Assembly: GCA_963796105.1 (NCBI GenBank)
Contig: CAWCKJ010000003.1
Coordinates: 736,001 to 800,000 of the forward strand
Reading direction: 5' to 3'
DNA length: 64,000 nucleotides
Origin: a candidate division FCPU426 bacterium
GTDB lineage: Bacteria; Oederibacteriota; Muellerivitia; Muellerivitales; Muellerivitaceae
Shown here: positions 1 to 64,000 of the stretch, piece after piece
Numbering within the stretch: the first letter of the stretch is position 1
Layout of the letters: every line of letters starts with the position of its first letter
Translations under genes and position numbers: made by a program
Notes under the pieces: model-generated
The model's database searches: none
Seen by the model: only the letters and a program-made list of their open reading frames with translations
Told to the model about the DNA's origin: nothing

Positions 1-33
1 AAATCAGAAGTACCTTTACTCTCATTCGATACC

Positions 34-2673
34 TCACTTGCGTCTCAAGTAAACGCCGTGTTGAAAAGCCATCGCATCCGCCAACCGACGTTGGAATTGA
101 CCAGAATATCCAATAAAGAAATACTTTGGTGCGGCGGCATAGTCCGAACTATTTACCTCACAACGCAACATTGAATATCGAAGTGTATCGCCCCCAGCGT
201 TGTAAACCAAATCCACCAGCCCATCAAATTCCTGTTGCTTCAGGGGAACTGATATTAGGCCCCGCAACTCACGCTCTCTTAGACTGACATCGTAAATAAA
301 CTGACCTTCTGCCTGGTCCCTAGTCCAAAGGTCATATGGTTTACCCGCATCGTCTTTGTTAATTGTCTTAGGATGAATTTTGTGCCCATAGCCATTGTTC
401 GCATTCCCTTTCTTGTCGGCAAGTGGTGTGTTGAGCTGACCCCCGTATTCGTTGTAAAGACAAAACATCCCATTTCTAATAACACAACCTTCCCAGTTCT
501 TGATCCAATCCTGCGCCGCCCCACTGGTAAACAACATATCCACCGGCCATCTTCCACCTGCGAAAAGATCGCCCTTTAGCATCTCCCCTTCCCTCGGTGC
601 CGTCAGCTCAATGCTTTCGTCGCCAAAGTCGTTTCCTGTGGGGTCGGTCTTGTCGGTCGGATCGTTGGCGAAACCGGCGTACTTGTTGAGGGTCAGCGGG
701 TCTTGCGGATCGCCCTCGTAGCTGTCCATGCCCATAAACCGGCCCTCGTTGGGGTTGTACCACCTGGCCCTGAGATAAACGAAACCCGTTTCCGGTTCTG
801 TGTATTCCCCTTGGAATCCCGGCCCAAGGCTGGTCGTGCCCGCCCGCCTCAAGACGTTCCCAAACGCGTCATAATCCAGGGCGTCCGTCACGTTCCCACC
901 GTCGTCAAGCACCAGACGGATATTGCCGGTGGCGTCGGCGACAAAGTAATTCGCCACCCAACTCACGCCCGTATTCTGCACTTGGTACAGCGGCCCCTTG
1001 AGGCCGTACACGTAGCGCCTCACCACCTGGCCGTTGACGAGTTCCTCCGACACCTGCGGGTTGGCCGTCAAGTTGTGCCTGTCCCACAAGTAATTAGTGG
1101 TCACCCCGGTCAGGTTGTTGGTCTTCTGTACCCGTAATCCGTCGCCATCATAAAGATAGGAAACATCCACGCCCGTTCCCGTCACGTGAGTCAACTGGTT
1201 CAAGGTGTTGTAGGTGTAGGTAAAGCCCCTTCCGTCGCTGGTCTGGTTTCCGTTCTGGTCAAAGTTAAATGTCGGCTTCAACTGATCCGCCGCGTCATAG
1301 GCCCCGTTGAAAGTCTGCGTGGGGATCGCCACCACGCTGGAAATGCGCTGTTGCCTGTTGCCCACCGGATCGTAGGAATAACCCACCATGCCCGTGTTGC
1401 CCGCCGGGTCTGTAACGATCTGCTCGCTCGTGAGCCGGTACAAGTCATCCGGCGTCCAGGTTACCGCCCTGCCGCTGGCTTCCTGCACCCCGATACGGTT
1501 CCCGGCCAGTCCCAGGGTGTAGGTATAACTGCCCACGACACCCGCCCCGCTTGTCACCGTCACCGCAGTCACCCGGTTCAAGGCGTCCACCCCGTAGGTC
1601 AGGGTCACGGCATCGGGCAGAACCTGGCTCACCAAATTGCCTACGCTGTCATAGCTCACGAGGGCCGTCTTTGCCCCGTCCAGGATGGTGGCCGGTCGGT
1701 TCAAAGCATCAAGCTGATACGTCAAGTTGTTGCCGTTCGTGTTCGAGGAAGAAACCGTATTCACCTGGCCGTTTCCATAATTGGTATAGGTCAAGGAACC
1801 CCACCCATAAGGGCCGAACTGGCCTGTCATGTGGTCCCTCTCGTCGTGGTTGAAGGTCGTGGCCCCGGAAGCGTCGTTCATCACCACCCGCATCTGGGCG
1901 TTGTCGTAGGTGTAACCAAGCGCCACTCCCGAAGCGGAAACCCCCGTCAAGTGGTCGCTGGTATCGTACCCGTATGTGAAGGCGTTCCCCGCGAAGTCGG
2001 TCTTGTTGAGCAAATTGCCCACGCCGTCATAGTTGGTGTAATTTTCCGTGCGGCCATCTGGTAAATGCCGCGTCGTGCGGCGGTTCATGATGTTCCAGGT
2101 GTACGAGGTTGAGTGGGTGTTCGCGTCCACCTGCGTCAGCTTGTTCCCCACCGCATCGAAAGTTCCATCCGTCCTGAAGGTGCCCAGGCTCGAAATCTGC
2201 CTCGTCTCCGTGAGCCTGCCCTGTCCGTCCAACGTGAACTCCGTGCGCTTGCTGGCCTGATCCACCGTGGCCGTGGTTCTCCCGTCGTTGTCGTACTCCG
2301 TGGTCTCGTAGGTTCCATCCGGGTAATCCACCCGCGTCGGGCGGTTCATGTTGTCGTAAGTTTCGTTGGTGATCTGGAAACGCCCATCCACGCTCACCGT
2401 CTTCTCGTTTCCATTCTCGTCGTAGGTGTAATCCGTCTCCTGCTGGTTGGAGGTGCCATAACCCGTGATGACCGAGATTTTCCTCCCCGCGTCGTCATAC
2501 CGGGTCACGGTTACCTTTCCGTTTTCATCCGTCACCGCCGACGGTCGCCCCTGCGCGTCCGGTTGGGTCGTCACCCGGCTTCCATCCTGGTAGCTGACCG
2601 CCGTGACAAAACCCGCCGCATTGTAGGTGGTGATGGTGGTGCGGCCTCCCCGGTCGGTCACTGTCGCGGGCCG
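34..2673 (-). pseudogene. RHS/YD-repeat toxin, 3' fragment (RHS core + GH24 lysozyme-like C-terminal tip), split by IS21
   Basis: Many YD repeats; RHS core end 'YLRARWYNPNEGRFMGMDS...NKYAGFANDPTDKTDPTG'; tip with WEG...GYGH...QQEFDGLVDLVYNAG...RR resembling phage-type lysozyme. Joins 5445-7630 in frame after IS removal. Confidence 0.85.
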
Positions 2674-2679
2674 TGTCAT

Positions 2680-2775
2680 TGGCCACGAGCTTTAACCCCC
2701 TAGCTGGCCAAGCACTTTGACCCCACCTCTGGCCAGTCACTTTGACCCCCTGTCTGGCCACCGACTTTGACCCCC
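2680..2775 (+). repeat. IS21 left-end transposase-binding repeats (4 copies, 25-bp period)
   Basis: TGGCCA-N4/5-CTTTRACCCC at 2680, 2705, 2730 and 2755; related inverted copies at the right end. Confidence 0.85.
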
Positions 2776-2836
2776 TTGCCAAGGGCCTCTCTAACCGTCA
2801 TTCCTTTCTTTTTTCACTTCATGTGAGGAGAACGGC

Positions 2837-4393
2837 ATGACCCGACAAGGGAGGCAGAGCGACATGACGACTATTCGTGAGATTTTGAGGACTTACCAGG
2901 CCTTGGGCGGGTTCAAACCCACTGCCCGGGCCCTGGGATGCAATAAGCACACGGTCAAGCAATACGTGCGTTGGGCGAAAGAACATGGCTTTCTCCAAGG
3001 GGAACTTTCCCTGGAAAAGGATTTGGCGAAGGCTTGGGAAGACGGCGAAAAATCCACGCCCGTTCCCGCTCATGCCTTGGAGGCCCTCAAGGGAATCATC
3101 CAAGAATGGTTGAAGGAAGATTTCACCTTGATTCGCATCCAGGAGATGCTTCAAGAGCGGCACGGGTGGAAGGGGAGTTACTCGACCCTGAAGAGGTATA
3201 CGGAGCCTTTTCGCAATGAGAAACCCGCCTACGTGAGGCTGGAGGTTGCGCCCGGCGAGGAGGCCCAAGTGGATTTCGGGCTTTTGGGCCGCTTGTGGGA
3301 CGAGACGCGTGGCAAGCAAGCCAAGGCCTGGGTTTTCGTGATGACCCTTTCCCATTCCCGGCATATGTACGCCGAGATTGTATTCGCACAGGACGTGAGA
3401 ACCTGGATCGCCTGCCACCGCCGGGCTTTCGAGTTCTTCAATTCAGTCCCTAAAAAAATCGTAATCGATAACCTGAAAAGCGCCATCGTCAAGGCGGCCC
3501 TCTATGATCCCTTGGCCAACCGTACCTACGTGGAATGCGCCAACCATTACGGCTTCATCATCTCCCCTTGCCGCGTCGCCACTCCACGCCACAAGGGTAA
3601 AGTTGAACGCGGCGTGCCCTATGTCCGTAATTCCTTCTTCAAGGGTCGTTCCTTCCAGGGCCGCACCGATGCCAACCATCAACTCCGCGATTGGGTGATG
3701 AACAAGGCAGGTTTACGGGATCATGGCACCACCCGGCTTCAACCCTTGGCCGTCTTCCAGAGCGTGGAACAGAAGGCCCTTTTGCCCCTGCCTACCGCGG
3801 CTTACCATCCAACTTTCTTCAAAGAAGCCACTCTGCACCCCGATTGCCACGTAGTCGTGGAAGGTTCCTATTACTCGGCTCCCTACCGTCTTCGGGGCCA
3901 AAAACTACTGGCCCAATTAACCGACACCACCGTTGATATATTTCTCAAACACGAATGCGTGGCTTCCCACGCCAAGGCCACACGCAAGGGAACCTGGCGC
4001 ACCAACCCGGGCCACTATCCCCCTGAAAAAGCGGTCTTCTTGGAACGAACCCCACAATGGTGCCTCAAACAGGCCCAGGCCATTGGACCTAATACCCATC
4101 AATTAATCCAACTCCTGCTGGAACACTCCCACCCCCTGGACCACCTGCGCAAAGCCCAGGGCATTCTGCGCTTGAGGGAAAAGTACCTGCCTTCCCGTCT
4201 GGAGGCAGCCTGTCTAAGGGCCCTCCATTTCGGAAACTACACGTACCAATCCATCAAAAACATCCTTCAAAAGAACCTCGATCAAAACCCGTTGGACCCG
4301 CCGTCGGATCCTTCACTCAAACCCCAGTCGTCTTTCGATTTCGCCCGGCCCGCGGAGGATTTCCTCCGTGCCTTGGCTCTGGATAAAAATTGA
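2837..4393 (+). CDS. istA: IS21 DDE transposase
   Basis: N-terminal HTH, 'PGEEAQVDFG', 'DNLKSAI', 'KGKVERGV' motifs; 518 aa. Confidence 0.95.
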   Translation: MTRQGRQSDMTTIREILRTYQALGGFKPTARALGCNKHTVKQYVRWAKEHGFLQGELSLEKDLAKAWEDGEKSTPVPAHALEALKGIIQEWLKEDFTLIRIQEMLQERHGWKGSYSTLKRYTEPFRNEKPAYVRLEVAPGEEAQVDFGLLGRLWDETRGKQAKAWVFVMTLSHSRHMYAEIVFAQDVRTWIACHRRAFEFFNSVPKKIVIDNLKSAIVKAALYDPLANRTYVECANHYGFIISPCRVATPRHKGKVERGVPYVRNSFFKGRSFQGRTDANHQLRDWVMNKAGLRDHGTTRLQPLAVFQSVEQKALLPLPTAAYHPTFFKEATLHPDCHVVVEGSYYSAPYRLRGQKLLAQLTDTTVDIFLKHECVASHAKATRKGTWRTNPGHYPPEKAVFLERTPQWCLKQAQAIGPNTHQLIQLLLEHSHPLDHLRKAQGILRLREKYLPSRLEAACLRALHFGNYTYQSIKNILQKNLDQNPLDPPSDPSLKPQSSFDFARPAEDFLRALALDKN

Positions 4394-4406
4394 GGAGGAA
4401 ACATAT

Positions 4407-5186
4407 ATGGAAAATAAACATCAGTTGGAGCCGCACCTGAGAAGGTTAAAACTCGCAGGTATGTTGGAGACGCTGGAAATCCGAAACCAGCAGGCCATTG
4501 AATCCCAGATCGGTTATATGGATTTCCTGGGCCAGTTGCTGTTGGATGAGCTGGAGCGCCGCCAAGTGGGCCAACTCCAAAGAAGGCTGAAAAAGGCGGG
4601 CTTCTCAACCCATATGACTCTAACGGGGTTCGATTTCGCTTTCAACCCGGCCATCAACCGGCAACAAATCCTGGATTTGGGTACTTGTTCTTTCGTGGAG
4701 CGAAAAGAGAACCTATTTTTCATCGGTCCCTCAGGTGTGGGCAAAACCCATTTGGCCTGCGCTTTGGCCCATGAAGTCTGCCGCAAGGGTTATGAGGTAC
4801 TCTTTATCAAGACCTCGCATGCGGCCCAACGATTAGCGGCCTCGCGCGGGGACGGTACCTGGGAAAACCGATTCGCATCCTTCCTGAAACCCGACCTCTT
4901 GATCCTGGACGACTGGGGTCTCAAGCCCTTCGACACCAAGGTCGCCGAGGATTTTTACGACATCATCTGTGAGCGTTATGAAAAGGGCTCCTTGATTTTT
5001 ACCACCAACCGCAGTCTGCGGGAGTGGCCGGAGCTTTTCGGCGACGCCCTCCTAGCCTCGGCTGCCATGGACCGCCTGGTCCACCATGCCACTGCCGTCG
5101 TCATTCAGGGCCCTTCCTTTCGGACCCGTTCCATGCGCGAAGAAATGAAAAAAGAACACAGCAGGGAAAAAGAGGCAAAACTATGA
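4407..5186 (+). CDS. istB: IS21 helper AAA+ ATPase
   Basis: Walker A GPSGVGKT, Walker B LLILDDWG, 'AAMDRLVHHA'; ATG 4407 preceded by GAGGAGG. Confidence 0.95.
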   Translation: MENKHQLEPHLRRLKLAGMLETLEIRNQQAIESQIGYMDFLGQLLLDELERRQVGQLQRRLKKAGFSTHMTLTGFDFAFNPAINRQQILDLGTCSFVERKENLFFIGPSGVGKTHLACALAHEVCRKGYEVLFIKTSHAAQRLAASRGDGTWENRFASFLKPDLLILDDWGLKPFDTKVAEDFYDIICERYEKGSLIFTTNRSLREWPELFGDALLASAAMDRLVHHATAVVIQGPSFRTRSMREEMKKEHSREKEAKL

Positions 5187-5444
5187 GAAACCCATCGTTC
5201 GATGCTGTCTTATTCGTGCAATCTTGCGCCTATTGGTTACGGGATTTGCGCGGGACTTCGTATCATCCAATGTTGGGGAAGCAAAACGCATCTTGTGAAA
5301 GGAGTTTGATGGGTCTAAATTAATCTAAAAAAAAGGCCCCGCAAGGCAGGGGTCGAAGTCCCCGAAACAGGCACCCCTCGAAGTGCCCAAAAGAGGGGGG
5401 GCAAAGTAGGCGGCCAGGGGGGTCAAAGTGACTGGCCAGTGACA

Positions 5445-7630
5445 GGCCGCCCATCCGCGTCGTAACCAGTGATTTGACTCGTGTTGTCGAAATTGTACTG
5501 GATGGTGGCCGCCTCACCCCTGGCGTTGTAGAAAGTGCTCGTCTGGCGGCTGTTCTGGTCCTGGGTTCCAATCATGTGCCCTGAACTGTCATAGGTCGTC
5601 TGGCTGTTCGTTCCGTCGGGATAGATGGTTTCTACCAAGCGGTTGGAAAGGTCGTATTGATAAACGGTGGTCTCCATCCCCGCGCCGGAAGTCTTCGCCT
5701 CGGTCAGCCGGTTCCCGTTGGAGTCGTAGGTATATGTTGTCACCAAAGCCGCACTCGACCCCGCCGCCGTGGTCTGGGTGAGCATATTGCCCGCACTGTC
5801 GTAAGTGCTTTGGGTCATGATTCCCGCCGGGTCGGTTACCAGTGTTTGGTTGCCATTGGCGTCGTAGCTGTAACTGTTGGGTGAGAATCCCGTGACCTGG
5901 CTCATGGACAAATTGCCCTTGGAATCATAGGTATTGGTGATCTGGATACCCCTGGGGGCGGTCAGGGTCAGCACATGGCCCTGGGCGTCATAGACATAGC
6001 TGGTGGTCAGGTTTTGGGTGGAACCGTTGGGATTGGGGATAGTCTCTTGGGTCAGCAACCGAGGATTGCGAAGCAGGCCCGTGGCCGGGTCAATGTCATG
6101 GTAAATGAAGGTGCTGGCCGACTGGTTGCCCGGTAAAAGCTCACTCGTCCGGTTGTCGTACTGGTCATAGGTGTACTTCGTCACGTTCCCCAAGGCGTCG
6201 GTTTGTTGAAGGATATTTCCCCTGTTGTCGTACTGGTATTGGATCGGCTGGCCCGTCCGGTCAGTCACCGCCTCACTGTTCGCGGCTAGGTTGTAAGAGT
6301 AGTGGATGACGTTCCCGAAAGCGTCCACGGAATCTATTTTGCGGCCCTGACTGTCATAATCCGTCCGTACCTGGACGTGCCCGGTCGGGTCTTTGATGGA
6401 GATGAGGCCGTGCGTGTTGTTGTAGGTATAAACAACCTTCTGCCCTTTGCTCGCCATGAATGGGTCTTGGAAAGTCGCTAGATCGTTCGACCCCCCATAC
6501 GTATAGGTGTAGGTGTAAGTGGGCGTGTACGTGCAATAGGGACATGGCGCCTGGGTATAGGTTTTGGTCGGGGTAAAAGTGACATGTGTGGCGCTGGGAT
6601 TGCAAAGATTGGATTGGGTGTAAATTCCAGTGCTCCCATTCTGGATAATTCCATCATTTTGCAGGCCGCCGGCGCCGCCCTGGACCGAGACTGAACCTGT
6701 AAAGGTGTTGCTTCCCAAAACGCAAAAAGCCACTAAACCGCCGCTGCCTCCCCCTCCAGCGGGGCAATCGAAGTCATCATTCCTTCCAGCGTTTCCACCT
6801 TGTCCGCCATTGGCCTTGACGGTTCCGGTGCCAGTGAGGTTATTCGCCTGGATATTGACCGCACCACCAGCGCCTCCGCCAGCGCCCGTCAAGTTATCCC
6901 CGTTATCGGAATAGCTTAAAGTCGAGGGTGACGCGCCATCCGTTCCGCTGAAATCCATCAACCCGTTAAAGTAAACGGTGCCGTTCAAGGCCTGCAGGAC
7001 AAGCGCCGCGCCTCCGTTACCGCCAGGTATCGAGATAAAACCAACCTGGTTAGGTTGACGCAGGTCTTGCCCGCAGGCGCCGCCACTCCCGGGTTGGGTA
7101 GGGTTCGCGGAATCGTCATAACCAATCCCGCCGCAACAGCTGGGATAATAAAGGCCGCCCGCGGGGGGATTATATTCATAGGTGCTTCCTCCCCCTGGGC
7201 CGGCATGACCCCCGCCGCCGCCGCCGGCTGCATCGGCATTTTCATTTGGCGTTCCATACCACCCCTTACCCGGCCCTTCCCCCAAACCATATGGGTCGGG
7301 TTGCGCGCAGCCTACGTAACCTAGGCCAGTCCCAATAATGGAACCCCCGGAATCAATCGTGACATCACCGGATAAGGTTAATGTCACGGCGCCGATAATA
7401 TAGAGCGTGCCTCCGGAATAAATATGGAGACTGCAGAGGTTGTATGTCCCAGGGTTCAAATAGGCGAATCCTGTGACGGACCAATTACAGGGCGGGTTGG
7501 AGAAGGTCGGGGTAGGCGTAAAGGTGATGGTTCGCGTGAGTGTGGGCGTAGAGGTGTTTTGTGCCAGGGCTTGGAGAGTCCCCAGCCAGGTAAAAAGCAG
7601 TAGGTAAAATATATTTCTGTTTGAACTCAT
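5445..7630 (-). pseudogene. RHS/YD-repeat toxin, 5' fragment (signal peptide, Thr-Pro segment, Gly-rich domain, YD repeats)
   Basis: Start ATG 7630 MSSNRNIFYLLLFTWLGTLQALA (Sec-like signal); GGGGGG/GGSGG-rich domain; YD repeats up to the IS21 boundary. Confidence 0.85.
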
Positions 7631-7796
7631 AGCATCACCTTCATATCCCCAGACGACTAATTCCAATTATATCCCAATTTATTCATGAAATATTTTATAA
7701 ACATGAGCCTAAACCGTGATAATCGCGCCTTTTTTCATCCTTTTGAAACTGGGTATCCGGCATCTGCGGACAGGACTACTTAGGAATAACAAAAGA

Positions 7797-7887
7797 AATT
7801 TTAAATTTTAAGTTTTGAATTCTAAGTTCCGGCTGGATTTCCGGATTTCGGAAATTCTCAATAATTCAACATTTAACATTCAAAATT
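7797..7887. repeat. AT-rich imperfect inverted repeat (heptamer-based hairpin element), copy 1
   Basis: Arms 7797-7821 and 7863-7887 are complementary at 21/25 positions; a similar element lies at 28900-28993. Confidence 0.6.
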
Positions 7888-7914
7888 AAGAATTGCAGTT
7901 GAAGTGTGGGTCGG

Positions 7915-8440
7915 GAAGTTCCCAGGTTCCCGGCCAGTTCCCGGGTTCCAGGCTGGTTCCAGGAGTTCCAGAGTTCCAGGTTTCCCGGATTACAAGGTTC
8001 CAGGCCGGTTCCAGGAGTTCCAGAGTTCCAGGTTTTCCGGATTACAAGGTTCCAGGCCGGTTCCAGGAGTTCCAGAGTTCCAGGTTTTCCGGATCACAAG
8101 GTTCCAGGCCAGTTCCAGAAGTTCCAGAGTTCCAAGTTTCCCGAATTACAAGGTTCCAGGCCAGTTCCAGGAGTTCCAGAGTTCCAGGTTTCCCGGATTA
8201 CAAGGTTCCAGGCCGGTTCCAGGAGTTCCAGAGTTCCAGGGTTCCCGGATTACGAGGTTCCAGGCCAGTTCCAGAAGTTCCAGAGTTCCAGGTTTCCCAG
8301 GTACCAAGGTTCCAGGCCAGTTCCAGAAGTTCCAGAGTTCCAGGTTTTCCGGATCACAAGGTTCCAGGCCAGTTCCAGGAGTTCCAGAGTTCCAGGTTTC
8401 CGGGATTACAAGGTTCCAGGCCAGTTCCGGGGTTCCAGGC
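7915..8440. repeat. Tandem array, 9 full copies of a 52-bp unit plus partial flanks
   Basis: Unit GTTCCAGGAGTTCCAGAGTTCCAGGTTTCCCGGATTACAAGGTTCCAGGCCR starts at 7956, 8008, 8060, 8112, 8164, 8216, 8268, 8320 and 8372. Confidence 0.95.
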
Positions 8441-8535
8441 CTGTATCCCGAAGCTTAATGCGTAGGGAGGGCCAGTTCTCGGGTTCCGGCGGATGTTCTT
8501 AGGCAACCCGCCATGCCGGTAGGCGACCCCCGCCA

Positions 8536-9060
8536 CCTGCGGGCAGGACCCCAAAACCTGCGGGCAGGTCTACCGCCACCTGCGGGCAGGAGCCCCGACA
8601 CCTGCGGGCAGGACCACCAGAACATGCGGGCAGGACTCCCGGATTCTGCTCCTAGGACTCCCAGATCCTGCTCCTAGGACTCTCGGAACCTACTCCTAGG
8701 ACTTCCTGAACCTGCTCCTAGAACTCTCGGATTCTGCTCCTAGGACTCCGGAAACCTGCTCTTAGGACCCCGAGAATCTGCTCCTAGGACTCCGGGAACC
8801 TGTTCCTAGGACACCGAGAATCTGCTCCTAGGACACCGGCACCTGCTCCTAGGACTCCAGAAACCTGCTCTTAGGACACCGAGAATCTGCTCCTAGGACA
8901 CCGGCATCTGCTCTTAGGACTCCCAGAACCTGCTCCTAGGACTCCAGAAACCTGCTCTTAGGACCCCGAGAATCTGCTCCTAGAACTCTCGGAACCTGCT
9001 CCTAGAACTCGTGGCTTCTGCGGGCAGGATTACAGTCATCTGCGGAAAGGGCCACCGGAT
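8536..9060. repeat. Tandem array, ~24 copies of a 21-22-bp unit with conserved core
   Basis: Core CCTGCGGGCAGG (8536-8623 and 9017) or YCTGCTCYTAGRAC (17 copies, 8645-8995); period almost always 22 bp. Confidence 0.9.
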
Positions 9061-9174
9061 CTGCAAATTGGAGACTCAACCCATACGGGTAGAGGGCCAA
9101 TATGGGTAATTTTAAAAGGGGGAGAAAAAAAGGGCCTGAATTACGTTTGTTGAAAGAACGGAAGTGGATTTACC

Positions 9175-9435
9175 CACCAATCAACCACACCTGCCGTGAG
9201 CCCACACGGCGAACGGCAAGATTTGGTTGTACCAACTGCCATAAGCAGTTGGTACAAGTTGATTGGTGACGGTTGGTAATGGCTTGCAAATGGCCTTACG
9301 AATAGCTTTCCATAAACCATTTGTGGTGTCGGGCGAATTACCCGACCAACTGGAATGCAATTGGCATGCGGGAAGTCCAAAGGTGGGCGTTGATTGGAAA
9401 ATGGCTCAATAGCCTAAAGTGACGAATGATGGCCA
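9175..9435. ncRNA. Candidate structured RNA element of unknown family
   Basis: Nested perfect stems: 9175-9185/9258-9268 (11 bp), 9227-9239/9245-9257 (13 bp), 9193-9198/9205-9210, 9328-9333/9341-9346, 9308-9312/9351-9355. No family recognised. Confidence 0.4.
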
Positions 9436-9457
9436 GACCCCATTGTTTCTTTTCACC

Positions 9458-12088
9458 TCAACGATTGTTAGTCACCAGGAACTTCCCCATTCCCAAGACC
9501 TGTGTCCCTTGCTGGATCACATAATAATAAACACCCGAGGATGTCCGGGCACCAAATAGGTTGCGACCATCCCATTGGGTTATTCCACCGTTTTCATGAA
9601 GAATCCTTACCAGTTCCCCAGAAACCGTGTAAAAAGAAACCCTTGAGCCTTGCGGCATACAACCGACCTTTAAAGTGCCGTTCTTGGCATATTGAGGATT
9701 AAAAGGATCGGGCCAAATGCGAATTTGACAAATGGGCGTTGGAGACGGCGTAATGGTGGGTGTCATGGAAGGGGTGGGGGTTGCTGTCGGAAAAACAAAT
9801 TTCGATACGTACATATATTCCGGCGCGGGACCAAGGGTAGTTTTATAAACTCCGGCCGTTATTGTAAAGTCAGAATCATAGGTTCCCCCTCCCACGTAAA
9901 CGGCTCCCGAACCATCTAACGCGATCTGCGCTCCATCATCCTCGATATCACCGGATGCCGTACCACCCCAATAAGTGGAATAGATTAAATTCCCGGATGT
10001 ATTGAATAGGGACCAAAAGTTGGAACGCAAAGAGCCGCCCCAGGAGGCTTGATAAGCTCCAGGAGTGGTTGGGAAATTAGAAGAAGCGGTCGACCCCGAC
10101 ACGTAAGCATTTCCTAAACCATCCACCGCTATGCCGAGTCCCTCGTCCCCTAAATACATGATGCCGGCGCCATTTCCTCCGAGGTAAGTGGAATATATTA
10201 GTGCTTTTCCAGCCGGGTTTAATTTCGCGACAAAAGCGTTACCATACCCTGAGGCTGGCTTAGATTGATAAACGCCTGGAGTCACTGGAAAATTAGCCGA
10301 ATTGGCCTGACCCGTTAAATAAGCGTTGCCAAAAGAATCCGCCGCGATAGCGTATCCCACATCCCCTAAATCCGTGGAATTTCCCGATCCTCCCAAGAAG
10401 GTGCTATAAACCAAGGCCGTTCCTGTTGGATTTAATTTTGTGACAAAAACATTTCCTTTCGCGGAGCCCAGCGTGGTTTGATAAACGCCAGGGGTCACCG
10501 GGAAATCAGTCGAGGTGGACTGACCCGTTAAATAAGCGTTGCCAAAAGAATCCACCGCGATAGCGTATCCCACATCGCCAATAGCAACGGAATTTCCCGA
10601 TCCTCCCAAGAAGGTGCTATAGACCAAGGCCGTTCCTGTCGGATTTAATTTTGTGACAAAAGCATTTCCATTGATGGAGCCCGGCGTAGTTTGAAATGCG
10701 CCTGGGGTTACGGGAAAATCATTAGAGCTGGTCGTTCCTATTATGTACGCATTTTCAGAACTATCCACCCCGATGCCGAACCCCTCATCATAGATGCTTC
10801 CTCCCAGGTAGGTGCTATACACTAAGTCCGTCCCTGATGAATTTAATTTCGCGGCAAAAGCGTTTCCATTCGTGGTGCCCGACGTGGATTGAAAAGCGCC
10901 CGCGGAGGTCGGAAAATCGCTGGATCCGGTCAGGCCTGTAATATACGCATTGCCTGAAGCATCCACCGCGATGGCGTTAGGATCGTCATAATTGCTCCCG
11001 CCCAAATAGGTGGCATAGACTAGGGCAGTCCCGGTTGGATTTAGTTTGAAGATCAAGACATTTTGAGGCCCATTTGCGGCCGGTTGAAAAGCGCCAGGAG
11101 TCGTTATAAATCCCCCTTCGTAGGGTTCCAACAGGTAAGCATTTCCGGCTGTATCCACCGCCAAGGCGCTAAACTCGTTGTCGTAGTTGGCGACGTCCGC
11201 GCCCACATAGGTGGAATAAACCAATGTCGGGTCAATCACCAAGGACCTGGTGGAGTCGTATCCTTTCACCTCGAACCCCACTTCCCCATTTCCGTTTTGA
11301 ACGAATCTTCCGCCGATATCCTCCTTCCCGGACCAATTTTCCTGGTACAAGGCCGGCAGGCTTAATTCCAATGACATCTTTCCCACTCTCATCCCTAAGT
11401 TACCGCTAACCATTTTCCGAAGGTTTTCCGCACCCGCGAATTTCAACCGGATATCCTTTGGATTTCCACCAGGCTTCACCACGAAGTCATATTCCAATTT
11501 TCCGTTGGCTCCGTAATAGATTAGGTCGATGTGGGGATATATTTCCTTGAATCTTACCCGCGCGTATTGGCACAAGTTCATGCGCCAATGGGAGGTATTT
11601 TTACCAATCAAATAATTGCTTTTGCCAGGCAGTTTCTCCAGTCCCTCGGCCTCGCAACGGGGATTGGCTCCCTTCAATTTCATCCAAAGATACTCGGGTT
11701 TGGCAAGAATGGTTTTTCTCGGGACTTTCAATTTTGAGCGCCTGAGCGGTTTTTGAAAGCACCAAACAGCCTGAGTGGGGGTCAGGAAAAGGCTGTAGCC
11801 CTTTCCCCGGGTCATAAACCTAACCGATGGGTCGGTTTGGCCCTCGTTTTTCTCGAAGCTCATCGGCAGGCGCCCGTAGGCCCGCGCAATTTTCTTTTGA
11901 GCTTGGACATCGGGTTTTGAATGGGCAGCTTTTTGAGGAGAAGCCTTATTGACGGCCTTGGTTCCACACATGGATAAAGCAAAAACGCCCGTAGGATGGG
12001 CAAGGAGCAAGGACAGCAGGAACCGCAAAACCATTTGGAAACGTTTTGGGACGGAGATTAAAAAAAAGGGAACCACGTCTTGCGGCAT
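9458..12088 (-). CDS. Secreted SBBP (beta-propeller) repeat protein with Thr-Pro linker and T9SS/FlgD-like C-terminal domain
   Basis: 'LPMSFEKNEGQ...LVIDPTLVYSTY' N-terminal domain; repeats 'AIAVDxxGNAYxTG.T.S.DFPxT.GAFQ...FVTKLNPTGTALVYSTFLGG'; C-terminal WDGRN...SGVYYY. True start may be slightly downstream. Confidence 0.85.
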   Translation of the reverse strand: MPQDVVPFFLISVPKRFQMVLRFLLSLLLAHPTGVFALSMCGTKAVNKASPQKAAHSKPDVQAQKKIARAYGRLPMSFEKNEGQTDPSVRFMTRGKGYSLFLTPTQAVWCFQKPLRRSKLKVPRKTILAKPEYLWMKLKGANPRCEAEGLEKLPGKSNYLIGKNTSHWRMNLCQYARVRFKEIYPHIDLIYYGANGKLEYDFVVKPGGNPKDIRLKFAGAENLRKMVSGNLGMRVGKMSLELSLPALYQENWSGKEDIGGRFVQNGNGEVGFEVKGYDSTRSLVIDPTLVYSTYVGADVANYDNEFSALAVDTAGNAYLLEPYEGGFITTPGAFQPAANGPQNVLIFKLNPTGTALVYATYLGGSNYDDPNAIAVDASGNAYITGLTGSSDFPTSAGAFQSTSGTTNGNAFAAKLNSSGTDLVYSTYLGGSIYDEGFGIGVDSSENAYIIGTTSSNDFPVTPGAFQTTPGSINGNAFVTKLNPTGTALVYSTFLGGSGNSVAIGDVGYAIAVDSFGNAYLTGQSTSTDFPVTPGVYQTTLGSAKGNVFVTKLNPTGTALVYSTFLGGSGNSTDLGDVGYAIAADSFGNAYLTGQANSANFPVTPGVYQSKPASGYGNAFVAKLNPAGKALIYSTYLGGNGAGIMYLGDEGLGIAVDGLGNAYVSGSTASSNFPTTPGAYQASWGGSLRSNFWSLFNTSGNLIYSTYWGGTASGDIEDDGAQIALDGSGAVYVGGGTYDSDFTITAGVYKTTLGPAPEYMYVSKFVFPTATPTPSMTPTITPSPTPICQIRIWPDPFNPQYAKNGTLKVGCMPQGSRVSFYTVSGELVRILHENGGITQWDGRNLFGARTSSGVYYYVIQQGTQVLGMGKFLVTNNR

Positions 12089-12352
12089 TCAAATATCCTT
12101 GCGCGGAATAGATGGAGGTAAAGCGGCATTTAAATTTACCACGGTTTCGGGGATATTTGGTTTTTTCACGACCCCTGGCCTGCGCTGCGGAGCGGAGAGC
12201 TCCCCGCCACGGACAAGCAAATCCTACTGGTTATAGAAACTTTCGGGAACATTGACCTGAAAATTCGAATTCGATTGTTTTTATTTCGGTAAATCTATGG
12301 GAAAAGGTTCTGAAAGTATTTAGGACCAAGCGCACTATTAAAATGCAGTTTA

Positions 12353-12883
12353 CTAAGGATTACTGTACACCTGCCAGACAATAGGAAGGTTGGATTGTGG
12401 TACAGCCGCCGTCGCCCAGGAATATCCCGTTACGAGACAACCCGAAGTACCACCCTGAAGGATATTTACGGTTACTTGAGTCGCACTTTCACACGCGCTG
12501 TTGATTTGTTGGGGAGTAATACATCCGATCAAAAGGTAAGCCTGGAGAAGCATTTGCTGGCTGAAATCAACCGGAGGCGTCTGGGTGCCGTAATAAGATT
12601 GCCAATCGGACAGGGTGCGCAGAACCCGGGTCTGGCCGGTAAAGGTGACGGGAGTTCCCGCGGGAGGACTGGTAGTCCATCCGGTTGAGGAATTCGGAGT
12701 AGCGGTTGGGGTTAAATAGGTGTTCAAATTGATTAAAGTAAAGGTGCAATTGGGGGTTACGGCGACCGTCGGGGTGGGTGTCGGGGTAGCTATCGGGGTT
12801 GGAATGACGGGTATATGACGGTCACAAGCCCAAGGGGCTGAGCATAAAATCAATAAGAATGACAGGACGAATATATTTTTCAT
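12353..12883 (-). CDS. Putative lipoprotein with short Thr-Pro stretch
   Basis: MKNIF + hydrophobic stretch + Cys; GAGG RBS; 176 aa. Confidence 0.7.
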   Translation of the reverse strand: MKNIFVLSFLLILCSAPWACDRHIPVIPTPIATPTPTPTVAVTPNCTFTLINLNTYLTPTATPNSSTGWTTSPPAGTPVTFTGQTRVLRTLSDWQSYYGTQTPPVDFSQQMLLQAYLLIGCITPQQINSACESATQVTVNILQGGTSGCLVTGYSWATAAVPQSNLPIVWQVYSNP

Positions 12884-13533
12884 TGGAAACCTCGGTTTAT
12901 TGTTATTGGGTAAATAATATCATATACCTGATAAATCGGGGCTGGCCGGGCCCCCTCAAATGGTGTTTCCCTTTACCTTGCGGCCGTTTATAGGTTCTAA
13001 ATGAAGGACTGTTTTGAGTTTTCGCGGGATTTCTAAACTCCAGGCATCTTCATCGATTATTCATTCTTCATTGTTCATTATTCATTTTAAATTGTTGTTC
13101 AATTGCCGCCATTGTGTCCGATCCGCGAAACACCGCCAAGATAGGTATTAATCGGTCCCAATTATTGTGCAATTTTTCCGCGCATGAGACAACCAGGCGC
13201 GCCTCCCGCCTTTCAAATCCTCGTTCCAAACTACATTTAATGGAAAGAAACCCTGAAATTTTTTTGCCTCCGCCTAAAATCGTTTCTCGATTTTTTTACA
13301 TAAATTTTATCTTCTTACTATTTGTTTTCCCGCGGGGATCGTGTATACGGTTGCACGACTCAAGTTGTTTTTTTCGCGCGGGACGCATTTTATAAAATTC
13401 AGGGGAGGCGCTTGTGCGTTTGAAAAATATTTTTTCCGGTTTGAATCCGTTGGAAATCCCGAACTGCCCGAAATCCGCCGCCCAGGCTTTCCCGTTTTTT
13501 TACAGGACGGGTAAGAATCCCAAAAACTTGAAA

Positions 13534-16500
13534 ATGTTTTTCCTGCCGCTCTTGGCTTTGCTCCTGTTCCCCCTCGCCTCCGTCCACGCGGCGGGAAGCC
13601 AAACGCTCCCGGGTCATGTTCCCGCGCGGGCTAAGGCCGAAAACCTGGTGTCGGACCTTCCCGATACCCAAACATTGAATCTCGCCATCGGCCTCCCCTT
13701 GCGCAACGCAGGCAATCTCCAAGACCTCCTGAGGGAAATTTATGACCGCAAAAGCCCGAAATACCGCCATTATTTGACCCCGGACCAATTCACGGCCCAG
13801 TTCGGCCCCACCGAAGAGGATTACAACAAAGTCGTTGATTTCGCGAAGGCCCACCACTTGACCGTGACTAAGACCTACACCAACCGGATGCTGGTGGACG
13901 TGAGCGGGACAGCCTTGGACATTTCACGCGCCTTCAACGTGAGGCTCCACAATTACAAAAGGCAGGACGGAAGTTTGTTTTATTCCCCTGACGCGGAACC
14001 CTCCGCCGATCTCGACGTTCCCCTCTCGCACGTGTCGGGCCTGGACAACTTCAAACTGCCGATGAACCACTTGGGAAACAAGTTGGGGAAATCCAAGCAA
14101 GGATCCCCCGCCCCGGCCGCAGGCGCCAAGAAATCCAATTACGGAACGGGCCCCAATTCGGGGGTGCCTCCTTACGGCCCCTCCTACGTCGGGACCGACT
14201 TCCGCAACGCCTACCTCGGCTCTTCCTTCCCCCCAACTTCCAACGGCCAGGGACAAACCATCGGGCTGTTCGAGCCGGAGGGGTATTACACGGGTGACGT
14301 GGCCTCCTACCAATCCTCTTTCCTTTCCGCCTTTACGATTCCCAATCCGGTCCTGATTTCGGCCGAGCCGGGCGCGGTGGCCCAGGACCAGGGTGCGCCC
14401 GGGGCGGGCAACGGCGAGGTGGCCCTGGATATCGACATGGCGATGGCCATGGCGCCGGGGGCCCAGGTCGTGGTTTACGAGGGCTATAACAACGGCCTTT
14501 ACGCTTACGATACCGTCTGCGACGACATCCTGAGCGAGATGGCCTACCCGACCCAGGGCGAAACCGTGCCCAACCAGGTGAGCTGCTCCTGGTACGACTT
14601 CGGGGACGCCGCCACGGACAGCCTGATGATGCAGTTGGCCTCGGAAGGAGTGGCATTTTTCATGGCCGCCGGGGATGAGGGCGCCTACGTCTACCCGGAT
14701 GTCTTTTACTCCCCATACATTCCCCCGCCCTACGACCAAGGGGCGGTTTCCTTCATGACCTTCGTCGGGGGCACTGAGCTTTCCACGAGCGGAGCCGGCA
14801 ACGGCCTCGGCACCTACAACAACGAGATCGTTTGGAACGACCCCATCGAGCTAAACGGCGTCGGGGGCCCTGCCGCTGGCGGCGGGGGAATCTGCGACCA
14901 GGTCCTCATCCCATATTGGCAGGTGGGTTTCATCAACGCCCAGAACAACGGCGACCCCTCCCACCGGAACATGCCGGACGTGGCCTTGATCGCGGATTAC
15001 CTTTTCATTTACTCCGACAACGGCGTCCCGCAATACGTCATGGACGGGACCAGCGCTTCCGCTCCCCTTTGGGCCGGCTTTTGGTCCCTCGCCAACCAGC
15101 AGGCCGGGAACACCCCCTGCAACCCGATCGGTTTTCCGAACCCGTCGCTTTACTCCATCGCTTCCAATCCAGTCCAGTACGCGGCTGATTTCAACGACAT
15201 CACCGTGGGGACCAACAACGACCCCGTTTACGCCTCCGGCAATTTCAACCAATTCGCGGCCGTCAAAGGTTATGACCTGGCCACGGGCCTGGGCAGTTTC
15301 AAGGCCAACTTGATCAATGACCTGGTCTCAATGGCCTGCGTCGTCTCATCCTACACCCCCACGAGCAGCCCCACCGCCACCTCGACCGTCACGCCCACAC
15401 TTACACCAACGCAGACCCAGACCTATACGGCGACCCTCTCGCCCACCATTACCCCCACCCCGACCGCGACCGGGACTTTTACGCTTACTTCGACCCCCAC
15501 GGCCTGCTGTTTTTCCGATTCGATCTCTTGGGGACCCAGCGGCGCGGGCTACAGTTTCGGCTCCTTGTACGACATTGCCGTAGATAACAGCAATAACTGC
15601 AACGGCGGCCCCTGCCTGTACATGACTGACACAAGCAACAATTATATTTACAAGTTTGACACATCCGGAAATTTCATTCCCCCGGCATGGGGCGGGACAG
15701 GATCTACCCCCGGGTTATTGAACAGCCCCTACGGTATCGCCGTCAACGCGGCAGGGACTTCCATTTACGTGGCAGACCAGGGCAACAACCGTGTCGAGGT
15801 CTTCAACTCATCAGGAGGTTACAGCACATCCTGGGGCGTCAATGGGATCGCCCTAGGCCAATTCGCCGGCCTGTTTGGCGTTGCGGTGGACCCGAACAAC
15901 GGCAATGTTTACGCCGTGGATGAGGGCGGAACCGGGCGTGTGCAGGAATTCAACTACAACGCCTCCTTGACCATCACCCAATGGTACTCGAGCAATGCCC
16001 ACGGGGCCTGTGTCAGCCCCACTGATTATGTCTATGTCGCCAATGGCAATAATGTCATCAAATATACTTCCGGCGGGGTTTCCATCACGCAATGGCCGGC
16101 CACCGGGTATAATTTGTCATCCGATGGCGCCGATTATATCTACGTTGCCAGCTTCAATAGCGGCAATGTCTCAAAATACGATCCCATCGGCAACCTCATT
16201 TGCCAGATCGCCGCCGGAGGGCAAAATGGGCATCTTGGAAATCCTTATGGCGCGGCTGTAGGCTCCACCGGGACGGTTTACGTAAACACGACAACCTTGG
16301 TGGGTGAATTCCTGCCATGCGGACCGACACCCACCGCGGTGCCGACGAACCTGGCGACCAACACCATCACCAATACCCCGACTTTGACCGCCACTGGTAC
16401 CTCGACGCCGACTTCCACCCGAACACCGACAAATACGCCGACTTCGACCAGGACGCCCACGCCGACAAGAACGCCCACGAACACCCCCACCATCACCCTG

Positions 16501-17262
16501 ACCCGGACTTGGACCAACACCCCGACCATCACCCCGACCAGGACGAGGACCAATACGCCGACGGTGACCCGCACCCCGACGAATACGCCCACGAGGACCA
16601 ACACTCCCACCATCACCCTGACCAGGACGAGGACCAACACGCCCACCATTACCCCGACCAGGACGTGGACCAATACGCCGACGGTGACCCGCACCCCGAC
16701 GAATACGCCCACGAGGACCAACACCCCCACCATCACCCCGACCAGGACGAGGACCAATACGCCGACGGTGACCCGTACTCCGACCATCACCCCGACGCGC
16801 ACCCACACCTCGACACCCACGCCCACCCGGACCCCGACGCCGACACGCACGCCGACCCCGACCGCGACACCGACGAACACGCCGATCGGCGGATCAGCGG
16901 CACCGGCGAACGCGGCCCAGCAGAAAAATATCCGGGGCTTTACCCCGTCGCCGACGCCTTCAACCGGCGGAACCCTTCTTTCGGCCTTGCCCGCCCCGAG
17001 CCTTTCCCAGGACGGACAGCCGATCCAATTCAGGGTCAAGCTGGCCAAAGCCGCGGCCATCCACCTTTCGTTGTATGACCTGTTGGGCGAGAAGATTTAC
17101 GAGACACAGGCCCTTGGCGGCGCCGGGACCAACCGCCTGCTTTGGAACCTGCAAAACCTCGATAACCAGGAGGTGGCGAGCGGGGTGTTTGTTTACTTAA
17201 TCCAAATCAACGACGGGACCAGCCTGTCCCGCAAGACCGGCAAGGTCGCCGTCATCCGCTGA
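13534..17262 (+). CDS. Secreted S53 (sedolisin/kumamolisin) peptidase with pro-domain, NHL repeats, Thr-Pro/Arg linker and T9SS/FlgD-like C-terminal domain
   Basis: Pro-domain '[16 protein letters not shown]'; catalytic motifs 'GEVALDID', 'AAGDEG', '[11 protein letters not shown]', '[10 protein letters not shown]'; NHL 'PYGIAVN...[11 protein letters not shown]'. Start uncertain (13414-13534). Confidence 0.9.
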
Positions 17263-17282
17263 GGGTTTTAAGCCGCTTAAAC

Positions 17283-17314
17283 AAAAAGGCCTGGAAAATA
17301 TTCCAGGCCTTTTT
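17283..17314. terminator. Bidirectional intrinsic terminator
   Basis: AAAAAGGCCTGGAA-aata-TTCCAGGCCTTTTT between convergent genes. Confidence 0.85.
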
Positions 17315-17398
17315 CATTTTGGGATTCCGGTTTTTGCGCCCGGCCCGTAAATATTCAACTTAATCCCCAATCATCCGCAAAACCAATCATAGGTTTAC

Positions 17399-17770
17399 TT
17401 ATTTTTCGGACATGGTCCTCAAAAGGCAATTGTTCAATATCTCCACATCCTCCTCTTTGATGGCCAAAAAGCGGAGGCCCGCGTCGGACTCGTTGGACCA
17501 AACCACCTCGGCAAAAGCCGTTATCAAATGGGAAATCCCGGGAAGGGACATTCCCAGCCGGAGGATCCTGCCCTTTTCTAATATGTGATCCACTACCAGG
17601 TACAATCCGCCCAAACTCACGTTTAAGGTGTGACTGTTCTTATCTTTACCCGTGCCCCTCAAAACTTCCTTAATTTCGTTCTGATCCTCGATGACTTGGT
17701 AATTCACGGGGACATTGATTGAAACACGGGGATAAACCCTTTTTTCAACAAGCATATTCGCTTCAGGCAT
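17399..17770 (-). CDS. Stand-alone PilZ domain protein (c-di-GMP receptor)
   Basis: RxxxR (KRVYPR) and NxSxGG (NVSLGG) motifs. Confidence 0.85.
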   Translation of the reverse strand: MPEANMLVEKRVYPRVSINVPVNYQVIEDQNEIKEVLRGTGKDKNSHTLNVSLGGLYLVVDHILEKGRILRLGMSLPGISHLITAFAEVVWSNESDAGLRFLAIKEEDVEILNNCLLRTMSEK

Positions 17771-17970
17771 GGCCGGTTCCCTTTTGCGGCATAACTTCCC
17801 CTTTTTGAACGCAATAAATTCTACCCGAATAAAGGGTTAAAATGTATCCCCGATTATTCATACGCCGTTTAGACGCTGGTTTTCATGATTTCGGCGGATT
17901 TCCGAGGACCAGAAATCCTCAATCACTATTCATTTTTCATTGCGCAATCCACATTGTCCTCAAGTGTCCG

Positions 17971-18246
17971 CTAAAAAGCCTTTGGAAGGGGCTTTAAGAG
18001 CCGGAGGATCAGCAATAAAGCCACCGCTCCCCAAGCCGAGATCTCAATCGCCATCTTGATGCCGTAAACGGAGGCGTAAAATTGGTGGGCCAAGACCCCT
18101 GTCAGGAGGGCGCCGGTCATACCGCAAAGAATTTCCTTCCCCGCTCCCGAGCTGGAACCCTTGGCTAAAAGGCTCGCGCCCCAGCCCATGAACGCGCCGA
18201 CCACCAGGAACAAAACCACATCTTGAATCTGCGGCAAATTAATCAT
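17971..18246 (-). CDS. Small membrane protein, GlsB/YeaQ/YmgE (transglycosylase-associated) family-like
   Basis: Three hydrophobic segments with Gly pattern 'VVGAFMGWGASLL...ILCGMTGALLTG...GAVALLLILRL'; AGGAG RBS. Confidence 0.65.
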   Translation of the reverse strand: MINLPQIQDVVLFLVVGAFMGWGASLLAKGSSSGAGKEILCGMTGALLTGVLAHQFYASVYGIKMAIEISAWGAVALLLILRLLKPLPKAF

Positions 18247-18279
18247 TTGACACTCCTTTTATTTATCCGGCCACGCCGG

Positions 18280-18483
18280 TTAATTGAAACTGGTCCTGGC
18301 CGCTCGAATGGACTCGCGCAAGGCGGTCCTCACCCGATCCAAGCCGGCTCCGGCGTTTTTCCAAGCCGTTTCGCGGGTTTTTCTCAAATCCGCCATCAAG
18401 CCCTCGATCTCACTTTGCTGTGCCTTTAAATTCCCTATTTCAGCCCTCGGTTTATCAGCGTTTTCATCTTTTTCCTTATCCAT
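18280..18483 (-). CDS. Small coiled-coil stress-type protein
   Basis: 'EIGNLKAQQ...LRKTRETAWKN..AGLDR...' helical pattern; GAGG upstream. Confidence 0.45.
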   Translation of the reverse strand: MDKEKDENADKPRAEIGNLKAQQSEIEGLMADLRKTRETAWKNAGAGLDRVRTALRESIRAARTSFN

Positions 18484-19223
18484 CCCAATGGCCACCTCTG
18501 TTCTTTTGAAACACTTGTTGGATGGTGTCATTAAAAATACTTTACGGAATAGAAGGAGACCCTGCACTTTGACGACGCGGCCGAATCCTTCATCACTTGC
18601 CGGCCGATCTCCGGATTCGCTTTTTTCGTGACCGCCATTTTCCCCGCGCGCTCATTCCTCCTTCGGTTCAGATCCCCTATTTGCTTTTGATATAGCTCTT
18701 TGGCGTCCACCTTGGCCGGTTCGCCCCCGGTCATGCGTTCATTGATTTTCATTCCCCACTTGCCGACCCATCGCTTGTTTTTTCCCATGGGTTTTCCTCT
18801 TATTCCATCCATGGCGGCTCCCCCTTTTTTCTTGTTTAAATATATTCCATTACGGGAATTTCGTGCGGCTGCCACGGCGGGGCATGACCGCCTTATTGGG
18901 TCTTGTGGTTCCCCGGACTTCCCTCCGCCCCGCGGCGTCCCGGGGGTGGAACTCCTCGATCCGGTACGGAATTTCCCTTCTATCGCCCCGGCCCTTTTTC
19001 CGCTTTGTTTGGTACATTGAAACCCTGGAGGTTTCAACCGGCGTGATTAACTCCGTCTCCGCCGAATCCGGGACCTTCAGGACGCCCAGCGGCTCGGTAA
19101 ACCAGGGGTTTGCCTTCTTGCTGATTTTACTGGTCATTCCAAAATCCATGGCAGCTTCCTATCTGGTAAAACTGGGCGGGGCAAGCCGCGCTGAACTCCT
19201 TATTTCTTAAAACAGAAGGCCCT

Positions 19224-19580
19224 TTATTCGGACGTGTACTTCCGGATGCCTGACGAGTAGGAAAGGGTCATTTCGGCTTCCTCTTCCCCGTTGTTTTGGA
19301 TCATATGGACGACGTTCTGCGGAATGGTCAAGGCGTCCCCCGGTTGAAGCTTCGCCTGGGAGTCCCCCAATATCACCAGGACGCTTCCCCTGGAGAGGTA
19401 AATAACCTCATCGGCGTTGGAATGGCTGTGGGTGGAGCCGGAAAACCCCGGATGCAGGATCAAGCGGCCCACGGAGACGGAGCTTCCGGAAAGGTTCTGG
19501 TTGGCCATCCAGGTCATGGAACCCCAAGGCTCCTCGATTTTGTTTTTTTCCGCGTCCCGGATTAATACCAGGCGGTTCAT
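19224..19580 (-). CDS. Cupin domain protein
   Basis: 'HSHSNADEVIY' and 'GDALTIPQNVVH' cupin motifs; ATGA overlap with upstream rhodanese. Confidence 0.85.
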   Translation of the reverse strand: MNRLVLIRDAEKNKIEEPWGSMTWMANQNLSGSSVSVGRLILHPGFSGSTHSHSNADEVIYLSRGSVLVILGDSQAKLQPGDALTIPQNVVHMIQNNGEEEAEMTLSYSSGIRKYTSE

Positions 19581-19933
19581 CGGGTTACCGCGGAAAGCTT
19601 GTCGAGCTGCGTTCCTTCCACGGGCAATCCGGCCCCATTCCATTCGGCGATCCCTCCCGGATAATTCTCGGCGTTGAAATCATGGTCCCGGAGGATCTTG
19701 GCGGCGTTGGCCCCGGCCGCGCAGGTGAAATCGTTGCTATAGGTGATCAATAACCTGTTCTTCCCGAACAGTCTCTCGGCTTCCTGGGCGAAAGTCCCGT
19801 AGTCCTGGAGCAATGGAAGGCTGTGCGAGCCCAGGATATGGAGTTTTTGGAACTCGGCCTCCGGAAGGACGTTCAAGACCACCCCATTGGTTTTCTTCAT
19901 TTTTTCCAGCAATGCTTCCTTGGTGAGCGGCAT
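19577..19933 (-). CDS. Rhodanese-like domain protein (paralogue 1)
   Basis: 'NVLPE..F.KLHI.GS' and 'YPGGIAEW..AGLPVE'. Confidence 0.85.
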   Translation of the reverse strand: MPLTKEALLEKMKKTNGVVLNVLPEAEFQKLHILGSHSLPLLQDYGTFAQEAERLFGKNRLLITYSNDFTCAAGANAAKILRDHDFNAENYPGGIAEWNGAGLPVEGTQLDKLSAVTR

Positions 19934-20035
19934 CCTAAGCCTCTTTCTTTGTCAAAGTTAAGTCCGGCATGTAAAATCCGCGCGGGATGGGTTTTACCAG
20001 CTTCCCATCCCGGACGGACTCCCCTTCCTTCTACC

Positions 20036-20497
20036 TCACTCAAACCCATAGAACGAATAGGGGATTTGCTTGGAATCCAGCACGGTGCTGTTCACGAAAA
20101 CATTTCCCATCGTACTGTCGTACAACCAACCAGTTCCATTCGCTGTTGGGACTGAAACCATGGTCGTCATCGACACAATGGCTCCCGCCGGGCTGGTGGA
20201 GCCCACCACAAACGCCCCCGTCACCTTCACCGGAGAAATGTTGTCCAGGTATTTGCTGAAGGAGTAACCGCTGAACGACTGCAAAGTCGTCGGCCAGATT
20301 CCCTGCGCGTCCCCGTAATAGATCGAGGCCGCGGACTTTAAGCTGCCCAAATTACCTTTCGTGGACCCTTCCCTCGCCTTTTCCAGCATCTGGGCGAAAC
20401 GCGGAATCGCGATGGCCGCCAAGATTCCGATGATCGCGACCACGATCATCAGCTCGATCAACGTAAACCCTTTCATCTTTAACCGGTTCATACTCAT
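20036..20497 (-). CDS. Type IV pilin / pseudopilin
   Basis: Class III signal 'KG|FTLIELMIVVAIIGILAAIAIP'; AGGAGG RBS. Confidence 0.9.
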   Translation of the reverse strand: MSMNRLKMKGFTLIELMIVVAIIGILAAIAIPRFAQMLEKAREGSTKGNLGSLKSAASIYYGDAQGIWPTTLQSFSGYSFSKYLDNISPVKVTGAFVVGSTSPAGAIVSMTTMVSVPTANGTGWLYDSTMGNVFVNSTVLDSKQIPYSFYGFE

Positions 20498-20610
20498 CCT
20501 CCTGAAGATAAATGAACAAAACCTTAAAACAGCCGGCTTACTTTTCTCGGTTCCAACATTTTTTTCAACTCACCGGCGCCCGATTCCGCCGGATCGGGCG
20601 CCCGAACCCA

Positions 20611-20976
20611 TCAGTTCGCGGCCGCGTGGGCCGCTAACGGGGCTTGCGCTTCGGTTCCCTCGGTAGGGTAACCCGCGTTCGACCACTCCTCGGTGCCGCC
20701 CTTGAAGTCATTGGCCTTGAAACCTTTCCTCTGCAGGGCCTTGGCCGCGTTGGGACCCGCGTTACAGGTCAATCCGGCGCAATAAGTGATGAAGAACTTG
20801 TCCTTCCCGTACTTCTTCTCGACCGCCTGGACGAAATCGTCGTCCTTGAGCCCCATCGGAAGGTTATCGGAGCCCTTGATATGGAGCTTCGCGTAATCAC
20901 TTTCCGGCAGGACATTCAATACCACGACGTTCCCATCCATCATCTTGTCCCTCACGGCTTCTTTCGACATTCCCAT
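20611..20976 (-). CDS. Rhodanese-like domain protein (paralogue 2)
   Basis: 'NVLPESDYAKLHIKGS', 'YCAGLTC', 'GGTEEWSNAGYPTE'. Confidence 0.85.
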   Translation of the reverse strand: MGMSKEAVRDKMMDGNVVVLNVLPESDYAKLHIKGSDNLPMGLKDDDFVQAVEKKYGKDKFFITYCAGLTCNAGPNAAKALQRKGFKANDFKGGTEEWSNAGYPTEGTEAQAPLAAHAAAN

Positions 20977-21015
20977 GCTGACACCCCTTTGGTTTTTGCT
21001 TCTGATACCAGGTAA

Positions 21016-21031
21016 AGCAAGTTCCATACCG
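21016..21031 (-). promoter_or_regulatory. Sigma-54 (-24/-12) promoter for the rhodanese gene
   Basis: Minus strand CGGTATGGAACTTGCT (GG-N10-GC), ~40 bp upstream of the start codon. Confidence 0.65.
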
Positions 21032-21085
21032 GGCGGGAAACGGGGAAATCCCAGCTTTTGATTCTTAAAATACCCGGAGAGGCCG

Positions 21086-21117
21086 ATCAAAATGATCTTC
21101 CGGGCTATCATTTTGAT
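21086..21117. promoter_or_regulatory. Pair of palindromic activator sites ATCA-N3-TGAT
   Basis: ATCAAAATGAT at 21086 and ATCATTTTGAT at 21107, 21 bp apart; a third copy at 24563. Confidence 0.55.
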
Positions 21118-21181
21118 TCCCACTGGAAGACTCCAGGTCAGCCCGACCGCCAAATCACGCGGTTCGAGGCCTTCCCTGCCG

Positions 21182-21197
21182 TGGCTTGCTTCTTGCT
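21182..21197 (+). promoter_or_regulatory. Sigma-54 (-24/-12) promoter for the DUF2934-STAS-pirin genes
   Basis: TGGCTTGCTTCTTGCT (GG-N10-GC). Confidence 0.6.
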
Positions 21198-21262
21198 TTA
21201 CCTATCCTCAGCCGTTCCCAGCGAAACCGGCTTAAGCTCAATTCGCGGTGAAGGAATTTCCC

Positions 21263-21442
21263 ATGGCCAAGGCCAAAACAGCCCAGTTGCCCCCCCTCAA
21301 AACCGGGGATGAAATCAAAAAAAATATCGAGGACGCCGCTTTTTACAGCTGGTTGAACCGCGGCCGTTACGCCCAGGTAGGGGATGAGTTGAGCGATTGG
21401 ATCGACGCGGAGAAGAAGGTGCGCGCGGCGTCCTTAAGGTAA
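21263..21442 (+). CDS. DUF2934-like small protein
   Basis: 'IEDAAFYSWLNRGR...G.ELSDWIDAEKKV' pattern. Confidence 0.7.
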   Translation: MAKAKTAQLPPLKTGDEIKKNIEDAAFYSWLNRGRYAQVGDELSDWIDAEKKVRAASLR

Positions 21443-21534
21443 CCATGCTTATCCCTCCCGGACGATACAAAAATCCCGCTTCTTGTGACACCGTGAAAAT
21501 CCAGGCCCTGCTTGCCCATATCAACGGAGAAAAC

Positions 21535-21897
21535 ATGAAAAACCTATCGGTGGACATTTCGGAATACCCCCCCGACAAAAGCATCACCCTTTTGACCGTC
21601 AAGGGGTACATCGATACCACCACGGGCCCTGAATTCGAGAAAAGTTTCAGGTCGGCCTTGGGCGCAAAAATAACCAAAATGATGATCGACTTGAGGGACG
21701 TGGATTACATCAGCAGCGCCGGCTGGGGCGTCTTTATCAGCGAAATCAGGAAGATCCGGGAGCAAAAAGGGGATTTGGTCCTGGTGGGGATGAAACCCAG
21801 TGTTTTGGACGTGTTCGAGATGCTGCAATTCAACAGCATATTGAAATCTTTTCCCACCCTTATTTCAGCGGTTAAAAAGAGCTTCGGAAATTCCTGA
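21535..21897 (+). CDS. STAS-domain anti-sigma factor antagonist
   Basis: 'GYIDTTT', 'IDLRDVDYISSAGWG' with conserved Ser. Confidence 0.9.
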   Translation: MKNLSVDISEYPPDKSITLLTVKGYIDTTTGPEFEKSFRSALGAKITKMMIDLRDVDYISSAGWGVFISEIRKIREQKGDLVLVGMKPSVLDVFEMLQFNSILKSFPTLISAVKKSFGNS

Positions 21898-21925
21898 CCA
21901 CGTCCATCGCGGCGGAGGGGAAAAT

Positions 21926-22624
21926 ATGATTACCATTAGAAGGTCCGGCGAACGCCGTTTCATCGCCAACGACAACCAAAAGACCCGGATGACCTTCGAC
22001 CCTGAAAACCCGGCCGATCCCATCGGAAACGGTTTCGGGGCGCTGAGGATCTTTAACGAGGAGGTCCTCAAACCGGGCAGGGCTTTCCTGCTCCACACTC
22101 CCAAGGAGGCGGTGATCGTGACCTACGTGCACGAGGGCGTGGTGATCTATTACGGCCCGCTGGATAAAAACACGCTTCTGAGGCCGGGGAGTTTCCACCG
22201 GATCAAGGCGCAGCCTGGCGCTGAGCATTACCTGGCGGGCGCCTCCACCACCGATGACGCGCGCGTCTTCCGGGGAGAGTTCGCCCCCGGCACCGGCTTG
22301 ATGGAGCCTGAGGGAAGGAAGAAGCACTTTACCCTCGCCGAGCGCAAGGGAGTCCTTAAACTCATCGCCTCCCCCGACGGGAAGGAGGCTTCGCTCAAGC
22401 TCCAGCAGGATGTCGAGATGTATTCCACCCTGTTGAACGAGGGAAACCACATGATTCACGAGTTGAAGCCCGGGAGGCGCGCCTGGCTTCACGTAGTAAA
22501 GGGCGCAATCAGACTGGGCGGACTGGACCTGAAAACGGGGGATGGGGCGGGTTTCACGGATGTAATGGGAGTGTCCTTCACGGCCCAAGAGCCTTCCGAA
22601 ATCCTTCTTTTCGACCTGGCTTGA
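21926..22624 (+). CDS. Pirin/YhhW-like bicupin (metal-binding His motif degenerate)
   Basis: 'MITIRRSGERR', 'FGALRIFNEE', 'LIASPDG...LQQD', 'GRRAWLHVVKG', 'EILLFDLA'. Confidence 0.8.
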   Translation: MITIRRSGERRFIANDNQKTRMTFDPENPADPIGNGFGALRIFNEEVLKPGRAFLLHTPKEAVIVTYVHEGVVIYYGPLDKNTLLRPGSFHRIKAQPGAEHYLAGASTTDDARVFRGEFAPGTGLMEPEGRKKHFTLAERKGVLKLIASPDGKEASLKLQQDVEMYSTLLNEGNHMIHELKPGRRAWLHVVKGAIRLGGLDLKTGDGAGFTDVMGVSFTAQEPSEILLFDLA

Positions 22625-22786
22625 TGTTTAATAAGCCTAAATCTCCACCACAGCGGCGCTTCGCGCCGCGCAGTAAGGCGTTTAAATCCGCTTGTTAGCG
22701 GAACTTTTCCCTTATTTTTAACGGCCAATCATTTCGTTCAATTCTTACTGTGGTTCCATCGGAACCCGTGGTGAAACTGTTTCTTT

Positions 22787-24415
22787 CTAGGCCTTATCCG
22801 GTTCCAACAGCTTGTACGCCTTGAGCTTCCGGTAAAGCGTGGCCACACCCACACCCATCAAATCCGCCGCTTTCCTCCGGTTTCCCACCGTTTTTTCCAG
22901 GGCGCCCAGGATGCAATCCCTCTCCACGTCCCTCAACAACCGGGGGGTTCCCTGGCCCGAGACAAGCGGGGTTTCCTGGAGCACTTGGGGGGGAAGATCC
23001 TCGAGATCGACCCGGTTGGTTTTGGCAACCGCGACCGCGCGCTCCATGGCGTTGGCCAGCTCCCTGACGTTGCCTGGCCACGAGTAGCCGAGCAATTGAT
23101 CCGCCGCGGGGGAGGTCAGGCCGTCCACGGGCCTCTTCATGTAAACCGCTGATTCCGCGAGAAGAAGGCGCGCGAGTGGAAGGATGTCCTCCCGGCGCAG
23201 GCGTAACGGCGGGACGGCCAATTCCACGACATTCAGGCGGTAATAAAGGTCCTCCCGGAACCTTTTTCCAGCCACCTCGGCCTTGAGATCCTTGTTGGTG
23301 GCGCTCACGATGCGCACGTTGACGGAGCGGTTCTTGTTCTCGCCCACGCGCCTGACTTCCCTCTCCTGGATCGCCCTGAGGAGCTTCACCTGCATGGGAA
23401 GCGTGATCTCGCCGACCTCGTCCAGGAAAAGCGTCCCGCCGTTGGCCGCCTCGAAGAGCCCCGGCCTATCCGCCGTGGCGCCGGTGAAGGCCCCCCTGGC
23501 GTGGCCGAACAACTCGCTTTCCAGGAGCGTCTCGGTGATGGCCCCGCAATTGACCGCGATAAAGGGTCCGGCCGCGTGGGCCGAGTGGTCGTGCACGAAG
23601 CGCGCCACGCGCTCCTTCCCCGTGCCGCTCTCACCCGTGATGAGCACCGTCGAGTCGATGGCGGAGATGGTCTTGGCGAGTTCCATCAGCTTGCGCATCC
23701 CGGGGCTTCTCGCCATGAGTTCCGCGGGGTCCTCCTCGTTCTTGGCGATGACCGCCAGCTTGCGCGTCCTCTCGTTCAACTCGCTTTCGGTGCGCTTCAG
23801 CCTCGTGGTGACGTCCCTCAAGGCGTCGTCGATCCCGGCCCTCTTGAAGACCGCCAGCTCGCCCTCGACCTCGCCCCCCCATTCCGCCTCGGACTTGATC
23901 ACCACATGGCAGGCCGTGTCGCCCTTCCCGATGCATCTGTCCTCCAGGGCGTACATTTCCTGGTCCAGGACGAAGCTCAAGTAACCGCTGAGGATCCCGC
24001 AAAGGTTCCAGCAGACCGGCTTGTCGGAGCGGCCCTTCAGGAGCAGGTGCTGTTCAGCCTCGTAGGAAACGCGCCAGGTCCCGCCCTCGGGCCCGAAGGC
24101 GCCGGGGCTGTCCGGATCAAGCATGAAAAGGCCCTGCAGGGCCAGGACGCGGGCCCCGGCCATCCGCCAATCGTCCGGGCTTTCCCACTTGAACTTTGAT
24201 TTCATGGCCATCGCCAACCGCCTGCCGTGGATGTACCCGAACCGGCTGAGGATTCCCCTGGCGGTCCTCTCCCCCAGGGTATCGATGAGCTCGCCGCGGA
24301 GCAGGCCCAGGGCCAGGGCGTCGATAATCAGGGCCCTCTGGCCCGAGAAATGAACCATTCCCCCGGAGGGGTCCAGTTCCAGCAGTTCTTTCAAGTCGAG
24401 ATCTTCCAGGCGCAT
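22787..24415 (-). CDS. Sigma-54-dependent activator, XylR/DmpR type (XylR_N-V4R-AAA+-HTH)
   Basis: GESGTGKE, ESELFGH, GAFTGA, WPGNVREL and C-terminal HTH; N-terminal V4R with CW...C...C; AAGGAG RBS before ATG 24415. Confidence 0.9.
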   Translation of the reverse strand: MRLEDLDLKELLELDPSGGMVHFSGQRALIIDALALGLLRGELIDTLGERTARGILSRFGYIHGRRLAMAMKSKFKWESPDDWRMAGARVLALQGLFMLDPDSPGAFGPEGGTWRVSYEAEQHLLLKGRSDKPVCWNLCGILSGYLSFVLDQEMYALEDRCIGKGDTACHVVIKSEAEWGGEVEGELAVFKRAGIDDALRDVTTRLKRTESELNERTRKLAVIAKNEEDPAELMARSPGMRKLMELAKTISAIDSTVLITGESGTGKERVARFVHDHSAHAAGPFIAVNCGAITETLLESELFGHARGAFTGATADRPGLFEAANGGTLFLDEVGEITLPMQVKLLRAIQEREVRRVGENKNRSVNVRIVSATNKDLKAEVAGKRFREDLYYRLNVVELAVPPLRLRREDILPLARLLLAESAVYMKRPVDGLTSPAADQLLGYSWPGNVRELANAMERAVAVAKTNRVDLEDLPPQVLQETPLVSGQGTPRLLRDVERDCILGALEKTVGNRRKAADLMGVGVATLYRKLKAYKLLEPDKA

Positions 24416-24683
24416 AAAGGCTCCTTGACGGAAAGCCCATTTCAAGTGAATGGACAGATGAGGGGTTTTAAGGCCGAGTGGGTTGAACCAAATGGAGGCG
24501 GGAGCTTGGTTCGGATTCAAAAAGGACATTCGCCGGGGCCAGAACCGGGCCAACAACACCCGATCAATATGATTGTACTCCCCTTTGGACTGTTAAAACG
24601 ATAGGCCCGCTAGTTTATTTCCCGTTTTCCGGCGGCAAACCTGTCAATTTGAGCGGTTACCAGTGAATGAAAGGCGCGTTTCA

Positions 24684-25643
24684 TCAAGCGGAATCTCTTC
24701 CATGCTCATCCAGCCAGCATAAGATCCGCTGGATTGATCCGGTGGCAAGCGCGATGCTGGTATCCGCCGCGCCGTAATAAAGATAAATCGTATCCCCGTC
24801 TTCCCCAATGGTCTGGCCGCAGGGAAACACCACGTTCCCCACATCCCCATTCTTTTCGTAAGGAGCCTCAGGGCTGAAAATCCACGAATCGCCCCGGAGC
24901 AGGCATTGCTCCGGCTTATCCAGGGCCATCAAGGCCGCGCCCAGGCGGTAAATGCATCCCGAAGCCGTCTGCCGGACCCCGTGGTAAAGCATCAGCCATC
25001 CCCTGGGCGTCTCGACCAAGGGCCCCGCCAGGCCGACCTTGTTCGCGTCCCACCAAGAGCCCCGCCGCGCGGCCAAGGCAAGCTTGTGATTGCCCCAATT
25101 CTGCAGGTCCGGCGAATAGGATAACCATATATGGGCCCCCGAGTCGGTCGTGGGGCGGTGGAGGAGGGCGTAACTGCCGTCAACGCGCTTTGGCAACAGG
25201 GCCGCGTCCTTGTCGTCCGGCTGCATGACCAATCCGTAGCGCTTGAAGTTCCGGAAATCCGAGGTTTCCGCCAGGGCCACCCCCGGCCCCCCTTTGCTGA
25301 AGGCGGTATAGGCAACGAGATAATTGCCCGTTTCCTCCAGGTAGGTAATCCTCGGGTCCTCGAGTCCCCAGAGTTCCTCAGGGTGTTCCTTGGGTTCGGG
25401 GAGGAGGGTGGGTTTTTCGTCGATCACCCAGCCGTCGATCCCGTTTTTCGAGCGGGCCGCGCAAAAGTGCGACTGCCCGCGGCGGTCCTCCACCCTGCAA
25501 AGCAGGAGCGTCGTGGAGTCCTTCAGGCGCGTCACGCCCGGATTGAAGACCGTGTGGGCCGGATAGGGCCAGTCGGCCGCCGTTAAGATGGGGTTTTTCG
25601 CGTGCCGGTTGAACAAAATCTCGTAGCCTTTGCTTGGTGCCAT
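24684..25643 (-). CDS. GH130-family glycosidase/phosphorylase
   Basis: 'VFNPG', 'GLEDPRIT', 'DKDAALLP', 'GDVGNVVFPCG', 'YYGAADT'. Confidence 0.85.
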   Translation of the reverse strand: MAPSKGYEILFNRHAKNPILTAADWPYPAHTVFNPGVTRLKDSTTLLLCRVEDRRGQSHFCAARSKNGIDGWVIDEKPTLLPEPKEHPEELWGLEDPRITYLEETGNYLVAYTAFSKGGPGVALAETSDFRNFKRYGLVMQPDDKDAALLPKRVDGSYALLHRPTTDSGAHIWLSYSPDLQNWGNHKLALAARRGSWWDANKVGLAGPLVETPRGWLMLYHGVRQTASGCIYRLGAALMALDKPEQCLLRGDSWIFSPEAPYEKNGDVGNVVFPCGQTIGEDGDTIYLYYGAADTSIALATGSIQRILCWLDEHGRDSA

Positions 25644-25686
25644 TGTTTCGTCTCCCTTTTAAATCATTTCTTTGTGTGAAAATTCA

Positions 25687-28032
25687 TTACTTGTCATTGC
25701 TTCGCCGGCCTGCCCTGAGCGACCGAATAGAGTCGAAGGGTTTCGCCCCGCCGGTGCCGTCGGCGGATTGCATCTCGCATAGCGCGAGCAGGAAGGAGAG
25801 CATCGATTCGGCGCCCTGGTTCTCGTTCACCCTGTCTGAATGAAGCCCGTCACAGCACCCGCCGGTCGTGACGTCATAGAGGGGTTGCTGTAACTGGTTT
25901 TCACCCAGGAACCAGTTGAAGGCCCGGCGCGCCCTCTCCATCCACTGGGCGTCTCCCGTGACCCGGCGAGCCTCCAGGCAGGCCGAGACCATCCCGCAGG
26001 CTTCCACGGGCTGCTGGTCGAAGGCCGCCTTGGGACCGCCCCTCGGGTAAAATCCGTTCGAGCCCACCGGCGCGAAATCGCCGTCCTCCGAGCGCTGGAT
26101 GGAAACCAGCCAGGAGAGCGATTCCAGGCCGGCCTCGATCATGGCCTTTTCCTCCATCCAGCTACCCGAGACGATCAAGGCCTGGGAAAGCCGCGCGTTG
26201 CAGTAGGTCACCTTGTCCTCGAACCAGGGCCAGTCCTCTTTCCGGGCGCGCTGGTAAAGCCCCAAAAGCCTCTCCGCGATGGTTTTCCTCACCGATTGCA
26301 CCCCCCGGTCCCCCTCGAAGGCGCGCAGGTACTCGTCGATTCCCAGGAGCGTGAAGGCCCAGGCGCGGGGGCTGGAAAAGCCCTCCACCGCCGGCAGGGC
26401 CGCGTGAAGGAGCCCGCTGCTTAAGCTCAGGCGCCCCGGGTCAAAAGCCCTTCCCACCACGCTCCCCAGCGCCCAGAGGGCCCGTCCGTGGCTTTCCTCG
26501 GAACCGCACGCCTCCTCCCATTGCCGGGAGTAGGGCAGGAAATTGCGGAACCTCCCCTTCCCCGGGTTGAAGGCGTGGTTCACGAAAGCCAGGTACCGGA
26601 AAGCCAGCGCCCGCGTTTCCTTGCCGTCGGTAATGTGGGCGTCGTCAATGAGGGTCATCAGGAGCAGGGCCCGGGCGTTGTCGTCCAGGCAGTAGCCGTC
26701 CTCGTAGCGCGGGATGCTGAATGCCGCGTGCTGGAGCAATCCGGTCCCGTCCGTCATGAGCCGGAGGTGCTCCAGGTTGATCTCGGGCCAATCGACGGGC
26801 CTCTCCACGAGCGTCCTAGCCTGGAACACGGACTTGAGCCTGGCCGCATGCCCGGAGCGGGCCTGGTCGAAACTTTTCAAATAGCGTTTTCCCACGGCGC
26901 TCCAGAGCATTTCCTTTCCCAGGTCGGCGGCGCGGCGTCTCATGGCGAGCCTCTTGGCGTCATCGGAAAGAAGGTCGTTCACGGCTGTCGCGATGGCGCC
27001 CGGGTCCTTCCAGGGAACCAGGACTCCCCTTCCATCCGCGAGAAGCTCGCTGGCGTGCCAGTAGGGCGTGGAGATGACCGCGCGGCCGGAACCCAAGGCG
27101 TAGGCCAGGGTGCCGGAAGTGGTTTGTTCCTTATTAAGGTAGGGGGTGACGTAGATGTCGGCTGCGGAAAGGAATTCGGTGAGTTCCTCCTGGCTGACGA
27201 ACCGGTTGTGGAAAATGATGTTCGATTCCACTCCCAGCTTTTTGGCGCGGTTTTCCAGCCCCAGCCGGTACATTTCCCCGTTGTGGGCCTTGACGTGGGG
27301 ATGGGTGGCGCCCAGAACGATATAAACCGCGTCCGGGTGCCTGGCCAGGATGGCCGGCAAAGCCTCGATGACGTTCTCAATCCCCTTGTCCGGCGAGAGC
27401 AGCCCGAAGGTAAGAAGCACTTTCTTCCCCTCCACTCCCAGCCGGTCCTTATTCGCGCAGTCAAAAGGCACGGTAGGGATGCCGTGAGGGATCAGGTCGA
27501 TCTTTTGGGCGGGAACCCCATGGACCTCCTGGAGGGTGGCGGCGCCGTGCGCCGTCATGACGATGATCCGTTCGGAAAGGCGGGTGATCTCGTCCAAAAC
27601 GGCCCTTTGCAGCTCGTTGGGATTGGTCAGGATGGTGTGGAGGGTCGTGACGATGGGCATCCGGAGCTCCCGCAGGAGCGCCAACAAATGGCCCCCGGCT
27701 TTCCCGCCGAAAATCCCGAATTCGTGCTGGAGGCACAGCACATCCACGGTGTTCACGTTCAGGAAATCCGCGGCCCGCCGATAGGACGCCTGGTCGCTTT
27801 CCGCCAATTCGAAACGCACACGGCCGGGGTAGGAGTAACGCCTCTCCCCGTCGTTCATGGCCAGGACAAAGAGGTCCAGCCCGGGAAATTGGCCTTGGAT
27901 GGCGTCGCCGAGGTCGGAGGTAAAGGTGGCGATACCGCAAAGGCGCGGGAGATGGCTTCCCAGCATGGCTATCTTGCGGACGGCCTTGGGAACTGCGGGT
28001 AGGTTGATGGATCCTCCGACTGCCTGGGCCAT
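25687..28032 (-). CDS. GT4 glycosyltransferase fused to a C-terminal alpha/alpha-toroid (glycosidase-like) domain
   Basis: 'PRLCGIATF', 'QHEFGIFGG', 'SGTLAYALG.G.AVISTPY'; C-terminal 'GYCLDDNARAL', 'FDQQP', 'NQGAES'. Start uncertain. Confidence 0.85.
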   Translation of the reverse strand: MAQAVGGSINLPAVPKAVRKIAMLGSHLPRLCGIATFTSDLGDAIQGQFPGLDLFVLAMNDGERRYSYPGRVRFELAESDQASYRRAADFLNVNTVDVLCLQHEFGIFGGKAGGHLLALLRELRMPIVTTLHTILTNPNELQRAVLDEITRLSERIIVMTAHGAATLQEVHGVPAQKIDLIPHGIPTVPFDCANKDRLGVEGKKVLLTFGLLSPDKGIENVIEALPAILARHPDAVYIVLGATHPHVKAHNGEMYRLGLENRAKKLGVESNIIFHNRFVSQEELTEFLSAADIYVTPYLNKEQTTSGTLAYALGSGRAVISTPYWHASELLADGRGVLVPWKDPGAIATAVNDLLSDDAKRLAMRRRAADLGKEMLWSAVGKRYLKSFDQARSGHAARLKSVFQARTLVERPVDWPEINLEHLRLMTDGTGLLQHAAFSIPRYEDGYCLDDNARALLLMTLIDDAHITDGKETRALAFRYLAFVNHAFNPGKGRFRNFLPYSRQWEEACGSEESHGRALWALGSVVGRAFDPGRLSLSSGLLHAALPAVEGFSSPRAWAFTLLGIDEYLRAFEGDRGVQSVRKTIAERLLGLYQRARKEDWPWFEDKVTYCNARLSQALIVSGSWMEEKAMIEAGLESLSWLVSIQRSEDGDFAPVGSNGFYPRGGPKAAFDQQPVEACGMVSACLEARRVTGDAQWMERARRAFNWFLGENQLQQPLYDVTTGGCCDGLHSDRVNENQGAESMLSFLLALCEMQSADGTGGAKPFDSIRSLRAGRRSNDK

Positions 28033-28179
28033 CCCGAAGGAGGATCGCCGACGGCGACACCACTCTATCACCTGTTGATGGGATAAGAAGCAAGTGTTTT
28101 CAAAAGGTTTTAATTTACCGGGATTTAACCTGCCATTGATGGATAAATAACGCCTGAAATCTAATATTTTATTCAACCA

Positions 28180-28893
28180 ATGGCCAGAGCCGACTTACAC
28201 CTACACACTGACTTCTCCGACGGGCTTCACACCCCGCGCCAGGTCGTCCAATCGGCCTCCAGGGCCGGCCTCCAAATCATTGCCGTCACCGACCACGACA
28301 CCATGGAAGGCGCCTTCCGCGCCCAAGAATACGCCCGCAAGCGCCCGGACCTGGGGGTGGAGGTGGTCCTCGGGGAGGAAGTCAGCTCCGTGAACGGCCA
28401 TATCATCGGGATCTTCCTGGAAAAGTTCATCCCCGCCCGCTTGACGGCCAAGCGGACCGTGGAACTCATCCACCAGCAGGGGGGCATCGCGATCCTAGCC
28501 CATCCCTTCCATATTTACACCGGCAGGTCCAAGGCGGAACCCCGGGCCATCGAGTTGATGGATGATATCCCCTTCGACGGCGTGGAAACGATCAACCACG
28601 GGGATGCCCTTTCCTTTTGGTCGAACCGCAAAGCCCTCAAGGCCCTTTCCAACCGCCCCCGCGTCGCCCACATCGGTTGCAGCGACGCCCACAACGCGAG
28701 ATTCATCGGAATGGGATACACCGAATTTGTCGGAATCACGGCGGAGGACCTGAAGGACTCCATCTTGAAAAAGCAAACCGTGGCCTGTTACAACCGCACT
28801 TGGGGGATGAAGGACATCCTCATCTTCCTGAAAAATTCCGCCCCTGTCCTGAGGCGTTATGTCAGGAAAAAAACCGAACTCGCGCGCACTTGA
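28180..28893 (+). CDS. PHP-domain metal-dependent phosphoesterase
   Basis: 'DLHLHT.FSDG', 'AVTDHD', 'AHP', 'SDAH'. Confidence 0.9.
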   Translation: MARADLHLHTDFSDGLHTPRQVVQSASRAGLQIIAVTDHDTMEGAFRAQEYARKRPDLGVEVVLGEEVSSVNGHIIGIFLEKFIPARLTAKRTVELIHQQGGIAILAHPFHIYTGRSKAEPRAIELMDDIPFDGVETINHGDALSFWSNRKALKALSNRPRVAHIGCSDAHNARFIGMGYTEFVGITAEDLKDSILKKQTVACYNRTWGMKDILIFLKNSAPVLRRYVRKKTELART

Positions 28894-28899
28894 TAGGAC

Positions 28900-28993
28900 A
28901 ATTTTAAATTCTCAATTTTAAGTTTTAAATTTTCAAGGATACCCGTCTGAATTCGGGCCGAAATTTAGGATTCAACATTTAAAATTCAAAATT
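28900..28993. repeat. AT-rich imperfect inverted repeat (heptamer-based hairpin element), copy 2
   Basis: Shares AATTTTAAGTTTT and TTCAACATTTAA with 7797-7887; lies between convergent genes. Confidence 0.55.
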
Positions 28994-29009
28994 GCGCCTT
29001 CGGCGCCCG

Positions 29010-29741
29010 TTACCAGTTGTCGCAGCTTCCCCTCAGCTCCGCGTAACTTTCCGGCGTGTCGATTTCAGCCTGCTTATCCGCCAGTTCCTGCCTGAACCGG
29101 TCGAATACCGGGTCAATCACCCCTGAAACAATCTTCCCGATCTTTTCCTTCCCCTGGGCCCAGGAGGCGGTTTCCAGGGGATGGTTGGGGGTGGGAATAT
29201 CGGCGGCACTCGCCAGGATGTCCCTGAGGATTTTCTGGTATTTGGTATAAACCTCGCGGTGAATTTGAACGTGCCGTTTCTCGTGCGTGAGGGTCGTTTC
29301 GTAGGGACAAGTCCCTTCCCCGTAACCCGAGCTGACGTAAACCTTGAGGCTGTTATAGGAAAAATCCACCCTCAGGTTTTCCACCCACATCTTGAACTCG
29401 TCCTTGAACCACTTCTTGGAGCCGTTGAACTCGTATAGCGCCTCAGACTTGAAATCCGCGACTGTCAACCCGTATATATGGTAGCGTCCGTCGCTTGACG
29501 GGGACCCGTTTTCCAGGCCCTCGATCTGCTGGGTATTCAACTCGTGGGAGATGACCGGTTCCGGGAAGCCGAAAATATATTGGACCGTCGCGCCCGTATC
29601 GCCGGCAACGCCCCCGGCCATGTCGCGCGTGACCTTCTGGTTTTGGATGGAGCTGGAATCCCGCTGGTAATCGTAATAGAGCCAGCCGAAAAAGGCGCCG
29701 AGAAAAAGGACCAGGAAAAGGATGAATTGTTTGGTGCCCAT
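29010..29741 (-). CDS. Membrane-anchored putative Zn peptidase (HExxH)
   Basis: N-terminal TM segment; 'HEKRH' motif. Confidence 0.6.
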   Translation of the reverse strand: MGTKQFILFLVLFLGAFFGWLYYDYQRDSSSIQNQKVTRDMAGGVAGDTGATVQYIFGFPEPVISHELNTQQIEGLENGSPSSDGRYHIYGLTVADFKSEALYEFNGSKKWFKDEFKMWVENLRVDFSYNSLKVYVSSGYGEGTCPYETTLTHEKRHVQIHREVYTKYQKILRDILASAADIPTPNHPLETASWAQGKEKIGKIVSGVIDPVFDRFRQELADKQAEIDTPESYAELRGSCDNW

Positions 29742-29833
29742 GGGTTAAGCTTACACCAAATAGGGGCTTCCACCAAGAAGCCGGGACCGGCGGGACAAGC
29801 GCCTATGAAAATCTTACTTTGACGGATTAGTTC

Positions 29834-30802
29834 ATGAACGAAGAAACCATACTCAAGTCCAAAGTGCCTTACTCCCAGTCCGGCGAGAAGCTATTGGATT
29901 ACCTTTCCGAACGGTTCCGTTACCGGACTTTGGATTTTTGGAGGGATTCCATCGAGTTGGGGAAGGTCATGGTCAACGGCGAAAAAGTCTCCCCCGATTT
30001 CGTGCTTCAGGGCGGGGATTGGGTGGCCTATCTCGTGGTCCTGCGGGAGCCCCCGGTGGACAAGAACTACAAGATTCTACATGAGGAAGACGCTTTTCTG
30101 GTCGTGGACAAGCCCGGCCAACTCCCCTCCCACGCCGACGGCAATTTCATCAAGAACACCCTCATTTACCTGGTGCGGGAAAAACTATCGGCCTCGGGCT
30201 GGAAAGGCGAAATCCACCTGGTCCACCGCCTGGATCGGGAAACCAGCGGTTTGATGGTTTTGGCCAAGGAAAAGACCGCCCACTTGAATTTGGTGCGCCA
30301 ATTCGAGGATGGCTTGGTCGAAAAGGAATACCTGGCGGCGGTGAAGGGGCAGGTGAGCCGGGACCGTTTCGAGGTGGCGGGAGCCATCGGCAGGGACCCG
30401 GAAAGCCAAATTTCCATCAGACAGAAGGTGGTTAAAGAGGGTGAACCAGGCTCAAAAACCTCGGCCACCTTTTTCGAGAAAGTCCGTGTTTACCAGTCCG
30501 TATCGCTGGTACGCTGTATCCCGAAAACCGGGAGAACCAACCAGATCAGGGTCCACCTGGATTCCATCGGGCATCCCCTGGTCGGGGACAAGCTCTACGG
30601 CAGGACGGATGAGGAATACCTGGCCTTTATCCGCCACGTGAAGGCGGGGGGAAGCCCAGATTTCAAGGGCATCGCCGAGGTCCCCAGGCACCTCCTGCAC
30701 GCCGGCAAACTATCCTTCAAGCACCCCGCAAGTGGGGAGAAATTGACCTTCGAATCCCCCATCCCCCAGGACATGAGGGAATATTTGGACCACCAGGAAT
30801 AA
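29834..30802 (+). CDS. RluA/RluD-family pseudouridine synthase
   Basis: S4-like N-terminus, 'VHRLDRETSG', 'TGRTNQIRVH', 'GDKLYG'. Confidence 0.92.
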   Translation: MNEETILKSKVPYSQSGEKLLDYLSERFRYRTLDFWRDSIELGKVMVNGEKVSPDFVLQGGDWVAYLVVLREPPVDKNYKILHEEDAFLVVDKPGQLPSHADGNFIKNTLIYLVREKLSASGWKGEIHLVHRLDRETSGLMVLAKEKTAHLNLVRQFEDGLVEKEYLAAVKGQVSRDRFEVAGAIGRDPESQISIRQKVVKEGEPGSKTSATFFEKVRVYQSVSLVRCIPKTGRTNQIRVHLDSIGHPLVGDKLYGRTDEEYLAFIRHVKAGGSPDFKGIAEVPRHLLHAGKLSFKHPASGEKLTFESPIPQDMREYLDHQE

Positions 30803-31213
30803 CAGCCTATTTCTAGAAGGCTTTCACCACAGGCTTCCTCCGGCAGCGCACAGAAATCTTCACATCGCAGAAAACCGTGGGGGCAATCTTGATGCCCTTG
30901 TTTTCAATAGAGTTAGTGACGCTAATAAAATCACTTCTTTAAAGAGCGGTGCCCCGCACCGAAGTAAGTTGTTATTTGGTTTGTGATATTAAAAAATTGA
31001 AGGTTTACCCTACTGTCCCTTTATGGTTCTGAAAGAACCTGTGCCGATCATCCATAAAAAAATAATGAGATCGGTACGATACCAGCCTCTTTAAATTTTT
31101 ATGGAAGGCCTTTGTGTCGAGGCTTCAAGCCGAGACGCGCCTCTGGTGTGGCGGGCCATCAATTAATGGGCCCGGCCTGGCAGGTGGTGAAAATTGATTT
31201 TTATTAGAAGTTC

Positions 31214-31945
31214 TTAGGAGATTTTGCGGTCCGCGTCCCAAAGCTTGATGCCACCCAGGATGCCGGCGTCATTGGAGACGACCTTCATGTCCTTCTCCAG
31301 CTTGAAATCGAGGTGGCGCGCGTTGCCCCCGCCGATATAAACCTTGTCGTAATTGATCAGGGTATGGAGGATCTCGAAGGCCCGCTTAACCCTTTTATTC
31401 CATTTCTTCTTGCCCTTGGCGTGAAGAACCTTGTCCCCGATATATTCGTTGTAGGTTTTCCCTTTGCGGGTGGGATGCTGGGCCAGTTCCAGGTGGGGCA
31501 TCAGCTCACCGTCGCGGTAGAGCGCCGTTCCGACGCCGGTTCCAAGGGTGACCACCAGTTCCAGGCCTTTCCCCGCGATGACCGCCAAGCCCTGCATATC
31601 CGCGTCGTTCAGGAGCCTCACGGGCTTCCCCCATTGTTTCTCAAGGGCCTTGGCCAGGGGGAACACCTTCCAATGCTTGGGCCCTCCCAGGTTGGGGGCC
31701 GTGATGACCCACCCGTTCCGGACCACACCGGGAAATCCGACGGAAACCCGGTCGAATGCCGGCAGGGGTTCCGCGAGCTTTTTCAATTCCTTGACCAGCA
31801 ATTCCGGCGGGCAGGGAATAGGGGTGACCACCCGGACCCGCTCCACCACCATTTTTCCCTTCGTATCCAGGACGGAGGCCTTGAGTCCGGTGCCGCCGAC
31901 ATCAATGGAAAGAGTGAGGGGATTTTGTTTTTTAGGTTTGGTCAA
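31214..31945 (-). CDS. ROK-family sugar kinase (polyphosphate glucokinase-like)
   Basis: 'IDVGGTGLK', 'VGFPGVV', 'NDAD', 'TLGTGVGTA', 'ELAQH'. Confidence 0.8.
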   Translation of the reverse strand: MTKPKKQNPLTLSIDVGGTGLKASVLDTKGKMVVERVRVVTPIPCPPELLVKELKKLAEPLPAFDRVSVGFPGVVRNGWVITAPNLGGPKHWKVFPLAKALEKQWGKPVRLLNDADMQGLAVIAGKGLELVVTLGTGVGTALYRDGELMPHLELAQHPTRKGKTYNEYIGDKVLHAKGKKKWNKRVKRAFEILHTLINYDKVYIGGGNARHLDFKLEKDMKVVSNDAGILGGIKLWDADRKIS

Positions 31946-32242
31946 ACAGGTCCGCCTTTCTGCTTTTAAAAAAGTATAGGTGTTTTACCCGTTCGTTGAA
32001 ACGAAATTCAATGTAAAAACTCACCCCAGCGATCCGATTCGTTTACCGCCCGGAAGGGAAAGGAAATCACCCGCGGTCATCCAACGACGGAAGCTCCCAT
32101 TCGGAAGCTTTACTTCCATCGGCCCTTAATTTATCGAGTTATTCCCCTATGGAGTCACTGCCGGATTTTATTCAAATGTTAAATCTTTTTTAGGGCGGCC
32201 CGAACGGGTTCATGGTTATAATATGGTTAGTAAGGGGGCAAC

Positions 32243-32611
32243 ATGCCTGAGGGAAATATTTTCATCGAGAAGCGGACCCATCCGCGGGTTTCGGAAACCA
32301 TACCCATTAAATACTATATTTTCGAGGATCCGATCCAGGATTGCATCAAAAGGGAAAAAGACTCCCAAACCCTGGACTTGAGCTTGGGCGGGGTTTATCT
32401 CAAGGCCGACCAGGATTTGAAAGTCGGGACGATCCTTCGTTTGAACATCACCCTGCCAAACATGCCCGAAACCATTCCCACCTTCGCCGAGGTCTGCTGG
32501 GTCAGCTCGAAAGGGGCGGGGCTTCACTTTCTGGTCATGTCGGAAGACGACGAGGAAGCCTTAAAAACCTATATCTCCAAGAAGATGGTCGATAAAAAAT
32601 CCGATAAATAA
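32243..32611 (+). CDS. Stand-alone PilZ domain protein
   Basis: KRTHPR and DLSLGG motifs. Confidence 0.85.
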   Translation: MPEGNIFIEKRTHPRVSETIPIKYYIFEDPIQDCIKREKDSQTLDLSLGGVYLKADQDLKVGTILRLNITLPNMPETIPTFAEVCWVSSKGAGLHFLVMSEDDEEALKTYISKKMVDKKSDK

Positions 32612-32663
32612 AACCCCTTTTTTGTTCCAGTCCATCAGCATCCCCCGAAAAACACCAGAAACA

Positions 32664-33320
32664 TTATCCCCGATGATGCCGTATATCTTTTCCCATGACC
32701 ATGTATATGACGTCCTCGGCCACATTGGTGGCGTGGTCGGCGATTCTCTCTAAGTATCGGGAGACCAGGATGAGGTCCAGCGCCCTCTTGATGTTGACCC
32801 GGTCCTCCAGCATGTAGCTGATGAGTTCCCGGATGAGCTGGTCGTTGAGGTTGTCCACCTCGTCGTCCCGCTCGCAAACCTTCCGGGCCATGGCGGCGTC
32901 CCGGTTCACCAGGGAGTCCAGGGAAACCTTGACCATTTCCTGCGCGATGGAGGCCAAATGGGGAATGTCGATCAAGGGCTTCAGGGGGGCCACCTCGTTC
33001 AAAGTAAGAGCCCTCTCACAGATGTTGACCGCCAAGTCCCCCATGCGCTCCAGGTCCGAGTTGATCTTCATGGAGCTGGTGATGAAGCGCATGTCCCCCG
33101 CCATGGGCTGGTGCAGGGCCAGGAGCTTGTGGCAGACCTCGTCCACCTCGATCTCCAGGTCGTTGATGTCCCTGTCGCTTTGCATGACCCTCCGTGCCAG
33201 TTTGGAGTCCCGGTCCACGATGGATTTCATGGCCAGGCGGATGGACTCCTCAACCTTGCTTCCCATGAGAAGGATTTTTTCCTTCAGGCCCGCTAATTCC
33301 TCATCGAATAATATTTCCAT
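32664..33320 (-). CDS. phoU: Phosphate signalling protein PhoU
   Basis: 'QPMAGDMR', 'DLERMGD', 'LERIADHATN'; follows pstB. Confidence 0.95.
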   Translation of the reverse strand: MEILFDEELAGLKEKILLMGSKVEESIRLAMKSIVDRDSKLARRVMQSDRDINDLEIEVDEVCHKLLALHQPMAGDMRFITSSMKINSDLERMGDLAVNICERALTLNEVAPLKPLIDIPHLASIAQEMVKVSLDSLVNRDAAMARKVCERDDEVDNLNDQLIRELISYMLEDRVNIKRALDLILVSRYLERIADHATNVAEDVIYMVMGKDIRHHRG

Positions 33321-33356
33321 TCCCTGCTCCTCAATTGTGTCGTGATTTTAAACGGC

Positions 33357-34232
33357 TCAGCCGAATCGTCCCGTGATGTAGTCTTCCGTCAGCTTGTTCG
33401 CTGGATTGGTGAACACTTTCTCGGTATTGTCGTACTCCACGAGTTTCCCGTTCAGCATGAAGGCGGTCTTCTGGGAAACCCGCGCGGCCTGCTGCATGTT
33501 GTGGGTGACAATGATAATGGTGTAATTTTGCTTCAATTCGTGGATAAGTTCCTCAACTTTCGACGTGGAAATGGGGTCCAGGGCCGAGCAGGGCTCGTCC
33601 ATGAGAAGCACCTCCAAATCCACCGCGAGGGCGCGGGCGATGCAAAGCCTCTGCTGCTGGCCCCCGGAGAGGGCGGCTCCCGGCTTTTGCAGGGAATCCT
33701 TGACCTCCTCCCAAAGGGCGGCCTTCATAAGGCTTTTTTCCATGGCCTCATCCAGCCTCTTCCTGTCGCGCACCCCGTTCAACCTCAAGCCTGCCACCAC
33801 GTTGTCATAAATGGAAAGGGTTGGAAATGGCGTGGGCTTCTGGAAAACCATCCCTACACGCCGACGCACGTCCACAGGATCCATGGCCTTGCTGTAAATG
33901 CTCGTCCCGTCAAGAGTGATGTCCCCCGCAAAGCGGGAGTTCGCCACGGTCTCGTGCATCCGGTTGAAGCAGCGAATCAAGGTGGATTTGCCGCATCCAG
34001 AGGGCCCGATGATGGCAGTCACTTCCCTCTCGTGGATTTCCATCTCCACGGAAAACAGGGCCTGCTTATCGCCGAACCAGGCGCAGGCTTTATGGACGCC
34101 CATCTTGACCTTTAATTCCACGCCGGATGGTTCCTGGTGAGCCACCTCGATCTTGCGGGCTTCTTTTTTTCCGATTCCTGGTTCCACTTGGGCCCTCTTT
34201 TCTTCCCCTTTTTGAGTCAATTCCTCAAGCAT
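33357..34232 (-). CDS. pstB: Phosphate ABC transporter ATPase
   Basis: [22 protein letters not shown], '[10 protein letters not shown]'. Confidence 0.95.
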
Positions 34233-34332
34233 ATTTCCTCCCCCATCTCTAACCGGATTTCAGCCCGGCAAATTCTTTAATCAGTTTGTCTCTTCGTTCA
34301 GACGGATTTTTCTGATCCGTCCATGACTCCAA

Positions 34333-35184
34333 TCACCGCAGAAGCTGGCGGGGATTCTTGAAAAACATTTTCGCGGCCCCGTTGATGACCAGCACCAGTC
34401 CTAAAAGAACCAGGGCGCCGGTCCAGGCCTGATCCTGCCAATCCTTGAAAGGCGAGATGGCGTAAGTGAAAACCTGAACCGTCAGGGAAGCCGTTGGTTC
34501 GTTGATTCCCTTGGGCCAAAATTGGTTGTTGAAGGCAGTGAACAGAAGAGGCGCGGTTTCTCCAGCGATGCGGGCGATGGAAAGCAGGACACCGGTCAGG
34601 ATGCCGTTTTTCGCCGTGCGAATCACCACGCTTAAAATGGTCGTGGACTGCGGCACACCGAGAGCCCAGGAGGCCTCCCGGATGGAATGCGGCACCATCT
34701 TGACCAGTTCCTCGGTCGTGCGGGTGACGATGGGGATCATCATGAACCCCAGGGCCACGCCCCCCGCCAAGGCCGAGAAATTGTGCATGGGCCTGACGAT
34801 CAAGGCGTAAGCCACGATGCCCGTCACGATGGAGGGCACGCCCGAGAGCACGTCGGCCGTGAAGCGCACCATCCAGGCGAACTTGTTCTTCTTGCCGAAC
34901 TCGGAGAGATAGACGCCCGCCAAAATGCCGATGGGCAGTCCCACGCAGGAGGCGACCAGAACCAGGGTCAAAGTGCCTAATATGGAATTGGCCATTCCCC
35001 CGCCTTCCACCCCCACCGGAGTGGGAAGGCTCGTCAGGAAAGTCCAGTTCAAGCGCCGGAAACCCTGGATCACAACGTACCCTAAAAGGCTCAAAAGCGG
35101 GATCATAGCGATAAAGGCTGCGAACCCACAGAGGAATACCATGGTCCTGTCGATGATTTTTCTCTTCAAATGGTGCTCGAACAT
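34333..35184 (-). CDS. pstA: Phosphate ABC transporter permease
   Basis: 'GVPSIV', 'ARIAGETAPL'. Confidence 0.93.
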   Translation of the reverse strand: MFEHHLKRKIIDRTMVFLCGFAAFIAMIPLLSLLGYVVIQGFRRLNWTFLTSLPTPVGVEGGGMANSILGTLTLVLVASCVGLPIGILAGVYLSEFGKKNKFAWMVRFTADVLSGVPSIVTGIVAYALIVRPMHNFSALAGGVALGFMMIPIVTRTTEELVKMVPHSIREASWALGVPQSTTILSVVIRTAKNGILTGVLLSIARIAGETAPLLFTAFNNQFWPKGINEPTASLTVQVFTYAISPFKDWQDQAWTGALVLLGLVLVINGAAKMFFKNPRQLLR

Positions 35185-35200
35185 TTCTGGTTTTCCTTTT

Positions 35201-36181
35201 TTATCGCTGGAATTTCGAGGTCGTGAACCAGACCAACAGATGGGCCACAACGTTTAAAATCAACGTGATGGCCATCAATAAAAGGCCGATTTCAGCCAGG
35301 GCGGAGATATGGATGTCCCCCACCGCCTCCGAAAACTCATTGGCGATGACGCTGGCCATGCTGTGGGAGGGGTCCAGCAGGTTCATGGAGACCTGGGGCC
35401 GGTTGCCGATGACCATGGTCACCGCCATGGTTTCCCCCAAGGCCCTTCCAAGGGCCAGCATGATTGCTCCCAAGAGGCCTACTTTGGAGGGCTTCAGGAC
35501 CGCCAATTGGATGGTTTCCCAGCTCGTGGCCCCCAGGGCCTTGGCGGATTCCCGGAAACTGTTGGGGACCGCCTCGAAAACCTCCCGGCTGATGGCCGTG
35601 ATGGTGGGAAGAATCATGACAGAAAGGATCACCCCGGCGGTGAAGAGGGACAATCCGGTGGAAGGACCCTTGAAGAAGGGCGCCCCAAGGAACTTCATTA
35701 AAAACGGGTCCACATGGACGCGCATGAATGGCGCCAGGAGAAAAATTCCCCAAAGGCCGTAAACCACGCTGGGAATAGCCGCGAGAGTCTCCACGAGGAA
35801 AGCCACGGGCTCCCGCATTTTCATGGGGGCGAGTTCCGTGAGAAAAAGGGCGATACCCAGCCCGAATGGCGTAGCGATTAACAGGGCAATGAATGAGGAA
35901 GCCAAGGTGCCGTAAACGTAAGGGACCGCGCCGAAGATCCCGTTGATGGGGTCCCAATCGGATGAGGTCAGGAACTGCCAGCCCATCTTATGCATGGCGG
36001 GCAGGGAGGCGTGCCAAAGGGTGAAAGCCGTCATGACGGCCAGGAAAAGGATCAGAAAGGCGAAAAAGGCGGTGAGTTTCCGGAACAGGCTGTCCACGAA
36101 AGCTGCTTCCCGGAACTTAGAAAAAAACGGGGGGGCCTTCGCGGCCCCCCCGTTCCCTGTAATCTCTGCTGTTTGGTTCAA
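35201..36181 (-). CDS. pstC: Phosphate ABC transporter permease
   Basis: 'AAIPSVVYGLWG', 'GRALGETMAV'. Confidence 0.93.
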   Translation of the reverse strand: MNQTAEITGNGGAAKAPPFFSKFREAAFVDSLFRKLTAFFAFLILFLAVMTAFTLWHASLPAMHKMGWQFLTSSDWDPINGIFGAVPYVYGTLASSFIALLIATPFGLGIALFLTELAPMKMREPVAFLVETLAAIPSVVYGLWGIFLLAPFMRVHVDPFLMKFLGAPFFKGPSTGLSLFTAGVILSVMILPTITAISREVFEAVPNSFRESAKALGATSWETIQLAVLKPSKVGLLGAIMLALGRALGETMAVTMVIGNRPQVSMNLLDPSHSMASVIANEFSEAVGDIHISALAEIGLLLMAITLILNVVAHLLVWFTTSKFQR

Positions 36182-36222
36182 TTCAACCCCGCTTCAAATT
36201 TCATGACTTTTTTTGAGGCTTG

Positions 36223-37242
36223 TTAGTACTTCACTTGTTCGATCTGGGCTTTCACTTTTGTCACGAGCGACTCAGGCAAAGGAGCGTACAACAGCTCAGC
36301 CGCCATGTCCTCGCCCTCGGTCAAATACCACTTGAGAAAATCAGTCAAGGCTTTGCCGTTATCCGCGTTCTGGATGCCCTTGGGGATCAAGAGCCAGGTG
36401 AAACCGCAGATGGGATAGGCGTTCTCGCCGCCCGCGTTGGTGATCATCACGCGGAAATCCTTCGGCATGTGCTTGACAGCTCCCGCGGCCGCCGCAGTGG
36501 TGGACTCAACGGAAGGATTCACGTAATTTCCAGCCTTGTTCTTCATCTCAGCGTAGGGCAGTTTATTCTTGACTGCATAGGCCAATTCCACGTACCCGAT
36601 GGTTCCGGGAATCTGCTGGATCAGGCCCGCCACGCCCTCATTTCCCTTCCCGCCGACGCCCACCGGCCATTTCACCGAGGTTCCAAAACCCACGGTGGAG
36701 GCCCATTTGGTGCTGACCTTGGTGAGGTAGTTGGTGAAGATATTGGTGGTTCCGCTTCCGTCCGAGCGGTGCGCCACAGTGATGACGGTGTCGGGCAGCG
36801 TCGCGCCGGAGTTCAACTCGGCGATGGCCGGGTCGTTCCACTTGGTGATGCCGCCGCTATAGATGCCTTCCAAAACTTCGGCGTTTAATTTCAATTTTTC
36901 AATGCCGGAAAGATTGTAGGAGATGGCCACAGCGCCTGCCACGGTCGGGAAATGAAGGACCCCGCCGCTGATCTTGGCCATCTGCTCGTCCGACATGGGA
37001 GCGTCGGAGGCGCCGAAATCCACGGTCCCGTTCGTCAACTGCTGGATTCCCCCGCCGGAACCGATGGACTGGTAATTGATCTGCACCCCGGTCTTCTTGT
37101 TGTACTCGTAGAACCACTTGGAATAGATGGGATAGGGGAAGGTGGCTCCCGCTCCGTTCAGCGAAGCGGCGGCCGCGGCTCCCGCTCCCATCAGGGTGGC
37201 GCCCATGAGCGCTCCCGCTAGAATCTTTCCTAATTTATTCAT
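36223..37242 (-). CDS. pstS: Phosphate-binding periplasmic protein
   Basis: 'GAGATFPYP', 'GSGGG', 'DFGASD', 'RSDGSGT'. Confidence 0.95.
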   Translation of the reverse strand: MNKLGKILAGALMGATLMGAGAAAAASLNGAGATFPYPIYSKWFYEYNKKTGVQINYQSIGSGGGIQQLTNGTVDFGASDAPMSDEQMAKISGGVLHFPTVAGAVAISYNLSGIEKLKLNAEVLEGIYSGGITKWNDPAIAELNSGATLPDTVITVAHRSDGSGTTNIFTNYLTKVSTKWASTVGFGTSVKWPVGVGGKGNEGVAGLIQQIPGTIGYVELAYAVKNKLPYAEMKNKAGNYVNPSVESTTAAAAGAVKHMPKDFRVMITNAGGENAYPICGFTWLLIPKGIQNADNGKALTDFLKWYLTEGEDMAAELLYAPLPESLVTKVKAQIEQVKY

Positions 37243-37294
37243 CTTTTTCTCCTCTTTTCGCTTTAGATTTTAAGGCTCATCCCAGGGGCGGTTT

Positions 37295-37310
37295 GTTACA
37301 TCCGCGTTAA
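37295..37310 (-). promoter_or_regulatory. Putative Pho-box-like direct repeat upstream of pstS
   Basis: Minus strand TTAAC-N6-GTAAC (11-bp period). Confidence 0.5.
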
Positions 37311-37398
37311 ATCCCCCTGAGCCCCCCTTTGGGAGGGGGGCTAGGAGGGGAGAGGGGGTCGGCCCGGTTCCCTGATTGCCGGGCGGCCCCTTGAGAAA

Positions 37399-38877
37399 TT
37401 AGAAGCTCATCAAAAGATCGACATAGGTGAGGTATTCCGGATTGATGGATGTCCCTCCCAGCTTGTCGTTAGGCGCACCCAGCCATACGTAATTCTGGTC
37501 GTACACGTGGCAAACGGCCCAGGACGTCACCATCAGCTGGACGTTGTTCTCCAAGCCGTAGGTGAGGTTCGCCTTGAGGTATTCCCGGTTGTTGTTTCCC
37601 GGATCGTCGTCCGTCAGGAAGCCCAATTGGGCGTTCGGCTCCAGGTATCCCACCGCGAGGAAGCCGGCCAGGTCGCCCTTGGCCTTCACCGCGTTGATGT
37701 TAACCTGTGCGAAGAAACCGAATTGGTTCGACAATTTGGGAAGAACGACCCCATTTTGGGTCGATCCGTCCTGGTAAACCCCCTTGAGAGGCATCTTGCT
37801 GAGGGTCTGGTTTTCCCCGAGAGGCACGTAGAAGGAATTCAGGTTGTCGATCCCGTGAAAAGTCCAGCCAATGGGTATCCCACCCACCACGTGATTAATC
37901 TTGATCATTCCCTCAAGCATTTGGATGTTGGGGATCGAACCGCCGAAATCCCAGATCATTCCGTCAGAGCCCACCAAGGCGTTGTTCAAGGCCAAGGCTC
38001 CGTTCGGCGGGGCGACGATATTACCGCCCGCCAGAGCCGTCACGTTCGGGATGTACTCATATCCCGCCATGAGGGTGGCGTTGGTGTCGGTGTCGAACTT
38101 GAGAAGCTGCTCAAGCTGGAAATTGGCCATGTATTCGTCGGTGTCGGCACCGGCCGGGTAAAGAATGACCGACGTCACGCCGTTGCTGTTGACGTTGTTG
38201 ATGGCTTCAGACCCGCCGCCGTTCTGGTTGGCCAAATCGAAATAGGTAGCCCGGAATTTGGTGTTCGTGTTGGCGTTGGACAACTCCAACAGCACGCCTT
38301 CCGGCACGATGTCCGGATCCCAGGTGATGGGGGACACCAACAGGGGATTCGGCATTTTCCCAGCGGTAATCTTGACGGCTTTGTTCAGCCAGGACGGCGT
38401 ATAGGTTAAGTAAGCCTGGTCGATGAACAAGGACGCATCCACGAAGCCCGCGTCAAATGTCTGGTTCTCGCTGTTGGGGTTGTTGCTGGAGCCGGTGGAA
38501 ATCCTCAAGCCGCCGGTAACGTCACCGTCGGTCTTCATCACCCCGAGGCGCGCCCGAAAACGTCCCCGCGTGATGTCTTGGATGGGCCCGCCGGAGGTGA
38601 GGGCCGTTCCCGCGGTGTTCAACAACTCAGGATCCGACTGGACCTGCGTCCTGTAATCGAACCGAACACGGACATCCCCGAAGAACTTCAAGCCCAATAT
38701 CTTCTCGATATCGGACAGGCGGCTTGCTTCCGTTCCCAGGGCGGAGTTCATGTCCTCCCTGAGCGTTCCCAGTGAATCTTGCTCCGAAGCGTCTTCCCCT
38801 TGTGCGGCGGATACGGGCGCGGTCAGGACCGCCAACCCCGCTGCCAGGTAGAGTAAAAACATCCAGAACCTTTTCAT
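37399..38877 (-). CDS. Putative outer-membrane porin
   Basis: Signal peptide, 'FFGDVRVRFD', 'RFRARLG', 'IDQAYL.Y', 'WDPD..PEG', C-terminal Phe; directly upstream of pstS. Confidence 0.75.
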   Translation of the reverse strand: MKRFWMFLLYLAAGLAVLTAPVSAAQGEDASEQDSLGTLREDMNSALGTEASRLSDIEKILGLKFFGDVRVRFDYRTQVQSDPELLNTAGTALTSGGPIQDITRGRFRARLGVMKTDGDVTGGLRISTGSSNNPNSENQTFDAGFVDASLFIDQAYLTYTPSWLNKAVKITAGKMPNPLLVSPITWDPDIVPEGVLLELSNANTNTKFRATYFDLANQNGGGSEAINNVNSNGVTSVILYPAGADTDEYMANFQLEQLLKFDTDTNATLMAGYEYIPNVTALAGGNIVAPPNGALALNNALVGSDGMIWDFGGSIPNIQMLEGMIKINHVVGGIPIGWTFHGIDNLNSFYVPLGENQTLSKMPLKGVYQDGSTQNGVVLPKLSNQFGFFAQVNINAVKAKGDLAGFLAVGYLEPNAQLGFLTDDDPGNNNREYLKANLTYGLENNVQLMVTSWAVCHVYDQNYVWLGAPNDKLGGTSINPEYLTYVDLLMSF

Positions 38878-39045
38878 AATCTCTCCTTCTTCTTTTTTAT
38901 TTTTTCAACCCGGTAATCGGGCTTTCAGCCTTCTTCTTGGTGGTCGTCGATGTGTGTTGGTAAACCTTAAACCGGCTTTCAAATTTGACTTTCCTTCTTA
39001 GGGCCCCTAAAAACTCACGCGGAACCCTTTCTTCCCAGCCGGTTC

Positions 39046-39693
39046 TTAGAACGGGCAGGTCTTGATATTCAACTCGTAGTCAACCGAGGTACCTTGCGCC
39101 GCGGGCAGGACCCAAATGTCGGAGCCCGTGATACCCCCCGCGACATTCGTATAATAGGAAGTCCCGGCGGTTCCCCCAGTCTTGCTTCCCAAGGTGAAGG
39201 TGGTGATGCCGTTATTAGCCTTGTCCTGGGTGTAACGGCACAACAACACGTAATTGCCGGCGCTCAGGCTTGTGCTAGTGATCGGTACATTGATCCATTG
39301 CGCCGTGACTGCCGCGCTGAAGACCTGGACTTTCCCAGTGTTGCTCACGCTTGTGGCTTTTCCGCCGCTGACGGAGAACAACGCCGTTTCCAGCATGTCG
39401 GTTCCCGGCATCGGAGTGGTGGTCGTATCCTCCGAGCAATAAACGCTGAACTGCGTGATGGTCGTGGCCTTGGCCAGGCTGACCGCAAAACCCGCCACAT
39501 CGGCGTTGTTCATGACTGTCGTCATGTCAATGCCGGCCGCTACGTCGTTGTTGCCGTTGATCGGGCAGACTGTCGGCGTGGCTGTCGCCGCGGCCGCGGC
39601 GTGGGTGATGGTGTTGTTGGCGTTGCAAGCCAGCGACAGCATCCCCCCTATCGACAAAATCGCGAAGCCCCAGATGACAAAAATCTTTTTCAC
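39046..39693 (-). CDS. Putative lipoprotein
   Basis: GTG start after GGAGG; lipobox LSLAC. Confidence 0.7.
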   Translation of the reverse strand: MKKIFVIWGFAILSIGGMLSLACNANNTITHAAAAATATPTVCPINGNNDVAAGIDMTTVMNNADVAGFAVSLAKATTITQFSVYCSEDTTTTPMPGTDMLETALFSVSGGKATSVSNTGKVQVFSAAVTAQWINVPITSTSLSAGNYVLLCRYTQDKANNGITTFTLGSKTGGTAGTSYYTNVAGGITGSDIWVLPAAQGTSVDYELNIKTCPF

Positions 39694-39852
39694 AAAAACC
39701 TCCCGTAAATTGAGTTGAATTTTTCCCGGTCCGGATTCTTCGGTTTCCTTGAGGGATTGAAAATCGAGGTGTCGAGGAGTGAACAAAAACCGAGCCGAGT
39801 GAATTTCGTGGGGGAATTTACAAAAGGGGGGTGCTGGGAACATTTCAAGGAT

Positions 39853-39868
39853 GTTAAATCGGCGTTAA
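39853..39868 (-). promoter_or_regulatory. Putative Pho-box-like direct repeat
   Basis: Minus strand TTAAC-N6-TTAAC. Confidence 0.5.
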
Positions 39869-39979
39869 CTTCGGCATGCATTTAACAGCTATTCACTAAC
39901 ATGGACTTAAACCAGGTGGAAATAATTGAACGTTTCCAGCAACAAACCAGACAAAATAATAGGCACCTCGCCTAAAACA

Positions 39980-40005
39980 AAAAAAGCCCGCCGGGCAGGG
40001 CGGGC
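39980..40005 (-). terminator. Intrinsic terminator
   Basis: Minus strand GCCCGCC-loop-GGCGGGC followed by a T tract. Confidence 0.75.
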
Positions 40006-40043
40006 ACGGTCTTTTCAATTGTTTTACCGGTTGTTCAACGGGC

Positions 40044-40193
40044 TTAATTCAAAGATGGAACCACGGTCAATAGGAATATGCACTCAGGGCAGTACAACAA
40101 GTGGTATTCCACGTCGGCCTTTTCCGAATCCGTCAATTTCCCCGCGCGGTAAAGATCCAGCATCTTTTTTATCTTCTCGCAATCCTCATCCAT
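40044..40193 (-). CDS. 49-aa stand-alone zf-HC2 (ZAS-type) zinc-finger protein
   Basis: 'CEKIKKMLDLY..GKL...E...VEYHLLYCPEC' (HxxxCxxC); GAGGGGAG RBS; terminator downstream. Confidence 0.65.
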   Translation of the reverse strand: MDEDCEKIKKMLDLYRAGKLTDSEKADVEYHLLYCPECIFLLTVVPSLN

Positions 40194-40350
40194 GACTCCC
40201 CTCGCTTTCCGGCGTCCATAGGCGTCGCGCGGCCGCCCCTTCTCTTTCATTTCCAGGCGTTAAGGCCGCTCCAAGCGTACAACCTGACTGCTAACTAAAT
40301 TAATGCATCAACCATGCCAACTCACGGGAGCGTAAAACTAAGGAAATAGA

Positions 40351-41724
40351 TGATAAACGTCAGATCATCGCTAACCGTTAAAAACGTCACATCATTGATG
40401 ACTGCCTCTTTAGAAGGAGTAAAAATTATACTCATGAACATCTCTTGAAAGGGAGATATTCATGAAGGAGGAAGCGCAAAAAGAACGCATTTTAGCTGTG
40501 GAAAAGTACCAAAAGGGTGAAAGTCCCACCGCCATCTGTAGAGCCTTGGGGCATTCCAAATTTTGGCTCTACAAATGGCTGAAGCGTTATAAGACCAAAA
40601 AAAAAGGCTTGGTACGTCGAGGGATCGAGAGCCCGGCAACGCTATCCGGATCGCACGAAGGAGGAAATTGAAAAGGCCGTTCAGATGGTTCGTCTCCAAC
40701 TCTACAACCAGGGGGTGTTTTGCGGAACGCAAGCCATACTGGGTGAGTTGGCGGACCTGGGGATTCAATCGCTTCCATCGCCCAGTACTGTGGACCGAAT
40801 CCTGAGGCGCAATCAACTGACCCATCGAAGGACGGGGCGGTATTTTGCCAAAGGAACGCCCTATCCAAAGCTTTCAGGACATGCTGTGAATGAGCTGCAG
40901 CAAGCGGACTGGGTGGGACCGAATTACCTTTTGGGAGGACCTCGGTTTTACAGTTTGAACGCAGTGGACCTGGCCACGGGACGTTGTGGAATCCAACCGT
41001 CGTTGGGAAGGGATGGGCAGAGCGTTTTTAACGCATTCTGGGCCATTTGGAGGCGTTTGGGAATCCCCCAGAACCTCCAGGTGGATAACGCCGAGGAGTT
41101 TTATGGAAGTCCGAAGTATCCGAGGGGAATGGGGCCTTTAATCCGGCTTTGCCTGCATCAGGGCATTGAATTGTGGTTCATTCCACCGGCAGAGCCCTGG
41201 CGCAACGGAGTGGTGGAAAAGTTCAACGACCACTACGAACAAAAATTCCTGGGGAAAGTGAACCTGAGACCGGGAAAGGCTCTGTGGACGAAATCTCTCG
41301 GGTTCGAGAACAAACACAACAGCCGGTACCGCTACAGCAAGCTCAAGGGCAGGACGCCTTTACAGGCCCTGGAAGGATTGGGGGAGAAGCCGAGATTTCC
41401 TTACGAAACCCAACCACCCCAACATCCGTTGTCCAAACCGACGAGTGGGAAATACCACTTGGTTCGGCTGATACGGAGCAACCACCGGTTGAACATGTTC
41501 GGAGAGATGTTCGAAGTGCCTAAAAGTCTAACCCATGAGTATGTAGTGGGGACAGTAGATGTTCGAAGGCAGAAACTAGAACTGTTCCATGATGGCTTGA
41601 AGGCGGAGGAGTACGATTACAAACTGCGGTAGAAAGAGGTTGTCCCAGGAGGGCTAAGAGCCCTCCTGGAGAGTTATCGATGATGTGACGTATCTTTAAG
41701 TCATCGATGATCTGACGTTTATCA
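40351..41724 (+). mobile_element. IS481-like insertion sequence (1374 bp)
   Basis: Perfect 20-bp IR TGATAAACGTCAGATCATCG; 6-bp target duplication AATAGA (40345-40350, 41725-41730); rve-type transposase. Confidence 0.9.
40462..41632 (+). pseudogene. DDE transposase split by a frameshift in an A9 tract (40597-40605)
   Basis: HTH ORF 40462-40671 plus integrase-core ORF (QADW, QVDN, NGVVEKFN); removing one A fuses them into ~389 aa. Confidence 0.75.
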
Positions 41725-41891
41725 AATAGACGTTTCCCAATCACTCCTACTATATAGACGCGCGGGGAGGTGGAATTATTCCGACAGAAATATCGATTTG
41801 TGTTTTATTTTTGCCGAGTTTGGTTACCAGATGGTTACTTTAATTGTGGGAAACAGCCCCGCTTATCAGGCCGCAATGTTTCATCAAGGGG

Positions 41892-42263
41892 TCATCGACT
41901 GGGATAGGCCTTCTCAAGATATTCCTTGAATGCATTCATGTCGTCTTCTTTCATGGCCAGGAAACGAACACCACCGCCCATCTCGTTCGTCCAAAGCACC
42001 TCGGCGAAAGCCTTCAGTTTTTTCTCCGGGCCCGGAAGCAATAGTTCCAAACTCAGGATATTCCCTTTCGTTAACCTAAGCCCCGCGAGTATGAACATAC
42101 CGCCCAGGCTTATATCCGCGGTGCGGGAAACATATTCCTTGTTCTCCCGGTCAAGAATACTCTCAATCTTTCCATGGGACGTAATGACCTTGAAAGTGAT
42201 GGGGATTTTAACCGTAATCCTCGGCTGGGTCCGTTTTTCATTGAGGAGAAAAGCATCCGGCAT
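41892..42263 (-). CDS. Stand-alone PilZ domain protein
   Basis: KRTQPR and DISLGG motifs; start MPDAF matches the paralogues. Confidence 0.85.
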   Translation of the reverse strand: MPDAFLLNEKRTQPRITVKIPITFKVITSHGKIESILDRENKEYVSRTADISLGGMFILAGLRLTKGNILSLELLLPGPEKKLKAFAEVLWTNEMGGGVRFLAMKEDDMNAFKEYLEKAYPSR

Positions 42264-42951
42264 AAGTCGTCCTTGGAGCTGTTTTACCAATTCGAACCGT
42301 TCTACTATCGTACAACCGCGTGATTGAAGCCCTATATAAATCATATCTCTTTTGGACTGTTTTTTCACAAAACACGCGCCGATCGCGTTTCGCGAAACAC
42401 TTGTTGTTTCACGGTTAAACATTTTCAAATTGATGATCAGGCTTGCGTTCTCCTCCACCGCCAGGAAATCCCGCCCCATTTCCTTTTCAAATTGTCAAGG
42501 GACGGCCCTCCCGCATACCAGCATTCCACAAACCTGATAGTGAGGCTGCCATAGCACCGATTTCCATAATCGTCTTATTGCAAATCGGTACAGGCCGATC
42601 TTCTTATGAGTAATTAAGGGGGTTTGTATCGCGCCAATCTCCATTTAATCTTTTTGGAAGATTGGCGCAGGGCAGGGCTTCTGGTCGCCACTTGCCGGAG
42701 CTTGAAATCAGCCGGTCAATTTCAAATTAATGATTTTCAATGAACTGGGTTTTTACTTCCGTTAAGGATTGCATTTTTTTAGTCACAATAATTTGCCCGA
42801 TTTTTTCATGAATACGAAAAATCAAATTCACAACAAAGATAAAATCCGGCTTAATTACCAAGCCCCTTATTCATGGTTTTTTGGTTTATCTTTTTTATAA
42901 TTACTCCTGTTCCCGAAAGAAACCATGAACTGAAATTAGGAATAAACCCCT

Positions 42952-43536
42952 TTGAAATTATTCAAAGCCCTCGCCACGGCCATAGATACCAAGAACCCCT
43001 TCACTAATAACCATTCCATTAACGTCGGAAAGCTTTGCGCTGGCATCGCCAGGAACCTGGGTTGGAATGAGCGGGAGATCAAGTTATTAGTCAACGCGGC
43101 CATGATGCATGATATTGGCAAGGTCAATGTGCCCGCAGCCATCATTTCAAAACCGGGAAAATTAAACGAGTTGGAGATGCGCGCCATCGAGAAACACCCT
43201 GCTTACGGGAAAGCAATCCTGAAAAAAATCGAGTTGCCCGGCATGGATACCATTTGCCGGTCGGTGTACAAGCATCACGAGAGGTGGAACGGAACGGGAT
43301 ACCCCCGCCAGTTGAAAAGGAAGAAAATCTCGATGGAAGCCCGCGTTATCGCCGTAGCCGATTCCTTCGACGCCATGACTTCCACTCGCCATTATAAAAA
43401 GAGGAAGACCCGGAAAACCGCCTTCGAGGAGATTCTCAAGCTCTCAGGCACCTTGTATGACCCAGAGGTGGTGGAGGCTTTCGAAAAATACGCCCGCGTC
43501 ATATGGCCGAGCGTTCGCGTGAAAAGAGCGAAATAA
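42952..43536 (+). CDS. HD-GYP domain phosphodiesterase
   Basis: 'HDIGK', 'HHERWNGTGYP', 'VADSFDAMTS.R.YK'. Confidence 0.9.
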   Translation: MKLFKALATAIDTKNPFTNNHSINVGKLCAGIARNLGWNEREIKLLVNAAMMHDIGKVNVPAAIISKPGKLNELEMRAIEKHPAYGKAILKKIELPGMDTICRSVYKHHERWNGTGYPRQLKRKKISMEARVIAVADSFDAMTSTRHYKKRKTRKTAFEEILKLSGTLYDPEVVEAFEKYARVIWPSVRVKRAK

Positions 43537-43608
43537 GATTTCTGGCTGTTAGGAATTCTCAGAACAATCCGGTTCGATCCCTTCTTCACTCAAAGTCATT
43601 GAACAACC

Positions 43609-46600
43609 CTACTTTAGAAGAAGGACCCTTTTGATTTTCCTGTCATAGGGCTCCACCAGGTAGAAAAGATAGACTCCGCTCGCGCACTCCACCCCGAATT
43701 TGTTCCTGCCGTCCCAATGGTAAGAAGCCGCGTAAGGGGCGTCCAAATGTTGTTCATCCAGGGTTTGCACGTGTTCCCCGGCGGAGTTGTAAATCTTCAG
43801 GGAATAGGCCCCCGGGAACTGGCAATAGGAAACAAAGACCGATACTGGACCGTTGACCGGATAAAACAAATTATAGGAGACGTAGAACTCGTCGCACTTG
43901 GGAAGCGGGGTGATTGTCGGCGACAATGTCGGAGTGCCCGAAGGCGTGGAAGTGAAAGTCTCGGTGGGCGTCATCGTTTCCGTTGGGGTCGAGGTGAACG
44001 TGGGAGTCATGGAATTCGTAAAGGTCGGGGTGATCGTTGGAGTAGGCGTGGGAGTGCTGGTGTTGGTTGGGGTCAAAGTCGAGGTAGGAGTTGAGGTAGG
44101 CGTATTGGTGAAGGTCTCAGTAGGTGTCATCGTATTCGTCGGTGTATTGGTTGGAGTGGGTGTATTCGTAGCGGTGTAAGTGGCTGTAGGAGTAAAAGTC
44201 CCGGTCGCCGTATTGGTCGGGGTGGGCGTATTCGTAGCGGTGTAGGTGTCGGTGGGGGTAAAGGTATTCGTGGAAGTGTTGGTTTCGGTTGAAGTAAATG
44301 TCTGGGTCGGCGTATTCGTCGGGGTGGGAGTAGGCGTTGCCGTCGAAGTCCAGGTATTCGTCGGGGTATTTGTCTCCGTGGGAGTGGAAGTCTGGGTCGG
44401 AGTGATCGTAGGAGTATTCGTTGGGGACTGGGTTCCAGTCGATGTATCGGTTGGGGTAGGGCTGTTGGTTGCCGTAGGAGTGGATGTGGGTGTGAAGGTC
44501 GATGTGGGTGTTTGGGTTGGCGTGGGAGTTGGCGTCCAAGTGGACGTAGAAGTCGGGGTTGGGGTCGAAGTGGCGGTAGGAGTCCAAGTTACGGTGTTAG
44601 TCGGGGTAAGTGTTGGGGTGTTCGTTGAAGTCGGGCTATTCGTGGGTGTGGACGTGAAAGTCATGGTGGGTGTGTTCGTCGGAGTGGGGGTCAGAGTGGG
44701 TGTTGGGGTGATCGTCGGGGTGTTCGTGGGGGATTGAGTCCCGGTTGATGTGTTCGCCGCAGTTGGGGTGATCGTCGGCGTGGGCGTCAGTGTGGGTGTC
44801 GGAGTGGTCGTAGGAGTAAGGGTCGGAGTGGCAGTGGGAGTATTAGTAGGGGTGAAAGTGGGAGTAGATGTCAGGGTCGTCGTCGGAGTGGGCGTCAAAG
44901 TGGTGGTGGGGGTCCTGGTCAAGGTATTCGTCGGGGTAGGAGTCGTGGTCGTTGTCGGGGTCGGCGTGGACGTGTTCGTGGGGGTCATTGTCGGGGTATT
45001 CGTCGGCGTATTAGTCGGCGTTATTGTCGGGGTCGGCGTTGGGGTGGATGTGGGCGTCATTGTGGGCGTGTTGGTGGGCGTAGGAGTTGGGGTAATGGTC
45101 GGAGTAGGTGTCGGGGTGGGTGTAAGCGTCTTGGTAGGCGTAATGGTTGGAGTACTTGTAGGTGACTGGGTTCCAGTAGGCGTGTTGGTCGGCGTGGGGG
45201 TGATGGTCGGAGTATTGGTCGGGGTAGGAGTCGGGGTCGTCGTGGGAGTGGGTGAGGGTGTAGGAGTTGGCGTTCTTGTTGGGGTGTTCGTCGGAGTAGG
45301 AGTGAGTGTGGTGGTCGGCGTGGGAGTCGGGGTATTCGTAGGGGTTGGGGTGGGTGTCCTGGTTGGAGTAGGCGTTGGCGTCAGGGTGGATGTGGAAGTG
45401 TTCGTGGGCGTGGGAGTCGGGGTATTGGTGGGTGTTGGGGTGGGTGTGGTAGACGGCGTAGGAGTCGGGGTATTAGTGGGGGTGAGAGTGGGTGTCCTCG
45501 TCGGAGTAGGAGTAGATGTGGTTGTGGGGGTTGGAGTCGGCGTATTAGTAGGCGTAGGGGTGGGTGTCCTGGTGGGAGTAGGCGTTGTGGTTGTCGTGGG
45601 GGTCGATGTGGAAGTGTTAGTGGGCGTGAGAGTAGGTGTATTGGTGGGTGTTGGTGTGGGTGTGGTTGTCGGCGTCGAGGTGTTAGTAGAGGTCGGCGTT
45701 CTCGTGGGTGTGTTGGTGGGCGTTGGCGTTGGGGTGATCGTCGGAGTGGGTGTCGAAGTGGGCGTGGGAGTCCTGGTCGGGGTTATAGTTGGGGTATTCG
45801 TGGGCGACTGGGTCCCCGTAGGCGTGTTGGTCGGCGTGGGGGTGATGGTCGGAGTATTGGTCGGGGTAGGAGTCGGGGTCGTCGTAGGAGTGGATGTGGG
45901 CGTAGGAGTTGGTGTTCTTGTTGGGGTGTTCGACGGAGTAGGGGTGGGTGTGGTGGTCGGCGTGGGAGTCGGGGTATTGGTGGGTGTTGGGGTGGGAGTC
46001 CTGGTTGGGGTAGGAGTTGGGGTCGGTGTTGGCGTATTAGTGGACGTCGGGGTAGGCGTATTCGTCGGGGTTGGAGTGGGTGTGGTCGTCGGGGTCGGTG
46101 TCGGAGTTCTGGTCGGAGTCGGCGTGGGTGAAGGGGTGGGTGTCGGTGTCGTGGTCGGAGTAGGTGAGGGTGTCAGGGTCGGTGTAGGGGTTGGCGTCCG
46201 GGTCGGAGTCGGCGTGGGTGAAGGGGTGGGGGTCGGTGTCGTAGTCGGAGTAGGTGAGGGTGTCAGAGTCGGTGTAGGGGTGGACGTCCGGGTCGGCGTA
46301 GGTGTGGGAGAAGGGGTAGGAGTTGGAGTATTAGTGGGTGTTGGAGAAGGTGTATTGGTTGGTGTAAGCGTGGGGGTTGGGGTCCGGGTCGGTGTAGGTG
46401 TGGGAGAAGGGGTGGGAGTTGGAGTCACTGTCAGAGTGGGGGTAGGTGAAGGAGTCGGGGTCGGTGTAGGGGTTGGCGTCCGAGTCGGTGTGGGGGTAGG
46501 GGTATTGGTCGGCGTTGAGGTTGGCGTATTTGTGGGCGTAGGAGTGGGTGTCGGGGTTCGGGTTGGTGTGGGGGTAGGGGTATTAGTGGGTGTTGGGGAA

Positions 46601-49600
46601 GGTGTATTGGTTGGTGTAAGCGTAGGAGTAGGCGTCCGGGTCGGGGTGGGTGTGGGCGATGACGTGGGTGTCGGAGTCAAGGTCGGGGTAGGAGTAGGTG
46701 TTGGTGTTGGCGTCCGGGTGGGGGTTAGCGTTGGTGTCGGGGTATTCGTAGGTGTAGGCGTGGGTGTCCTAGTCGGGGTAGGCGTTGGTGTCGTCGTGGG
46801 GGTTGGAGTCGGCGAAAGCGTGGGCGAGAATGTCGGGGTCGGCGTCCGGGTGGGTGTTGGAGTCGTTGTGGGGGTCGGTGTTAGCGTGTTAGTGGGCGTC
46901 GGGGTTGGGGTCCTGGTAGGGGTGGGAGAAGGAGTAATCGTGGGGGTGGAAGTGGGAGTGTTGGTTGGGGTCCGTGTCACGGTATTGGTGGGTGTGAATG
47001 TGGGGGTCGCAATGGGTGTCCCGCAACAGACGACCGACAGGGTCACGGAATTGGAAACGGCTGTCTTTTCCTTACCGGCGGGATCAGTGAAAGTGGCCGA
47101 GTTGACGGCGCTCGACGGGCAAGAGCCGGTCACGATGGCGCAAAAAGACACGGTGCCCGACTCGGTGGCCAGAAGGTCCGGCCAGACCCAGGAAATGGCG
47201 TTGCCGTTTGCGCCCGTCACGGCGTCGCAGGGAGGGTTGATGAACCCGCAGAAGCTGAGGTTGGCGGGGAGGGTATCCGAAAGGGTGGCGTTGTAGACGT
47301 CACGCCCGTAATAGGGCGCGTTGCCCGCCACCACGCGCCAAGTGTAGCCGTCGTACTCTTCCACCAGCAGGTTCGTGACCGCGTTGGCGCCAGCCTGATC
47401 GCAGGGGTTCGCGTAGCCAGCCGGATCTGTGAGGGCCGTCTTGATATTCACGTAATGGTCGTTGCCCTCGTTGTAGGCGGCGCAGCTACTGGTGATGTTC
47501 GCGTTGTAGCTCCAGTCTGTGGTGTTGTTTCGTGTGGCGTAACCGCTTTGGTAAAAATTGACGTCAGTCAACACCTGGCCGCCGTCCCCGTTCCACTGCT
47601 GGATCAGGTACCGATTCATCAGCAAGCTGGAAGCCATGTTGGGAGTATTGCCGCTCCAAGTCAGGACCAATTTCTGATTGTAGTTCGGGCCGGCCACCAT
47701 GGGGAGGTTCGATATCGTATATCCGCCTGAGGTGTCATAAATCGTCTGGGCGCCCCAGGTGACGCCCGAAGTTCCACACGTCACCCCGGTGGTAGTTGAG
47801 TAGAGGAAATAGGAACTCCGATAGTTCTGCAGGTTAATGTCTTCCATGGATTCGTTGAGAATCCGGTAATCCGTCGTCAGGTATTGGGCAGCCGCCTGGT
47901 TTCCCGAGGCGCTGTCGTCGTCCTGGAACTGGACAAACACCTGGGGCCGGGCCCGGCCCAGCCTTTCGTGGGAGGCGTTCTTGTAGGTAAGGGTGAAGGT
48001 TACCGTCTGGCCCGGACAGGCCGAAGCGGGGTTGACGGATTTGGCGGTTTGCAGGGCGCAGTCAACGACATCCACGTAATTCATCTTATAGGTACTGGAG
48101 ACCACGTCCGGATAGGGAGAAGCCGTCTTCCCCGGCCCGTTCGTGGCGCCAACGCTCGGGGCGTTGATGATGGTTTGGCCCGATGTGGCTCCGGAAGCGG
48201 CCGTCATGGTCAGGGTAATTGTGGCGGCAGCGCCGACCGCCACGGAGCCGATATTCCAGTTGATGACACCCCCCGAGGCCGAGCTTCCGCTATTGTAGGC
48301 GGGGGAGGAGGAAATATAGGTGGCATTGGTGGGGATGGTATCCGAGACGGTCACACCCGTGGCCGCGACCGCCCCCACATTCTTGTAAACAATGGTGTAA
48401 ATAAAGGTTTGGCCCGCGCAGGCGAAGGTTCTGTTCACGTCCTCGGAAATCTTCATGACAGCCTGGCCCCACTGGTTGTCGCAGGGCCACGCGAAATTGC
48501 CTGTGTTCATGAGAAGCCCCAAAATGTCCAGGTCATTGTTGAAATAATAGAGAGTGGTTGGGGCGTAATTGGATCCCCCCGCTTGTTGGGCCAACTGGTA
48601 CGTGGAGGCCACACGGTAGGCCTGGTTCACGAAAGTCTGGTCGCCCGAGCCCGTGGCCACCGCCGCCTGGGTGCCCATAGTCCATTGGCCAAGGGTTCCC
48701 GTGCTCCAAGTACCATTGGTATTCCATTGCTGTGTCACGTTCCAGAGCTTGTTGGAGAGGTTGATCCCGATGGCCCCGCCACCTGCCTTGAAGGAATTGC
48801 TGGAGTTGGTGATGAAGGTCTGCAGGCAGGTATTGCCGTTGTAAACCACATCCATCGAGTAGCGCCAAGGGCCGCGCTGACCCTCGGCACTCCCACTGGC
48901 TCCGGCGTAGGTAAAGCCCGTTGGCGCGGCGGTACAACTTTCCCCGTTATAGTTCATAGTGTCGGAGTTGAAACCGTGGTTTCCCGCCGCCGCGTCTGCC
49001 GCCGCGATGGCCGCGCAAGTATTATTGGCGACCGTGACCCATTCCGATAATGGTCGATGGTTGCAGGTATCGCCCGCGAAATAGGTGCCCCAACACCGGT
49101 AATAGCCCGGATCCAGGTAGTCGGCGTACACGCTGCCGTTGCAGCCCGAGATAGCGAAAGTATCGCCGCTTTCTATGTAGTTCCACATGTCCACGTTATG
49201 GAACCAGGTTCCTGCCCCCGAGTCCGGGTTCGGGGTGGTGTAATCCAACATAGCGCAGATCATGCTCTGCGCCTCGGCGCAGTAGTTGATCGTTCCAGCG
49301 CTTCCCCACTGTTTGCAGGCCGTGAGAAGCGCCATGGCGATGTCCTCGTCCCCGTCCGTCGCGGAATCGCAGCCCTCCACGTTAAAAGGAGAGGCCTCGT
49401 TGATTTCCCAGCTCATGAGATAGTCTTGTAACGCGTCGCATTTATTGACCGACTTGAGCCCGTAGGTCTTGACGAACTCGTAGAGGCCGTCGAATAGGGG
49501 CTTGTCCGCGAAAGAGGCCGCGATGAGCATGGAATATCCGGTTCCCTCGGATAGGACGTTGTTGCTGTTTCCGCCGAGGCCTTTGGCGAAATTTGCGATC

Positions 49601-49923
49601 ATGGGGATTCCGTTGGCGGTGGTCCCGGTGTAAAACACTTCGGAACTGATATAAAGGTCGTAATATTTCTGCCACATGGCCGTCATGTCCGAATCGGAAA
49701 CGCCTTCAGGCTGGGCCATCAAACCATTGGGAGGAGCGATATATTCACCGAAGGGATGCTGGGGATTGCCGCTGTTGATGTTTCCGTTGGGATAGACCGA
49801 TCCATACGAGGCGCCATAGGCCTGAGCCCAGGCGTTTGAAGCGGTTTCATGCAATAGGATAAAAAAAAGACAGCCCACTAATGGAAGAATAGGTTTAAAA
49901 CGTTTTTTGTTCAAAAAAAACAT
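43609..49923 (-). CDS. Giant secreted GH8 glycoside hydrolase with DUF11/Ig-like and CBM3-like modules, ~1000-aa Thr-Pro stalk and T9SS/FlgD-like C-terminal domain
   Basis: Signal peptide; GH8 motifs 'SEGTGYSML' and '[14 protein letters not shown]'; DUF11 'YTIVYKNVG...GVTVSDTIP'; C-terminal WDGRN...ASGVY. Confidence 0.85.
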
Positions 49924-50328
49924 TTCCACACCAATTTCCTTGATGAACGAAATCATAAACCCTGAAAAGGCTTTCATGGGAATTCAGTCGTATTTATCCG
50001 TCTATCTTATCCGGTAACGCCATGGAATTTACATAGCTATGTTAACGATATTATATCGCCCTCCACACTTCTATGGGGTAGACGCCTCCTTAATATTTTT
50101 CCTGATTTAAAGTTAAACAGGACCGGTTTTTCAACTTCTGGTCGCTCAAGGAAGGAAAAATGACTTCATTTTTCAAGGGAATATTTCGCTGGGCTTATGG
50201 ATTCAGCTCATAACCATTTGACGTTAACCATGAATTTTCAATTCTTATCAACCTGATATTTCAAGGAATATTAGGTTAAATCAATCCATCACCAAGGAAA
50301 GAATTTTCGAATTTTGAGCGGGTAAACC

Positions 50329-51066
50329 CTATTGTATTTTCCGGATACGGTTGTTGCCCGTATCCGCGACATAGACATTCCCGGTGGGATCGCAGCCAAC
50401 CCAGTTGGGATAGGTGAACTTCGCGGCCGTACCTGTCGCGTCCAGGAACCCTCCCGAAATCTGCCCCGCCAGCGTGGTCACATTAGCGCTTTTGTCTATT
50501 TTTCGGATCAAGTGATTGTAGGAATCCGCCACGTAAAGGGTGCCCCAAGCGTCAATCGCGATACCGTTAGGACTGGAGAACGAGGATGAAGTACCCTGCT
50601 GGTTGGCATGGCCCGATGTCAATTGGCCCGCGAAGGTGGTGACAGCCCCGTTGGGGCTGACTTTCCGGATCAGGTTATTATTGGAATCCGCCACATAAAT
50701 GTTCCCAACGCCATCCACCGCGACTCCAGCGGGGCCGTTGAACGAGGCGGAAGTTCCAATCAAATTGTCGGCGTGCCCTGCCGTTAATTGCCCAGCCAAG
50801 GTGGTTACGGCGCTCGCGGGGGTAATCCTTCGGATCAGGTTGTTACCATTGTCCCCAATGTAGAGGTTTCCAGAGGAGTCAATCGCGATCCCTTCAGGCC
50901 CGCTAAATGAGGCGTTGCTCCCCAGCCCGTCTGCGTGCCCAGGTGTCAATTGCCCCGCCAGGGTGGTCACGGCGCCAGAGGGACTGATGCCCCGAATCGT
51001 GTCATTCTGGGAGTCAGCTACATAAACGTTTCCCGCGGCGTCAACCCCTAAACCATAAGGAAATTT
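50329..51066 (-). pseudogene. NHL-repeat lipoprotein, 3' fragment (split by IS1595)
   Basis: Repeats 'F..P.GIAVD..GN.YVAD..NN.IRKI...VTTLAG'; joins 52055-52260 in frame. Confidence 0.85.
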
Positions 51067-52054
51067 CATGCCTATCCGAACAACGCTTGCGCAGTAATGG
51101 GTTTTGCCAAAGCGCAAGCGGTTAAGGCCCGGTGAAATAAGGAATCTGGGTCATGGCGACGATTGAACCGATAAGTATATTCGCTCAAGTATCCAGGCAG
51201 ATATTTCACGTTGACTCCATGATGGGTTCCTAGGATCCAAGCCTTGGCGTTGGAAATGAATCGGTGGACCCAAGGTAACCAGTGATTTAACACCACTGGG
51301 TCATTGGCTGTTACCTGGTACTCCACATCCACGTTTTCCAAGTTTCTCAAGCTGGGACTGGCATCCGTGTTTATCATGGCGCCTTTCTGGATTGCTTGAT
51401 CGACGAATGCTTGGGCTTCCCACTTGGTTTCTGCGGTCACCTTTATCTTTGCAAAACCCGCTTTCTCTTTTTTGCGCCCTTTCTCATCTATCCATTCTTT
51501 GCTTTCAACCGCCACCAGCACTTCAGCCTGGTTTTCCTTTTCTCTCTTGCCGAATACAGCCCCATCCAACTCAATGATTTCCTTGAGTTGGTAATTTTCA
51601 TCCCTTTGTCGAAGACTTTCCCGAATCTTATGCAACATCCTCCAAACGGTATCGTAGGAGGGCATTCCCAATTGCCGCTGAAGTTCCAGGGCTGAAATGC
51701 CCCTTTTCCCTTGCATCACCAATCCAATCATCCTCAACCAGGTTAAGATTGGGATCTTGGATTTCCGGAAGATCGTTCCGGCTCGAAGCCGTATTTGCTT
51801 TCGACAATAGTCACATTCCCGCACTTCGGGGCGGTTTTTGTGTTGCCAGAAACTTTCTCCTTCACATTGTGGGCAAACAAAGTCTTTTCCGGCAAAACGG
51901 CTCTTCCACACCCATTGACGTGCCTTTTCTTCTGTATCGATTTCCTTGAAAATCTCAATCCCCTTCATCCGTTGGTAGTTCATAATTTGCCCCTCCAACA
52001 ATGAGTATACTCCTGTATTCCTTTATTTCAACAGGTACCGTTTGGAGAGGCATT
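51067..52054 (-). mobile_element. IS1595-family insertion sequence, copy A (988 bp)
   Basis: Imperfect IR CATGCCTATCCGAAC / AATGCCTCTCCAAAC; 8-bp target duplication GGAAATTT (51059-51066, 52055-52062). Confidence 0.92.
51072..51983 (-). CDS. IS1595-family transposase A
   Basis: Zn ribbon CPQC...CDYC, 'IELDG', 'GTHHGV...YL.EY.YRFNRR'. Confidence 0.92.
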   Translation of the reverse strand: MNYQRMKGIEIFKEIDTEEKARQWVWKSRFAGKDFVCPQCEGESFWQHKNRPEVRECDYCRKQIRLRAGTIFRKSKIPILTWLRMIGLVMQGKRGISALELQRQLGMPSYDTVWRMLHKIRESLRQRDENYQLKEIIELDGAVFGKREKENQAEVLVAVESKEWIDEKGRKKEKAGFAKIKVTAETKWEAQAFVDQAIQKGAMINTDASPSLRNLENVDVEYQVTANDPVVLNHWLPWVHRFISNAKAWILGTHHGVNVKYLPGYLSEYTYRFNRRHDPDSLFHRALTACALAKPITAQALFG

Positions 52055-52260
52055 GGAAATTTAAATGTCGCGTTTGTTCCATTGGTAAAGTCGTCATGTC
52101 CGGACGCACCGGACCCCGCCAAAGTCGTGACCACGCCGCCATTGACATGGGGTGGTGTGGAAGGGACAGGACTAGAGGGAGCTTTTCCGCAAGATTGAAA
52201 GATGGTCACAAGAAAGAGAATGAAGGATAAAACCAAGTACCCGCCTTCAATTTTTCGCAA
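52055..52260 (-). pseudogene. NHL-repeat lipoprotein, 5' fragment
   Basis: AAGGAGG RBS, lipobox FQSC, 'VTTLAGSG' first repeat. Confidence 0.8.
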
Positions 52261-52369
52261 AGGAGCCTCCTTGGAAGGAATCCTGCCAATTTTCCAAATG
52301 TTTTTGGAAAAACCGCTCCCCGTGCTGCTTATTATTTAGAATTTAATCTCGGTATCATATGACGAAAGT

Positions 52370-53355
52370 TATGCTTATGCACAAAGTGACCGTGCTGTAA
52401 TGGGTTTTGCTAAGGCACATGCGGTCAAAGCACGGTGAAATAAGGAATCGGGATCATGACGACGGTTGAACCGATAGGCATATTCACTTAGATACCGGCC
52501 TAAATACTTAGCATCAACGCCATGATGAGTTCCAATGATCCAGGCCTTGGCGTTGGAAATGAACCGGTGTACCCAGGGCAACCAACTTTCCAACTCTTTC
52601 GGGTCATTGGCCATCACCCGGTAGTCTGCCTCCACTCCTTTGAGTTCACGCAAGGCTGGCGAAGCATCTGTGTTGAGGAAAGAGCCTTTTTCCATAGTCT
52701 GATTCACGAATTCCTGGCTCTCCCACTTGGTTTCCATAGCTACCTTCACCTTGGCAAAACCCGCTTTTTCCTTCTTGCAACCATTCTCATCCACCCATTC
52801 CTTGCTTTCCACCGCCACCAAGACTTCCACTTGGTTTTCCTTGGCCTTTTTCCCAAAAACCGCCCCATCCAACTCAATGACGCCCTTTAGAGTATAGCTT
52901 TCGTCCTTTTGCCTAAGACCTTCCCGGATCTTATGCAATAGAAGCCATGCCGAATGATCCGAAAGATTTAAATGCCGCTTCAGTTCCAGGGCCGAAATAC
53001 CCCGTTTGCCCTGCATCATCAAACTGATGGCCCTGACCCAGGTTAAAAGAGGCAGCTTGGAGCTTTCAAAAATCGTCCCGGCGCGAAGCCGAAGACGTTT
53101 CCGGCAATAGTCACATTCCCTCACTTCAGGCTTGGCCTGGTGTTGCCAGAAGCTTTCGCCCTCACATTGGGGACAAACAAAGTCTTTCCCGCCGAAACGG
53201 CATCTCCACACCCATTGGCGGGCTTCTTCTTCCGTGTGGATTTTCCTCAGAATTTTAATGCTTTTCATCCGCTGGTAGCTCATGTACCACCTCCCGTAGC
53301 GGACAGTATACCTATGTATTCCTTTATTTCAAGGGTCACTTAATACAGAAGCATG
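52370..53355 (-). mobile_element. IS1595-family insertion sequence, copy B (986 bp)
   Basis: Imperfect 22-bp IR TATGCTTATGCACAAAGTGACC / CATGCTTCTGTATTAAGTGACC; 8-bp target duplication ACGAAAGT (52362-52369, 53356-53363). Confidence 0.92.
52375..53283 (-). CDS. IS1595-family transposase B
   Basis: Same motifs as copy A; clearly homologous but diverged. Confidence 0.92.
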   Translation of the reverse strand: MSYQRMKSIKILRKIHTEEEARQWVWRCRFGGKDFVCPQCEGESFWQHQAKPEVRECDYCRKRLRLRAGTIFESSKLPLLTWVRAISLMMQGKRGISALELKRHLNLSDHSAWLLLHKIREGLRQKDESYTLKGVIELDGAVFGKKAKENQVEVLVAVESKEWVDENGCKKEKAGFAKVKVAMETKWESQEFVNQTMEKGSFLNTDASPALRELKGVEADYRVMANDPKELESWLPWVHRFISNAKAWIIGTHHGVDAKYLGRYLSEYAYRFNRRHDPDSLFHRALTACALAKPITARSLCA

Positions 53356-53509
53356 ACGAAAGTCATTCAAGTTGAATTTCCTAAATACGTTTACTGATCA
53401 TATCATTTGCTTCAGTTCTACTCCAAAAATCCGATGGTAAATTAAAAGCAGTTAATTCCCCCGCGCCATGTTGAAATATTTAGTGTCCTGCGCAGGTTTT
53501 CTTGTTGTT

Positions 53510-54415
53510 TTAAAATCGACTTGCCAAATACTCCAAATGCCTCGCGATTTCATTGAAAGCCGTGAATTCCAGGCCGAATTCTTTCTTGATCATGCCTAGG
53601 TCAAACAGCATCGGTTTCTCGCACCAACCGTTGTCCTCCACCACGATCTCGCCTTTCGAGCCCGTGATTTCAAGAGTCTTTCGAGCCACCTTTTCCCAGG
53701 TCACAAACTCACTGGATAAGCCAAAGAAAATACGCCGGTTCATACCGCTCCGCAATACAGCGCTAAACAACTTCGCCAGGTCCCCCGCCCAGATGAACTG
53801 CGTGCCATCATACTGAGTGACCCGAATGGGCTGGTTCTTTTTCGCCGCCTCGACAATCTTGTTGAAACGCTGGTCTGGCTGGGTGACCCCATCCGTGAAA
53901 GCGGGGTTCCCGAAGGTGTAACCAGGGCGGATGATGTTGCAGCGGATTTTCGCTTTTGCGGCGAATCCCAAAAGGTAGGCTTCTGAAGCCGCCTTTGTAG
54001 CCCCATAAAGGTCCATCGGCCTGGTATCAATGGTTTCGTCCATCAAGGGTCGGAACTCTCCCACCGCGGCAGTGGAGGAGGTATAGAGGAATTGCCTCAC
54101 GCCCACAGTCTCAGCCGCCTCCAGCATATGCGCGGTAACAGCCGTGTCCTTTTCAAGCATGGTGGTGGGCGTCTCCCCCCAGCCCAGGGCGATATGAACG
54201 CATGCGTCGCACCCTTTCAATGCCCTTTCGATGACGTTCTTGTCGTAAAGATTGCCCGCGACAAGCTCTACGTCCGGCGTGATTTTCAGTGAGGGAATTT
54301 TCCCCATGTTCCGGATCAAAAGCCGAAGCTGGTGGCCCTGGGCTAATAGCTCCTTAACGACCCAATGCCCGATAAACCCGCTGCCCCCGGTTAAAAATAT
54401 TTTCATCTTTCCCAT
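53510..54415 (-). CDS. NAD-dependent epimerase/dehydratase (extended SDR)
   Basis: TGGSGFIG and YGATK motifs. Confidence 0.9.
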   Translation of the reverse strand: MGKMKIFLTGGSGFIGHWVVKELLAQGHQLRLLIRNMGKIPSLKITPDVELVAGNLYDKNVIERALKGCDACVHIALGWGETPTTMLEKDTAVTAHMLEAAETVGVRQFLYTSSTAAVGEFRPLMDETIDTRPMDLYGATKAASEAYLLGFAAKAKIRCNIIRPGYTFGNPAFTDGVTQPDQRFNKIVEAAKKNQPIRVTQYDGTQFIWAGDLAKLFSAVLRSGMNRRIFFGLSSEFVTWEKVARKTLEITGSKGEIVVEDNGWCEKPMLFDLGMIKKEFGLEFTAFNEIARHLEYLASRF

Positions 54416-54650
54416 ACCGCCTTTTTAGAAATTTGAAGACCGGCGAATATTATGCCAATTTAACCTACGAACTATGAATAATGATAAATGTGTAATGGTT
54501 GTTCCGTTCGCCGAAAACAACCCAAAAATAGCGGAATTAACGCGTTCCTTAAGCCCCGAAGGATTCTAAAAACTTTTTCCAAGCTGGAAGATTCCATTTA
54601 TAATCACATTTTCTCGTTATGCCGTTATCCCATTTGAAAAGGACCGAACT

Positions 54651-55943
54651 ATGAGTACCGCCATGCGCTTCGACCTCACCCAAAAGGACATCCCGACCCA
54701 TTGGTACAACATCCTGCCGGACTTTCCGACCCCTCTTCCCCCGCCGCTTCATCCCGGCACCAAACAGCCCGTGACGCCGGACCTCATGGCCGGGATTTTC
54801 CCGATGAACCTCGTCATGCAGGAATTCGCGCCGGAGAACCGCGTTGAAATCCCTGAGGAAGTCAGGGACATTTACTCCCTGTGGCGCCCGACCCCTCTTC
54901 TACGAGCGGTACGCTTCGAGAAGGCTCTCGATACTCCCGCCCATATCTATTACAAATACGAGGGCGCGTCGCCCGCCGGCTCCCACAAGCCCAACACGGC
55001 CGTTCCACAGGCCTACTACAACAAGCAGGCCGGAACAAAGGAGCTGGTGACGGAGACAGGAGCCGGCCAATGGGGCTCCTCCCTGGCCCTGGCTTGCAAG
55101 CTCTTCGGGTTGAAATGCACCGTCTTCATGGTCCGGGTGAGCTTCCACCAGAAACCCTACCGCAAGCTAATGATGCAGACCTGGGGCGCCACGGTGTTCC
55201 CGTCCCCCAGCCACGAGACGGAGTTCGGGAAGAAAATGCTCCACCAGGACTCAGATTGTCCCGGAAGCCTTGGCATCGCCATCTCGGAAGCCATCGAGCG
55301 GATGTCCAAGACCCCCAACAGCAAGTACTCCCTAGGCTCGGTTTTGAACCACGTCTGCATGCACCAGACCGTGATCGGCCTGGAGGCCCTCAAGCAGATG
55401 GAGATCGCCGGGGAATATCCTGACGTGGTCGTTGGCTGCGCCGGGGGCGGATCGAACTTCTCGGGAATCGCCTTCCCCTTCGTCGAGCAAAACCTGAAGA
55501 AGGGCAAGAAGACGCGGATCCTGGCGGTGGAACCCTCCTCCTGCCCCTCGCTGACCAAAGGCGAGTACCGCTACGACTTCGGCGACACCGCGGGAACCAC
55601 GCCCCTCATGAAGATGTATACATTAGGAGCGGATTTCATGCCCCCTTCCATCCACGCCGGCGGGCTTCGCTACCATGGCATGGCCCCCACGGTCAGCCAT
55701 CTCTACGCCAACAAGCTCATCGAGGCCGCGGCCGTTCCGCAGGAAGAGGTTTTTGACGCGGCCCTGCAATTCGCGGGATCAGAGGGGATCATCCCCGCGC
55801 CGGAATCCTCCCACGCCATCGCACAGGTGGTCACGGAAGCCAAAGCCGCCAAGGCCGAGGGCAAGAAGCGGGTCATCCTCTTCAACCTCTCAGGCCACGG
55901 CATGCTGGACCTGGCGGCCTATGACGAGTTCATGAACGGCTGA
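54651..55943 (+). CDS. trpB2: TrpB-like PLP enzyme (tryptophan synthase beta type 2)
   Basis: 'GSHKPNTA', 'TETGAGQWG', 'GGGSNF', '[10 protein letters not shown]', 'NLSGHG'; no trpA nearby. Confidence 0.92.
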
Positions 55944-55992
55944 GTCGAAAAACAACGGTTTGACGTTTTTCTATACATGAGAGGTTAAAACC

Positions 55993-56604
55993 TTGAAAAA
56001 ACTGCTCCTGGGCTTGGCATTAGGGATTCTCAGTTTGTCCGCGTCCCTGGAAGCCCGGGGGCTTTTCGAGGGTATCCTGGATGTGGACATAACGCCTATC
56101 ACCGGAAAGATCCTGTCGGTTCAATATTACGTGAAGGGAACGAAAGTCCGGCAGGATATGACGGTCGGGAACCGGGTCACCATCACTCTCATGGACGCCG
56201 CTTCCAAATCGGCGACAGTACTTTTTCCAGAGCAAAAATCCTTCATGATTATGCCCATGCCTAATCCGCGGAAGGTCACGAAATCCAAGGGCCTGAGGAT
56301 TTCCAGGTCCGGCAAGACCATTGAATTGCTCGGCAAGACCTGTGAGGAATGGATTTGCGAGTCGAAAACGGGACCATCCACCATATACAGCGCCAAAGGA
56401 ATGGGAAAATTCACAGCCATGAGCAACGGGGAGGACGCTTGGACCGGCATTCAAGAAGAGGGCCTTTTCCCATTGAGAGTGGTGACAAAGATGAACAACA
56501 GCCGGATTGTCATATGGGAAGTCAAAACCATCACGAAAAAATCATTGGGTGAGAGCGTCTTTGCCTTACCGGACGATTACCAAAAGATGCCCGGACCGAA
56601 TTAA
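55993..56604 (+). CDS. Secreted DUF4412-like protein
   Basis: Signal peptide; 'FEG', 'GKTCEEW', 'FPLR', 'F.LP.DYQKM'. Confidence 0.65.
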   Translation: MKKLLLGLALGILSLSASLEARGLFEGILDVDITPITGKILSVQYYVKGTKVRQDMTVGNRVTITLMDAASKSATVLFPEQKSFMIMPMPNPRKVTKSKGLRISRSGKTIELLGKTCEEWICESKTGPSTIYSAKGMGKFTAMSNGEDAWTGIQEEGLFPLRVVTKMNNSRIVIWEVKTITKKSLGESVFALPDDYQKMPGPN

Positions 56605-56647
56605 AAATTTTCCCCCTGGAAGTTCTGTAGCGGTGGGAAAATCAACT

Positions 56648-56824
56648 TTAGGCTTTCGATAAAAGTTCCCTAACCCTCGCCGCTTCCTCGGGCTTGAGAT
56701 TGACCTTGTTCCCGTCCAGAAGGACCACCTCGTTCACGTTCTTCATTTCCCTTAACAGGATCACCTGGTCCGTATTGAGGGTGTAAGCCACCCCGACCGC
56801 GTCCGTCACATTAATAAAAGCCAT
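56648..56824 (-). CDS. Small hypothetical protein (58 aa)
   Basis: GGAGGG RBS before ATG; plausible amino-acid composition. Confidence 0.55.
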   Translation of the reverse strand: MAFINVTDAVGVAYTLNTDQVILLREMKNVNEVVLLDGNKVNLKPEEAARVRELLSKA

Positions 56825-56908
56825 GGATACCCTCCGGATGGATTTCAATACATCTATTATCAGGGGTAGTATAACCAAAATCGCGAGGATCAGAGCCCGC
56901 CGCGAGGG

Positions 56909-57370
56909 CTATGGAGCCGAAAATTCCAAGACTATCCTTGAAATGTAATTCTCCAATTGGGCCGTCAAAGGGCCGGACAGGCCCTTCCGTGGGCAGACTT
57001 CGGAGGGCTCGAACCCGAAAATCACGATTTCTTCAGCGGTTTCACCCAGCAACTTGGCGGTTTCCAGCATCTCGAAAAGATCCCCCTCGTGCAGGGACAA
57101 CCTGGGGAGAACCTTTTCGGTTTTCACTTGGGATGGCAGGAACCTTCGGAACTCCCCGGGCTTCAGGCCCATCAGGGCGCAGTCCAGGAAAACCACTTTG
57201 CGGCGGCCCCGGAGGGCGTGAAGGGCCGTCAGAATGGAGCCAGCCGAGTCAATAAGATCCACCGATGTTGGAAGCGGGGTTTGTTCCCGAAGAAGATCCA
57301 GGAGCGCTGGTCCCACGCCCTCGTCCCCCATCAGGGGGTTTCCGAGGGCCACCACCGCGTCCCGGTTCAT
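56909..57370 (-). CDS. Hydrogenase maturation protease
   Basis: 'LGNPLMGDEGVG', 'FLDC', 'SLHE'; last gene of the hydrogenase operon. Confidence 0.9.
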   Translation of the reverse strand: MNRDAVVALGNPLMGDEGVGPALLDLLREQTPLPTSVDLIDSAGSILTALHALRGRRKVVFLDCALMGLKPGEFRRFLPSQVKTEKVLPRLSLHEGDLFEMLETAKLLGETAEEIVIFGFEPSEVCPRKGLSGPLTAQLENYISRIVLEFSAP

Positions 57371-57377
57371 GAGAGCG

Positions 57378-58676
57378 TCAGACGAAGGACACCTCGAGGA
57401 AGTGGGTGGAGCAGGATACGCATGGATCGTAAGCCCTCACCAGCATCTCGAGGCGCAAGCGTATGTCGTCCTGGCTTTTGTCCAGGATGGCCGGAACCAG
57501 GGCCTCCACATCTTTCTGGAGGTTTCCGTGGTTCTGGTTGGTCGGGATGCAGACGTTGGCCGCCGTGCAGACTCCCCTCTCGTCGAAAATATAGCGGTGG
57601 AAAAGAATACCCCTGGGAGCCTCAACAGCTGAGGCGCCGTTGCCGGCCCTCGGCTTCACGGGAACACGCTCGGCCTTGATTTTACGGTTCAGGAGAGTGT
57701 CCAGCATTCCCAGGGATTCCTCGACCACGTGGAAGGTCTCCACCAGTTGGACGACAGTGTTCAGGTAAGGGTTGGTCAATTTCGGGCCCAGGCCGAACTT
57801 GCCAGCCCATTTCTTGGCCAGGGGGGAAAGCTGGGCATGGTTCAGGTTGTAACGGGCCAGGGCGCCCACCGAGTAGGCGTCGCGGTGCCAGCGCGCCCAC
57901 TTGGCCGTGGATTGGGGAGACACGTACTCGTTGGCCACGGACTCGAACTTGGAGGCCGGAGTCGTGCCCTTGGCGTCGGAGCTTGCGATCTCGCCGTCGT
58001 ACATGGCGTAGGTTCCGGGCTTGCTCAAGGCCACATACTCGGTATCCCGCTCGAAAGAAGGCAGTTTGCCGGCCAGGCTCAGGACCACCTCGGCCACTTC
58101 CTGGGCCGGGGCCACGAGAGAGGCCAGGGTCTTGCGCAGGCCCTCCAGCTGAGCGGTCGTGGGAATCCGGGTGAAACCGCCCGGAACCAGGGTGACGGGA
58201 TGGGTGGTTCTTCCGGCCAAAAGGTCGGACCACTCGTTGGCCGCGCGATGCAGGCCCACGATTTTCTTCACGACTTCTGGGTGGGTCGCGACGAGCGGCA
58301 CCACCGACTTCACGCCTAAAAGATCAGGCGCCACCAGGTAGCCCACATGCAGGACATGGCTCTGGGCCATCTCGGAATAGTGCGTCAAGGTCCGGAGCAT
58401 TTTCACGTCCTCGGACAGCTCAATGCCCAGCGCGTCCTCCACGGCCTTGATGGCGGCCATGGAATGACTGATGGAGCAGATGCCGCAAATCCGGGAGACG
58501 ACCTCCTGGATCTCGTCCCACCTGCGGCCCCGTACCATGGCCTCGAAAAAGCGGGGCGCCTCAGGGACCTGCCACTCGGCCTTGATGATGCGGCCGTCCT
58601 CGGCCTTCACCACGAGGTTTCCGTGTCCCTCGATGCGGGTGACGTGATGGACTTCCAGGTTCAGGGTCTTAGGCAT
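57378..58676 (-). CDS. Group 3b [NiFe]-hydrogenase large (alpha) subunit
   Basis: 'RIEGH', L1 'SRICGICSISH', 'EAPRG', L2 'DPCVSCSTH' + short cleavable tail. Confidence 0.93.
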   Translation of the reverse strand: MPKTLNLEVHHVTRIEGHGNLVVKAEDGRIIKAEWQVPEAPRFFEAMVRGRRWDEIQEVVSRICGICSISHSMAAIKAVEDALGIELSEDVKMLRTLTHYSEMAQSHVLHVGYLVAPDLLGVKSVVPLVATHPEVVKKIVGLHRAANEWSDLLAGRTTHPVTLVPGGFTRIPTTAQLEGLRKTLASLVAPAQEVAEVVLSLAGKLPSFERDTEYVALSKPGTYAMYDGEIASSDAKGTTPASKFESVANEYVSPQSTAKWARWHRDAYSVGALARYNLNHAQLSPLAKKWAGKFGLGPKLTNPYLNTVVQLVETFHVVEESLGMLDTLLNRKIKAERVPVKPRAGNGASAVEAPRGILFHRYIFDERGVCTAANVCIPTNQNHGNLQKDVEALVPAILDKSQDDIRLRLEMLVRAYDPCVSCSTHFLEVSFV

Positions 58677-59421
58677 GGGAGGGCTCCTTGTAAGGCTTGA
58701 GGAAAATTTCCATCTTGCTGTCCAAATCCGCCCGGGTCAAACCGTAAAGTGCCGTCGAAGCGGCCAAACCTTCGGGATTCGCGTCCTCGGAGTATCCGCG
58801 GCAGGCCACGCAAACGCCGCCCTTGGAGGTGCAGGCCGCGTCGCAGCCGGCCCGCGCGAGGGGCCCCAAGCAGACTTCCCCTTTCGTCCACCGGCAGGCG
58901 ACTTCCTTCAAACGGCATTCCACGCAGACGGAGTAGCTGGGGATGAAGGGTTCCCTTCCCAGCAGGAGGCACTTCACGATGTACACGAGTTCCTTGCCGG
59001 AGATCGGACAGCCTCTCACGATGTAATCCACCTTCACGACTTCCCCGACCCCCTGGGTGAGGGCCGTGGACAGGTGTCCCATGGCGCCGTCCTTGCCGTA
59101 AACCGCTTGACGGACCTCGTTCAGGTCGAACTGGTTCTTGAGGCGGTTCACCCCGCCGTCAATGGCGCAGGCGCCGAGGGCGATGAGCAGCTTGGAGCGC
59201 TCCCGGACCTTCCTGAGCTTTTCCGCGTCCTGGGGACGGGTGATGGACCCCTCGATAATGGCGATGTCGTAGTTTTCACCTTGCTCGGACATGGCTTCCC
59301 GCCATTCCACGACGTCGGCAACCTGGATCAGGTCCAGGATGGCCTCCTCCAGGTTCACCACCTGGAGCTGGCACCCTTCGCAGCAGGCGAAATCGAATAT
59401 GGCGATCTTGGGTTTGGACAT
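58669..59421 (-). CDS. Group 3b hydrogenase small (delta) subunit
   Basis: 'CCEGC', 'GAC', 'GCP', 'CVEC...CLGP...GC.A.C...C.ACRG'. Confidence 0.92.
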   Translation of the reverse strand: MSKPKIAIFDFACCEGCQLQVVNLEEAILDLIQVADVVEWREAMSEQGENYDIAIIEGSITRPQDAEKLRKVRERSKLLIALGACAIDGGVNRLKNQFDLNEVRQAVYGKDGAMGHLSTALTQGVGEVVKVDYIVRGCPISGKELVYIVKCLLLGREPFIPSYSVCVECRLKEVACRWTKGEVCLGPLARAGCDAACTSKGGVCVACRGYSEDANPEGLAASTALYGLTRADLDSKMEIFLKPYKEPSHA

Positions 59422-60284
59422 TAGATGGCCTCCGGTACGTCGAGAATATCCTTATAGGCGAACACCGGGCCAGCCTGGCAGACATAAAGGCCGTTCATCT
59501 GGCAATGGCCGCATTTCCCGACGCCGCACTTCATGCGGCGCTCCAGGGAGACGAAGATGTTCTTGTTAGGCACCTGCAGGCGCCTCAGCTCGCGGATGAC
59601 GAATTTGTACATGATCGGGGGTCCGCAAATGACCGCCGTCCACTCCTCATCGCCGAGGGAGAACTTGTTGAAGAGAGTCGTGATGAGGCCGACATTCCCC
59701 TTCCAATCGGGGGTCCCCTGGTCCACAGTCTCCAGGAACTCCACGTCCTTTCGCTTGGACCATTCAGCCAGCTCTTCGGTAAAGAGCCTGTCTGACGAAA
59801 GGCGGGTTCCAGACAAGATCACGACCCGCCTGTAATCCTTGCGGTTCTTAAGTACCCATTGGATCCCGGAGCGCAAGGGCACCAGCCCTATGCCCCCTCC
59901 GATGAACATCACGTTCTTTCCTTTTAATTCTTTTTCCACAGGGAACACCGTGCCGAAAGGCCCGCGGATTCCCACCTTGGCGCCAGGCTTCATCTTGTGA
60001 AGGGCCTGGGTGACCACGCCTAAACGACGGATAACCATTTGGAAAACGCCCTTGACCGTGGGGGAGGAGGAGATGGAAATGGGGGCTTCCCCCATGCCCG
60101 GCACGGAGACTTCCACAAATTGGCCCGGCATGTGGCCAAGTTCCTTGCCTGAGTCCAGCTTGACCTCAAAAAAGGTGTCTAACTGGGTCATGGGCTCGAT
60201 TCGCACCAAGGTGGCCGGCATGGGCAGATACATGTCCGCCGGTTTGGTTTGTTTTTTCCTTTTGGTGGCTGTGGGCATGGTCAT
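59421..60284 (-). CDS. Group 3b hydrogenase gamma subunit (FAD/NAD(P)-binding, 2Fe-2S)
   Basis: 'PGQF', 'RGPFG', 'GGGIG', 'CGPP', 'MKCGVGKCGHC...C..GPVF'. Confidence 0.92.
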   Translation of the reverse strand: MTMPTATKRKKQTKPADMYLPMPATLVRIEPMTQLDTFFEVKLDSGKELGHMPGQFVEVSVPGMGEAPISISSSPTVKGVFQMVIRRLGVVTQALHKMKPGAKVGIRGPFGTVFPVEKELKGKNVMFIGGGIGLVPLRSGIQWVLKNRKDYRRVVILSGTRLSSDRLFTEELAEWSKRKDVEFLETVDQGTPDWKGNVGLITTLFNKFSLGDEEWTAVICGPPIMYKFVIRELRRLQVPNKNIFVSLERRMKCGVGKCGHCQMNGLYVCQAGPVFAYKDILDVPEAI

Positions 60285-61297
60285 TCCCCCCAAAGTTTAT
60301 TGAAGACTTCGACTGGATTCGCGATTTTCGGGACGCAGGCCGTCACGCACCTTCCGCATCCCACGCAGGAGAGGTCCCCGTTCATTTCCGGGAAGTACTC
60401 CCCCTTATGGAGGAAGCGGTGCCTGTAGCGTTCCACGGCGTTTTTTCGGAAATTATGGTTTCCCGCCACCACCGCGAAATCCTTCAACTGGCATCCGTCC
60501 CAACTCCGGCAGCGGGTCCCGCATTGGAGATCCCATTCCGGCTCGTCCTGCACGTCGAAACAATAGCATGTGGGGCAGACGATATTGCAGGCCCCGCAGG
60601 AAAGGCACAAGGCGGCTTTTTCCTTCCAAACAGGGTGGTCATAATTTCGCCTCAAAAGGTCAGGCAGGTCCTGAGGCGACCCCTTGAGCTGGTGTTTTCT
60701 CTGGGCTTTCTTGCTGGCTTCCCACATTTTCTCCCGCTCTTCAAGCTGTTCCTTAGTAGCGTTCTTGACCGGCCCCATGGATTTTATCAGGGCCTCACCC
60801 TTCTTGGTCCAAGCCTCGGCCAGATACCCTCCTGGAATCCGGGTCAGGAGAAGGTCCCCCTCCTTCGTGACGGCCGTTCCCATGGAACCTGCGAAATTGT
60901 TCGCTGAGACCCTTTCCACGTCCAGGACCACGATCGTGCAGGCGTCGCGGCGGGCGGCGTAATGGGCGTCCTTGTGCTGTTTCAAGTAGAAATTGTCCGT
61001 CTGGGTGACGGCGGCCATGTCATAGGGATGGACCCCGAACAGCACGAAAGGCTTGGTCTCCATCACGCTCTTATATTCGGAACCCTTGTAGGTAAGCATG
61101 ACCTCATGAGGGGGAAGCAGGAATTTTTTTGGGGGAAGCACCGTGACATCGTAATCCAGCCTCAATTCGGAGGCGTGGGCGAGGGGCTCAAAGGCAAACA
61201 AGCCTTCCTGCTCCACAGGCCCGATGACTGCCTGCTTCTTGCGAAGGGCATCCACCCAAGCGTTGAGAATATTGGAATCCAGTTTCTTGACGGCCAT
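60281..61297 (-). CDS. Group 3b hydrogenase beta subunit (2x4Fe-4S)
   Basis: 'CLSCGACNIVCPTCYCF', 'CVGCGRCVTAC'. Confidence 0.92.
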   Translation of the reverse strand: MAVKKLDSNILNAWVDALRKKQAVIGPVEQEGLFAFEPLAHASELRLDYDVTVLPPKKFLLPPHEVMLTYKGSEYKSVMETKPFVLFGVHPYDMAAVTQTDNFYLKQHKDAHYAARRDACTIVVLDVERVSANNFAGSMGTAVTKEGDLLLTRIPGGYLAEAWTKKGEALIKSMGPVKNATKEQLEEREKMWEASKKAQRKHQLKGSPQDLPDLLRRNYDHPVWKEKAALCLSCGACNIVCPTCYCFDVQDEPEWDLQCGTRCRSWDGCQLKDFAVVAGNHNFRKNAVERYRHRFLHKGEYFPEMNGDLSCVGCGRCVTACVPKIANPVEVFNKLWGE

Positions 61298-61369
61298 GGA
61301 GCCCTCCAAAGTGGAACCACGACGGGGTTCGTTGATGTATGAAAATATAACATCGCGAAACCTCGTTTA

Positions 61370-61387
61370 TTATGACTTGTGTCATAA
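61370..61387. promoter_or_regulatory. Perfect palindrome TTATGAC-N4-GTCATAA upstream of the hydrogenase operon
   Basis: 7-4-7 dyad ~70 bp upstream of the beta-subunit start. Confidence 0.55.
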
Positions 61388-61702
61388 CTTTTAACTACCA
61401 CTACAGGCTGTTGTCCAAAAGTTTATAGGCCGGAGAAAAAGTGAGAGAATTTTTTCAAACTTTTTTCCGGAAATTTGACCTAAAAAATCCGCCGGGAATC
61501 ATCAGTTGGAAATTTAACCGGAGAAAACTTAAACCGGCTGTCCTATGCTCCCGACTGTTTTATCTTTTTTTCGAAAAATATTTCAATTTCCCCGCTGGAT
61601 GATTTACCCAAAATGGAATATTGGGCCATTTAAACCCAATTATTCAGCGAATAATACTAACCGATTGTTGATAAAGGGAATCAGTAAGACCTAGTATGAC
61701 TT

Positions 61703-61927
61703 ATGCATAATTCAGACCATCAAATCATTTTAATTTTCGGCAGGAATGTCCAAAAGATCCGTAAGAAACATGGTTGGACCCAGGAAATATTGGGGGATCG
61801 GGCCGGTTTGCAGGGAAGCTATATCGGTTTCGTGGAACGCGGCGAGAGAAGCATCACCCTTAAAAACATCGTCAAGATTTACAAAGCCTTGGGCTGTTCC
61901 ATCAGCAAACTCTTAGAGGGAATTTAA
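61703..61927 (+). CDS. XRE-family HTH regulator
   Basis: 'FGRNVQKIRK..GWTQE.LG.RAGL..SYIG.VERGERS'. Confidence 0.85.
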   Translation: MHNSDHQIILIFGRNVQKIRKKHGWTQEILGDRAGLQGSYIGFVERGERSITLKNIVKIYKALGCSISKLLEGI

Positions 61928-61960
61928 CCAATAACAGGATTTAGAAACCCGTGTCTATAA

Positions 61961-61994
61961 AAAAAAGGCCCCAATCTCTATTGGGGCCTTTTTT
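61961..61994. terminator. Bidirectional intrinsic terminator
   Basis: AAAAAAGGCCCCAAT-ctct-ATTGGGGCCTTTTTT between convergent genes. Confidence 0.9.
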
Positions 61995-62016
61995 AAAAAA
62001 GCTAAATTCAGCAACT

Positions 62017-62625
62017 TTATTTTTTCAGTCCCGGCCAGTTATCCATTACGATTTTCAAGCACATGTCCATGATCTTGCTGGCGCTGGAACAATCGAAAAT
62101 GCAGGGATTGCCGGCGATAAACTCGAGACCCTCGGAAGCCTTCCAAAGCACTTCCCCGGTGGTCGCGTCGACCCACCGCAAGGCAAGTCCGGCGTCATAA
62201 ATGTGATGGCTCATGTTGGCGCTCTCGCTCCAGCCAGTGACCTCGCCGAAAACAATGGAGTCGGCGCCGAACGCTTTTCCCAGCCAAACAGAGATCTTGG
62301 GGTCAGCCGTTCCCGTGGCGGTCCAAACGGTGCGGTATCTCGTCACGACATCAATCACAGAGGGGGTTGACAGCATCATCTGCTTGACGGCATCGGGTGG
62401 AATGACCCGGTCGAACAACTTGCAGTCTGTCAGGCATTGGAGCATCTTGGTATTGGTGGCGGTGTTAGCCACTTCCATTCCGACGGTGTTGATAAAAGGA
62501 AGAATGACCACCGTTTTCGGGTGAAACTGGTCTATTTTAGGGCTGACCTCGGAAAATTGAATCGCGGGGGCGCAGCCTCCAATCATCAAAGCCAAACCCA
62601 GCAAAGCCAATAAAATTTTTCTCAT
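62017..62625 (-). CDS. Lipoprotein (DUF799/LpoB-like fold probable)
   Basis: Lipobox IGGC; 'VVILPF.N', 'GADSIVFGEV', 'VDATTGEVLW'. Confidence 0.7.
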   Translation of the reverse strand: MRKILLALLGLALMIGGCAPAIQFSEVSPKIDQFHPKTVVILPFINTVGMEVANTATNTKMLQCLTDCKLFDRVIPPDAVKQMMLSTPSVIDVVTRYRTVWTATGTADPKISVWLGKAFGADSIVFGEVTGWSESANMSHHIYDAGLALRWVDATTGEVLWKASEGLEFIAGNPCIFDCSSASKIMDMCLKIVMDNWPGLKK

Positions 62626-62859
62626 AAACTTACTCCCGGTGAGGATGAATTTGAGGATTAGACAAGCGAACTAATGACTTCGCCAATATACCACACTTGA
62701 ACTTTCAGCCATTTAATATTTAGGCGGAATTTACTAGGCCCAAAAAACGCCAGATTAAAAATACCTGAAATTGGTTCCCCCTTGGCGTGTCCCACATGAA
62801 AATGACCTGAAAAGGCGCCTCTTCTTAAATGATTAGACCTATTCAGAAAGTTGAATCCG

Positions 62860-63270
62860 TCAGTACCACTTCAATTTTTTACTTTGTGTTCCCTTGTAGG
62901 AAACATTTTTGTTACCAGCGGGATTCTGGGAAGAATCTAAAGATAGGAATTCTTTATCAATCGTCATGATATCGTGATAATCCATGTCGTTATTGATGGC
63001 CCCGATTGTTTCTTGGGTTTTTTGACGTTTCCCAAGGATGAGGCTTAATTGGTAACTTGAAGTTGATCTTTCAGAACTTTGAAAGAAAAAAGCACGGGAA
63101 TTACCGTTTTTCAGCCCGGAAAGTTCAAAAACATTCGGGCCGACTTTCAATCTCCCTTCCAAAATGGCTTGCCCTGTCTTATTCCAGACTTCGATTTCGC
63201 CTTTCCCTTTCCCGCAACCGATTAAGGAAAATAAAAGAATGGGTATAATGCGGAAAAGTTTAGTTGACAT
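62860..63270 (-). CDS. Putative lipoprotein
   Basis: MSTKLFR + hydrophobic stretch + LIGC. Confidence 0.6.
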   Translation of the reverse strand: MSTKLFRIIPILLFSLIGCGKGKGEIEVWNKTGQAILEGRLKVGPNVFELSGLKNGNSRAFFFQSSERSTSSYQLSLILGKRQKTQETIGAINNDMDYHDIMTIDKEFLSLDSSQNPAGNKNVSYKGTQSKKLKWY

Positions 63271-63341
63271 GGAAAACAGCTTAGCCCCTGAGACCCTCAG
63301 AGGCAACTTTTTAAGGGATTCAGCATGAGCGCCAAATATTC

Positions 63342-64000
63342 TCATTTGATTTTTTCTTGATTGTCACGAGACATCACATCGTTGAGGAACCTTGAAACGG
63401 CCGCGAGCGTACCGCCTGTCAAAACATGTCCGATCTGGAATTCTTTTAACACCGGATGATACCCGGCCTGCCTTAAGGCTTGTAGGGTTCCCTGGGTATC
63501 CTCATTCTGGACAATGGGATCCCATGTTCCGTGGACCAGGAGAATTGGTGTTTTAGGGGAAGCCGTGGGATGAGCCAATGATTTTTTGGGATTCGCTAAA
63601 TAACCGCTCATCGAGACAATCGCCTCGACGTTCCCTTGGTAATTCAACCCCGCCTCCAAGGCCATGACTGCCCCTTGGGAAAGACCCATGACGATGACCG
63701 GCCTGGGTTTAGGCTGCGTCAAGCTTTCGGAGGGGCTTGAGGATACGCGTGAAAAACGCTTCATGACCTCGAAAAGGTAATCCCGGCTGTAATCAATATC
63801 CTTACGGCTGTGGGTAAAACGGCCATACCAGAAATGCTCCCCCATTCCGGAATGGCCCAATGGGAGAGGGGCGTCCGGCAGGACGAACCGGCAGGGGGGG
63901 AGCTTCAACTCATCGCAAAGGGCAAGCACCGAATCACCATTGCCCTTGGAGCCATGAAGAATCAGGACCACCGGCGCGTCGGCGGGCAGGTCGGCCGGTT
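63342..64000 (-). CDS. Phospholipase/carboxylesterase (alpha/beta hydrolase), 5' end beyond the window
   Basis: 'LHG', GLSQG nucleophile elbow, 'HGTWD', 'GH'. Confidence 0.85.
   Translation of the reverse strand, partial: PADLPADAPVVLILHGSKGNGDSVLALCDELKLPPCRFVLPDAPLPLGHSGMGEHFWYGRFTHSRKDIDYSRDYLFEVMKRFSRVSSSPSESLTQPKPRPVIVMGLSQGAVMALEAGLNYQGNVEAIVSMSGYLANPKKSLAHPTASPKTPILLVHGTWDPIVQNEDTQGTLQALRQAGYHPVLKEFQIGHVLTGGTLAAVSRFLNDVMSRDNQEKIK

Follow-up and report, generated by a model that had tools for sequence, protein, structure and literature searches.

A probable island of dispersed non-coding repeats upstream of an interrupted RHS gene in a candidate division FCPU426 bacterium

Why should 1.8 kb of patterned DNA lie directly upstream of the start of an RHS gene, and does it control that gene? 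The interval lies within a window of 64,000 nucleotides from a candidate division FCPU426 bacterium (contig CAWCKJ010000003.1, positions 736,001 to 800,000), between two genes on the minus strand. The original prediction described four patterned elements there, and read them either as a transcribed system of non-coding RNA plus array that acts with a protein encoded elsewhere, or as a DNA platform that governs the toxin. All four elements were found by TRF, reading of the units in register, blastn and folding, and together occupy 7780-9448 of the window, whilst the interpretation put on them is partly supported. It is probable that the interval is a repeat island in which at least five dispersed non-coding repeat families lie together, likely selfish DNA that propagates itself and does not regulate the RHS gene. 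The features of the locus are as follows.

34..2679, minus strand: 3' part of the RHS gene, with RHS repeats and a C-terminal phage-lysozyme domain (Pfam PF05593, 7.5e-41; PF00959, 2.6e-12)
2674..5444, plus strand: IS21-family insertion sequence splitting the RHS gene (Pfam rve/Mu-transpos_C_2 and IstB_IS21), with istA at 2837-4393 and istB at 4368-5186
5423..7630, minus strand: RHS gene, 5' part of 735 aa with its ATG at 7630 (Pfam PF05593, 5.6e-29)
7631..7779, no strand: unique spacer directly upstream of the RHS start (own-genome search, query 1-160 unmatched)
7780..7916, plus strand: AT-rich palindromic dispersed element, MITE-like (blastn)
7917..8438, plus strand: 52-bp tandem array of 9.5 units (TRF, units in register)
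8439..8536, plus strand: junction piece, found at 3 further genomic places (blastn, register listing)
8537..9061, plus strand: 22-bp phased array of 24 units (register listing)
9062..9164, plus strand: linker common to 3-4 of the 6 structured-segment copies (six-copy alignment)
9165..9448, plus strand: structured segment, a composite non-autonomous element of about 284 bp (alignment, fold)
9175..9268, plus strand: three-way-junction (3WJ) element (folding, covariation)
9415..9448, plus strand: solo right terminal inverted repeat (TIR) of a Y1 insertion sequence (TIR matches)
9458..12088, minus strand: upstream neighbour, an 876-aa protein with DUF7948 and an SBBP beta-propeller (Pfam PF25778, 6.7e-56; PF06739, 2e-36)

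The RHS gene is separated into its 3' and 5' parts by the IS21 insertion, an element present in 13 genomic copies at 99.5-99.9% identity when 2600-5500 is compared with the genome by megablast. The spacer at 7631-7779 is the only portion of the flagged interval without a second genomic copy, and it is here that the promoter and leader of the RHS gene would sit. The earlier view that the interval holds no protein gene is borne out, as the periods of 52 and 22 bp are not multiples of three and all three plus-strand frames stay open across the 52-bp array; a periodic protein is accordingly not encoded. No catalogued family accounts for the elements either, an Rfam scan of 7000-10000 at E <= 1 giving no relevant match. 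Consensus scans returned 1 promoter-like site against a mean of 2.1 in shuffled sequence, and 3 terminator-like sites against 3.6 in shuffled controls. A search of sequencing runs found the locus in no RNA run and returned two DNA runs (6-7% of sampled words), and contigs from their reads cover 7813-7963 with 1 difference and 9027-9140 with 0 differences, short contigs that prove only that these stretches exist in the reads and are silent on expression and copy number.

The components of the interval are dispersed through the rest of the genome. A search of the genome with the 1.8-kb interval gave 67 matches, and every component is found elsewhere beside unrelated genes. The original prediction had suggested asking by blastn whether the pieces co-occur, and they do at several composites (C4:150.7-153.1 kb, C2:367.1-369.0 kb, C4:1265.5-1266.0 kb and C3:734.2-734.9 kb among them). 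Four or five composites retain order and strand, the structured segment being preceded by arrays or by the AT-rich element; in three of them the junction sequence is held in common, which makes these paralogous copies, and a composite on C10 has its pieces on mixed strands. The shared order and strand of these four or five composites could also mark a functional unit. The elements occur separately as well, at many intergenic sites with unrelated neighbours, and to that large extent the independent occurrence that would speak against a dedicated system is what is found. The statement that nothing comparable occurs elsewhere therefore holds roughly for the window and fails for the genome, throughout which the families are dispersed.

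The genes beside these other copies, and the spacers that hold arrays, were taken from the calls of a crude ORF caller. At 24 other loci RHS is found among none of the 48 nearest genes, and 19 of the 48 are transposases or recombinases (IS21 11, IS1595 3, Y1 2, IS4/5 1, IS3 1 and a serine recombinase 1). Nor do the arrays prefer promoter-type spacers; array-bearing spacers comprise 24 divergent, 76 tandem and 21 convergent, where 25.3, 77.7 and 18.0 are expected from their share of base pairs (p = 0.74). With families that recur genome-wide beside unrelated genes, the interval is therefore likely to be selfish or structural repeat DNA and not a toxin control unit. In a genome of the same genus (G001) no alignable RHS/SBBP locus was found, and the repeat families are present there at other places.

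The first of the components, the AT-rich element, is indeed the hairpin that had been predicted, a palindromic element with a central GATTTCCG-N-CGGAAATC hairpin flanked by AT-rich inverted arms. It occurs at about 15-30 genomic places (30 blastn matches including itself), 8 of the 29 other matches lie within 100 bp of an array block, and there are at least 10 matches in the same-genus genome. A consensus scan of the element found no sigma-70-type promoter.

At the other end of the interval, the predicted multi-stem segment is equally real. The sequence from 9165 to 9450 folds at -106.3 kcal/mol (z = -4.4), a stability reached by none of 200 shuffles, and it contains perfect inverted repeats at 9175-9185/9258-9268 and 9227-9239/9245-9257. 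The segment is found in full or in part at 6 genomic places (15 if short matches are counted), with at least 93% identity over the parts the six copies have in common, and four of the six end in a CACCAAGC-tgggg-GCTTGGTG hairpin. It is a composite, made of a mobile 3WJ element of about 90 nt and the solo end of a Y1 insertion sequence. Searches for a tRNA or tmRNA were empty and both were dropped, as was a known Rfam family, since 9140-9460 at E <= 10 gave only chance microRNA and small-RNA matches of 13.6-15.9 bits against cut-offs of 80-86. A group II intron domain and a self-cleaving ribozyme were set aside solely on the lack of an Rfam match or on inspection.

The 3WJ element is an uncatalogued covarying element with no match in Rfam. 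Its consensus is branched and about 66-90 nt long, with an outer helix (9175-9185/9258-9268 in the window), a 13-bp hairpin (9227-9257) and a long arm formed by a helix ACACC/GGU(U)GU, an internal loop, a 6-bp helix, a tandem G-A, a 3-bp helix and a loop CACA(A/C). The outer helices vary freely between copies, of which there are 62 at full length in the genome. In the alignment 92.6% of cells are paired (24-45% in slid controls), and there are 87 double-change cells against 22.3 in shuffles, none of 500 shuffles reaching 87. The element turned up in every one of the 30 genomes searched in its own family and was not found in the 30 taken from 14 other (sister) families, and its structure is kept across 17 genera. 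The structured segment had been read on the minus strand, yet the better-folding strand is plus (37 copies against 22, Wilcoxon p = 0.007), which in the window is antisense to both flanking genes.

That the element is mobile follows from its nesting, as copies lie within one another's first-hairpin loop and also inside array units. Excision of 71 nt at one filled site and of 68 nt at another recreates array junctions that are found elsewhere, these being the 2 of 7 sites that an exact-index search for empty sites resolved, and the reconstructed sites have flanking direct repeats of 3 nt (ATA) and 5 nt (ATGCC). Copies are mildly enriched near arrays, 13 of 62 lying within 300 bp where random intergenic positions give 7.4 +/- 2.5. 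Clustering of 204 neighbouring ORFs gave groups of no more than 4 members, among them SBBP/NHL, IS21 IstA, ORF6N-domain and Y1 proteins, and no candidate autonomous element. The pattern had no match in a collection of viral contigs.

The orientation of the copies offers a further clue. On two contigs that resemble conjugative elements, the genes occupy one strand and all 23 copies the other, and the 39 further copies on chromosomal contigs have no polarity relative to genes and no replication-linked orientation (22 against 17 by GC skew). Frpo and ssi, the single-strand promoters and priming signals of conjugative plasmids, are folded single-stranded DNA signals, several per conjugative element and with fixed polarity to genes, as far as extracts of PMC11541004 describe them, and the polarity of the 23 copies invites the comparison. 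However, Frpo takes the form of a long hairpin imitating -35 and -10 boxes, none of which is evident in the 3WJ, and the chromosomal copies lack the polarity. The parallel may serve as a lead only.

Other small repeats differ from the 3WJ as well. MITEs that nest in other repeats, such as Correia and RUP, are small and non-autonomous, with precise insertions and short flanking direct repeats, but the 3WJ has no terminal inverted repeats and a structure conserved across genera. An attC site is a single imperfect hairpin with RYYYAAC/GTTRRRY boxes, found in one orientation after promoterless cassettes. Judged by eye from the alignments, what is conserved in the 3WJ are internal loops and two adjacent hairpins and not terminal boxes, and on this inspection an attC site was rejected. 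REP, BIME and REPIN sequences are among the closest in general character, being short structured intergenic repeats in tens of copies that occur as singles, dimers and tandem clusters, with their spread attributed to a domesticated HUH Y1 transposase, RAYT or TnpA-REP (extracts of PMC3733652 and PMC3116915). The 3WJ is likewise a short structured repeat in tens of copies. In contrast to the homogeneous palindrome of 20-40 nt of a REP, the 3WJ is a branched junction of about 90 nt whose loop and junction bases do not vary and which covaries heavily within a single genome, its consensus has no GTAG or CGTC tag, and the phased arrays beside it are direct head-tail repeats without hairpins.

The second half of the composite comes from an insertion sequence of about 1.05 kb, in which a 318-aa Y1 (HUH) transposase (PF01797) lies between 34-bp TIRs. 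Eight copies at 98% identity have 34-bp TIRs bearing GGGGTCAG, and the repeat at 9415-9448 is 87-94% identical to the TIRs of the full element in matches of 33-41 nt. The motif GGGGWSAS is reported for the TIRs of many TIRtrons (extracts of PMC3733652); GGGGTCAG in the full element fits it, and the full copies resemble TIRtrons in this, in their PF01797 gene and in the 34 bp of their TIRs. As the window has a single TIR and no gene, what it holds is a solo TIR and not a TIRtron. The solo copy has one mismatch in the motif and is fused to unrelated structured DNA. TIRs by themselves are also reported to make up small families of repeats (extracts of Di Nocera et al. 2013, PMC3733652). The Y1 copies of this genome adjoin tandem arrays, which is not seen described for TIRtrons in those extracts. 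The Y1 family is found in 19 of 30 family genomes that bear the 3WJ and in 21 of 30 outside genomes that do not; as the two are distributed differently, this one Y1 (TIRYT) family, the only one compared, is rejected as the sole mobiliser of the 3WJ.

Could the pieces nonetheless be transcribed together? It might be supposed that a single non-coding transcription unit runs along the plus strand of the interval, in antisense to the gene on either side, with an AT-rich promoter, a 52-nt array, a 22-nt array and a structured RNA containing the 3WJ, the product acting as a protein sponge or as a small-RNA precursor processed by a protein encoded elsewhere. The pieces are on one strand in the window and in the two C4, the C2 and the C3 composites, the 3WJ folds better on the plus strand and tolerates G-U at many pairs (UA 15 and UG 13 at one of them), and four of the six structured segments end in a hairpin. 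That hairpin, however, lies within the terminal repeat of the insertion sequence, the consensus scans gave neither a sigma-70-type promoter in the AT-rich element nor a terminator at the plus-strand end, paralogous duplication partly accounts for the shared order, and the C10 composite is mixed-strand. The array families are moreover restricted to one species or genus, and their palindromic heads and periods that track the helical repeat of DNA point to duplex DNA. We consider such a transcription unit unlikely.

The arrays themselves are much as had been described. TRF calls the first at 7944-8438 as 9.5 copies of 52 bp with 92% matches, in line with the nine units predicted, every unit carrying four GTTCCAG(G/A) sub-motifs and varying in its 3' third. 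The last part of the junction piece that follows is a single unit whose CATGCCGGTAG head belongs to another array family. The 22-bp array is called by TRF at 8525-8641 and 8632-9010, and when read in register it has 24 units, as predicted. Each unit is a conserved head of 12 nt containing a palindrome and a variable tail of 9-10 nt; five units have the head CTGCGGGCAGGA and 17 the head CTGCTCCTAGGA, the 2 others being the first type or a degenerate form, with CTGCGGGCAGGA at 8537-8645 and again at 9018 and CTGCTCCTAGGA at 8646-9017. Mean pairwise identity among the units is 0.92 for heads and 0.56 for tails. Palindromes within heads include TCCTAGGA and CCTGC-GG-GCAGG.

In the genome as a whole there are 164 non-coding array blocks, which take up 0.84% of its length and 5.3% of its intergenic DNA, with about eight unrelated head families. 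The 52-bp array is found at 17 places and the 22-bp arrays at 11 (22a) and 4 (22b). The arrays are specific to species or genus and helically phased, with heads conserved and tails variable. The 52-bp core occurs 66 times in this genome and not at all in 60 relatives including the same-genus genome, by which measure the arrays appear young. Among the 61 genomes, pairs of 22a heads occur only in this genome (7) and in the same-genus genome (9), and between the two the heads are identical at 12 of 12 positions whilst none of the nine tails from the relative matches any tail here. Periods fall at 21-22, 42-43 and 52-53 bp, or about 2, 4 and 5 helical turns, and 44 of 83 blocks have a period that misses an integral number of 10.5-bp turns by at most 0.12 turn where uniform periods give 23%, a test that treats related arrays as independent when only about eight head families exist. 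A limited literature search on Y1 transposases and intergenic REP-type repeats found no description of phased head-tail arrays.

Head conservation in two species and helical phasing would also be expected of a protein-binding array that benefits the host. Iterons and plasmid centromeres (sopC of F is one) consist of direct repeats about 20-43 bp long, phased with the helix and with a short, conserved, partly palindromic protein-binding core, although they are single loci beside rep or par genes with one cognate protein. By analogy with these, the arrays could be phased sites for a nucleoid-associated, partition-type or regulatory protein, among which mobile elements merely collect; heads are conserved and tails variable both within and between species, and the heads have dyad symmetry. 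Against this are set about eight unrelated head families spread chromosome-wide in a single genome with turnover between species, a 52-bp family missing from the same-genus genome searched and arrays that favour no type of spacer. Neither a rep nor a par gene adjoins the array of the window, and a candidate binding protein was not found. A role as host binding sites is thus doubtful, and we think it quite improbable.

Regular tandem arrays beside a gene also recall CRISPR, and ToxI arrays lie just upstream of their toxin gene. The original prediction was right that this is not CRISPR: the flanks are RHS and DUF7948/SBBP genes with no cas at the locus, and CRISPR requires repeats of about 24-48 bp with unique spacers of similar length, whereas the units here are 22 bp, the variable part is only 9-10 nt with mutually related tails, and the 52-bp units are 92% alike over their full length. 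The genome does have a true CRISPR array, accompanied by cas2, at C2:363.3-367.1 kb. As for type III toxin-antitoxin systems, the gene downstream encodes only RHS repeats and not a ToxN/AbiQ-type RNase, and no gene for such an RNase is found among the 48 other neighbours. A contingency or regulatory platform dedicated to the RHS toxin is scarcely credible and largely refuted by the genome-wide distribution, for although the interval is directly upstream of the RHS start and its 22-bp array and structured segment recur downstream of the same RHS cassette (C3:734216-734918, 86% identical over 707 nt), RHS is absent from the neighbours of these families elsewhere, the RHS gene is itself interrupted and the unique 149 bp at its start codon are the likelier promoter region.

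To return to a repeat island, insertion sequences are found flush against arrays far above chance expectation. Five of the 13 IS21 copies abut arrays directly or lie inside them, and 4 of 13 Y1 copies lie 0-3 bp from an array block, which is one-sided in the three whose flanks were read. Array units may reach new loci through an activity that recognises the head, followed by local expansion of the array by slippage or unequal exchange. The conserved heads, of 11-12 bp, would probably be read on a single face of the helix by that activity or by another DNA-binding protein. In that case the arrays would serve as tolerated landing pads on which the 3WJ element, the TIRtron and IS21 accumulate, with the 3WJ predicted to act as a folded single strand, be it DNA or RNA.

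A bolder proposal goes beyond the repeat island, namely that the 3WJ is a new mobile module or signal active as a single strand and that, with arrays as its landing pads and a putative head-reading protein, it makes up a 'transposon trap'. The family-wide, structure-conserved 3WJ would insert into hairpin loops and array units, or might instead be a single-strand initiation signal co-opted by conjugative elements, and the landing pads would steer the 3WJ, IS21 and the Y1 element away from genes. This is speculative and we hold it to be improbable.

Taken as a repeat island, the interval loses a tempting but unsupported 'toxin control system', and such gaps in this uncultured lineage are instead islands that gather several small kinds of repeat together with three IS families. 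The 3WJ represents a small mobile element or else a single-strand signal, new in either case, and the head-tail arrays offer a tractable case of how bacterial satellites spread and of whether they steer the landing of transposons.

The window spans C3:736001-800000. The original prediction described a series of patterned elements between two minus-strand ORFs, and this description is correct, as all of the pieces could be located between the RHS-repeat and DUF7948/SBBP ORFs:

5423-7630, minus strand: RHS-repeat ORF, bounding the interval on one side
7631-7779, plus-strand listing: unique sequence, 149 bp
7780-7916, plus strand: AT-rich palindromic element
7917/7944-8438, plus strand: 52-bp array, 9.5 units (TRF)
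between the 52-bp and 22-bp arrays, plus strand: junction piece, 86-98 bp
8537-9061, plus strand: 22-bp array, 24 units
between the 22-bp array and the 284-nt segment, plus strand: linker
9165-9448, plus strand: structured segment, 284 nt, fold z = -4.4 against shuffles
9458-12088, minus strand: DUF7948/SBBP ORF, bounding the interval on the other side

Each 22-bp unit consists of a conserved 12-nt head and a variable 9-10-nt tail, with five heads of CTGCGGGCAGGA, 17 of CTGCTCCTAGGA and then two more of the CTGCGGGCAGGA kind at the array end; within the 17 CTGCTCCTAGGA-type units pairwise identity is 92% for heads and 56% for tails. The 52-bp unit carries four GTTCCAG sub-motifs, its 3' third being more variable. 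The copy number of units excepted, it is unlikely that the array blocks are an assembly artefact, since the families occur at many loci with unique flanks and independent contigs cover parts of the interval (short ones span 7813-7963 and 9027-9140). Coding tandem repeats are also found in the window (16426-16885 and 44077-46971) within large ORFs, one of them a 1282-aa kumamolisin/NHL protein (13414-17262); these repeats are long, have periods divisible by three and many Pro/Thr codons, and are unrelated to the non-coding arrays.

The flagged interval is pieced together from dispersed repeats. The comparison of each element with the rest of the genome and with relatives, which had been proposed as a check on whether they co-occur, finds all of the pieces dispersed, with co-occurrence limited to some composites, and the flanking genes unrelated. 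The 4.98-Mb genome holds 67 matches to the interval, with the 52-bp array in 17 places, the CTGCGGGCAGGA array in 11, the CTGCTCCTAGGA array and the junction piece in four each, the structured segment in six (full or partial, 93-96% identical over a shared core of ~210-270 nt) and 30 matches to the AT-rich element. Genome-wide TRF detects further non-coding arrays with other heads, including CTACCGGCATG, CTGTTCCCGG and ATACTGGGTTG, and by our own filter there are 164 non-coding array blocks amounting to 41.7 kb, or 5.3% of intergenic DNA. Composite loci are found elsewhere on contigs C4 (150.7-153.1 kb and 1265.5-1266.0 kb), C2 (367.1-369.0 kb) and C3 (734.2-734.9 kb), and three of these are paralogous copies of the '22-bp array plus structured segment' block, as they have junction sequence in common with the flagged interval. 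A 75-77-bp twin-hairpin family, also from the genome TRF, is a different repeat from those of the interval; its 75-76-bp tandem arrays lie at C2:120575-121189 and C2:158387-158993, with eight copies 100% identical, and one array is 88 bp from a diverged IS with a Y1 transposase.

The structured segment is itself a composite, made of a three-way-junction (3WJ) element and a solo IS end. Its 5' part (9175-9268), a conserved two-hairpin core, is the sole portion with blastn matches in other genera, ~65 nt in 14 of 30 genomes of the family. When 31 copies taken from 14 genomes are aligned, RNAalifold predicts 19 pairs, of which 15 show compensatory changes, and with an extra 4-pair helix 92.6% of cells in the alignment are paired, against 24-45% in slid controls; double-change cells number 87 against 22.3 in shuffles, with 0 of 500 shuffles as high. 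This extra helix has one variable pair, which is C-G in 17, A-U in 10, G-C in 2 and U-G in 2 when 40 of this genome's 62 copies are crudely parsed. Many copies also have an outer helix, and with it the element is a ~90-nt three-way junction, the loop and junction bases of which are near-invariant. A tRNA search ruled out a tRNA and no Rfam family matches, with the label 'undescribed' resting on Rfam and a limited literature search.

A covariance model finds 62 full-length 3WJ copies in this genome, and the element is present in all 30 genomes of the family (1-59 matches each among the matches listed), in 0 of 30 genomes from 14 other families of the phylum by the same approach, and in no viral contigs by pattern scan. 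Folding favours the plus-strand form in 37 copies and the other strand in 22 (p = 0.007). That the interval is a plus-strand non-coding RNA unit is unlikely. Chromosomal copies have no orientation bias by GC skew (22 vs 17) or gene majority (18 vs 21). Contigs C14 and C5 carry 23 copies, every one of them on the strand opposite to the genes. The polarity is reminiscent of Frpo/ssi single-strand signals, as described in PMC11541004, a resemblance that may serve as a lead and is not a finding. The two contigs (103 kb and 56 kb), which hold these 23 copies, have a lower G+C (0.48) and are conjugative-element-like. Between them they encode VirB4/TraG-like and coupling proteins, ParA/ParB, ArdC, RadC, UmuC, two integrases and many TA pairs. 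For C14 itself the set comprises VirB4/TraG-like and coupling proteins, ParA/ParB, ArdC, RadC, integrases and many TA pairs, and it is because of these genes that it looks like a conjugative element.

Nesting, the interruption of arrays and restored junctions are all evidence that 3WJ copies are mobile. Some are nested in the first-hairpin loop of another copy, immediately 3' of CACAA (C5:49032, C14:58958, C4:1334057, C4:1334350, C14:4960), others break up units of 42-/43-bp arrays, and at two of seven sites examined excising 71 nt or 68 nt recreates an array junction known elsewhere, with direct repeats of ATA or ATGCC around these two inserts. There is no recurrent neighbour gene among 204 flanking ORFs. 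Four paralogous ORFs (~150-200 aa) each adjoin a copy (C12:176529-177134, C2:153339-153875, C3:536389-536841, C4:428751-429290), three with the 3WJ downstream on the same strand, and the one scanned has an ORF6N domain.

The last 34 nt of the segment (9415-9448) are the solo right terminal inverted repeat (TIR) of a ~1.05-kb Y1 IS, in which 34-bp TIRs enclose the gene for a 318-aa PF01797 protein and which has 8 copies at 98% identity along with four or five diverged lineages. All six segment copies terminate in this TIR, four of them with an extra hairpin inside it. The TIR of the IS carries GGGGTCAG, in agreement with the GGGGWSAS motif that PMC3733652 describes for TIRtrons. The one Y1 transposase family compared was rejected as sole mobiliser of the 3WJ on a distribution mismatch, since 19 of the 30 family genomes have it and so do 21 of 30 outside.

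This genome has 66 occurrences of the 52-bp core, which is absent from 60 others, including G001 of the same genus. Adjacent CTGCGGGCAGGA heads occur only in these two genomes (7 and 9 respectively), where the heads are identical and the tails all different, and the 22-bp and AT-rich families are present in G001 at other places. The arrays are, on this distribution, young; the restricted occurrence, with identical heads and differing tails, therefore indicates that the families spread to many loci within a species or genus while the head was constrained. Array periods cluster at 21-23, 42-44 and 52-53 bp, with 44 of 83 blocks within 0.12 turn of whole helical turns against 23% expected, a count in which related arrays, of about eight head families, are not independent. 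Heads contain dyads (TCCTAGGA and CCTGC-GG-GCAGG), and phasing and dyads together suggest that a putative protein reads the duplex DNA on one face. At two loci (L016, L026) of G016, a genome of another genus, a different short head (TTCCAGTAAAC), recurring at a spacing of ~22 bp, flanks the 3WJ copies, which suggests phased head-tail arrays with other heads across the family. That the arrays are protein-binding sites of benefit to the host is distinctly doubtful. Array-bearing spacers are 24 divergent, 76 tandem and 21 convergent, where 25.3, 77.7 and 18.0 are expected from their share of bp (p = 0.74, gene calls from our own crude ORF caller), and since the classes are filled in proportion to bp the arrays have no preference for promoter regions.

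The same ORF caller was used in surveying 24 other loci with these families, for which the nearest ORF of at least 90 aa on either side was scanned against Pfam. Transposase or recombinase genes make up 19 of the 48 flanking genes and the remainder are unrelated (flavin reductase, deacetylase, peroxidase, Usp, autotransporter, HsdR, cas2 and others). As none of the 48 is RHS, an RHS-specific platform can be set aside as extremely improbable. The proposal of a module controlling the RHS toxin is thus not supported, given these flanking genes, the lack of promoter preference and the splitting of the RHS gene itself by an IS21 copy (2674-5444). Direct copies of the '22-bp array plus structured segment' block (C3:734216-734918, just beyond the left window edge, and window 8508-9457; 86% identical over 707 nt) lie on either side of this split gene (window 34-7630) and a 119-aa ORF downstream of it, an arrangement that could mark a cassette exchanged via recombination between the repeats.

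Insertions gather at the arrays. Of the 13 IS21 copies, five directly abut an array or lie within one, four of 13 Y1 IS copies are 0-3 bp from one (one-sided in the three whose flanks were read), and 13 of 62 3WJ copies lie within 300 bp of an array, compared with 7.4 +/- 2.5 for random intergenic sites. The IS21-family element at 2674-5444 has been recently active, as its 13 genome copies are 99.5-99.9% identical, and its ends have internal repeats (25-bp x 3.5 and 22-bp x 2.1). There is also a true CRISPR array at C2:363299-367600 (37-nt repeat, cas2 nearby), with a copy of the structured segment within ~70 nt of a CRISPR repeat, at the array end away from cas2.

Overall, in this repeat mosaic the arrays are probably self-propagating satellites and tolerated landing pads. 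The array head would be the signal for a putative activity that spreads the satellites, the arrays would expand locally by slippage, and the genome would tolerate them as places where insertions may land.
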